DNA from: Balanoglossus misakiensis
Lineage: Eukaryota > Animalia > Hemichordata
DNA length: 64,000 bases
Direction: 5' to 3'
Assembly (NCBI GenBank): GCA_040954595.2
Contig: CM082591.2
Span: forward strand, 4,201,957 to 4,265,956
The notes under the pieces were generated by a model. That model did no database searches and had not been told where the DNA came from. It worked only from the letters and a program-made list of their open reading frames with translations. Each line of letters starts with the position of its first letter. Position 1 is the stretch's first letter. The translations under genes were made by a program, and so were the position numbers. Shown piece by piece: positions 1 to 64,000 of the stretch.

Positions 1-421
1 TGAAAACTGTAAAACAATTAAAACTTATTCAGAAAAACCAAAGGGGTGGAATTTATCTAGTCACTCTTTTCATCCCTGTTGAATCAATGGTATAGCCCTG
101 TTACCTCTGTATTCCCAATGGTGGATTTGGACCTTGTCTAAAAGGAATAGGGGTTGACAGGTTGGGGTCATTAGAGGGAGGGGGATTATTCACTATGATC
201 AAATGGGTAGGCTGGGATACTGGGGGGAGTGGCTTAGAAAGAGAGGTTACCTCAGAACAAATGCAATTCTGATCCAACAATAGTTTTATTTGCTCATCAA
301 AATCCCTGATGAAAACAACAGGTCATTATCTAGGACCATAAAATTTTATGTTAATAGTATTAACATCTGAGTTTCTTTGTTGGTTTTACATGTTCCTTTT
401 AGTGTTCATGAATTATCCACT

Positions 422-514
422 TTAACCCTTTCACCCCTGTTTTCTTTTGTACAGGTCCAACTTTACAATAGAAGACATTGGGGTTTGAACCAATCCATGG
501 TGTTGACAGGGAGA
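422..514. mobile_element. Degenerate MITE copy, opposite orientation
   Basis: TTAACCCTTTCACCCC left end; internal AGGTCCAA is the reverse complement of TTGGACCT; right end decayed. A more decayed copy lies at ~60-165. Confidence 0.6.
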
Positions 515-2151
515 AACAAGGACACAATGGGTAAAATTCCCTGCTTCTTGACGAATATGGCATATACCAGAAATCAAGGACAGATAACCGTATAAGTCCT
601 TCAGGGGTTTGTATAGTTTTGTACGAGGGCGTACTGAGGTTTTATTGTTATATGTATGTCATCAATGTCTCACAGTATCTTGTATATGCATCATCCCCCA
701 TCAACAACCTACCATCATATCCCCCATCGACAACCTACCATCATACAACCTCATCTACTAATTCATCTCATCAACAAAACACAACAGACTTTTCAGATCA
801 CACACCCCCTGTACTTGTGTAATGATAGTTGTGTTGCTGGCAGATCAATCTCCGTTGAGTATGGCCGACCCCTTTTTTTGACATCTGTTGAATAACAACA
901 ATCACTCACTGATGTCAGGCTTTAGCTGCACTGTTCAGATAAGAACCGAGTTCCTAACTGGGTCAGTTCTAGGCTAACCCAAAGCCAGACAGGGTTGGCA
1001 AATTCAGACCCTCATCATCACATCTCATTGGCATTTATTAAAGTGCCACTGTCTGTAATTTTTTCAGTATTTTTGTTTTGTGTATCAAGTACGTTTTCTT
1101 GGTCTACTCCCTATAATATCCTTCATGCCCAGTTTTCTTCTCATTAGCAAGTCATATGTATGTGTATCGATCATTGTTATTGTTGACAAACACATCTAAG
1201 TCCAGACTTGAAAAGTTTTTAAACAATAACAACGATTGTGCACATATGGGCTATGTTGAGAAGGTTAAAGATGAAACCCCTCCCCAGATGAAATCATTCA
1301 TGGATTGCGTGGAACCTCTGCACGTCAATGTAACAAGATAGTATCGCGCCCGTTACAATCACGTAACAAGACTGTGGGATACTGCTTATGGACTAGAAGC
1401 CCACAAAAGGCAACTGTTCCTTTTATTGCCCTGTTACAACACATGTAAAACTTTTAACTGGGATCCGACATCGCTCCAAGCTGACTCATCGCACAACCAT
1501 GGCAACTATTTGAAATGTCTAACGTTCTAGAATGCCTGCGTCAAATGAACGTATTCTGGTGGGAAAAGAGAAGCTATGCACTTTTCCCGAAAAGCAACCT
1601 ATCACCATGAAAAATTGCCAAGCACAAGGAACCATCGGTTTGCCACAACTGGATCCAAACTTGCGCGTCCAACGAACTCAAGCCAATCACCATTCAACCA
1701 ACCATGTGTCAGTAGTAAAATTAACTTTATACTGTACGATAAAATGTCATGAAATTCCAAAAATTCAACATGCGGCTAATTTTCTTACGGAATAAATTAT
1801 CCGTACCTAAGGCAGTGTTATAAATGCCCGGCATTGTTATCTTGCAGTAAATCTACTGATTAAAGTTTTAACACTTGACTTTGACCTTTGTACAGATAAG
1901 GACATATATTTGAAGAATTTGTTTTGAAAGCCGACCTCTGCTTGCGGTCTGGATTTTGACCTCTGACCCCGCGAGCACTGGTGAATGATCGGTGTTTAGT
2001 TTACAAGTGTTTATACTGCAAGTCTGCGACAGCATACGAATACGGAATGGAGTAAGACATCGTTGTACTCTACATCTGATTTTTATCAGATTGTTGTGCC
2101 AGATCATTTCATTCAACTGGCTATCAAATTTTACAGATTTCAACCAATTGT

Positions 2152-2246
2152 TTAACCCTTTCACCCCACTATGGTTTGGTCCAAAACCCTTGTTTTCTGT
2201 GGTAAATTTGGACCTCTAAAGAGAGAAATAGGGGTGAAAGAGTTAA
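2152..2246. mobile_element. MITE, same family as 9401-9500
   Basis: TTAACCCTTTCACCCC...GGGGTGAAAGAGTTAA; shares the internal ATGGTTTG.TCCAAA and TTGGACCTCTA blocks. Confidence 0.8.
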
Positions 2247-2649
2247 ACTTAAAATACAGGAAGCGCTTGTCTCTGCCGTATCAAATTTTCAAACACAGAC
2301 TGATTCTTGGGAAATCGGTCCCAGTGCTTTCAAAGGTCAAGCATATACAACAGTTAATCATGTGAATAATTTCCTTCGGGGCAACAGGGGACCACTGGAA
2401 GTAATTCTTCCGACCCCAGACTACAGGGCCAATTGGCAACAGAGCTGGCTTTCGCCATTGTATTTTTGTGTATATCTAATAATACACAACTGAGTTCAGT
2501 TCATTGGCCGCGTTACAGATGCAAATTACTGGTAACATGCCAGCACTCTTCCATGAGAACGGGGGAAACCCTAGTCCAAACATTAGTGGGGTTGCCGTAA
2601 TGGTATACTGTGCCCTACATATATCTTCTGGTAGTGAGCATAAATTGCC

Positions 2650-2885
2650 TGTACATCATAGACAGTAGAGTGTAGACTACATTTTTGTACTACCTATGAT
2701 GTGGGTGTATAAATACATCATAGACAGTATAGACATAAATTATAGACGCAATACAATATATGTCTATGATGTCTATGACTATAATATATAAATATATACA
2801 TATAGACAGTGATACATGCAGGTCTATACTGTCTATATATAAATATATATATGTATTACTATCAGCATCATATATATATATGTAA
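2650..2885. repeat. TA-rich low-complexity repeat
   Basis: CATCATAGACAGTA and TGTCTATGATG units in both orientations, plus (TA)n runs. Confidence 0.6.
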
Positions 2886-4904
2886 CACAGAACACCATGG
2901 CCAGCAGTGTATTAAATTAACCTGCACTAAATGCATACTTTTTTAAAGCCACGGTAAGTTGCCCTACAAGGAAGGAAAAATGCCGCAGCAACTTTTTTTT
3001 AAATGTTGGTGAGAGGATTGGCAGGGCTGTGAAATCTGAGCTACGTCAATGGCAGACTTCGGCCTGCAGGGCTCAATGTTTAGGAAATGCCAGAGATAAT
3101 GTAAACCGAAGCCATCTTGGGCCTTGGCTCATTGATATGCATACTTGGGCGAATTCTTCAAAACTTTCGAGATCCGTTTTCTTGACGTGTGTCACAGCGT
3201 GTGAGCGGAATATGTCGACCTTCGGCTGATAGTCTGACCCCGTGGTGGCCTGGGGTGACATCTGCGTGTTCTGAACTGTCACGGGCAGGAAACTTCTCAT
3301 GCTATATAGAGACCAGATCGGACCGTGTTTGTGTGTATATGTGTGGGTATATACCTGTGCCATGCTAATTAAGGTGTGCAGGTATACACATATATGCGCA
3401 CATTTAACACGCCAGCGCTCATGCTAGAACTCTCTTAAAATACTCCTTCGACGCGAAACTTTGTGGCGTGAACTGTCGCAATGCGCGTTAAAAAAGTTGC
3501 CAAGTCGCCAGTCTTACCTTTAGTTCGGAAATCACAAAGTTTCGTTTATGGAGTTGGGGAGTAGCCAGCCTGTGTGACCCTAAGTAAGAATTCGGCAATC
3601 AAGGTCGAGTAAATAAAATCGCACACACAGGGGGCCCTTTCATCGCGCTTGCGTGTCGTGCGCAAAAAGTCAGCAACTTCGCGCAAACTTTTAAAAACTT
3701 TTGGCCTGGTGCGAATTTTATTTCGTGTGTTCCGTTAGCGATGGCGAGCCGTTCCAGCCGGCTTTCACGCAATATCACATGCAGTCACGCAACGTCTAAT
3801 CACACGTTGTCTAGTTACAATACGGCCCCGGGAATTCTTTATCACGGGACAACTGTTAATTCTATAATACCGAACACTAGACACAAAGCCTCCATAATCG
3901 AGTTGTGTAATACTCACACAGACAAAAACAAAAGTACAATGAGCTCTTCACCTCTTTTATTCCATTGCATAAAAGCACAGGCCACAATCCCTCCGATGGA
4001 GGCACATGTGCACAGGCAAAGAATATCCGACAACAATTTTGGACAAGTTCGTTCAAGATTTTGAAATCCATGCATGCACGCGAGTTGTAACACATGTCAA
4101 CTATCAGTCAATATGTATGCTATAAAACAAACGACTTTCAGCTGCTGTGAAGATGCGGGTTTGCTTCAAACAACTGCATATGTGAGCGTGCTCGATTTTC
4201 CGACGTCATCGTGGAATTTCCGCAGTTTTTCGGTGCACAGTTTTTTTTTCTGCCACAGCGAGACTGCGGGATCATTTCCATGGGAAAATATTCCATACAA
4301 AAAGGATTCGGTCAGAAATGGCGTAACACCCGCCTCCCCGCCGGCTACTGAAGTTACAGATTTTCAAACTCTCAGACAGAAGTTCAATTGTCCGCCGCGC
4401 ACGGCATGCATCTCGCGCCAAATCCTGGCTTCAAATATACTTCCATGCATTTTCCGTCAACGCCATGTGAACTGAATGACGGCACCTTGGCACGAACAAT
4501 ACTCTACTGTTCTGCAGCTACGAACGGAACTGAAGTCCAAAACAATGTCGGCGATAACGTTGACGTCAAACTGCCGACAGCCACTCGCTTAGCGTCGGTC
4601 CGGGGAATGTTGCATCTCGTCATCACTCGGGGACAGTATGCGAAGGTGAAAGTGGTCATCCTAGCAACCCGTCTCCTGACAACCCGTCTTCAACCAATCG
4701 TAGAACTCGTTCCATCCCGGTGAATAAATAAACACCACGCTGATTGGTGTCCGGTTGCACCGCGTCCAAAAACCGCAGCTCCATCCCAGGGTCTCGGTAA
4801 TTGGTCGAACAGAGCGCCGACCCAATCCACCCAGCTGCTCGCATATCAGAAATAGGTAAAATTATCTCCAAGAAGCCCAAGCTTAAATTTTTGCGCACGG
4901 CACT

Positions 4905-4989
4905 GTGAGGATCGCTTTCTGCAACTTTCTCCCGACGGCTACCGATCTCTGGACTGTCTGTCCGCTTCCCACCGCTCTTCTCTCTTCTG
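4905..4989 (+). other. Probable non-coding first exon of TnT-like gene A (start approximate)
   Basis: Strong donor CTG|GTAAGA at 4989/4990, downstream of CCAAT (~4822) and E-box CAGCTG (~4833). The matching acceptor is at 6413/6414, just before the ATG. Confidence 0.5.
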
Positions 4990-5316
4990 GTAAGAATTTT
5001 TATTCTATCAAATTTTCTCTAAAGATTTCTCTTTTATCCGCTTTACACAACAGGGTTTCACTTTCAAATATTAGTCGAAGTCACTTTTGACTGCCGAATG
5101 TCACAACAAATTCCTCTTAACAAATCTTATAGTTTGATACCAGGGTTCTATCATATTTTTCTCATATTTACAAATTGGTGCATTATATTTGCTTATCCTA
5201 CTCACTATATATTCCAAATGCGTGGTTTTCCATTGAGATTGCACAGAAATTCCAATTTTTCATTGCAAATAGATACTTATTTCGACTGGAGGTGATCGTC
5301 TGCCCGGTACATGTTA

Positions 5317-5326
5317 CCATAAATGG
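5317..5326. promoter_or_regulatory. CArG box (SRF site) downstream of the predicted first exon of TnT-A
   Basis: CCATAAATGG matches CC(A/T)6GG; SRF CArG boxes are typical of muscle structural genes. Confidence 0.45.
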
Positions 5327-6441
5327 AGACGTGTCTTAATGTCCTGTGTAATATATGGGGTCATCCCAGACCAAGTTTTATAAGTCAGACCTTGTTAAAA
5401 GACGATATAAATCTCTCATTTTACCAGCATAGTCCATATAGAGAGTCAATTCGATTCGTGTTGCATTTCTACGTCCAAGAAAAATAGTTAATGTCGAAAT
5501 GTTTCTGAATGTGTAATGAGGTCAATCGTGAATTTGTCGGGAATAGAATCACAACTATGCGTAAAATGTGAACTCTCGTGAAAATGCGATCTGAGCATGC
5601 GCACAGTGGGGCTGTTCGGGGATTTTAAAAAAAAACATCTCGGACATTTAAACAATTCTATTCGAAGAGGCAGCACAGGCCGCCAACCATTCCATTCAAA
5701 CTTTCCTCTCAGTTGCAAAAGAGATTTTAGGAGTTCTAAAACCAAGGTAATAGTGCTACTTTATTTCGTCTTTTAACATAGCTCAAGCTGCCTTATGTTA
5801 TATATTCTCTTAATTCTTTCTTTTCGAGAACATTTCGTTAAAATAATGGAGTTGAAACGAGTACTTAACATTCTTCTTAAACAAAAATATTCTCGAAGAC
5901 ATCTAAAAGTGTTAGTGGTGGCTAGCCGACTGACATAGTTTAGATAATACAGCCGTTTCCGTCTTGCAGTTTTCTTCAGGCTTTTGACAGATTTTGTCAA
6001 CATCGTCTGGTGCACTTTGAGGAAAAACCTCTCATATTACCTTGAACTTAGCCCTGAGTACATTCCTCGGAGATAGTTCAGAAAGGATAAAGCCATTCTT
6101 GATTTAAAACAGCCTCTTCTTTACATCTATTCGTCAATTGTTTGCCATATTAGTATTCAGGGAAAACTTATCTTCTCTTCAGAGAAAATATTTACCAATA
6201 TCAATTTTTTGGATGGACATATTTAGGCATGAATATCACATCAGAGTGTTGACGGACATAAGACTGAGATATGTCTATCGCTTAGAAGTTAATGGTTTTG
6301 TTATTGCAAGAAAATAATACTCACATGAATGGTTTACACACCCATCATAATGCAACTTTTTGTCTTTTCGTTTGTCTAATCTTTTTTAAAACTTTTTTCC
6401 CTTCGCTCTCAAGGTTTAATATTTATTAATAAATAATAAAA

Positions 6442-9400
6442 ATGGCAGACGAAGCTGACGAAAGAGCTCGCCGCCGTGAAGAACGCAGAAGGAGGAGGGA
6501 GGCTGAAAAGTGAGTGGTATTTTCTGTGTCTATCATTTCTGTGATTAACAGCAGTTTCTCATTGCATCGAGAACCGACAAAATGGTCCCCTGACCAGACC
6601 TATAACTTTGGTGCATAGCGCCCTCTCGTGACGACTGCCGACCTTTACGACCTTTGAGTTCAATAAAAGTTTCGATCGCTAATAAATAAAATCCAGTGTA
6701 TTTTTCTCTAAAATGTCTATTTTTCGTTATTTGCAGGGCTGCTGAAGGAGAAGCCGCCCCGGAGGTAGGGTTGATCATGTAATTTTTCGAAATTATGAAA
6801 CAGGGTATAGGCTGAAGAATTTTGAATTGTTGGGCCAATATTCGTTTTTTTTGTCAATATTTGATATTTTCATGGCCCGACCATTTTCCCTTTCCAAGAA
6901 GGGTGCATAGCGACTATTTTGATAACGTGAAATATTCCTATGTCAAATAACTTGCAGATAAGGATGGATGTTTATAATCCATGTGTCGTGAACATGTTGA
7001 GTATCATTTGCTGCAGTACTGTGGCTCAGGGTTTTACCAGGAATTGTGTGTGGACGACAAACCCAGACACAACACCTGGCATAAACTCGAGCTACAGAAC
7101 TACTGCAAGAGTATTCCCAGGTGTACATCATGGATGGGAAGGAATTAACAAACATACATTGTTGCCATCAAAGGCAAAAAACAATAGCTGACCCTTTACA
7201 CAGACAATACCAAATCCCCTGTCATTGTTCAGTGTCTTATATGTTATCCCTTGTCATGCTATTCTACATCAGGAAGCCGCCCCAGCTGAGGAACCGGAGG
7301 AAGTAAGTCAAGTGTGACCCTCCCCCCTCCCCTTAATCCCCTCCTCCCTCCCCTCAACATTGTCAATTACATACCCAAACTCACTTACATCCCTTGGTGT
7401 GCTGTGACACAGTGTTTGGTTTCACAACCTCTTACAGTTTTGACAAACATACACATCTAGTGGAAGATATTTTCTACTAAATGTTTGTTATTTATGTGCA
7501 TTTTATGTTAATACACAGCTGCATTGCAAGCCTGAGTTCTAATGCGCATGGTGTTGTGTTGTTTGCATTTATTGTTTCAAGTTTCTACAGATGCCCCATT
7601 GGCTTAAATTCAAAAATTATTTCAAATAATATGAAAGTGTATTAGAAGGTCTTTCTATTACTTGCCTGTTTTTGTCTTTAGTTTTGCATTTGTGTGTGCT
7701 GTGTCTCATGATTTGCATTTGTCTACACTTTCTTTTATTTTCAAACTTTTTATGTATCTCTCTGTTCTGCCTGGCCTGTTTTAAAACAATAAAAGGCTCA
7801 GCCTGAGGAGGCTCAGCCTGAGGAAACACCTGCAGAAGTAAGTGGGTATGATGCTGATGCCCCTTAACTTGGTGTCTGTGATCAGTGCCCCTTAACCGAG
7901 TGTGTCATTATCCCAGTAGCCCCTAACTTGGTGTGTATTTTTCAGTCTACACACATATTGACCACGCATCATACCTTTGAGTGTTTGTTTTGACAAATAC
8001 TGTTTGGTGTTGAAGCCCCTTTTCCCCCCAAGTTTTCAGATGTACATACATCCTCACACAGTTTGATGTGGATGAATTGGCACAAACTCTGTCTTTAGTC
8101 TTCAAGTCCCTGTCCTTCTCAAGAAATGTTATTTTTGATGAGGAAAGTCTCTACAATGGAAACTAAAACAGGCCTGCATGATATCCCAACCTTTCAGTAT
8201 CCGTTTATACTGGATGATAGGGTTTTCTTATGATTTGCATGTTATTCTGTCTTCTTTCAGTAGTATTTCTTGCCTTCATTTCTTCAGTTATTTTGTGCAT
8301 GTTAAGTTTTCCTACTTTCAGTTTTATCTTCCTTTTGTTTATGTAGTTTTATGATTTGCATGTCATTCATTTCTTTCTTTGTTTTGTTATTCAATATTTA
8401 TGTTCTATTATCATAACTAACTTAATTGTAAAATAATCGTAAACTTAGGAGGCTCCACCAGAGGAGGCCCCAGCTGAGGAGGCACCGGAAGAAGTAAGTG
8501 GGTAGCATGATGCCCCTTAACTTGGTGTGTTCCTGCTGACCCTTGACCGGACGTGTCATTTCCTGGTGTGCCAAATAATTTGGTGTGCCAAAGTGATTCA
8601 CTCTGACTTGAAAATGATTTTTTTTTTGAGTGCGGTGTGCACACATTGTCTACCCCTGTTCAGAACCCGGTGTGTGGGTTTTGATGAAGTTGTGGTGATT
8701 TCCTCAGTTTTACTCTCAAATCGGTCGAACCTTTCAACATGGAGTGGTGCAGAAGTCAATCAGCTAGTGTGTTGTGCCATCTAGCTACCAATCCTCTTGA
8801 GACGTATTTTCACACTCCCAGCCTCACATTTCAGTTATAATTTTCACCTTGCATGATTTTCTCTTTGATTTTGCCTTTTCTGTTTTATTTCTATCTTGCT
8901 TTATTTTCTTTCATTACTTTTGTTTTTAACTTACAAAATAAAAATAACTTTGACAGGCCGCACCAGAGGAGGCTCCCGTAGAGGAGGCACCTGAAGAAGT
9001 AAGTGGGTAGCGTGATGCCCCTTAACTTGGTGTGTCAAATTCCTAAGCCCACTAACTCGGTTTGCCTATACCCAATGCCCCTTAACTCTGTATTTGTGTG
9101 AAATTACAGGGGCTATTGAACTTTCCCAGTGTATTGTTTGAAGCCCTTTGAATGAATTGGTACTTTCCCCGTTTTCAAATATTTTCAATTATTTCTCAGC
9201 TCACCCCTTTCCCTCCCTTTGAAAAAAATTTGGTATATGGTTTTGAATTTGCATGTTGTGTATGATGGCCAAACCCTTGCCATGTATTACAGTGTGATAC
9301 AAAGACATCATGGTTTTGATCGTACATTATGATTTGAAGTTACTGGTTGCCCCTGTACTGAGATTGAGTGATTCTAACCTCTACCCCCACCTGCTGTCAG

Positions 9401-12400
9401 TTAACCCTTTCACCACCATGGTTTGATCCAAATCTTGTTTTCTATGGCCTGTAAAGTTGGACCTCTACACGGCAGACGGAAATGGGGGTGAAAGGGTTAA
9501 ACTCCTCAGGAGAAGGAGGTTATGATGGAGTCAGGTGTGTCAATAGCACACATGGACTTTACATGCAGATCTAAAGAAAGGAGCGTCTGATATAGTACTC
9601 AGGAATCTAATCCATGTTATGTCTGTCTTCAACAGCCTCCAGCAGAGCCGGAACCAGAACCGGAACCGGAGCCAGAACCGGAACCGGTTGCACCAGAACC
9701 AGAACCGGTACCGGAACCTGAACCTGAACCAGAAGTTCCACATGTAGAAAAACCTAAACCCAGGTCAGAAACCTACTTGGCTGTCAACATGCATCTTCCA
9801 AATACTCTTTTGCCACATACAGGGCAGGGTAGACTTACTATTTTCGAAATACCAGAATCCCTTCCGGAACAAAAACCCTGTGTTTTATCCAGAAATTTCG
9901 ATTCTGTGTGTATTTTTAATTGTCTGTGCTGTATTGTCTTTGCAACTGGACATGTAAAGCACAAAAATCCGACCTGTGAACTTTAGAATATTGATAGGTA
10001 TGATCGCAATTATTTATTTCTGATTTAGCAAATACATCTGATGCTTTCACGGCCATACCTTAGTTTAGTCCAATCTTTTTCTTTGGTTTAAACTTGAACT
10101 TGTCTGTCCTGTCCACACTCAGGCCACCAGCACCATCTGTAAGTGAACCGGATGCACCACATGAAACAGATGCACAGCGAGAAATGAGAGTAAGTCAGAT
10201 TGGATACTCTAAAAAAATTAACATGTTGTATTTTTACGGAAGCATACAGATACGACGTGACTGACTTACGAAGATCTCATCATGATTTAAGTGTCATCTT
10301 TCTTGTGCATCCATTTAGATTATGCAAGAGAAAAAACGCAAGGAACAAGAAGAAGAATTCCGGGAACTTCTGGAGAAACATCATGCTGAAAGGAGGCAAC
10401 TTGAAGAAGATCTTGACAGGCTGAGAAAAAGAAAAGTAAGATAATTTACCAGTGCCAGTAATAGTGGACTCTTTGGATAGTATCTGGAAATTCCAGAATA
10501 TATTTATTCTCAAACATATTTAAATGGTGTCAAATTCTTTTATAAACTACTCCCAGTACTTTGTGCCTTAAATGGTGAAAATGCAGTTTAGTGAAAAATG
10601 AAAACTTAGCAACATTTTGCGCTAAACTTAAATTATGTCTGTAATACATACAATATCCTCACGTATGTCTGAACTATTGATAGGAACAACGTAGGAAGGA
10701 GAGACTGGAAAGAGAGGCAGAAATGCAGAAAAGACAAACAGAAAGTCAAACCAAGGCAGAGGTAAGTAATAGCTAATTTGTTGAAAATTTAATGTTTTAC
10801 CCTATGTCACTTTATATGGATACACGAACCCGGTTGAAAATGGTATTAGATGGTTATACCATATGGACAGGGTTATAGTAAGTGTGATTTCGAACCTTTA
10901 AAAGAGAATTTTGTCTGTTAAACTTCAAACACATATGTAATGTTATTGCAGCCTTGCCCACAACTGACTGCCTGTATTTTTATTTACAGGAAGAAGCACG
11001 CAAGCGCAAGGAAGAATTGGAGATTCGCAAGGCTGAAGCAGCCCAGAAACGTATGAACCGTGAGAAGGCTCGTATGATGCAGTTCCAGGGCACCATGGCA
11101 CTTCAAGGAGGTGGCGATAAGGTGAAACATGATTTCATTGTTATATATGATTTTCTGCTCACTGAGATATCTCACAAAACTTGGTTAATTACAGTAGCAC
11201 AAACACTCCAGACATCACTTCTTTGTTTTGCATGGGAATTTCATATAGCTTTCTTTTGTCGATTTGACTGTGTTTAATAAGTCTTGGGTGGTTATGAATA
11301 TTTGTTATATGTTCCTCTTCATATGACAGTGAATTTTGGATCATGAATAGTTATGATTGTTGGGTTATGAAAAAGTTACCAGATAATGACACTGTAACAC
11401 TAGACTATCATGTCTATAGGGAAATAATAACATTCTTTAGAGGAAAGTAGCATCAATACAGTATATATTAATTAGTATGCTCATGGTGTCCCAGGTCAAG
11501 ATTAAGACCGGCAGCAAGCAGAGGAGAGAGGAGAAGAAAAAGTATATGGAAGAAAAAGTTCCAGAACTGAAGATCGGAGTTATGAGTGGTGAAGAAACTC
11601 TGAAGGAGAGAGTTCGCGAATTCCATAAACTACTTGAGGTCTGCCTAAATGGACTTGCTGACCTGAAAGCACAGGAGAAATTACAAGAATATGATGTAAG
11701 TCTAGTGATTATACTTTGCTTATACACTTAGATTTTTTACATGATTTGTTACATGATAGTCTATTGTGTACACTTAGATTTTTTTTCGCTGAAAATCTGT
11801 CCTTTTATCTGACTGAATATGAAAATGATTATGTAAAATTACCGAATATTTAATTTACAGTCTTGTTGAGAAAAATCGTCACTGGCTAATTGTATATAAA
11901 CTTTAATTATTACAGATGCATGAACTGAACGAACGTATCAAGGATATGCAGAAGAATGCGTAAGTTTTAAATGTTTCGGATAAATGACCTCTCCCATACT
12001 GACCACCCCACCCTTACAACTATTTTATCAGAAAATACTGTTTATTAATTTCATAGAGAGAGGCAGCAGGCAATCCCAATGTGTCCACATACACCATTTT
12101 CCATCATACCATCTACCCATCAGCCTGTATTTTCATCAGAAACATAGCTAGCCCTATAAGTAATAATTCTAGTTTCTCAAGTGGTTTAAATTACTTTTTT
12201 CTTTTCGTTGTAGTCCCAAGAAAGATGTTGCTAAACTTCTTGCACAGGCGGACAAGTAAGTTACAGTTTAAAGGAATACAATCTTCTATAATTTACATGT
12301 GTCCATGTATGGTGTAAAAAGTCATGTCTAAGTCCTATATTTTCTCATAGAATTCTATGTGATTAAGGTGAGAACATTTTTAATAAGGTGAAATGTAAAA

Positions 12401-12895
12401 ATCAATGTAAATCTTTCACACCTGATTTCATGTCTCTATTTCTCTGTTCCTACAGGAAGAGCAAATTTTCCGAAACCCAGGTAAGTGATCTCTGCCAACC
12501 CGTCAACTCTGGAGGTTGTGTCAGGCACTGATAAGCAATTTTGCTACGTATTTTTATTACTATTACTAGCTCCCACTGCAGGAATACACAAAAGGATACA
12601 TACATCTTGTTAATGCATCAGACAGATATCTTTTCTACTGACATATCATGATGATTGAGCATGTTCAGTTCCGCTTAGATAATTACTTATTACATATTGT
12701 GGCAACTGAGCATGCTCAGTTCTTTTCCTGCTGAAGGTAATTTGCATTATCAGTGAGTGATTTCACCAATAAGCATTCTCTGTGAATATACACTATGTTT
12801 TTCCTCATCATAGGTTTTTATTGCCTCATTTTTCATCACATTTGTTGTGTCTTCACGTTCATAACCATTCTCCCATTAATGATTTGCAGAAATAA
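6442..12895 (+). CDS. TNNT: Troponin T-like protein A (~364 aa), multi-exon; terminal exon uncertain
   Basis: In-frame exons with GT-AG boundaries: 6442-6509, 6737-6764, 7273-7302, 7796-7837, 8449-8493, 8957-8998, 9636-9763, 10123-10189, 10319-10435, 10684-10761, 10990-11121, 11495-11695, 11916-11959, 12214-12255, 12456-12480, 12890-12895 (AAA TAA, tentative). Acidic E/A/P N-terminus, then a T1 helix (IMQEKKRKEQEEEFRELLEKHHAERRQLEEDLDRLRKRKEQRRKER) and an IT arm (REEKKKYMEEKVPELKI...LKERVREFHKLL...LQEYDMHELNERIKD). These align by eye with vertebrate TnT segments EKKKKILAERRKVLAID and QKYEINVLRNRIND. Confidence 0.85.
9401..9500. mobile_element. ~100-bp MITE with TTAA ends (piggyBac-type termini)
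   Basis: TTAACCCTTTCACC...GGTGAAAGGGTTAA perfect terminal inverted repeat, inside a TnT-A intron. Confidence 0.8.
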
Positions 12896-14420
12896 ATGCC
12901 AGATGTTTGTTCATCTTCTGTGGTAAAAAAATATTAAGGTAAATATTCAATGTGGTTCACACCCAATGTTTACTTCAACTTTTCATACAATTTTTCCCCC
13001 CTGTGCTGGCACCCATCTATCCTGACTGTGAAAGCAATAGCGATTAGTAGGGGCGGTGATGTAAGTGTGTGAGACGTTTAGTAGCTTCAGCAGGAATTAG
13101 AAATCAATCGTTAGCTTGAAAATGCTGAACCAAGGTAGCAGTGGTTTGCAGTCCCTTCTTAATACAACTTTTTGCTTTACAGCTTAACTGACTTACAGAA
13201 ACTTTTTTGCAATAATAAAAATGTCAACTTTTGGAAACATTTTTTTGTTAATATTGTTTTTGTATGACATTGTCTTTTCGGACAATATATAATACCCAAA
13301 ACATAAATTTTGTTGTGAATTGCTGTTTGAAACAAGTCGGGAGGAAATAATTGTAAACTGATTGCGCAAAACTAAAGAAGATGAATTGACTAAAGTGTAA
13401 CAAGTGAAACTTTAAAGATACATCTGATGAAAAGAATATGCTACATTTGTACTACAGTGTAACAAATAGGTTAGAGTAGCACAGCACCTAGAATTCCCAT
13501 CAGTTGTTCCTAAATCCTCCCATGTCTTTCCTGTAAAATTAATATTGTCCTTTTTTCAATTTTTTTGCTTCTAATATGCCTTTTTTCTTTAATTATTTTT
13601 TCAGCAGCAGTTTTAATTATGTCTGACAGGTTTATCTGACATTTGCTAACAAACTTTTGTTTGTTCCAGGCAGTTGCCAGGTGCCGATTTGTCGTTTTAT
13701 TTATGTCTTTAACCCCAAAACAAGTAATGTGCTGTTACCTGGATCACTTTGAATCTTGGAGTAGAATTTTTATGCGTTTCTATTATTCTTTCTTCTCTCC
13801 ACAGGCTTAAAGACTCTTTTACATCACCAAAAGATACTTCACCTGAAGCAAGGTATTCAACGCTTTATTCTGAAAGCCAAACTTTTCTTTTTTTTCGGTT
13901 GGGAACCAGAGGCCAGGAAAGCTTCTGCGATGCATGTAGTTATTTTTGTAACATAGTAGGCTGAGAGAGAGAGAGGTTTTGAGAATAGAACTGTTGTCCG
14001 ACAAAACTGTTCAAAAGGGCTAGTTAGGAAACTGTAATTCCTATAGAAAAGCGAAACAATATGGCTGACAAAGTGGCAGTTACTATGGTGATATGTGATT
14101 GACAGCTGAGTTTAAGTGTGTGTTCTAGTGACCTTTTAGTGATCTTTGAACTGATGAGACCTTCTTGCTACCACCTGTCTTTCAGTGTCCTATGTGAGAT
14201 TTTGTCGCTCATAGATCCGGCCACTGTAGGTTGTTGGCCCTGAGGCGTTAGCTGACATGCCCTGTGTCCATTTTCTTGGGAGCAAAGTGTACTGTATCAA
14301 AATACCATGGAAACACTCCATGCAAACTTGTTTCTGTATAAAATTACACGAACCGTGAGAAGCAATCTATATACACAGACCAGCTTTTTTCCGCAACTGC
14401 AGACCCCTCTCCCTCCAGTA

Positions 14421-14513
14421 AAACCCTTTCACCACTTCTCTGTGGTTCAACCCCCAATTTTTAAAGTGGTCCTGCCCGACGCATGCACTTAGGAAATGGG
14501 GGTGAAAGGGTTC
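14421..14513. mobile_element. Degenerate MITE copy in the predicted TnT-A 3'UTR
   Basis: AACCCTTTCACC...GGGGGTGAAAGGGTT termini. Confidence 0.65.
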
Positions 14514-15059
14514 AGCCGGGAACAGGAAGATCAAGCATTGTATGCTAGAGGCAGATTCCATCCATTTGTTTCCAATGAGGGATGTATTTTGCAAGTGCAC
14601 TTTCAAAGATGTTTTCTGTCCTTTGGAAAAGTTTTGTCAGAAAGGGACAGTCTCATTTGTTGAGCAAGGAAGTGAGTTTTTGTATACTAAAAAAAAATTC
14701 AAAAAGTGACCGACAATTTCATAAAAATATGTAGCATGAAAAGGCAAGCATGACATATCTATCTGTACTTTGCTCTAACGCTGCCAAACTTTCAACCACA
14801 ATGGGGAAAATGCCACTATTAATTAATTAATTAATTATTATAAATAACTATTTCATTTTGTACAGATTTTGTAGATGTTAGTTCGTTTTTATGTACAAAT
14901 AAACTTATGTTTTTTTTAAGAAATCGAACCTTGTGCAAGCCAAAGACATAAAGCAATGAAATAATGGTAGCAAATGTTTTAGTTCTTCAAGTTTCTGAAA
15001 TTCATTTTTAGTTTGTCTTTGTATTTGCTGGCCTCCTTTATAATCCCCTTGTAACTTAC

Positions 15060-15065
15060 AATAAA
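15060..15065 (+). terminator. Probable polyadenylation signal of TnT-A
   Basis: AATAAA followed ~20 nt later by a GT/T-rich tract; another AATAAA lies at 14898-14903. Confidence 0.45.
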
Positions 15066-16379
15066 AGAGACATTTTCAGCTCAACTGTTGTTTCCTCTCA
15101 TCGTTTTGTTGTCAGTGCCATGGTGATATCACATGACCTTTCACACATAAAGTACTGTAACTGCGTCACTCCTGACGCTGGGCGACCATACGACGTTGGG
15201 CGATCTCTTTAAAGTTATTTACAACATCGACAAACAACAGCAAGGAATGCCACATTATTGTTTTTTAAAAGAAAGCATATTCATCATCATCGTCATCAAC
15301 AACAACAAAACAACACGATTTATTCCTCTGTACCCTGTGGGCGATGACCCTTGCGTAGTTGGTGCAAGCATGTCCAGAACCCGATAAATGTATTGCAGTC
15401 ATGAGCTGGGCTTGTTTATGTACATACGTGAGTCGGGTCTCACTCATACGTACATAACTTCGTGCACTCGAATTCAATCCTGCAATATAATGTCCTATAG
15501 GCCTTTTTGAACTCATCTATTGCATCGAACGTTAACAAAAAAAAACCTTCCACGGGAGAGGTCCCAGTCTGAGCGTCCCAGAGGGCGCCATATTGGCCAC
15601 CTGTTGCCCAGACTAAACACAGTAGTCGACGCTTTGTTCAGCAGTATAGGACTAAGAGGTAATACAAAACAATGACTTCATTGTGCGTGTATTGACACCT
15701 GAGAAGTGCTGTGCATTGACATTGAAAAAATAAACAAAATAAAAAACAAGAGCACTTCACACATACTAACTAAATGCACATATCGACCGCAAAGTTATAC
15801 TGGCACCTGGAATTCCGCTTGTATTTGTTTTTGCAAGAGTTGGCCATTCTAACAAATATCTCTTTCTTCCATCGTAATTTAATGACTTATATGTAAAGTG
15901 GACTTCAGTGACATGATGGAAATTTTCTGGCAACCGCAGTTCACTGACTTTACATTGTTGAGAGAGTTGCTTTGTGTTTTTTCTCAGTCCCTCAAACATG
16001 GAGGGACTGTGTTTTTCTCTCATTGATTGATCAATAGGCAACTAATGCATGGCTGGTCCACGTTCTGAGTGAGCAAATTCTCGATGCAGTTAAATCTCAT
16101 AAGCTATCTCCTTCTCTACCGCTAGGGGTTGTGAGGAGCCACGACAAAGAACGAAAAACTTTATGAAATCATTGTACCTACAACGGGTCAGAAAACCAGG
16201 ACACACCTCGTCCAAAATCCCCTCTTAAACGAACTAATTCCCCTCCCCACCTCTAGCCATACAACGGGATTCCGTAATGAGAAAGTTATGATTTACATAA
16301 CAAAGACAAGATAGAACAATAAACCAATCAGAGAGGAGCTGTCATCAGCTCAGTACGAAAAGGCCGAGAAGGGGTGACG

Positions 16380-16456
16380 CCGGGAAAACTGTCAACAAGA
16401 AGGCGAAAGTTGCCGACTAAATTAACGCGGGGATTTCGACGTCTTCTGTACACGAG
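16380..16456 (+). other. Probable non-coding first exon of TnT-like gene B (start approximate)
   Basis: Donor GAG|GTAGGT at 16456/16457, downstream of CCAAT (16324) and AGCTGTCA. Acceptor TTGCAG at 18175 precedes ATG 18254. Confidence 0.5.
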
Positions 16457-16984
16457 GTAGGTAACAAATCACATACACCACTGTAGGTACATATACTCCA
16501 TATCATTCGTCAAATTTGGGATTTTTCTGTTATATCTTTCATTGACATATGTACTTAAGCGTTTTTAGACCATTCCTTCCACGAATTAAAATGCAAGACT
16601 CGTGCAAAAGAAGTCGTAGGGTAAATTCTTCGGCCATCTAAGCCAAACCGGGGAAACATTCCAGTAGCTTCGTCAGTTTTTCAAGGTGTAATATTACTGG
16701 GTGGATATATTAATATTTACCATAGGAGCCGTATATTAAGAAGTGCCCGGATGACAGGATCGTCTGCACGGAGGACAAGATCAATTTTCATCGGGGTTGG
16801 TTCGTTTGATATGCAAATTAACGAAAAGATCGACAAAGGGTTTCAGAAATCTGTCAATGGAACACGAATGTTGCATTGAAACTCTTTTAAAGTGGAAGTG
16901 CTTCAAAGACGGTATTAAAGTTTCACAATCGGCGTTACGCAATCTTCCAGTGGGGAAGCTGGTTTGGGGCTTCATTCATGAGCC

Positions 16985-16994
16985 CCTTAAATGG
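16985..16994. promoter_or_regulatory. CArG box in the predicted first intron of TnT-B
   Basis: CCTTAAATGG matches CC(A/T)6GG. Confidence 0.4.
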
Positions 16995-18253
16995 TAATTC
17001 ACACAATTGCCACATCCCCTTGAATGCGTTAAACTCCCAAGGAATGCGCGGATGGGGGAGTTAACTGTTTGCCGCTGTTTCTGGGCTCACCGGTGAACAG
17101 TTAACTATGTTTAGTTTGAGTTTACACGGTATATGTTACAACATCGTCACAAGTGAGAGATCTTTCTTGATGTTACCCGTGCAAACATTTCTTGCTCTGC
17201 CGCCGTAACTATCAAGACGCCACCGCTAAAATCTGGACACGCCTTTAGACGCACGTCCCTTCCAAAACAAACAAACTGCTCCAAACAGTAGACACATTCA
17301 CAGTTTTAACCATCCATGCCCTACAACATATACACCCGTGTTTCCATAGAACGTTCCCATATTTGCGCTGCTGTGAAGTGATGCTTTGATGCAGCTGAAT
17401 GTTATTCTCTCTTAAAATTAAAAATACAAAGTGGTAGACACTGTGTACATTTTGAATGAGAGGGCAAAGTTGTCTCAAATTGGAAATTCAAAATGGCCGC
17501 CAATCTCTTTATTGTTAATTAACTCTTTGGAGAATAATACTAGTAGTGAATTTTATGACAACAATATACGATGAACATCCTGTTTTATACAATGCAGTTT
17601 TCAAGAATACTACCCAAGCGCTTTAATATATTGAGAGATTTGCAAAACTAATATATTTCTGAGAAGCAGTCCCCGGGGCGTGAATAAACCTTAAAAATAA
17701 TATCGAGCACAGAAATACAGATAACACGGCAAGAGACTCTAAAGATTTGTGACCCGATTACTTGACAATGGAACACCGATAACAATGCGCTATCAAATTG
17801 AATTTGGTGACCCGCAGTGACATTACGACTTTCGGCAATGATGGAGTGACCTCAGTATTGCTGATCGCTGATTATAACTGTTGCCCAGGTGGGAAATCAA
17901 ATTAACCGTACCCATGGCGACCAGGGCTGTACAAAGCGCGGATTTCAGCCCCATTCAACCCCCGCTGGATGGCAATGATTGTACCGCCATCGTCGTGAAA
18001 TCACCTGGTATCCAGGACAACTGGAGTCGCTCACTACTATAAAGACTTTTCCATACGACAAGCAATTTGCTAAGACATGTGATAATAATTGATTTGGTGT
18101 AGTTCACTAGAAACTTATGCTGTTCATTGATATTGGCGTATTGCATTTATTTTGATTGTTAATTTATTGTTGCAGAATTTAAAGGCCACTGACAAACTCG
18201 TCCCACTTGTATCTTGTTCATCAGAGACGTGAAGAACTGTCGAACCAAGGAAG

Positions 18254-21200
18254 ATGTCGAGCGAAACGGATGCCGAAAGGTTAGAGAGACTCAGGCGCCG
18301 AGAGGAGCGAAGACGCAAACGAGAAGCGGGAAGGTAATTACAGTTAACCTGTCTATACCGGACATCAAGAGACTGCAGCAGCTACTATAGTGTCGGGAAC
18401 AGACAGACCTGCAGGTAGACCTAGTGCCGGAATGGGCTCAGTCAGATCCCTCCAAGCATAGACCACGTTGTAAAGGCAACCGGTGAAGTAAACCCACAGC
18501 AGCTCTATCGATTAAGGCCTATACAAATGCATGGCTGCAGCAACAATACCGACAATCTACCTTTTGTTGTTGCCAGTAACTTTCTATGTACAACGCATTG
18601 ACGCTTTAGCTTTGTTGTTTGCCGTCGAACCATGACACGACTAGTTAGTAGCATCATGCATACAGCATAGACGGTCGGACCAAGTGCCGATGGTGATTAC
18701 AATGACTATACGTTGGCCATGAGCGATTTTGTGTTGTCAGTGGTCGACTTAAAATCAAACTTAAGAATTTACACCTGCTTAAAATGGCCTGTATAAGTAC
18801 ATTGGAGGAGGAATAGAATATAATTACCTGGAAAAATTTAATGTCAATAGACAGTTTCTCTTGAGGAAGTTGTCCCTTGAAATTATTGCTGCAATATTGT
18901 CAAATGACTTCGGAAACTAACCTGACTCGGTTCATAAATTATTTCTGAAAGATTTTGCTTCTCGGTATTGTTCTACAGATCAGCTCGAAACGCTGAACTG
19001 CAAGTCGAAGCCGATCCTGAAGACGATCCTGCATCCTTCTATTTGAACTCTGGGAGGAGTTCTGAAGAACCGTCCGAAAATGGCCATGTTGTCGAGAACG
19101 GGTTGGCGACATCGTTCGGGGACGATGGCCCCAAGGTAAGGCGAATTCGTCAAGTCACTGTGTGGTAAAACACCCAGGTGTCGCCATTGATGAGAGAGCG
19201 ACTACGTGAGCAACGCGCTATCCTTTTGGCCAGCTACTAACTGTTCAATTGGACGCTGCTCTTTGATTGGTCAAAATCAGCTGTCGACGACTCCAAGCAC
19301 GATACAGATTTAGGAATTGCATAAAATGAGTAATTATGGGCGAAACTGGAAGAAATGAATTAATTGAAGCAGCCGCCACCACCAAAAACCACCAACACCA
19401 CCACCCAGTCCAGGTGTACGCTTAATCACCCCGGCCCACCCCCTGTAAATACTGAAGGCTGCCTAAGTTGTTTTGACATTATTATTTGTGTCTTTCAAGG
19501 AAAATGGATCGCTTGGAAAGGAAAATCTCGAGGAAAGACGGCCCTCGGCCGGCAGGTAAGACACACGACAAATGTGCATAATTTAACCAACATTATAATA
19601 AGTATCGCGAGATCTCACATAGAGCGGAAAATGATATATTCTACTTTAATAGGATGCATGATAGCTGACCAAGTAAGCACATAGCAACATTCTAAGAGAC
19701 TTCACTACATATACATGCACAGTAAGTTCGATGCCCTATGCAACATCATGTCTCGGTAATTGCTTCAATTCATTCGTTCTTTTTTGTCGTTTGCTTTGAA
19801 TTGCTTGCTTCGTTGCCTAAAGGAGAAACTCACTTTTGGGTTACAGAGTTAAGTCACCTAAACAATGGTCTCCGAAAATAATATGGTATAAAACAGTATA
19901 CATCTTCAGAAGTGGAGTGTTTATTGTTGCCTTTTCCCCTCTGCTTGCTAATATCACATGCCTGCCAAGAGTGTTTACAGGCTACCCTTGCAAGAATTAA
20001 CTTGAATTTTGTTTTGTGTGAGTTTGAAAAGATGGAGTCAACTGGGCTATAACCCGAGGGGGTTTCCGAGGGGTTTCCGGAATGCCTTTGAGACCCTGAA
20101 AAGGGGCGTGTAATCATTAAAAATGATGTTTAATATCTCACTGTATTTTACGAAATGTTTAACTAACTGCGTGCGTGTGGGTTTTTAAATTTGGATTTTA
20201 GTGATGTTTTTCGTCACCGTCTTTGTGATATGCTGTGTTGTGACGATGCAAATTTGCCAAATATGGCATCTTTACACTGAGCAAAAGGGTGTATATTTGA
20301 GTGCAACTCAGCACTGATATCAATCATTTTTAAGTCATTATAATTTACGTTTACTAAATATTTCCTCCAGGGCACAATTGGCAGTCAGTGTTAAACCCGG
20401 AGAAGAAACAGATGTGCAGTCTGAATTTGCTGTGAGTAAAATAATAATGTCTCTATTTTGGTTTTGGGAAGCTATGTATACAATTATCAGGGTACACATT
20501 CAATAAAGAATGTAATTTGGTGCAATTACTCCGTCTCCCTTAGCTGCTAATTTTATCCAACAAAAAATTGCCCGGGTATACGAGTTCTGAGCTTAGGTGC
20601 AACACTTTTCGCCGAAAACATTGTAGTAAGCCTCAAATACTGTATAAAAGAAATGGAAAAGAATAAAAAAGGTGCAAAACTGAAGCTACTAAACTTATAA
20701 GAATAACTTGTGTGTAAATAATGTAAAAAAAAGATAAAACAAAAAATCTGGCCAGTACGGGGCTCGAACCCGCGACATTCGCGTTATTAGCACGACGCTC
20801 TAACCAACTGAGCTAACCGGCCATGCTTACTAATGGCTTACTTTGCATAGTAGATATAGTTTGTAGTACGCGTAATGTCTATTCAATTTTTAACAAAAGC
20901 ACGAACACAAAACACGATTCAGTCAGCCTGTGTGAAACATTTTAAGTGAAACCGGTTCTATATAGTACCTAGCTGGGCAATGAGTCTTTCGTTTAGACAT
21001 TTCACAGGCTTCGGATTAGTTGGGTCGTGACGCGTCGGCGCTCGGCCGCGTACTCGGTGGGTTTTCGGGTCGCGCACGCATGAACACGAGTACGGCTCAA
21101 ACATTTATCTGCTTTAATATCTATAGAGTTTATCCGATCAACAGACGCCTGTACGTGATTGTACCTGGCCTGGGCCACATGTGCATTCAACTAAATCAGA

Positions 21201-23571
21201 TTGTGCTGGACTATGAAAACGAAAAAAAATCTAATTCACTTAGCTTGTTGGATAGAAAATGGAATAGAGTAGGACTTTCGACTGGCTTGAAATGTCCATG
21301 TAATAAAGTGTTTCTTTCCTTGAGTAAGTTTCTGAAGAAATTTATTATTCTTTGTTACACCTGTCGCCTTTTCTTGCAGGAGATGCACGAGAGACTGAGA
21401 CAGGAAGAAGAGCGGAAGGAACGGCAGTTGATGGAAGAGCGTGAAGCGAAACGTCAGCGGGAAAATAAAGAATGGGAAGAGATGAAAGAACGGAGGGTAG
21501 GAGAACTTTCAGTTCTCGTGAAAAGTTCCTGTATAGACTTGTTACAAGCTGGGCGTTATTCATATGAGGAACCTGTTGATGTTGGCCTCCATTGAATAAA
21601 CGAATGATGATAAAAAATAGAACGAATATCGTCTGATTACAATTATCTGTCGTCCCACTCTGGACATATTGATTCCCATTTGATCACAAAAGCAAAACCA
21701 TCCTTTTGGTAATTTTAGGAACGCCGCATGCGTGAAAGGGAGGTCGAAGAAAAGGCAAGGCAGGAACGAGAGAAGGAAATGCAGAAGAAAGCAGAGGTAT
21801 GTAACCATGGCGACCGGAAGTTTCCAATTGGGTTGCAATGAGTCAAAATCTCGATGTTCTGCTGTACTCCAAAATCATTGCTTCCCGACAAACTACTACT
21901 TTTGACCGTAGAGAAGCAAAATTCGCATCCATCAATAATTCATATTCGTGTCCTCTCTGTAGGAAGAAACCCGCCTGCGCAAGGAGAAAGAAGATCAGCG
22001 AAAGGCCGAACTCCAAGAGAAACGGAAAAACCAAGAGAACATCTTGACTCTAAACAAAGGAATCATGAAATTGGCCGGTCATCTCAGTTTGAAAGTAAGA
22101 AAACTCACCCCATCCTGTGATTTTTGTGCCTATAACACCTGTGCCTTGCCACGCAAGATGTCGCGTGTTCTCGTTGAGTTCGGAAAATGGCCTATTGATT
22201 ACGTGGTCTATTTTCTCAGGAAAATATCCGCCGGGCCAAGGAAGACGCCGGGAAAAGTAACAAAGAACTGGAAACGCAGAAAGAAGCTGCATTGGCTGAG
22301 AGAGTACCGCCACTGAAAAGTAATGGCTCAAGACAAGACATGAAAATGTATGCGCACGAACTCTATGAACGACTGGAACAAGCTCTAGATAATGTCTACG
22401 ACCTTCGTCAGCGAAAAGAACGCCAAGACTATGACGTGAGTTCATGTCTTTCCCTGACTCTGTTCTGTCCGTCCACCCTCTCTCGATATGAGCAACTTTA
22501 ATCCCATTTACCTGTTCTTGGTGACTTTGGTCACGTTTTGAACTCTCCTGTTTTCCTTTTGCAGTTGAATGAGCTGGAAAAACGCCTTGGTGTAATGAAA
22601 AACACGTGAGTACTCTTTTGAAGCCAATATATTATCTGATAGCACTATAACGCAATTTCTTGAACCAAGATTCACTAGAACGACTTTCACGTCTTTTTTT
22701 TGCTTGCACACAGGGCAAACACACCAAAAATTCTGAGCCAAGTTGGAAGAGTCAGCCGTCTAAAGGGTATCATGTCCGAAGACCAGGTAATTATAAGATA
22801 AAACATTTCCTGACGGTTTCCAGTGTAGAAGGAAGTTTTACGCAATATTCGGCATTTTATTTCATTTACAATGAAATGTTTTCCATCCCTTTCCCGAGAT
22901 TATTCATAAGGAATGTGGTAAAAAGTAACGATTTATTGTTTGCCATAATCTGCAGTGTGATACAAAGTAACAACCACATTGTTTGAAATGCTACCAAGTA
23001 GCAGCTGTGTCGTCGACTCCCGCAGCCCCAGACAGGACGACGCCCACTCTTTAACATAAGTAGAGAGGGCCAGGTGGTTCTACGCAAATTTGCGCTGAAG
23101 AAAAATGGCTGTTGGAATGGTGTTGTGATGAATATGATTAAGGGAGCCCTAAAAGGCAAAGGGGAGATTTATAAAACCTACAAAATTTGTCATTTCTTCC
23201 CCCAGAACGCAAATACCGTCACTCCCGGCAAATCTCGCTCCCAGCGTGATCGGGAGGAAGGCAGCATTGGCAAAGGAGGGGTTCACGGGCGATTGGCCAT
23301 GTTTGAACAAGGTGGAAACAATAGTCCATCTCAAAGAGGCAAGGTGAGTAATCGATTCTTAAACGCCCCTTTGTTCTTTTGGGGAACTCTGTCAATAATC
23401 CTTGCATGATAGACCTAAACCCGAAACCATGTATACGTGTCTGTATGTGTCTGTACAGACAAATGATGAGTTACCAAGATATCTGCTTGCATATCCATTT
23501 TACAAAATGTCATATTAATATTCTCTACTCCTTTCTCCTTTCAGCCACCACCACAGATAAAACTGTACTGA
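18254..23571 (+). CDS. TNNT: Troponin T-like protein B (~391 aa), multi-exon
   Basis: Exons 18254-18333, 18979-19135, 19500-19555, 20371-20431, 21380-21496, 21719-21796, 21963-22094, 22220-22435, 22565-22605, 22714-22786, 23206-23343, 23545-23571 (PPPQIKLY-stop); phases are consistent throughout. Contains KSNKELETQKEAALAERVPPL and VYDLRQRKERQDYDLNELEKR, matching the invertebrate TnT signature (YDL..R..RQDYDL.EL..R). Core exons of 117, 78 and 132 nt are identical in length to those of gene A. Confidence 0.88.
20749..20822 (-). tRNA. trnI-AAT: tRNA-Ile (anticodon AAT)
   Basis: Reverse complement GGCCGGTTAGCTCAGTTGGTTAGAGCGTCGTGCTAATAACGCGAATGTCGCGGGTTCGAGCCCCGTACTGGCCA (74 nt) folds as a cloverleaf with intact A and B boxes. 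A T-run terminator follows on the minus strand (A6 at 20741-20746 on +). Confidence 0.97.
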
Positions 23572-24527
23572 CACTGGACAGATAAAATTATACCGTTCAA
23601 TGAAGACACTAACATCACACATAGATATGGGATTCTACACAGCAGTTTCAATGAACATATTGCCTTCTGAAAATGAAAAGTCAAAGAAGCAGAAGTATTA
23701 TAGGCTTTGCAAATTCAAAGGCAAATTTTTCTGATCTTTCTAAGTCACATGATTTTTCTCCAGACATTTAATTGATTTCTAGTCACACATACTGCATCGT
23801 ACAATTTGATGTCATATTCATGTGACGTTGTTGAGATTCTCTTAGCATACACAATCAGGTAGCATATAGTATCATCTTATTAACTGTCTCATAGTATATA
23901 GCAATTTGTATTCCTTTTTCTAGATAACAGCGAGGTTAGTTAACTTACAACAAGGTTGTTGGATAAAATAGACTTATTGATCTATTTTTATATCTAGGCT
24001 TTTACCACATAAAGAGGTTGTATCTTAGGGGCACCAAGTGGTCATCCATTATTTTTTGCTACATTTCTTGATAACTTGTTGCAAATTGCAACTTCTACAT
24101 ATTGCTACTTTGTTTCAACGAAATTGACACATGTATTCCACATTTTTGATACATGCACATTGTTGCTAAGTACCAACTGCAACTGTTCTTGAAACCTTGT
24201 TGCAAAGTGATGTAGTTTTTGTTACCATGTGGCAAAATGACAGTGCTTGACTGTTTTTCATGTCACAGCTGCACAGCTGCTTTGAAAGATTGTGGGATGA
24301 TTTACCATGGTTTGTAAACACGGCACACATACATGTATAAACAGGAACATGTACGCTGGAAGACCCATTAAATCAGATTTATGATTTACAATAAACTGAA
24401 ATTACTTCTCAACCACCCATCACCAGGAGTATGCTATTCTAGCTCTGTAGTAAATTTGAATGGAAGACACAATTTACTGACACAAAAGATTTTTGTTGAA
24501 ATGTCAGGGTTTCAAAGGTTTAAGTTG

Positions 24528-24533
24528 AATAAA
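24528..24533 (+). terminator. Probable polyadenylation signal of TnT-B
   Basis: AATAAA followed by a GT-rich tract, ~270 nt from the convergent TnI signal; alternative AATAAA at 24390-24395. Confidence 0.4.
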
Positions 24534-24789
24534 TACAATACCAAATCCCACTGTGTTTATGGTGATATTTTGTATCATTTTATGAGGGAAGACACATAAA
24601 GAGATGAATGGTGACGACGATTGATTTATGTACAAACACTTGACAGATACCTTGACATTGCTATCAACCATCATCTAGGTGTTAACATAAATCTGTCTTT
24701 CCATCATCAACTGATAACAATGTGACCTTACTATTTGGGTGTGGTTCACAATGGCATCACACACCACAGTAAAATGAGACACATACACT

Positions 24790-26303
24790 CAAGTTTGATA
24801 CTTTTTATTTACTTGGGCAGTTAAAATGAAATTGTCTGCAGCAACACAACCAGGCTTGGTGGGCTGTGAAAACTTTTTTATCATCAAGTTAAGTAGCATT
24901 GTTCGGTAAGGTGTCTTGTTGATGTCTTGGAAAACTTTTTAAAAACTATGAATAAGCATCCATTAATCATTAATTAAATTCAAACAGCTTCCATCTTAAG
25001 TCTGAATTTTGCAACCATTTGCAAAAGTTTCACTCAAAAACTGACAAGCTATTTGATTTGTATGTTTAGATTTTTGGTGTCAAATTATCATATCATTTAC
25101 ATAATCCAAATATGGTTGTGTCACTGCTGCTAGTAGGCTTTGATTTCCTTTCTCCTGATAGTCTCTAAGAGTAGGGCACTCATGGAATTTACAAATAAAA
25201 AGTTAGTATTTTACAAAAATAGTTTACTTGTCTAAGCTTGATACAATCCGTGACTTCAAGTTGTAGCGAGATTACATGCTTCATGAGGTCAATGTTATGA
25301 TGGCATCAAATATTCTCAAACATTTTGCACTTACATGATACAAGTTATAAAAGTCATAGGTTAAAGGTTAAAACTACTGGTGACTAAAACTATGAAGATG
25401 CACAATATTGATACAATATTGGCTGTGCGCCAAAGACTATTGGCCACCAGCCAATAAAAGTTGGCTGTCTGCCAAGAATATATTTCATATACATTTGTCT
25501 TGTTCTCTACAGTTGAAAACCAGTTTACCATAGTGATGTTAGAATGTGTTAAATACAATTTACAAAGAATCACTCCTAAAAAAATGCAACATGCAATGGT
25601 TTTAGATGAGAGCATGCAACAAAGATTCAATTTTGCGTCTCGCAAAGCTAGTCTAGAGATGAAATAAGTAAAACTAATCATGAAATCACAAGTCACAATT
25701 GGATTTTTGTCTTTTTTATTGCTATTTATCGTAATGGACATCCAAAGTGGCTCCAGCTCATTACATATGCTCATCTAAAACCATTGGATAAAAAATGCCA
25801 AGAAATGGAATTCAAGAAAACAAAATAGGCACAAGCTCACTACAGACTGGCAAGACCTCAAATATTTCAAATTTGTGGTTAGAAATTCATTACATATTTC
25901 TGCAGCAGATGAATACTCAAACTGTGAATGGTGGGTTTTCTTCAGCGCTTCAGTTCTTTGGTTTTTAGTGAAATTTCTCCTATGCTACACGCAAAGAATA
26001 TTGCATAAAAATTCTAGAAAATCTGTAAAAAAATTCTACTTTTTTAAATATATTTTTTGGAGCTGCTTTTTGTGCCACTTTGCTTGGTCGGCACTGTAGC
26101 ATACAATTTGTATGACTTCGTTTTTTAGGTCTACACTGACCCCCTAAGTACATAAAAATATGGCAATGCTCGACTGTAAGCTGTTATCCTATTGGTTCAC
26201 TACGAGTGTGTCCTCTGCTGGCATGATAAATATTGATGAGTAAGGCGGTCATATATTGCGTGGACGACAAAAAGCGGTAAGATGCCCCGGTGAGTGAAGA
26301 AAG
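24790..26303 (-). other. Probable 3'UTR exon of the TnI-like gene
   Basis: The stop-containing exon ends at a GTAAGT donor (26562/26561). Strong acceptor TTCTTGTCTTCATTTCAG at 26304; minus-strand AATAAA at 24804-24809. Confidence 0.55.
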
Positions 26304-26586
26304 CTGAAATGAAGACAAGAAGAAACCAAAATCAGATTTTTAACCAGTTTGATTTCTTAGCTGTAATAAAATTTGATGATGCTTTTAGAGGACAGGGAAA
26401 TAGTCATGAGTGCTTTTGTTGTACAGACCAAGTTTTGTCCTGAAAATACACCAAACTGACCCAGAAGAAATGACACTGTTTACAAATCTGTGTCGATCAT
26501 CAACAAAATGGCAGCCATGTTGTTGGCACAATGCAAAAATCGATTTCATTTGCAGACTTACAAAAAAGATGATGGTTCGGCCGTTT

Positions 26587-29500
26587 CTACTTTTCCACTT
26601 TCTTCAGTTGAGCACGGAGATCCACTTTATCCTAATGGGAGGAAGACCATTTTCAAAAAGCATGCACATTAATTTCCAAGACAACAAAATCATGCTACCA
26701 GGGTGTGGGTCTCTGGGCCATGTTTCACATCACAATTTTTTTTTGCTCAAATAAATTTTTTTTGCAGAATTATGAAATACTTATTCATATTGTGAAGGTG
26801 TGAACAATTATTTCTGGTGTGTGGGGTTTCTTGTCAGGGCAATAAATATAAATATCTGGGATGGAGATGATTGTTGGAGTATGGAGAAGGTTCTGGAAAA
26901 TGGTGCAATTATACAATCCAGTTCGACAGATGATTATTGATCAAGTAGGCAAAAGAAAATTGGATTGAACGGAGATGTTTTTAATTCTAGTTATTGTCAA
27001 AGCTAAAATTTCTTCTTTTGTATGCGACAAATATCTTTAATTTTCATTTGACCTTTGAGGATGTATTAGTAATGAAAATACTCAACATTTTTAGGTCTCA
27101 TTTTCTTTCATTTTGCAATGTATTCAAACTGTGCTAATCTAGACACTTTGCACTTTATCAAAAGCAATGCGAAACTAAAGTCTCAAGTAAAACAAAATCA
27201 TCAGTTCATTTTTCAATCAAGGTAAAATAAGAGTTTTCAAGTTTTTCTGTTTATGAAGTTCAAGAGGAGACAAATACCAAACCAAACAAAACAAAACAAA
27301 ACAAATCAGGCAAAAAAACCATACCATTGAAATAGACATGGTATCCACTCATTGTGGTCAAACAGTGCAATCATTCCGATTGAAAAAAATTGTCATTACA
27401 AAAAAAGTGCATTGCAGGCTATCATGTTAGTACAATGCTCCAATACGCGAACAATGCAAGAAATTCCAAGAACGATGTGTCTTTCTAATGCATTGCGAGA
27501 ATCAGCCATTTTTACATACAATTCTTTTTCTTCATCCAACAAGTGGGCATTCCTTAATACTACATTCTGTTAAAATATCTCCAGTCAACATTCAAATCAT
27601 TTTCACTTTCGTGGTTTTGTTCATCACTTATGTGAAATTCAGTGCACAGGAAGACTGGAGCCCATTCTGTCTCTTTTGAACAGCTCTCAGTGGGTGGAAG
27701 GGATTGAGGTGGATTGGGGAGGAGGAGGGTAGTGAGGAAGGGGGAAAAAGCAGCGAGGATCACACTTACATCACCCTCACTTACGTCAAGACCCTCCGAA
27801 GCCGACTTTCTTTCGACGCGCTTAAGCTGTACATCGATGCCCTTCTTTTCTGCAATCTTGTCATCAAATTTATCAGTGCGCACCACTTTCTTCAGGGTAG
27901 GTTTGACACTGGAGAGGCAAGCAGAGAATATCAGACATATTTTAACCCCCACCCACCCGTGTAATCCCAACAACAGTAAGGCTTAGAATGATCTACCACA
28001 CCACTTGTTGTCCATCATGTGAAAATTGGCTGCAATGATGTGTGTTGCAAATACACAAAAATCGCGTCAAGGACACGGTGGTCCCATTGAGTGATTATAC
28101 AGACAGACACACACACACATATATATAGAGAGATCAATGGGCAAACACTGACTGACCCATAAGCTGCAAATGGCATATGTACTGTACATACACTAATTAT
28201 AACAGCTGGCCTCTTTAAAACTTAGCCAGTTATGTAATCGGACATACAGACATACATCCATACAGGCACAACGATCCCATAAGGTCCCATGGTACATACC
28301 AATGGGACCCAACAACAATCTAATATCAGACTGTCGACACAGAGATCTGATGGGACGATGAATGCCAAGATGAACTGTATAGCTCTCAAATCACAGCAAA
28401 AGAAGGCGATACAAAAGCTTGGGGTGTGTTGCACTGACCTGCGTTAACAGATCCCGTGAGGAGTACGGTGCCCAGAGTGCTAACACATCCCCAATACGAA
28501 CTCATGGACACAAACTATTTACATTTCTACGTCCAAAACTTTAACTACAGTGAGACAAAACTGTTAGGCTTTTCTCATATTTAAATCAAGTATTGAAATA
28601 CAAAATAAAGTGTTAAAATGCAAAGAAGGCGATACAAAAGCTTGGGGTGTGTTGCACTGACCTGCGTTAACAGATCCCGTGAGGAGTACGGTGCCCAGAG
28701 TGCTAACACATCCCCAATACAAACTCATGGACACAAACTATTTATATTTCTAGGTCCAAAACTTTAACTACAGTGAGACAAAACTGTTAGGCCTTTCTCA
28801 TATTTAAATCAAGTATTGAAATGCAAATTAAAGTGTTAAAATGCAAATTAAGACCGACGGGAGTGGTTCTTCTTTTCTCCAATGAAGTTCAACTTTGCTC
28901 AATGGGCAAACACTGACTGACCAATAAGCTGCCAATGGCATATGTACTGTACATACACTAAATAGAACAGCTGGCCTCTTTAAAACTTAGCCAGTTATGT
29001 AATCATTCAGGAATTTGCTGTGTTTATGTGAATAACAGGAGGGAGTTTCTGCCTAATTAAAACAACTCAATAAAGTAAATACACACCACTTTGCAAAGCA
29101 ATCTGACCAGTAGTTCTTGAGTTACTGAGTTTTGACCAAATTCACATTTTTCCAACTAATTTGCATATTTTTGGCAATGACAACTTCATTTGAACAAACT
29201 CCCATCTACAGCCCAGCCTGCATCAGCACACCAAATATCAAGGTGATACACGCAGCGGTTTTCAAGTTTTTGATGTGGACGGACATACAGACATACATCC
29301 ATCCATACATACATACATCCGTACATCCGACGCAACCGATCCCATAAGGTCCCATTGTACATACCAATGGGACCCAAAAAATGGGAGTAATGTTAACAGA
29401 GTACGATAGTTCCATCCCATACACCACATATCAAGATCTCATACATGATTGTGAATGATGATTAACTTGTAAACACAGAAACATCTGTTACTGGCAACAA

Positions 29501-32500
29501 GAATCTTGTGAGGCTAAAAGGAAACTGACGATACGATGATATGTTCAAATCAACATCAAAACACAAGCAAAGACTTACAATTTGCCTCTGGCTTCATTCA
29601 CCCTGGATTTCAAGTCTTCAATCTATGGAGTGGAAGAAAATTTTTTTTTTTAATGGAACAGATGTTTTCCCACTCAGTCATTGAAACTAAAGATGTCTTT
29701 GTGAACAGAAAGAGGCAGTCGTAAATGTTAACAAGTGGACCACAAATCTCACTTCATGTTCAAACTTATACTGCACACAACATGTATCCTAATACATTGC
29801 ATACAGATTCAGGCCAGACCACATTGAAAGAAAGTCTTATTTGTGTTATTTGTCATATTTCTGATTTAATTTAATCATAGATTATTACAAATCTCGATTC
29901 ACCATCTATACCAAGGAAAAGAGATGTGATTGACCAAGTTATTGATACTGTCCAGCCGTGTGACATATACTGAACAAACCCAACTTACTGCTAGATCATT
30001 TTTCCTTATCACCATCTGGAGATCGTACTTCTCACTCTCGAACTTGTGAAGCTTCTCGTGAAGTTTTTTGACCAGTTCTGTCAGTTCGTCTTTATCTTTG
30101 TATTCGATATCGTCGATCTGGTTCAAGTGTTCCTGAATGAACTGCTCCTTTTCTGCAGCCCGGTCCGCCGCTTCTTTCTGCAAGTTCTCCTGCGCTTTTT
30201 TCATCATTTGTTTCTAGAACCAGAAGGGGAAGATATTGTTTTTTTCGGTCACGTACCTTGGTTTTCGACCTCACAGTTTCCTGCGTTACGGGGGGTCAGG
30301 TCAGAGGTCCAAGGTCATTCACAAAGAAAACATTTTCACTAGAGAAGTCTGCCAAACCCTTGAATGTTTGCTTGTTTGTTTGTTTGTTTGCAAGAAAAGG
30401 TATACTGAGAATGGTCCATTGTAGCCGAGCGAGGAGGAACGGTCCATTGTTGTGGGAGGGGGGAGGGGAAAGGGAGGTTTCCGTTGTGAATGACTTTGCC
30501 CAACCTTCAGTCAAAAAAATTTATAAACGAGCAAAAAAAATATAAAAAAAAATAATGCGGACATTCATTGCAGCTACAAACAGGGACTCCTGCAGAAATT
30601 GTTATTACACAGGAGGAGTTAGATTTTTTTTCCGGCAAGCAAAAATATGTACACAATATGGCTGATGCTGAATATATAGTATTTTTTATAGTCTTGAAAT
30701 TTCCACACAGCGATGTGATCTAACAGCAGCAATAGGCATAAACATTTTGATATTCTGATATAAATAGAGAAATTTGAATTTTCGTTTGGGGTGAATTTCA
30801 CCTGAAAATACACGGAACAGGGAGGGAGGGAACTGGCATGCAAATTTACGTGTTAGCCAAAAAGAATTGATAAAAATGTGCAAAAATATTTGTTAGTATT
30901 CAAGAAATGGAAAAGAGTGTCAATAAAAGAAGGTATACAAATTATCCTGGGGGTTAGTTAAACTGGCGTTATAGAACATCACAAATATTAGGCTTGGAAG
31001 CTAGTTGGATGTGAAGATTTATGCAGTGCAAAACTGATTTTCGGTTTTAGATTTTAAAAAGATGCAGCATTCGTTAGAGACAAATAAAAGGATCAGCAGG
31101 CCTGGACCTCCCTCCCGTAGGTAATAAATTGCTAACAAACATACAAGGGTCAGGACAATTATAACCTCTCCTGCTAGTCTTGTTCTCAGTGAAAAAAATA
31201 TCCTCTCCCACCCCTGCAATTCAGCACCAGAGAGAATGGCACGGCCCTCCCTCATCAGAGATTTGGAAGGTACCATTCTGGAAGGGGGTGAGAGGGGATG
31301 TATATGGACCTCCTTGGCTGTGTGACTGATTAGTGAAGGTAGTGGAGGAGGGTGTTTTCTGTTCTTTTGTTTATTTATGTTTTTTTATATTTTAATATCG
31401 TTTGAGTTTTATGTCGTGTCAGTGACCGGTACACACCAACCTTAATGTCAAGCCTACGTAGAGTCGACAAACCCCCCTTTTTTTTCAAGAGGGATCCGGC
31501 AGTCGATGGAGCAGCTTCTTTCTTCTTTTTTTTCTGTGGAAGAAGAGGGAGACGTTAGGAAACAAGGGCGTCGAGCCTGTTTTGACTGCTCTACTAGGAA
31601 GAGAGGTACTATAGAGAGAAAAAGAAAAAGAACGCCACCATGAATGTGTCAAGTGTGAGGCAGGGTAGGGTGGACAGAAGTCTTGCTAGTCAGATCTTGT
31701 CCTTTGATGGCATAGCCACACGAAGTGCACCACGAGCAGCGAAGGCACAAATATCGAACATCGCAGACCTCGTCGCGCTTCCTGTGTCTATGCGGTTGAA
31801 GGATACAGCAAGGTCTGTCTCGCGAGACTACGTGGAGAAGAGATCAGTCACTGAAATTGGGAGATTTGTTTCCACCATTTGAAACCATTGAATTCTACAT
31901 TTTTAAAAGCAAAAACTGCGTGTGATGTGCAGTTTGCCGTCTCGCGAAAAAGATTTTTCGGAAATGTTTAGTAATGCGATGATTGTGAAAATCTTTGTGT
32001 AAGAATTATAATTTCTCCCATGTCAATGACTTTATAAAGGAACCTTCACCAAGATGAAAATTTCGCAAAGCTGACGCACAGAAGAATTTCAGAAGAGAAT
32101 TATCAATTCTTTGCAAGTTCAAATTTTAAAGAGCAAAATCTGAATTCAGCCACAGACATAGCTGCACCTGATTGGTCACTGTCATGGAATTTACATATAT
32201 TGAAATTAGTTTATTTACATTTATGTAAATCAGGTGTATTTACATGTATGTAAATTACTTTATGTAAATTTATGTTAATGACAAGTTCAACCAATCAGAT
32301 GCATTGAATCACACAAACTATTATTATGGCTGAATTCAAATTCCATGCGCTTGTTTGTAGTTTGCCCAGACAGAAACGGGAGTTAGGGGGGATGGCAAAT
32401 GAACGAAACGAAATGTTGGCATGTACAGTGTAATGACCACAAAAGCAGTGTGAGAGGTGTAGCTGAGAATAAAAAATAAGCTGCCTGAAGTTGAAGATGA

Positions 32501-35500
32501 ATCTAGGGATAAAAACAAAAGCTGTATGAAAAGAAAAAAAGAAAGAAAAGCGATATCAGACAAGGCAACCAGAATGAGAGGAAAAACTAAAAGAAAAAGG
32601 AGGCACCTGAAAGTTAATGCTAGAAAGTAATCCCATCTTGCAGAAAGAAAAGAAAGAGCATACCGTGAGATAGAGAGATAGAGAGAGTGTGTGAGAGAAA
32701 GAGAGAGAGAGAGAATGCTAGCTAATATCAGCATGCAAGTTCATGAGATTCTTTCAAATGCATCATGCTGTTTCAGGTAAGCCATGCATGTTGGTAATAA
32801 GTGGCCATGTTTGCAAGCGATGACAAGGTGGGCGTAAACCCTCAACCCCTCGCAATTGGTTCAACCCTTTTGTTTTCAGTGATACGGTAGAATCCATATC
32901 AAGGAAAGCAAGGGGGAGATGGGTTATTTAGCCTGAAATGCACATCCCTTTGCTGACTTGTTCCATGTTCACCCCTTCACAACCATTTTTACAATGAGTG
33001 GTTTGGCCTAAATGTTGCAAAGAGGGGGTGGACAGGGTAACAGCTAGTTCCATCTAAATCACTGGATATTAATACATAACATATGTCCATTGCATCTCAA
33101 ATTATTCCACCTGTACATGTTGCCTAAAAGCCTTTGAACAATGTTTCATATTACAAGTTCGGACTGAGCAGGCTTTACCATGTGAATATATTTTTCAGAT
33201 ATAACGAAAATCTTGCAAAGCTACGGTATACATTTAATGGAACCAGATGTAAGAACGAAACAAACCAGCATATACAAGGACTTTGGTTGCGCATAGCAAC
33301 AGGAAATCTTTTCGGTTAATCTGGCAAGTATAATATGACATGGTATGAGCACATAGAACTTACCACGAGCTAACGTGGCAGGCAGCGTGCTATGAGATGA
33401 GCAATTAGTAGTCAACACCAGGGAACTATTAATAACACACTTTTTTTCAGTACTGAATCAGTTAATATCCCATTTTTTCAGCCTTTTGCATCAATTCACA
33501 GTTATCATGACTGTTTTTAGCGAATTTGATCAAAAGTGTTAATAATAACAAAACATTTTCGGGTTAGCTGGAAACTGAATATCATTATTGCAATTTGCAT
33601 AACCTGAGACCTACTTTGCATATGAAATTGAAAAAAAAATTGCTTTGGTTATTGGTGTGTTTTGAGCTTTCTGCTGGTACAGAAAGCGAGCTGCAAATAG
33701 ACCAGCTCATATTGTCTTTAGAGGATTAATATCATGAACGATTAATGTCAAAATGCAAGTCGTTTCTGAAGGCAAATTCTACTTGACAAAGACGTTTTTT
33801 TCAGCAAGTCTAAGAAAAGGAGACAATTACCTCTTCTTCATCTTGTCTCTTACGCTCCTCTGCTTCAACTTCTTGCTCTTGACGTTCCTGAAATGCAGGT
33901 TTCCATGGAAATGTTAATATATTTATATCAGCTTGCTGTGAAATTTCTGAAGACCAAATACACTTATAGGTACATGGTGGATGGGCAGAAAGCTATGACT
34001 ATTGTGATATAAGGAAGAGCAAGGCTATCTGGCAGCCACATTGAATTGTATTGCAAAACAAACTGACATGTACATATCATCAATATTACCACAGTGCGCG
34101 GTTATTTCACATGTAAATATCACAAAACAAGGCTGCCTAGCAGCCACACTGAATTGTATTGCAAAACAAACTGACATGTGCTGCATGGAAGAAGTCTGAG
34201 GATTCACCTGTTCTTGTCTTTGCCTTTCAGCTTCCTCTTCTTGTCGTTTGCGTTCTTCTTCTTGGCGTTGACGCTCCTCCTCCTCGGCCTGATCTTGAGC
34301 AGCGGCCTCTTCCTACAACAAGGCAAAACACCATATACGGTCATGACTTGACAACCTGCCAGGCCACCCAGCCATACATGGCAATGACTTGGCAAAGGGC
34401 CAGCCACCTCGACACCATGTATGGTGATAGCTCGGCAAAGTGCCAGGTCAGAGCCACCGAATGCCAAGAATAAGTGGGGCAAGACTGGCAAACTACCAGG
34501 GCTAAGTGCCACTACTTAATGCACCAAGACTGTGCCAAAAACCCTCCAGCACACCATTTCTTGCAACCATACATGGCAGTAAGATTCAATGCCAATGGTA
34601 CACAGAGATTTCAATATCACAGCATTGCTATGCCACAGGCCATGATTGCATGACAGATTCCAAACAACATCAAACACCCGCGCAAATTTACAGGCAAAGC
34701 ACCAAGAGTTGAAGCTTCAAAGATCGGCAACTAACTGATAAAACGTATTTTAAGGAACATCTCATTGACTTAATCTCTGTAACAGTGGCAATGAAACCTC
34801 ACCATACTTTCCCAACAAATGCAAAGATTGCTGCATATACTATTGGGGGAGGGGAAACACTCCACACTTTGAAATCACAGGATGACATTCAGGGGCGTGT
34901 TATCGCACTCTTGAAAAACAAACCCAGCACACTAGTTAGATTGCACACTCTGTTCAGGGGGAAATTGCACACTGGGTAATAGGGACCATACGTCGAGGCA
35001 TATGGCACCAGTTGTTGGATTGGAGGAGGGGGTGTCACACGCCACACCGCCTACTTACGTCCACCGCCGGGGCCTCCTCTGCAGGAGGAGCCTCCTCAGC
35101 GGGGGTCTCCTCACTCGGAGCCTCCTCCGCTGGAGCCTCCTCTGCAGGAGCCTCTTCCTGAGCCTCCTCCTGATTGTTTCATTTGAGTCGGCAATGACCA
35201 CAAAGACACACACAAACAGGCCAGACATACAGAGTAATTGACAGAGATACAGAGACACAGAGTTTTTGTGTTGGGAGATGTGGACAGTAGAGTAATGGGG
35301 AGGGACAGCACAGACAAGAAATGGGAGACAGAAATAAGGAAAGAAAAGCCAGAAAAGAAAATTAAGCAAATGAACAATAACACCAGAAATGAAAAAGCAG
35401 TAAATGAAATGAAAGTACAGAAATTGAAATTAAATGCATAAATAATGTTTCAGTGCACTATATTGAAAAGAAATAGAAAAGTACAGATTACAGAAATGAA

Positions 35501-38500
35501 AAGACTAACAAATGATAAAATTATGCAAATGAACATCTATCTCCCTCTGAGTGTAATGAAGTGCTCTCTCTTGGTTGACTTGCACACTAAATGTTGCATC
35601 ATACAGGCAGAGAAACGAGACCACAGAAATTTCATCACATCATTTGGGATTGTTTTGGTGCCAAGATGCAAAAGTAGAGCATTAGAAGTTGTGAGAGTGG
35701 GCAAAGTGTACCATATTTTCCTTCAATCAAGCTCAATGCATTCAGTGGCTCCTAAAGTTGAGTAATATGTTGCCTGATCATTCACAGGTGGTACATCAAA
35801 CCTTTTTGGAGTATCACAAGTTTATTCATATGTTGTCTAGACGGGTCATCTGTTACAATGTTATGGTGTCTAGACCGGTCATTTGTTACAATGTAACCAA
35901 CTAACTTCCTGTTGTTGGCAGTTATGTTGCCAAGACTTTGTAGTCTTTACACAAAGAGAAAATTGCAACAAAGTCTGGTCTGTCTGGTGCCTAATCGTGG
36001 GTGGAGCTTAAATGAAGGCTTAGACAGAAATGAGGAATACACTACACTACAATGTGATTCCAAGAGAGAACACTTTTGGAGAATGTATGGTGTATAAATA
36101 TAAAGGGAGGAAACTGCATACACTCAGCAATGTCTTTACACGAAGCAACATCACTACACCAACACACCAATACTTCAAAACCAAACACACCTACACAAAT
36201 ATGCATACTTGATTATCACACTCAAAGATTTCACACAAAATAAAATGTTTCCCCCCTATATGAAGTGTGATAGTTCACAATGTATATGGATTGGTTGAAA
36301 CCATGTGTCCGTGTAGGTAGCTCATAGGGGTGGCAAGAGTTACACTTACAGAGGGTGCAGAAGAGAAGAGTGTTTGCATAGTGCTGGGAAATCATGAGAG
36401 ACGGAGAGGTACAATACTTGGAAATTCATTTTTACCCTTGACCTCTGACAGGGAGACGTGATGGTGTGAAGAGAAAGAAAACAGAGGAGGCAGCGCGCGT
36501 GAAAGATGACTTCTTTATTTAATTTCAAGCGTTCAGAAAGATGGCGTGATTTGATGGTGGAGAGTTGAAGATGAAGAGTGAGGAGATGGAAGGAGAGAGG
36601 AAACGGCGTATTTTTTTTTCGCTACCTCTGCTCGTCGACGCTCCTCTTCCTCGCGACGGGCTTCCTCCTGACGACGAGCCTCTTCCTCCTGACGACGAGC
36701 TGCTTCCTCCTCCTCTTGTCGTTGTTGCTCCTCCTCTTCCTGTTTGCGCCTTTCTTCCTCCTCGCGCTCTCTGCGTCGTCGCCGCCGCTCGCTATAATCC
36801 TCGACGGGCTGATTGGTTAGTCCAAACTAATTATTAGTACAAACATTCGTATGCAGAAAACAATTCTCTAGTTCACCAAAAATGAAATCTAGCCTTGCAG
36901 CAATAAATTATAATTTAAATAAATCGTAATCATAATTTCTTGATTGTCAGATCACACACGAGCATTTTTCCGATGATCATAAAAAATACTACAGAAAACC
37001 AGCCAAAATCAGACATATCCACATACGTTCTGCAACACAACAGTGACATAAGATTGGATATATACAATTGGTCATAAACAGCATGTTAATTTATGCAAGA
37101 ACATGCGATTGGCTAAAACAAGTCATGTGAGTTATACTCCTAACACTGATTGGTGAAGAGTAAGATGACAGTATCGTCCAGAAATTTCTTTTTAGAAATT
37201 TTTTTTTCATGCAGACACAAGGCAATTAGTGTTTTCTTGGTTGTATTAACTCATCTGTGGTTTGCGAACTTCATTCTTTTGCCTGCACTTGCGAAACGCG
37301 TGTCTCCTTCGAGTTGGTGTTGTCTCTGTTGTACGTTTTTCCCTAATCGTTCCAAGCGGATGTGTGTGCTTTGGGAATTCGCGTTTACTCAGATATCATG
37401 ACACATGAAAGGTGTACTTATGCAATTAACCTGCACTCAATATGAATGCCAATTCTTGACAAAGAAAAAATTTGGGAAATCAGTAAACTTGCTCTCACCT
37501 CAGGAGGGCCGTTCTCTGATGTCCTGTAAAACAAACAAAAGGGAAAAAATGGGCTTCAGAACATACACCACAGCCAAAAACTATGAGGGAAAATGCTGTC
37601 TTTACCATACCCCATGATGGCAAAACAAATGCACCTTATCTCTCAATGTAACAAACCCACTCTGGTACACCCCTTGTCAAATGCAAATAGATCTGAGTGC
37701 GCAACAGTAACACAACATTTACTTGTGTTAGTTTTCGGAAAGCCATGATAGTTTTTGAACAGTCGAGTGAAAGTTAAAGCCATGGGCAGGATTTCAGTTT
37801 TGTACTCCGAGAACAAGATATCATCTGTTGAACATTCAGGTGCCATCTTGTTTTTGGAGTATTTAACTGAAAAAAACTGCAAGCACATGATCTGCTTTTG
37901 AAGGTACAGAGCAAGAAATACAACACACAATTTTGTCCATTAGCTGAAACTTCTAGCTATTTTTTTCATCAACGGCTCTTCCTTGTTTGTCCAGTATTGA
38001 GTTCATCAACCTTATTATCAACTACATGGAGTAGAACAAGAAACAAGAAACTGTAGTTGATACATACTGCAAAAAATAGCCAAAAGTGACAGCTAATGGA
38101 TCTTTCACAAAAACCCATAAGACGATATCAACCCAGAGAAATTGACCATTTTGTTACCAAAAACCAAAGGACAGAAAATTCTGTTATTTACATTACATGT
38201 ATAAAGCCATGAAGCATGCACACAAGATGTCAACCCTGACACCAGTTACTTAAAGGCTGTGCCCCAAAGTTTCCAATGGTACATTCCATTCTATCATGGA
38301 AGACTATGGGGAAACTTGGCACTTTCATTAGGATTCAGGGGATGATGTTAGAAGAGATGAGTTAAGAGATGAATTGTAACATGGAATGGTGGACTATAAA
38401 TGCAGCTACAAACTGTCGGGTTATTAAATATTTTTTCGGCCATGCACGCACAATTCACGCTGCCGTCTCCTCTCCTCTCGCCTCCGCCGAAGGGCTTCCA

Positions 38501-39305
38501 AATCGAGATCTCCCGATGACGTGGTATCGTTCGTTTGTCCGGCCGCTGCTGCCCTGGAGTAAATGAACAACCATGCAACAAACATGCAGCTACGGTTAAT
38601 GGGGGGACACTATACTACATGTACAACGCTTCGTTAGTTATTTTATACTGTGTTGTCTCCTATTGTATTAGGATGACTGGTAACTACGGTGATACTGAAT
38701 TGACAGTACTGTAACTTTGGTATATTGTTAGAGTTGGTTGTAGTTTTGGTGTGGTGCTGTTACTAGGCAACGGACTGACAATCATGCACAGTCACTGAAA
38801 CTGTGAGAGAAGTCATTGTACACATATGTGCCACCATTGCTTGTGGAGAGACATTACAGCATTTTGACATTTCGTTGCCCAGTAATACAAACACAGCCTA
38901 AACTTATTGTGACAATGTTGTTGTGATATGGTGTTGCGTTGTAAAGGGAAGGGTTAAGACAAACTCATACATCCTCCATCACAAATGCGACAGGCCTGTT
39001 CTTCTGGAGTACAGCCTCGCGGAAATACTTTCATTTCACATCAACCTCTGATGCAAAACAAATGTTCATAGTTCAAAAAAAGTGTAAACGAACAAAAAAC
39101 GTCAACATATACAAAATCGCTAGTACATGTATAGTGTTATCACATTAAAATTTTAAGGCAAACAAGTACAATAGACTACTGTAATTATTGCATTATTGGC
39201 ACATTTTCTACAAATTTGTCATGAAAAAGTTTCTCACTTTTCAGCTTCTCTTCTTTTCCTGCGTTCTTCGCGGCGGCGGGCTCTCTCATCTGCGTCGTCT
39301 GCCAT
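26587..39305 (-). CDS. TNNI: Troponin I-like protein with long N-terminal extension (~393 aa), multi-exon
   Basis: Minus-strand exons: 39305-39238, 38553-38452, 37523-37499, 36808-36626, 35169-35059, 34312-34208, 33887-33831, 31533-41 region read as 31533-31441, 30213-29989, 29622-29579, 27908-27785 (alternative donor 27770), 26631-26587 (DKVDLRAQLKKVEK-stop). The core reads KKKGGLSTLRRLDIKKQMMKKAQENLQKEA...LHKFESEKYDL...IEDLKSRVNEARGKFVKPTLKKV, which includes the TnI inhibitory peptide in its invertebrate form RGKFVKPxLKKV. Confidence 0.9.
28070..29380. mobile_element. Composite non-autonomous repeat insertion (DINE-1/Helentron-associated-like) in a TnI intron; boundaries approximate
   Basis: Two copies of a tail with a (CATA/CAGA)n microsatellite plus a stem-loop (28239-28313 and 29280-29377; perfect 10-bp stem GGTCCCATTG-N7-CAATGGGACC at 29348-29374). 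A 105-bp block is repeated at 28135-28239 and 28900-29004. Confidence 0.55.
28399..28845. repeat. Tandem duplication, 223-bp unit x2
   Basis: AGAAGGCGATACAAAAGCTTGGGG starts at 28401 and 28624; only a few substitutions separate the copies. Confidence 0.9.
32968..33040. mobile_element. Truncated, degenerate MITE copy in a TnI intron
   Basis: CACCCCTTCAC...GGGGGTGGACAGGGTAA; weak similarity to the same family. Confidence 0.4.
34023..34179. repeat. Short direct repeat (~49 bp x2, period ~108)
   Basis: GCAGCCACA.TGAATTGTATTGCAAAACAAACTGACATGT occurs twice. Confidence 0.75.
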
Positions 39306-39459
39306 GACTGTTCCTTAAAATCTGCAACAAAGAAAACGGTTCATCAAGAATGTCAGCCATGTTTAATTCAATTTATAGATGGTTTTATAGCTCAAGTAAC
39401 AACAACGAATGATGGTGATAGCCGGTACTTGATTAAAACATGCTCTTGAGTTTTTCTCA

Positions 39460-39605
39460 TAAAAAGTAACAATGCATTGCTAGATATAGGGTACAATGTA
39501 ATACAAAGTAACATTAACAACTGCATTTTTTTGCAATGATGTACATTGTATGTAATACAAAGTAACAACATTGTTTGCATTGATGTACATTGTAGCAGTT
39601 ACACT
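39460..39605. repeat. Degenerate minisatellite with an inverted relative at ~49323-49480
   Basis: Repeated TGTAATACAAAGTAACA and TGATGTACATTGTA units; the reverse complement matches 49323-49480. Confidence 0.65.
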
Positions 39606-42110
39606 TTCTGTCTACTTTGACTTGCTACATTGTATCATATGGGACCTAGAGTGGCACCTGCATGACCCCTCTCAGAATGAGAAAAACAATCACAGATAAA
39701 AAGCGAAATGTCACAATTTTAAGGTCTGGGCGACAGGGTGATAGTCAAGTCTAATGACCTCTGACCCAGAAAAGTGCCCACTTCACCTGCCCCTGCTATC
39801 TTAATGGCCAATCAAATGATAGCTATCTTAAACTGCAGTACTTCACAACAGACTGTAAAGTTCATGAATTCATTTCCAAATAACACAAGAAGTGGCAGCT
39901 TAGTGAGTGTTGTTTCGGACTGCACTCAGACAGTTCAAATACTCCAATATGAAGTGGTCGTTGCAGATCTCTCAGAAATGGTGATAAATGTTCTGTTCCA
40001 GACAGTGTCCCCTGACCATTACACAGTGACTTATTTTTTGTCTATTTTTATGATTTTAAACAATTCTGTCTTCATGTATTTCGGGAACAGTAATGGTAAT
40101 TAAAATTCCTCTATTTTTGTACCATTATAACAAACTACAGTCTTAAAGTTTATAAAGAGAGCTTCTAATAAAAAAAAGTAGATTTTTGTGCATGTTTTTC
40201 AAATGCTATAAACTGACCCACAATTCAATCGTTTGCATGAGCTAAAAAGAGAATTTCAATGCAAAGTCCACATCACTATTTGCATAGAGAGACTGGCAAT
40301 TTTCTTATGTCAAAGGTCATATCCGGTAGGCCACCTACACAAACTGATGTATCATGACCTGAAAAAACAAAAATCGGTATGCAGGAATTTCTGATTGAAA
40401 ATTTCTGAAATTCTTGCGGCAAATTTTCAAGATTATACTTCTGTACAATTGTAAATGACCTGAAGTTGAAATGCATTGCAAATGTGTGACATATTTTGGT
40501 TTAATAAAGACTTGAAGCAAACTATTAGCAGTTGTTCTAAAACTAATGTGATTTAAAAAGTTTTTAGTAACATGTCCGTCGGTAATTAATACAATTTTCA
40601 GCAAGTTCTAGCTAATAAGCGACTGTTTGAACTATCAAAGATGGTTTTGATATTTCAAAACCATCTTTAGCTTGCTTGCACCACCCCCAGATGATATAAT
40701 CTGATCTAATTTACAGATCTCCCTATGACTGGGTCACTCTACTTTAACAGGGGGCACAGGGGGTAAATCTGTACTTAGAGCAAATATTGTAACTATAGAA
40801 TTACTACCCAACTGTATTCTGCACCTAGTCATGAGTCAAGAGGTCATGACCTCTGACCTTCCAAATACCCACCAGTGTACACAAATTCTCTGCAGTGAGT
40901 TAGAATTAAACAATTCAGGTTTTACAGAGAGATTTATTGAGGTCACCCCTCAGTATACTACTTTTGTGATCACCTCATTATAGCTAACTTCGAATAAAAA
41001 TAGAGGCCAGTGTGAAACCTTTAACATAATTCTTACAAAACGAACAAAGAAAACCTCATCAAAACTGTCTACACAAAGACAGACACAACAGTGGAATGTA
41101 GAGATCAACTTCAGAATTACAATGTCTGGTAATACCAATGCAGTTTTTCTCGCATCCCACAAATTTTCATTTTAGACATTATTTTTACCATTTCCTAAAT
41201 ATAATGCCTTTATTTACTAAAGTTATCTCACAGCAAGTGATTTTATAAAATCTACACACATTGCAGACTATCCTGAATCCTTCTGTTGCATATTTGGAAT
41301 TCAAAACAAAGTGCAGGAAGATTTCTTGAGGTCAAAGGAATGGATGTACCCTTGGGGCATACTTGGGTTTGTAATTCAATACGGGAAGCATTTTGATTAA
41401 CCAAAAGACCAGAAGATACAACTAGCTAGAATTAGAAAACCTTTAAAAACGTTTTGGTAGTAGGAACATGTAAAGTACAAATGATTTTACCTCAAATAAG
41501 TGAATGGTGCAACATTTTTAGGAGAAATTATCAATTATCATTATCATACACATAACTTGGGTATAAAAAATTCAGCCAAGCAACACATTTAACAAACAGA
41601 ATAACGAATTTCCTAGTGCACAACTTTCCTATGCACTTTTTAGATGTTGTGTTCACTCACATATCAATCATAGTTCCGCGGCGACAAAAATTTCCACTGA
41701 TTTGCCATTAGAGGCCAAGGTCGATTGCTTCATCATGAAAACCATTTAACATATGATGAGTCAAGTATATTTGAAATTCCTTCCCCCACAAGTCTAAAGA
41801 TAAGTGAAACTTTGCATGATTGTATAAAGTCACACTAGAATTTAAAAAAAAAGAAATTTGTCAGTTTCACAGAGGCCCAGTGACCTTATCTGTGGCCTCA
41901 ACGAACTAATTTCACCAATTGCTTCATTATCTGTACCCATCTTGCACCAATCATCCTTTTTGCGCAAGAAATACCACTCAAACTTTCAGTTTTCAGATAA
42001 GAATTACCCGGAATGATCCATAATTTCGGCAAAAATTGTGCCGGAAAATGGCAGATGCAGGCTGTGGAATGCACAGACTCTACCAAAGATTCCGGATCCA
42101 CATTCCAGCA

Positions 42111-42120
42111 CCAAATATGG
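42111..42120. promoter_or_regulatory. CArG box in the predicted first intron of TnI
   Basis: CCAAATATGG, a classic muscle-actin-type CArG, about 130 nt into the intron. Confidence 0.5.
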
Positions 42121-42248
42121 ATAAGAAGTCGGAAAACAGCACAAGAAACCCAGGATTTGGATAAATAGCCATCTACCTGAACACACAGTATTATCCGAGG
42201 ATTAGAAGTTGTGAGAAAAATGCCAAAACGGCAAGTGGAGGGACTTAC

Positions 42249-42365
42249 GGGTTTTTGAAGCGAAGAAGAAAAAAGTCCTGCAAGAGCCGGGGACCAGGAA
42301 TGTACTGTTGCTGGCTGGAAGTCGAAGCTGTGGCAAAGAAGAGCCTTTGCGAGATCTTCTCAAAT
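42249..42365 (-). other. Probable non-coding first exon of the TnI-like gene (start approximate)
   Basis: Minus-strand donor GTAAGT starts at 42248. Upstream are TGACAGCTG (42381-42389) and CCAAT (42401-42405). Acceptor at 39322/39321 precedes the ATG. Confidence 0.55.
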
Positions 42366-45300
42366 TTCAACTCCCTAGCACAGCTGTCATCTCCACTGTC
42401 ATTGGTTGATTAAGTCACATGACCCACGTCAAATCATAATTTTCCAAAATGTCATAAGTTTACCACACCAGCTGATCAAGTTGTCATTCTCATCATTTAA
42501 CGCATTAGAAATCCTGCAGAAGTTCCATATCATAAGATGTGAATAAACTTATCAAAATTTCTTAAATTTGTTTGAGTCCAACTGTCGTTAACGTGTATAC
42601 ATCCCACGTAACCTTTGAACACTACAGTTCACATTCTTTACATATTTTGACAGCAATCTCTTTAAAGATGGCCGCCACTACCATTACATACTTGACATCT
42701 TATATCAACTCAGGCCCGTTTTACTGCCAAAACAACCTGTCTGGTTTTTATTCCGGCACTTGGCGATAAAGACCCGCACTCGACCAGACAATGAACTGCC
42801 AGTGTCAATTTTTTTCAGATTCGGTAACCCGGTTCTGAGAGCAAGAAAAAATCAAGGGACAGAGTGAGACATTGCTGGCATGCCAGTGTGAGTAGGCAGC
42901 TTCGGTATGCCAGACTCAACGTCACAGCTGTCAGATATGCCTCATGGAACAATTTTACACTTCTGTCAAACAGGCATAAATGTGCCTTGAATATGTATCA
43001 CGTCATGTACTATCAAGCCATATGCAAAGATAAAAAGGTCAAGTCCAACTACAGCAGATAATGTTACCATCTTAGTACAAAAAGCACAGAATCTAATGCA
43101 CCAAGCTTGTAAAGTTCAGTACATGGCCACACATACATACCGGCCATGCATAGACACAACCCTGCAATTATAGCAAAACTATTCCTGAGCACAAGATCTC
43201 TGCCACCGGGCGTATCAGTAATCCAAACATTGTCTTTTAAAAAACAACAGAATCTATTTCCCAAAGAAAGGTACAATACTTTGAACTCTTACAAACTTAG
43301 CTTTCAAGTTAATCCAACTGTCAGAAACAGGTAGACGGGCACGACTTGAATTAGAAAGAATCACAGAAATGTAAAGCCCAAGGCGGTAGACAGTAACATG
43401 TTAATATGTAAATTACTGACCAGACTTCGAATGTCTATTTCTGATAAGCTCGTCTGTGTAATTCATTAAACCGGAATAACCTATGACCACTTAAATGGCA
43501 ATACACTGTTTCAACTTGGCAACAATGAAGAGCATGGTGCAATTGAAAACGTTCTGATGACACTTTAATACGCTATTCATGGGCAATAACGCGCATATAT
43601 GCAAATTAAAGACACGCATATATGCAAATTAAAGAGAGAGACTACGAATAGTATTGCAGTAAATGGTCCCATTGGTGAGGTTAATTAAGGGTATTATCAA
43701 TTTGACGACATTCTGGTGGCGAGTGCACATTCGCTGACAACACCATGAACCGTGAATGTGTATACACTTATTTACGCACCGCTATCTTAATCACTGCCGA
43801 CTATTCAGAAATGACAATTTTCTCAAGCACAGAGAAAACGTAAGATCCCTGTTATAACCACTGATTGTCGTTTTTTCCACATCACTGATTGAATCCTATT
43901 GACGTTTCAAAAGAAAGCTAGTCTGTCCAGTGATTGTCATTCTATTGAACAACCGGGACAAAAGGCGCTTTTCCGGAGAACATGTTATTAACAATGTTAC
44001 GTGCCTCTACGCAGTCATTAGCACGATCACTGACAGGTTCACATCTAATCTTTTCAAGCCCTACATTCTGAGAACTTTGGTTAAGCCCTTAGTATTTCCC
44101 CCCACAGCAGGGGGAAGGACCCTCTACTTGCAAATCGGGAGATCTGATTCCTCATAAGTGTCATAGCTACGTTTCTTTATAACGTTACCTTTAATCGCAA
44201 AACGTAAAGTCAAAAATTGCATGCTTTTTGTAAAGTTTCATCAATCAGAGGTACAGATGAACCCCCAAGGAGACCGAAATTAGCAATGGAAATCAGGCCA
44301 ATTAAGGAAAAACCTTTGGAAAAGAAAATGTCCACTCGCTTTGAATGAAGTACATGTAGTGCATTTGCACTCATAAACTTGAATGACGGCAGGCAATTTT
44401 GAACCCCAGCCAAACTGGGTGTCTTCTCGTCAAAGGAACCAACTCAGGAGTTTTGTGAGCAAAGCACATCGGTATCTGATTTCAGACTGACAAGTCTCCT
44501 GTAGTGCCTGAAGGTGCTGAGATCATCAGTTTGATTGAAAGGGAAAGAATTACGCTTATACAATTACTGCTAAGTTATTCTTTGAGCCACTTAGCTGGGA
44601 AACGTTACATTATACCAGTAGGTCAAACTGTCCTTGATGTACAGTAGCTAAATTTGAAAATACTGACAGATGACTATGCAGTGACAGATAACAAAGCAAC
44701 AAAGTATATTTTTAGTACAAAATAAGAAATCAAACATTTGAATTTCACTTGGTGAAAAGTCAGAAATATGTCACCAGACAGCGCCGGGCACGGCAAACAC
44801 AATTTATTTGGTCCACTCCACTGCAGCAGGGCAACCGCCATTGATGGTGTCAACAACAACACTTCATAAGCCATCAGACACGACAAGGTAACACCGATTT
44901 TTGACCGGCGGTACCTTGGAAGGGGAGAAAGCCCGTTCAAAGGGAACTATAGTCCCCCCAAGAACAAGATGGACCCGCCCCGTGAATTTCTGCTTGGGTG
45001 ACCCAAACTTTTCACAGGAAGTCATTAATGCATGCCCTGGGGGGTATGCACACACTTGATGAAGGTACTGTTTTGAGCCCGGCGACATTGTGCGCACATC
45101 TACAGTAACATAATTTGACCTAGTCACATAAAAACCTATGTATACACGAAAATTACTTATTGACATTCTTCCCAAGTGTGTATGTTTACAGTTTAAGGTC
45201 TAAACATTGGTAAATTCACTGGTACATCACAGTTGCGTACCAGCAACTTTTCAAATTTTCAAGGCCGTCAAGGAAGTCCTAGTTTTCAGTTGTGTACCTG

Positions 45301-48300
45301 TGTACCTGTACACAAGACACTTCACATCCCACACCTATGCAATTTATGACATGACCTGGTTACGAACATACAAACAAATGGTATTTATGGCAATTTTGAA
45401 GTTTAAACATCAATGTGAAAGAGCCACAACAATTACATAAAGCGTTATCGTAAGTTTTCATTACCCTGTTATAAAAGTACTGTGCACACAGGTTGTGTAG
45501 TCGTCGCTTGCCATCACCAAGGTCGTAAATTTTAAAAATTCTCCAGACAGTGCTACTGTAAAAGTTAATCATCCATTTCATTGGGTGTGAAATCACATCT
45601 ACAACACCATACCTTACTTTCCCTGTCATTTCAGTCCCCCCCCCCCCCCCCCCCCCCGACAAGTTGTAGTTGTTTTCATCTCGGTTCTAATTCATTGACA
45701 GGGTGTTTGGGCAATCAACGAAAACAAGTCTATGAATCAGTGACTTGAAAATACAATTGTAAAATCACATCAATGGGAACTAGGACAAAACTATTTGCAA
45801 ACAGACACTAAAAACAGACAACAGTCGAGTGACACACGAATTAACAACAACAAAATTTGCGTCAGCCTTGTTCCCCCGCTATCATTTTCGAATATAGGCC
45901 CGTCAAATGTAATGTATTTCCCCTTAATCTTATCAAGGTTCCACTGAACAAAGACGGTTATTTTACAGGTACACATATTTATAACCACTTGCTCACTTTA
46001 TTGGCGCATCATTACTTAAATTGCGACAACACCGAGTGTGCGGCTATTGATCTGAGCACTTTGCCCCTTAATGTACCATTGTGGTTGACCTATTAGTCTA
46101 AGCTATACAGTCTCATATATCGCAATACCTGTATCTATGAACTTGACGACAGGGGGTGGGTGAATGTACATGTAGATGGTGAAAGTTCTGACCAGATTTG
46201 TTAAGTACCCCGCTGTGTTTTTGTTAAGGGTGGTACACGGGTAAACGTTACCAGGTTTCGCGGGTCAATTTACCGGGGTTCCCATTGGTGGATCAATATA
46301 GTTGTATTAAAGGGGAGTGTAAGTGATACCACGGTTCCAAAATTGTTCACCAATGTTCTCCAACTTTAGCGAAAACAGCGATTCCCACTTGAGGTCCGGA
46401 GTGGCACTCGGAAAACGGGGACATGGGAGGTACAGCCGGGAAGGCCCTGTTTGCGATGAATGCCTTTTCGACACCCCGTAACTCCGACGGTCGCTCTATA
46501 AAACTCTATTGTCACGCTACAAATCCTACATCCATACTCCACTTTACAAGTTCGAGTTGACAAAACAGACATATGCTGTACCCTTCACACTTCACTGAAC
46601 TTGATTCACAGACATGATTTTTGTTACTCAATGAAACATAAGTGCCACCATTGTTGGGGACACATTTGAAAAGTACGAGTACGCACGACTCTTGAAAAAA
46701 AAAACTCTTTTCACCAGTCAGCCATTTTTCTCATAAATTGCCGTTGTCAACTTTCAAAACACCTTGCCTATTGTGCCGTAAAGAACAGAGGTTCGGCCCA
46801 TTGGAACCCTGAACAACGGTATGAGCAAGACGCTTACCTGTATTATACTGTGGTTTGATCATTCATGCGAAAAATTTGACCTCTGACCACCAGCAATCAT
46901 CGCGAGTGTCAACAATATTCTCCATTCAGATGCAACACTTGACTATAAATTTCCCACAAAGTGTAATGTTGGTAACATTTTTCAGGATGAGTATTTTAAT
47001 ACCTGGTAACTTTGATTGTCAATAGCCACAGCTTGTAACTCAGTGCCTGTTCAAGATAGACGAGTTTCTGACTGAGCAATGTCTTGTTTTGTGAGAAGTC
47101 AATCACTGAAGAACTAAAATGATCAAGAAACGATCAATGAATGGGGAATCCGTAACACAGCAACTATTCTGTGATCAAATGAGGCTCGACGACATTGCAG
47201 TCACTTCTGCAAGAAAGGTTTAAGCCACTCTGAAAGCACGGTTTTTGTTAAACAGATTTTTTTTCAGGTAGGGGAAGGGGGCACAGAAGGCTGTGTAAAT
47301 ATTTAGCTTCCATTTATAATGTCTTCACCTTCATGCATTGAACATTCTGACCGATGCATTTTAGTTCAGTTACATGGTCTTTATTGGTGACTGAAAGCCA
47401 AATGGGAGAGTCTTCCAACTTTTGACAAGACTGTTAGTTTTGTTCGAGCAGTCATTGTGTGTTGTTTAGACGTGCTGATACAAGTTGAAGTGTTGGTTGC
47501 TTTCGTTGTGCTGTCACTGTTTTTGTAGGCATAAATTTTTGGTGCACCCAAGAAATTGATTATTAACGTACATGTGTGGAAACATGTAAGGTGTAATTTC
47601 AGCTGTTACAAATAATTTAGCATTTTGGTAGAACCACACAAATAAATTCTCAAGTAAGACAGAAATAGCCAAAATACCATCAAAAGTTAGCAACTTTGTC
47701 CCTTCAATACTGAGATGTGAGCAGTTAAGTAGAGGGCACCACAAATCTATCTGTTTGTCGTTTGATGACCGTCTTGCATTGGTTGCATGGGCAATGTTGA
47801 GGGGGCTGTCTCGCGACTCTAAGAGGGGACTTTCTCCCCCTGAGCATAAAAATCAACACGAATCTAAACTGAAGACAACAGCGTTCTTTGTTTACTGTTA
47901 CTGGATTGAGAGAGCCAGCAAACACGGCAATCCTTTTGGGCATTAGAATATAGCGTGCTAATACCATGAGAGACGACAATTACAGGCTTTCAGTGGGAGT
48001 CGAAGATGGGTAAACATCGTGGAACCTGTCTGTACAGGTTGGTGATGACACCTGCACTCAAAGGCACTGTACACACCTTACAAGCCTCCTTAAAAGCTTC
48101 CTGCATATTCCACACAGAAACTCTGATCACACCCTCAGTCAGAATCAATAAAAAGACTTCAAACTGCTGCCAGATAAAAGCTCTGAAACTGATCTACTGG
48201 GTTAAATTTGACCTGGGCTCTTGACAGGACAAACCCTAAATAACGGTAGCATGCATATTCACTCACATAATGGGGTGGGCCCTTGGCCTAGAATAGGATT

Positions 48301-51300
48301 CTTACCAGTGTTAATTTTTGAATTGGAGACATGAGTTGAGAATTGGCCTAAAAATCTGGTAAGGACGCTGTAAAATTATCTGGATAGATATACTGCAATA
48401 TTTGTGATGAAGGAAAAAGCAGAGACTTTCACATTGGCAGAACTTTTCTTTGTATAGATTCCGTTGAACTCATTGTTATTTCTGTTGGTGTATGGATGAC
48501 AGCATCTTACAAATACGCGACTAAGACGTCATTATCTGACTGGTGACCTCTGACCCTTTGGGAGGGGATTCGGTCACCAGGGATCGTGTGTGGGTTTGGG
48601 ATGACGACTGTGCTTGGATTTCCATTGACCTGCTATAGATGCCATTGTACTGTCTGAAATCGTTTCATCTCCATGCATCTTGCCGTTTCACGCACTAACA
48701 AGCTTCTACGGTCACCATGGTGATACTATTAAGATAAGATTTGTGTGTTTTAATTTAAGAGGTCAGATTCTACCTATGTGAACAATTTCGGCTATAGTCT
48801 CAGTCCAGAACAGTTATCTGTTCGTATCAAAACTTGAAATGACAAAGTTAATTTACATTTCAATTTTCAACAGGCTCCTAGGGGACAAAACTCTTTTATT
48901 GACAGATGGGCTCGTGGTGCCAAACCCACAGCACCACAACTGTGCAAATTTATGTTCAAGCAGTCAATTGTTAACTCTATCTGGCTGCTATAGTTATCCA
49001 ATTGTGACCTTTGGGGTCAACAGGGGTCAATGTCATTAGGACGGAGGTTGTTGGAGATGGACAGGTGATGTATTACCAGAGGTCTAACTGCACTTCAAAC
49101 AGTTAGTTACTCGACTTAGTTATAGGTTAAACCTCTTGTTGACCCATGCATAATAATAGACACCGAAATGTTCCATGTTGGCAGTTTTTCACATCTCTCA
49201 AATGTTCAGGTCGGGTCCCGTCCAAGTTTTGTGATAAGAAGTTAGGTAGGCACATACGTAGTCATTAGGTGATCACATATGGGTCCTATACAACACAGGT
49301 GCCAGCAAGTCTATGCAATCACAGTATAACTGCTACATTGTACATCATTGCAAACACTGTGGTTGTTACTTTGTATTACACTGTAGTGTAACTGCTACAA
49401 TGTCTATAATTGCAAACAATGTAATAGTTACATTGTATATACACTGTACATTATGGCAAACAATGCCTTGTTACATTTTATCCCATTTCCAATTTATTCT
49501 GATATAACATGTATTGATTGACAGGGCCCTTTCTGAACCTGACAAAGAACAACCATCATTAATTAAAACGAAACTCGTATATCTCTTAATTGGGCTTCTG
49601 GAATCTCTAGAGAGCTTTAATTAAATGACACACTATTAATCCCTATTAACACAGATTAACTTCATTTATCTGATAATTAAGTTGTGAACAGATAGTCCCA
49701 ATGGTATGTATCCACACTAATTCTCCTCACAGCAAAAAACGGAATTATTTTTTAGTAACTGTGGCACTCATCAGGTTTTGTGGGGGGCTATCTGGGCAGA
49801 CCTTATCTAAATATTAATTTTGTCATAAACATTAAACTTGTTTGTGTGTGGTAGTCATAGAAACACAAGGTGTGCAAGAAGCGGGATTCTAAACTTTAGG
49901 TATGGCATAATGCACGCACAAAGTTGAACATATACCCTTATCGGCCTATAAGTAAGGAATGACACAGTTTCTAGGGACTCCAGGTATGCATAACTCAGTA
50001 CACAAAATATACGAACTTAAACTTGAATATAATTCATGACTATTTGCACCCCTTATGGCCTCTGAATTAATTTTTAAACTGAAGATTAGAAGTCAAACAA
50101 AGCTGGACCATCGTTCTGCCAGGATTATGTTCTCAAACTTTTCTCAAATTCTAACCCCAACAATGACATTGCTAACATTTGGATTCTCTAAGATTATCCA
50201 CTCTATAAATAAATAGTCGTATGTCGTTCCCCTGCGTCCAAGGGCCTGGCTTCTGCTGGCAATACATTAGTCTATAACCTCTGACCTCCAACTGTACAAG
50301 TTGACTGATGCACCAGGCTCTACCATATTTGTACAGTGCACTAGAACATAATTCAAATAGCATAAAGTTCATGACATTGTCCCTTTAATATATTTTAATG
50401 CTTTGGAGGATGAGTCACATAACTATCAAAATGATTTTCAGGTACACGCTAGATATTGTCAAATGCTTTATTGTATTCTGTGTGGTGGCAATTGTTATAC
50501 AACAACTGGATAGTAGTTAAAGTTATCAAACTACCCAATGACATTTCAAATGAAACAAATGCAGCCTCAGGACAGCAGCTTTCCCTACTGGTGTGTGGTA
50601 GAAGAGATACATGTACTGGCAAAACGCTTCCCGCATCGATGACGGTTAGACAGACTTCCAGAACATGGCAAAATCAACAAGGACCACTCCCTCTTTCCAC
50701 AGGGGTATCAATTTGTCCTTTGTTTGCCTGAATGTGTAGATCAGCTGGCGACAGTGGGGTTTGGGAAACCCTATTCATCAGTTCTGGTCTAACAAAAGGG
50801 ATGTATTTACATGACAAAAGCTGCAGAATCCTTCTTAAGAAAGCGGCCAGGATGTAAACTTTACTTCAGTTTCGTCCTGGAGACTTCGAACGGCAGGGAA
50901 GCATGTCAGATCAGAGACAGGGCCTTCTCTAGTCTTTATTGGGACAACTTGCACCTGTTCTCCACTTGTAAAAAATTGGACACCGACTCCACTCCCTGGC
51001 CGTTCTTGCACCGACGGCCACTCACAATGGCCTATTCAGAGCGGCTGGAATTATTTCACAAGTCAACCATGACATAATCGAAAAGCTTGTACTCCCCAAG
51101 TACCCTGAGAGGCTCACTTGCGAACTCTCTCACACGACAGCAAAACCTGGTTTGGGAAACTGACCACTACATAATGATTGACACCAAATATCAATCTATT
51201 TTCTTGGCACACCACCCATTCCAGTGCCTCTGTATATATGTAGTACTAGAATTCCAAACATGGTTATGCTATTATCCCAAGAATGTTGCTTTAGTGCGTG

Positions 51301-51656
51301 GTCAAATCTACCCTTCACAATTTTGCATAAAACTAATGCAAACTACAATCTTGTTATATGATTACTCAATTAATTACAAACTGAATGGGTATGCCTTAAA
51401 ATCAAGCACATGTACAAAGGTTTTGTAAAAGAAATTTGACCTGTGAACCTATGAAGCCATCACGAGCAAACTGATGGGTTTGCTATTAAGAGCAAACCAT
51501 TCAGTCAACGGGGGTGATAAATGTGATGGTAAAGTTTAATAAGTTCTTGACAGGTAAATGTACAATTCCTTCGTCATGTGTACTGCAAATTGCTTCGGAT
51601 ATTAGCTGCTATTTGCAACGAGCAGCAGACTGACCACAGAAGGTTTTGATTTACGG

Positions 51657-52055
51657 TCCGAAGGCTTTCGGAGATGAACCGCGTTCATCTCGGGCGATGA
51701 CCTCCATTTTCGAGTGGAGTCACTCACCACGAAAACAAGTCACACACACACACATTCCACCGCATAGTTGGCGGAAATGTCACTTCTCAACTTCTCGAAA
51801 TCTCAACCGATTGAACATGCAAACGGTGGACTAAACTAAGCATTTACTAGCTCCAAAGCTGACCAGGACCGTCTTTGAAGGCCTGGTCAACTCACATGTG
51901 TACGCGACTGACGCCTGTCCGGCCGACATGATGACGGGCCGGTCAGCCAACAGGCTATCGTCCCATTCGGGTAGGGGTGCAGGGTGGATCGCACCCAAGT
52001 TTTCGAGGGGTGGTCACTCGCGATCGCATCGCTGTCTGCGCGATCGGACACCCCT
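51657..52055 (-). ncRNA. Candidate structured non-coding RNA (eight consecutive hairpins), family not recognised
   Basis: GC-rich island in AT-rich DNA with stems at 52006-52055, 51975-51996, 51913-51955, 51856-51893, 51752-51780, 51693-51728, 51671-51691 and 51657-51672. Most non-Watson-Crick positions become G-U pairs on the minus strand. No credible ORF. Confidence 0.45.
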
Positions 52056-55000
52056 GACACAAAGCTAGAATACTAACGTACAGTATACCTTTCTATTTTT
52101 TTCAATCCTTACCTCAAAACGCAGGAAAATTCAGCTGATCGACCACAGACCCAGAGTCACAACCACCCGATTCCAAATCCAAGCTTGTGGGAAGATACAA
52201 CTAACCCAATCACGTGACCGCCATATCAGATTACGATTGGATAACAATAGAGTAATTGACATAAAGTATTTTCTCGGCTCCTTGCAAATTCTTCAACAAT
52301 GTTGAATGGAATCCGACAAAAAGTTGTCGAAGTAACCGCGAAAATGTCGCATGGTTGTTCTACAACGCGTGGCATGTTCATAATATACTGTTTCAACAAT
52401 TTCACGGATAAAATCACGAATATTTTAAGATTCAGAATGTTTTCTTTTAATTTACTTCTATATCACATTATTGTTTTACTACATGTAGTAGTTTTCGTTC
52501 AAAACAGCATACAGCGATTACATTATTTATTCCGAGTTTCTATTGCTCTCAGAATTTTAACTGACAATCAAGGTCTCTCGTGGAGATGCAACCTGAAGTG
52601 GTTTGGGGTTTTCGTTCACGTGGTGGCGCACTTCGAGAAAAAACAACGGTAGTGGTGTGGTGGTAGTACATGTACAACAGAGGATGTTATAACCCGAGTT
52701 CAGAGCCAAATTTTATCCTGGTATAAGGTCATCGTGACCTCGAAGAAGATATCTTGCTTGCAATTGATGGCATTGATATGGTCACACTATGAACAATATA
52801 TATGTAGCGTCGAGGTTTTGGCTCATATAGGAAGTCGAAGTGAATACCATACAGTTTTAAAATCTTAAGCTGAACAACCAACCGTTCGGCCGACAAATTA
52901 ATCAACCAACAGACCAATCAACCAAACAAACGAATGGAACAGTCTCATCGTATCTTAGATATTATAGTTTAAAATTTAAAAATATATATTTATATACACG
53001 ACAAATCCCGAAGAAATTGTATTACTAGCGAACCAGGTAGCAGAAATTTAATATCCGGTAACTTCACCGAATCAAAGCAATTCGGATCAAATACACCGGT
53101 AGCCGTAATTGTGAACTGCTGGTTGTCGTGATAATATAGAACCAACAGTTCCCATTTCACACTTCACATGGTTCGTTGAATAGTCCTCGTCGCTGACGGA
53201 AACACGTTTCGGTAGATTGGAGCGAAAGGGTAAATTATCGATTGTTCGACATCAGCAGCTAACATGAATTGTGTATGTAAGTACAGAATTAGTTTTGATA
53301 GAACGGCGATTTGGGTTGTTTGTGTGTGGATGTAACGGTCAGCTGTGCACACCGGCGCCGGAGTCTTGTTTCAGATTAGCAATCGCTCTATCTGGTTCTT
53401 TTATGATTGGCGGAATTGAAAAACTAAAGGTATATCAAAGAAATCTTTGTAGTTTGTATTGGATCACGTGTATAGAATTACCCCTCTAGGGTCACTGGTT
53501 GTATGATGCCAAAACATAGAGCATATGTTGAGAAATAGGGAAAATTGAGATGGGAAAGAAAGAAAGAAAGAAATGTAAAATATAAAGTTTGAAAGATAAG
53601 CAGAAAGTGAGATAGTTTTGCTGCTGTCTCCGAAAACTAGTTTTTCAACCAACGAAAATCAATTGTCGTCCGCCAGGAACGACCGACAATATGACCAAAC
53701 GACCCAAAGAAATGCTTGAAGTGGTAAATCTGATGTCCATCTTACTTTCGCAGATGGAATAGTTTGAAGTGAAGCACATTTTGCCTAGTAAGGTCTTTTC
53801 GGGAGTGTGACTCACGTTAAAGGTATGCCACGCAAAGATCTGACAAGGCAGCGTGATCTAACTATAGACCTGGACCTATGAATAGCTTATGGGCAAGAAT
53901 AACTTGGTGGGGGTGGCGAAATAATTGTCATAAGCTTACGGGGGAGGGGGTTAAAGTGTGACACTGATACTAATATGGCTGCAATGGCCGCATTTTATCC
54001 TGGATCAACACCCCTCTCCACCAAATGACACGACCCTCTTTAAAGGCACACGTCACCACACTAGTCAAAACATAAACTATTCAAAATATCCCCACATGAG
54101 TTCAGATTAAAACCCGCTCCATCGCTGATCATGGTGATAAGTACGTTAATAAAACGCCTTGGTCCAGCTGCTTGCAGTCCTCCAAGGATGTCTGTATATA
54201 CGTTGACCTGAAACTTCATACGAGATTTCCATTTCATGGTCACATAGCTGTCATCCGATATACAAGTGGGGTGCAAGGGGTTATTTTCGGACACAAAAAT
54301 TAACAGACGTGTCGGATACTAACCTATACAAACCGTGCGTATACCAGAAGGCAACTTCAAGAACAGTGAAGGCAAAAAAAATCTAAAAATTCTGTCGTGC
54401 GAGTCGCCATACGTTAGCTCTGATGTACGACTCAGCTGCGTGTTTGTGGCTTTTATATTCCAAAACAGATGTTGGTATAGTTAACATACAAATTACAAAA
54501 GGGCCTACAAAATGAGGTATGCTAATTTGCAGTCTTACACTATTTAATGCGAAAAGTTCCTCAGTTGAAAATTTTGCTGACTTGCACATTTCGGGGCATC
54601 TCTTATTGCTGGACAGAGAGACCTTAGAAGTTAGGTTAATAATGACGTCATTGGGACAATTTTGCCGTCTAAAAGGGTAATGAAAGTGTTTTGACATTCT
54701 CAGACAAATTCTACAGCATCAGTAAATCACGGCTACCGTACAGCTGTTCGCTGAAGTGGTTCACCCCCATTAAAAACTAAATTCCCTTGTGGTGCAAACC
54801 ATCTCACTCATTACGCAGGCTACTGTGGCACATTCCACTTGGAAATAGGGGAAGTTCGAGGAAAACTGTTGCGAGCACAAAAAGGGCATTCCCCCTTCTC
54901 TCTCACCCGCGGCTAATAAATATACTGAGACAGCTTGGATCGCTGGATATGATATGCAAAGTCTCAAGGCTGGGTCGACACCCTTGGCTAGAAGCTAAAG

Positions 55001-57418
55001 TGGTCTCAGTCCATTGATAAATCTCCTAGTGAACCAGTTTAACATTCTGGTATGTAGTTAATGGAGGGACATTATGTAACGGTTATGTATAGCAGAAGGG
55101 AAGAGGTGCGGACAGAAACATGAGAAATACAACTACGAATTTGTAAAAAAAAACTTCCCATCTTCCAGAAGACGTTTCATACAAATAACAAAAACTAAAA
55201 CACTGCAATTCTGCCAGAAATTGTATGTAGATATAACGGAATTTCCAAGTACTACACTTGGGAAGAATTGAATGAACCAACAAGCTACGAAGTCGTGAGG
55301 TCAAGAAAGTTAATTCTCCCGAGCACCACAGCTATGCAGCGTTTCCATGTTTTATTTCGTGTACATGTAACAGACTCCATCTTGGGAGGAAAAGCGGAAT
55401 GCTTGCACAAGCTATAAAAATATACACTCTATATATACAGTTTTCATTCAATGCGAAACGTTGTTGCTTTTTCTTGGAGCTGTATGTCTTCAGTGTTATA
55501 ATATATTAGAAACTGCTGGAATTCTGGACAATAAAACGCCTAATTTCAGTAATTTGAAAATGAACGACAAATAACGATTAGTAGAAAGCCAATTTCTCAT
55601 TTATGTATTTTTGGTGGTGTTTTTTTTAGCCAGAAAAATTCCACAAGCCGACCAAAAATATTTCCCAGTCCTTGCCCGACTCATTTGGATACCGCTGGTA
55701 TGCCTGACAGACAGTCGTAAATATTTCAATGGAGGTGGCGAAAACGTCACAACAATTGTAAATCTCCAACTGAAGACGAAATTACCTTTGTGGGCGTAGT
55801 TTGTGGTGGTCTAATTGTGCCTTGGGGTGCAGTCGGGTGTAAATTACTACTGGACTGCTGAATTGGCAAATGACAAGGCTGGCTAATCAGAGTGAATTGG
55901 ACTCTGTAAAGAAGCGCTGGGACGAGCTGTCAAGCTCAAAGCTTTAAATTTCATAGTACCATAGCTTGAGTTAGGGGTGGACGGCGAAATGATCACCCAA
56001 CAACCTCCAACACCAGGCTAAACCACGCGCTACCGTACTGCAGCTAATTTATTGACCAACAAAAATCGTTTTCCCTTTTATGGGATACATGTATTTCAAT
56101 TCTCTCATGAATGTTTCGCTTCTATGTAAAGTAACAAGCCAGTTTGGTTACCTATTTCGTGCCCACTGATTATTTTGGTTTACCAGTATTTTCCAGGAAA
56201 TGTACGTACTCCCACAACCGAGCCAAATCCAGATTACCTGAGCTGGAAGCCGATCATTGTGACCTTGAATGGAATCAATTCTGACAAGCAAATATCACTC
56301 AGTAGATAATAGCTGTCCATTCGGTGTTGAGATTGCGTCCTATTGCAAAACGATTGGATATCTTTGATGTGTACCTAATCCAAATATCTATAAGTGATTT
56401 GATAGTTGTGCGCTGGGGTACATCTTGTGGCAAAGTTACTATGTGGGCCTATGTGTTGCTTGTGGCAGCTGGTCTCTCCAGAACACTACCAGCTGATATA
56501 ATCAGGCTTTAATTCGTACATTGCAATTTTCCTGTAAGAATTAAAGCAAGCCATTGCAAGGAGTGAAGTCTGATCTCAGCTGTTGTGGCGGTGAAAGATT
56601 TGCGACATCCACACATCTGCGGCCAACCACCAAAATGTTCAAACATCACTCATCTTCCCCAGTCTCTGTACCGGCACAAAACGCCAGCAGACAACAGATG
56701 CGTTTTCCGTCCCTTCCTGCCTTCGGTCAAACATTTCTGGAATAACTGCTGTCGGAGGGACAGAAGCCACTCCTAAATAGAGACATCAGATGTAGTGTGA
56801 CCTTCTCGCATTTTTAATCGCGCCTTGGAATTTGTGGAATCTCTGGCATGTTTGGTGATGACTCCACAGGCAAATATGCTTGATAAGACGGATTACATAA
56901 ACTTGCTTAACTCAAGAACCCCCCAAGAAGCAGCCCAAACAGGGTCAGAGAGAAATGCCTAACTTGCAAGCTGAGCTGGCCCTGTCAGCTTTTATCTTGC
57001 CTAACTGATCCACATTTTGTACCAGTACATATACACATATGCATGTATGCGCAAGTTACGTCCTACACAGCCAAGTTTTGTCTTATAAAAAAAAAAAATT
57101 TATTCATTCAGATCACACTACCAGTGAAAATACAGACCCATCATTGGAAATCATTCTACGACACCTTAACTTACAGGAAATACCTTCTTGTTCAAGGCTT
57201 CACAGGTATGCACACTTTCCACCACACTAAGGAGTCTTTATGCAAATAGTCATTATGCAAAGCAGTCATCATCTCTTTTCAGGTCCCACACTCTTGCAAC
57301 CATCTGTAGTATGTACAGTCTCAATGTTCTGTTTCAATTCAAAACAAAATCTCAACCAATCTCTGTTTATATTTTGCAGTATAAAAGACACCACCAGCAG
57401 TCGGGATGGGTGTGGCTG

Positions 57419-62511
<5,093 letters not shown>

Positions 62512-62519
<8 letters not shown>

Positions 62520-62782
62520 TTTGGAATGCAGGGGTTGATGGGAAGTTAGAAATAATATCAATCCGCGGTAAAGCGCACTGTTGTGTGACCAGGCTGGTAT
62601 ATTCAAGCGCGAATAAATGTAGTGCAAAATCCAGCATAATGTAGACGTCTTATAAAGCATAGTAATTTTCAATGGCGATAGCTTACTAAATAATACGCAC
62701 TGCACGTATTGAAACAGACCACGCGCAAGTTAAATAATGTAAACTGGCCAGCTAGCCGATGTAGAAGAATACGCATGCGCAC
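62512..62782 (-). promoter_or_regulatory. RUVBL2 housekeeping-type promoter elements
   Basis: YY1-like CAAAATGGCGGC overlaps the start codon (62512-62523); NRF1-like ACGCATGCGCAC at 62771-62782. Confidence 0.5.
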
Positions 62783-64000
62783 TAAACTTGAAATCCAGGA
62801 ACTTTCTGAAATTTCATTTCACAGATGTTTTTGAGAGACTTGAACGATCATTTCTGACTAGCCTTTTCAAATGAAAGTAGCTTACATTCCTGCTAACATC
62901 TCTAACGCACTGTTTAAAAACTTGTTGACCCTTTAGGCTATTTATCGGAAATACTCCCACTGTCGCGACGAGAGTATTTTCATTGACAGTAGATTCCTTG
63001 ATATACTTCAAATATACAGTGCGGCAAGCATTATGCTGCGTAAGCCGTTCTCTGTTCTTGTTCTATATCTTACAGCTATGCCCGCCCCACTTTCCAAGCT
63101 CTCCCTACCCCAGTTCTTACTCTTTCTTCCCATGTCACGCGACAGAGTCATGAGAAGAGCCAGGACAGCAAAATAACAAATGAAATCACCCCTTGGGCGA
63201 TCCATATATACTTTTCATACCGAACCTTTCATTCTCGTTTCGTAAATAACGTCGAAATCTGTCCCACTCAGTTCTGGGGCAACAATATATAAAGAAAGTG
63301 CACTGCTTTTTGGGGGCATAACCGCGCGACCCGACCTATAATCCACCGTGGCAGTTTCTCGTCAACAACATTTCAATTCTCATAACTCATGAAAAATGTC
63401 AAAACTGAAATATCAAAATTTCAATGAAATTCCTGAAACCTGAAAGTTTTATTTCATTGCCATCACGATTTTTGAAGAATTATATTCCATGGATGGCCTT
63501 GACTTCACAGCAACAACCCAATATATTTATTGAACATTGATCAGATTTCGATGTTTTGGCTACAGTTGCAAAACACCCGGGCCAAACTGTCAACCAAACT
63601 GACCAGATTGTTTGGAAGTGAAACGGTGCGCGTCTGTCACTGTCAGCAACGTTGACGACAAATAACGGATATCCTTATAGAAAATGGTAAGCGGAGACGA
63701 CAAACTTTCTTCGCAATATTGAAAATGACACCACTAAGCTTCAAAGCAGCTGATTATTATGGAATTATGTGATGGATTTGAATTTTCTCCTAACAAATTG
63801 CGCCCGGGGCATTCTTGTTAAGAAGACTATAGAAATCTCAGCTGGGGGAAATGTGACGTCAATTCAGCGCCGTCAGTTGATTGACTACGTCTTTCTTCAT
63901 AACTGTCCGCGCCAATTGAGGAAAAAAATTCAAATCTAATCCGGAATAATTGAAATGCCGCAGTACACTCGTGGCCAAAATGTACCCCGAACTGAGTTGA

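Follow-up and report, generated by a model that had tools for sequence, protein, structure and literature searches.

Within the window analysed here, a 64,000-nucleotide stretch of the acorn worm Balanoglossus misakiensis, a troponin T gene (TnT-A) and the troponin I gene (TnI) open with nearly the same coding exon. How did one peptide come to stand at the start of two different troponin subunits, and what might it do there? The first coding exon of TnT-A (6442..6509, forward strand; peptide P0001) and that of TnI (39238..39305, reverse strand; peptide P0002) are each 68 nt long, open with ATG, end in phase 2 and close before a GTGAG donor. They encode a shared, predicted charged helix, in which 21 of 23 residues are identical. 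Of the codon differences, nine are synonymous and two are replacements; together they touch 12 of 69 nt. The coordinates, lengths, phase and donor given for both exons in the earlier note were all confirmed, and its residue match and count of synonymous codons were re-derived from the translations and the codon comparison. Only six residue types occur in the peptide, 10 of whose residues are basic and 8 acidic. The two exons lie 33 kb apart in inverted orientation, and the exons downstream of them (at 6737 in TnT-A and at 38553 in TnI) both go on with Lys-Ala-Ala. This common continuation, which had also been pointed out before, holds in the window but not in the proteins P0003, P0124 and P0126 of relatives.

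Two looser copies of the Arg-rich motif had been described in phase-2 exons, and we recovered both. The first coding exon of a second troponin T gene, TnT-B (18254..18333, forward strand, 80 nt), carries a diverged copy that matches TnT-A at 14/23 and TnI at 12/23 residues. TnI exon 2 (38452..38553, reverse strand, 102 nt, phase 2-2) carries a second Arg-rich motif; it is absent from P0003 and present in Ptychodera and echinoderm TnI. A pyrimidine tract followed by AG lies 16–29 nt 5' of the ATG in each ATG exon. In each gene, therefore, coding probably begins in an exon that is not the first.

The predicted gene models were built from coordinates, with AG/GT at every modelled junction. TnT-A (6442..12480, forward strand) comprises 15 exons with AG/GT ends, the last exon or exons lacking from the model. 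Its shared exon is followed by E/A/P-rich phase-0 mini-exons (7273–8998), a Pro/Glu exon, the T1 region (exons of 117, 78 and 132 nt) and the T2 exon (11495–11695). TnT-B (18254..23571, forward strand, 12 exons) has T1 exons of 117, 78 and 132 nt, the sizes being common to both TnT genes, and its T2 exon is at 22220–22435. The TnI model (26587..39305, reverse strand) has 12 exons. The shared exon precedes optional extension exons (38452–38553, 36626–36808, 35059–35169), then E/R helix exons, the core exons (31441–31533, 29989–30213, 29579–29622, 27770–27908) and the last exon (26587–26631). The predicted optional exon at 35059..35169 (reverse strand) is E/A/P-rich and absent from P0003, and it resembles the E/A/P exons of TnT-A, with 87% identity over 39 nt to 8449–8487. 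An exon at 13805–13852 was tried as a continuation of TnT-A and proved to be out of frame after 12480, and no tail of TnT-A came up among the best 30 tblastn matches.

The Pfam Troponin family (PF00992) matches TnI exon 29989–30213 above the cut-off (44.8 bits, E=1.9e-11) and P0003 at 72.6 bits. The TnT-B T2 exon scores 27.1 bits against a cut-off of 26.2; the TnT-A T2 exon alone is weak and falls below it (18.7 bits, E=0.0023), while the TnT-A orthologue P0126 scores 27.4 bits. The same search of P0124 gave no match.

The proteins of relatives bear out the claim that the exon is joined to each troponin core, on TnI as well as on TnT. P0003 is a complete TnI of 269 residues that starts with the peptide, at 22/23 to both window copies; it is encoded on a contig of 1,479 bases and is therefore likely a transcript. 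The short TnI model of the window is 87.6% identical to it over 251 aligned residues. P0124 and P0127, two TnTs encoded on contigs of roughly 2.3 kb, both carry the peptide at their start (22/23). In Saccoglossus, all 15 listed TnT isoforms (from a cluster of 43) start with the peptide at 23/23, these being predicted RefSeq models. The TnT-A core is 48% identical (113/233) to that of P0126, Saccoglossus LOC100371934, and 58% identical to that of P0124. A helix of 23 residues that stays unchanged between TnT orthologues with 48% identical cores, and is common to two subunits, singles out one peptide. No Saccoglossus or Ptychodera TnI protein was among the matches of the homologue searches, and Branchiostoma TNNI1 is 31% identical to P0003.

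A tree of 20 cores was built from the three window models, 13 of the 120 TnI matches and 4 TnT matches, leaving out isoforms and the truncated P0145. It separates 6 TnT from 14 TnI cores at 100/100. A topology constrained to unite the TnT-A cores with the acorn-worm TnIs was rejected by the AU test (p-AU 5e-5), and the TnT-A and TnI cores of the window are identical at 23 of 143 aligned positions, against 21 of 23 in the exon. The window cores are a true TnT and a true TnI.

It is hardly credible, then, that E/R-rich sequences came to match by mere chance or by convergence, or that TnT-A is a duplicated TnI, even with only six residue types in the peptide and with the T2 exon of TnT-A under the Pfam cut-off. 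Plain shuffles never reached 21/23 (0/500,000; maximum 18), nor did run-preserving shuffles (0/500,000; maximum 17) or best-offset shuffles (0/50,000; maximum 16). Of 147 fetched proteins scored against the 23-mer, many of which contain long E/R tracts, 18 reached 22–23/23, namely the 15 Saccoglossus TnT isoforms, P0003, P0124 and P0127. Six more, all TnIs of sea-cucumber type, reached 14–15/23, and the remaining 123 stayed at or below 13/23. Shuffles and natural E/R tracts thus fall well below the observed match, and exon length, phase and donor are all identical in TnT-A and TnI; the shuffled-sequence check on E/R low complexity leaves no room for compositional chance. The tree and the AU test put TnT-A with TnT. 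Unless the gene models are wrong, both forms of this reading are refuted by the shuffles, the protein scoring and the tree.

Other searches with the peptide and its relatives returned little. A PDB sequence search with P0001 gave 0 matches at E up to 10, and an ESM Atlas search with residues 1–26 of P0126 and 1–95 of P0003 gave no usable match. Two of the four representative matches, P0123 and P0125, resembled unrelated repeat proteins of bacterial type and were set aside, and P0146–P0149 were likewise removed. Metagenome contigs scanned for the exon DNA of relatives gave 239 and 590 pattern matches, none of them confirmed.

Between the TnT-A and TnI exons, pS is 0.71 (10/14.2 sites) and pN is 0.036 (2/54.8 sites; Fisher p=1.7e-7), which upholds the earlier claim of purifying selection on the shared peptide. 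The exon flanks match at background level (16/60 and 15/55), and so recent conversion is unlikely. In a self-blastn with query starts at 3–26 kb and subject starts at 17–46 kb, the only match here was a 73-nt block made of the exon and its donor. Residue 17 follows the gene, being Arg in 3/3 TnT-A and Lys in 2/2 TnI proteins; a similarity that ends at the exon, together with this gene-specific residue, argues against recent conversion as well. On the other hand, the two exons agree in codon at 11 of the 20 residues they have in common, where 6.6 would be expected (P=0.028), and in CGN/AGR class at 8 of 8 shared arginines, where 4.35 would be expected (P=0.007), in tests that are post hoc, overlap and cover 20 codons, and whose signal could be accounted for by splice-enhancer constraint. 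In TnT-B, 5 of 8 codons are the same and 5 of 7 arginines keep their class. This codon memory fits a shared origin that postdates the TnI/TnT split, as far as the sequences can tell. The earlier note had held that recent gene conversion does not explain the match. With flanks at background and a high pS, that part stands; but synonymous sites are partly non-random, and because they are not fully randomised, an old conversion or copy is favoured. The peptide evolves so slowly that the age of the copy cannot be read from divergence alone.

We then asked on which subunit the motif is at home. It lies within the first 35 residues in 12 of 120 TnI matches: P0003, Holothuria, five near-copies, amphioxus TNNI1, Mytilus, Arion, Candidula and Owenia. 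None of the named arthropod, nematode and flatworm TnI matches among these 120 has it. In the portion of the PMC9825255 supplement available to us, the 7-letter core occurs 12 times, all in TNNI-labelled rows of five echinoderms. Counted by eye, Asterias TnI matches TnT-A at 19/23 and the window TnI at 17/23; amphioxus TnI matches at 13/15 over the motif core (by eye) and at 13/23 over the full peptide. TnT-A reaches 21–22/23 with the acorn-worm form of TnI and 14–15/23 with sea-cucumber TnI.

On TnT, the motif was seen only in acorn-worm-type proteins, that is P0124, P0126, P0127 and the window. In the available rows of the published alignments it is absent from three echinoderm TnT-type proteins (Lytechinus, Strongylocentrotus and Patiria XP_038047732) and from two amphioxus and five tunicate TnTs (one partial), and it is absent from TnTs P0143 and P0144. 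The mollusc TnTs sampled lack it too. The comparison takes a single isoform for each gene, not all of them necessarily complete, and covers N-termini outside the third ambulacrarian TnT clade (PF10040/oki41-28). Patiria XP_038047732 is labelled TNNI in the available part of PMC9825255, yet it matches an Acanthaster TnT of the TnT-A group. Judged from these sequences, the long N-terminal extension that TnI has in echinoderms, amphioxus and some molluscs and annelids opens with this conserved motif, which is old on TnI, so far as the sampled species go; TnT appears as the odd side, and the TnI side is not new. The proposal of a common N-terminal module on all three genes is thus partly right: the motif is present on both kinds of core in relatives, but it is a TnI start piece, and its occurrence on TnT is exceptional. 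TnT-A and both acorn-worm-type TnIs have Arg18 at the same spacing from Met, and residue 18 is Lys in 6/6 echinoderm TnIs seen and in TnT-B. Arg18 is also found in amphioxus TnI and may therefore be ancestral. That TnT-B bears the motif too fits an older presence on TnT and counts against a copy.

The linkage of these genes also reaches beyond the window. By eye, Ptychodera PF10037 (TnI) matches TnI exon 2, the adjoining upstream intron and exon 36626–36808, PF10039 matches TnT-A, and PF10038 and PF30774 match TnT-B. The TnI–TnT ids PF10037–PF10040 are consecutive in Ptychodera, and Acanthaster oki41-27, -28 and -31 are nearby, which suggests, from gene ids, that the TnI–TnT cluster is old in Ambulacraria. 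We count this linkage in Ptychodera and Acanthaster, seen by ids, as permitting exon copying.

Ancestral retention and exon shuffling had been offered by the earlier note as alternative origins. Since TnT is the exceptional side, the two are not equal, and a copy from TnI is favoured over retention. Our preferred reading, which we hold to be fairly probable, is an old copy of the exon from TnI to TnT followed by strong purifying selection. The first coding exon of TnI would have been copied onto the linked TnT-A gene, by exon duplication or one old gene-conversion event inside the TnI–TnT cluster, before the Saccoglossus and Ptychodera lineages parted. Selection on the peptide would afterwards have held both copies nearly unchanged, and the diverged copy in TnT-B would represent an earlier transfer or an older state. 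We infer this direction, timing and mechanism, setting out from the observed identity of the exons, their occurrence on both cores, the types of these cores, the selection and the dissimilar flanks.

Retention would place the exon in the TnI/TnT ancestor, to be kept by both acorn-worm genes and lost from protostome, chordate and echinoderm TnT. The motif does evolve very slowly on TnI, it lies in a first coding exon of phase 2 in both TnT-A and TnT-B, and pS is near saturation. The available part of PMC9825255 also proposes an N-terminal extension predating the TnI/TnT split and argues, for Glu/Pro-rich stretches, that the N-terminal likeness may be that old. Yet retention requires at least three separate losses from TnT, codon memory lies above chance, and TnT-A is far closer to acorn-worm TnI than to the TnI of sea cucumber, amphioxus or lophotrochozoans; we consider it unlikely. 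Concerted evolution, in which short gene-conversion tracts would repeatedly homogenise exon 1 of TnI and TnT-A, we regard as distinctly improbable. Saccoglossus split off several hundred million years ago, and residual synonymous identity despite so old a split is what homogenisation would leave. The two genes lie 33 kb apart in opposite orientation, the shared block takes in the GTGAG donor, and the E/A/P exons offer a second, 39-nt likeness. The 10 synonymous differences in 14 sites, flanks at background and a residue 17 that tracks gene rather than species all speak against it.

If copying within a linked cluster is the likelier cause here, as we favour, N-terminal likeness alone is no proof of descent. 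This bears on the debate over whether the N-terminal likeness of TnI and TnT is ancestral. In vertebrates, TNNI–TNNT gene pairs are linked and an N-terminal likeness was noted, as here (PMC9825255, the part available). That likeness is loose and compositional, Glu/Pro-rich and found in reconstructed ancestors, whereas here 21 of 23 residues agree, with the same length, phase and donor.

Much of the material was already public, namely the motif on TnI and the Saccoglossus TnT sequence, whose RefSeq models contain the 23-residue start. The extensions of sea urchin TnI (HpTnI, LC187281; PMC5341096) and of amphioxus paraxial TnI begin with the same Arg-rich motif, as do those of Acanthaster, Asterias, Anneissia and Holothuria. 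Echinoderm TnI shares, in addition, the second motif and the text of the following short exon with the window TnI. These invertebrate extensions are alike in being a long E/R helix on a TnI core; the difference is that here a near-identical exon also opens a TnT. On the TnT side, the TnT orthogroup of Inoue and Satoh 2018 (Sakowv30002104/LOC100371934, PF10039, PF10038; PMC5888912) matches TnT-A and TnT-B. In the part of that paper available to us, TnT is aligned from tropomyosin-binding site 1 and a TnI-like first exon is not noted, and the sampled echinoderm members of the orthogroup are without the motif, unlike the TnT-A of the window. Our literature search, which covered few subscription journals, found no paper noting an exon common to acorn-worm TnT and TnI. 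The published Ptychodera TnI model PF10037 lacks the shared exon and begins in the intron before exon 2, which may explain why the sharing went unnoticed. We also drew on portions of PMC9561149, PMC12305882, bioRxiv 10.64898/2026.03.23.713758, PMC2226187 and PMC2447309.

Two questions converge on the peptide: the role of the invertebrate TnI extension, and the workings of TnI and TnT in ambulacrarians, reported to lack TnC (PMC5341096, PMC5888912). In predicted models, the peptide forms a confident separate helix at residues 3–26 of P0124 and 2–27 of P0003. In the TnT a coil of about 80 residues comes next, in the TnI a helix of 68 residues; pTM of both models is about 0.3, and no global fold is claimed. 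On this picture a long spacer, made of E/R helix in TnI and of E/A/P coil in TnT-A, would carry the short charged helix of the shared exon at its tip. A pairing prediction for the core exons of TnI and TnT-A gave 0.58, against 0.02 for the best control, in a range (up to 0.60) that holds only 5 of 78 solved pairs but all 4 passing mismatches of 180, and the score may reflect likeness to the solved troponin core. Contact agreement between runs is at least 97%, partner pLDDT is at least 74, and 51 of 78 solved pairs attain the pairing mark, as do 2 of 108 mismatched ones. This prediction lends weak support to a coiled-coil arm, through which TnI and TnT-A may pair via their troponin cores on the thin filament. 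Such pairing, if real, would put two copies of the docking helix on long arms in each complex.

We tentatively propose that the helix may dock on myosin, at the neck or S2, as a caldesmon-like tether from the thin to the thick filament; by analogy, this is a possibility to be taken seriously, short of a probable one. Three points lead to the proposal. Five ambulacrarian genomes have a TnC count of 0, amphioxus having TnC, and the available parts of PMC5341096 and PMC5888912 report ambulacrarian muscle without TnC. Echinoderm muscle is described as myosin-controlled, and caldesmon is described as binding the myosin neck through an N-terminal region on an extended body, each in the portions of the literature at hand. 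In layout, caldesmon (CALD1) is likewise an N-terminal region, an extended middle and a thin-filament-binding C-terminus, and available text places the CALD1/LSP1 paralogues next to vertebrate TNNI–TNNT clusters. The window proteins differ in having no Pfam Caldesmon match. The family went unmatched with 10 queries at E up to 1 and 11 queries at E up to 10, in searches whose HMMER filters drop weak, biased matches, so the caldesmon comparison made in the earlier note gains nothing from Pfam.

Given the same exon origin, there is an about equal, and still less than even, prospect that the helix docks instead on tropomyosin or actin, at their acidic surfaces, or on a calmodulin that replaces TnC, these partners taken together. 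The Arg-rich core among 10 basic and 8 acidic residues would suit such partners, and troponin is located on actin–tropomyosin. The long spacers, themselves predicted, suit reach away from the thin filament, and the peptide lacks the large hydrophobic anchor that calmodulin targets use. TnC is present in molluscs, and a motif that also occurs on mollusc and amphioxus TnI, where TnC exists, speaks against a TnC substitute. The available part of PMC5888912 describes the tropomyosin sites of ambulacrarian TnT as poorly conserved; calmodulin has been put forward as a TnC substitute.

Carrying the myosin tether further, acorn worms might have rebuilt a TnC-less troponin as a caldesmon-like cross-link by grafting a myosin-docking exon of TnI onto TnT, an analogy that we offer as speculation and think unlikely to hold in full. 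If it were true, a complex on the thin filament would reach myosin with two identical helices, and the motif would give a purpose to the long N-terminal extension seen in invertebrate TnI. The available part of PMC5341096 cites this extension as dispensable for basic TnI function in molluscs and reports the TnC-binding switch region as absent in sea-urchin TnI. In the inhibitory region, the Gly, Phe, Pro, Leu, Lys and Val columns are nearly invariant across 22 aligned rows including P0003, and in the window TnI this stretch spans exons 29579–29622 and 27770–27908, after the coiled coil.

In the TnI gene, we predict an optional exon rich in Glu, Ala and Pro (35059-35169, minus strand), which resembles the Glu/Ala/Pro-rich phase-0 mini-exons of TnT-A, with 87% identity over 39 nt to a partner at 8449-8487 (+). 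This likeness could reflect a second exchange between the genes, in the reverse direction. Alternatively, it could have arisen through low-complexity convergence. The complete 269-residue TnI protein of a relative (P0003) has no counterpart of the predicted exon. It also lacks a candidate mini-exon of 24 nt, bounded by AG and GT, which lies ahead of the TnI core exon (30257-30280, minus strand). The TnI exon starting at 27908 (-) has two alternative donors, 15 nt apart (27770-27785).

Mini-exons 4-6 of TnT-A (7796-8998, plus strand) are tandem duplicates, and the donor-side intron sequence is common to them. The TnT of Saccoglossus has dozens of isoforms, which differ in the corresponding region. 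Near 4990, we notice a candidate donor of a 5' non-coding exon for TnT-A.

A late exon of TnT-B (23206-23343, plus strand) has a Gly-Gly-Val...Met-Phe pattern, reminiscent of the C-terminal repeats of caldesmon; a Pfam search with this exon gave no match. The pattern also occurs in Patiria XP_038047732, a row of the PMC9825255 supplement, where this protein is labelled TNNI. It matches the Acanthaster TnT oki41-27/gbr182-40 of PMC5888912 (Inoue and Satoh 2018), and by sequence it is likely a TnT despite that label. An intron of TnT-B contains a tRNA-Ile(AAT) at 20748-20823 (-).

For the third ambulacrarian TnT (Ptychodera PF10040), we found no E/K/R-rich troponin-like exon at 1-6400 or 40000-58000 of the window, and its counterpart may lie upstream of the window. 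Exons at 58262-61846 (-) match Pfam TIP49 and belong to a TIP49/RuvB-like gene, which we take to be RuvBL2 by likeness.
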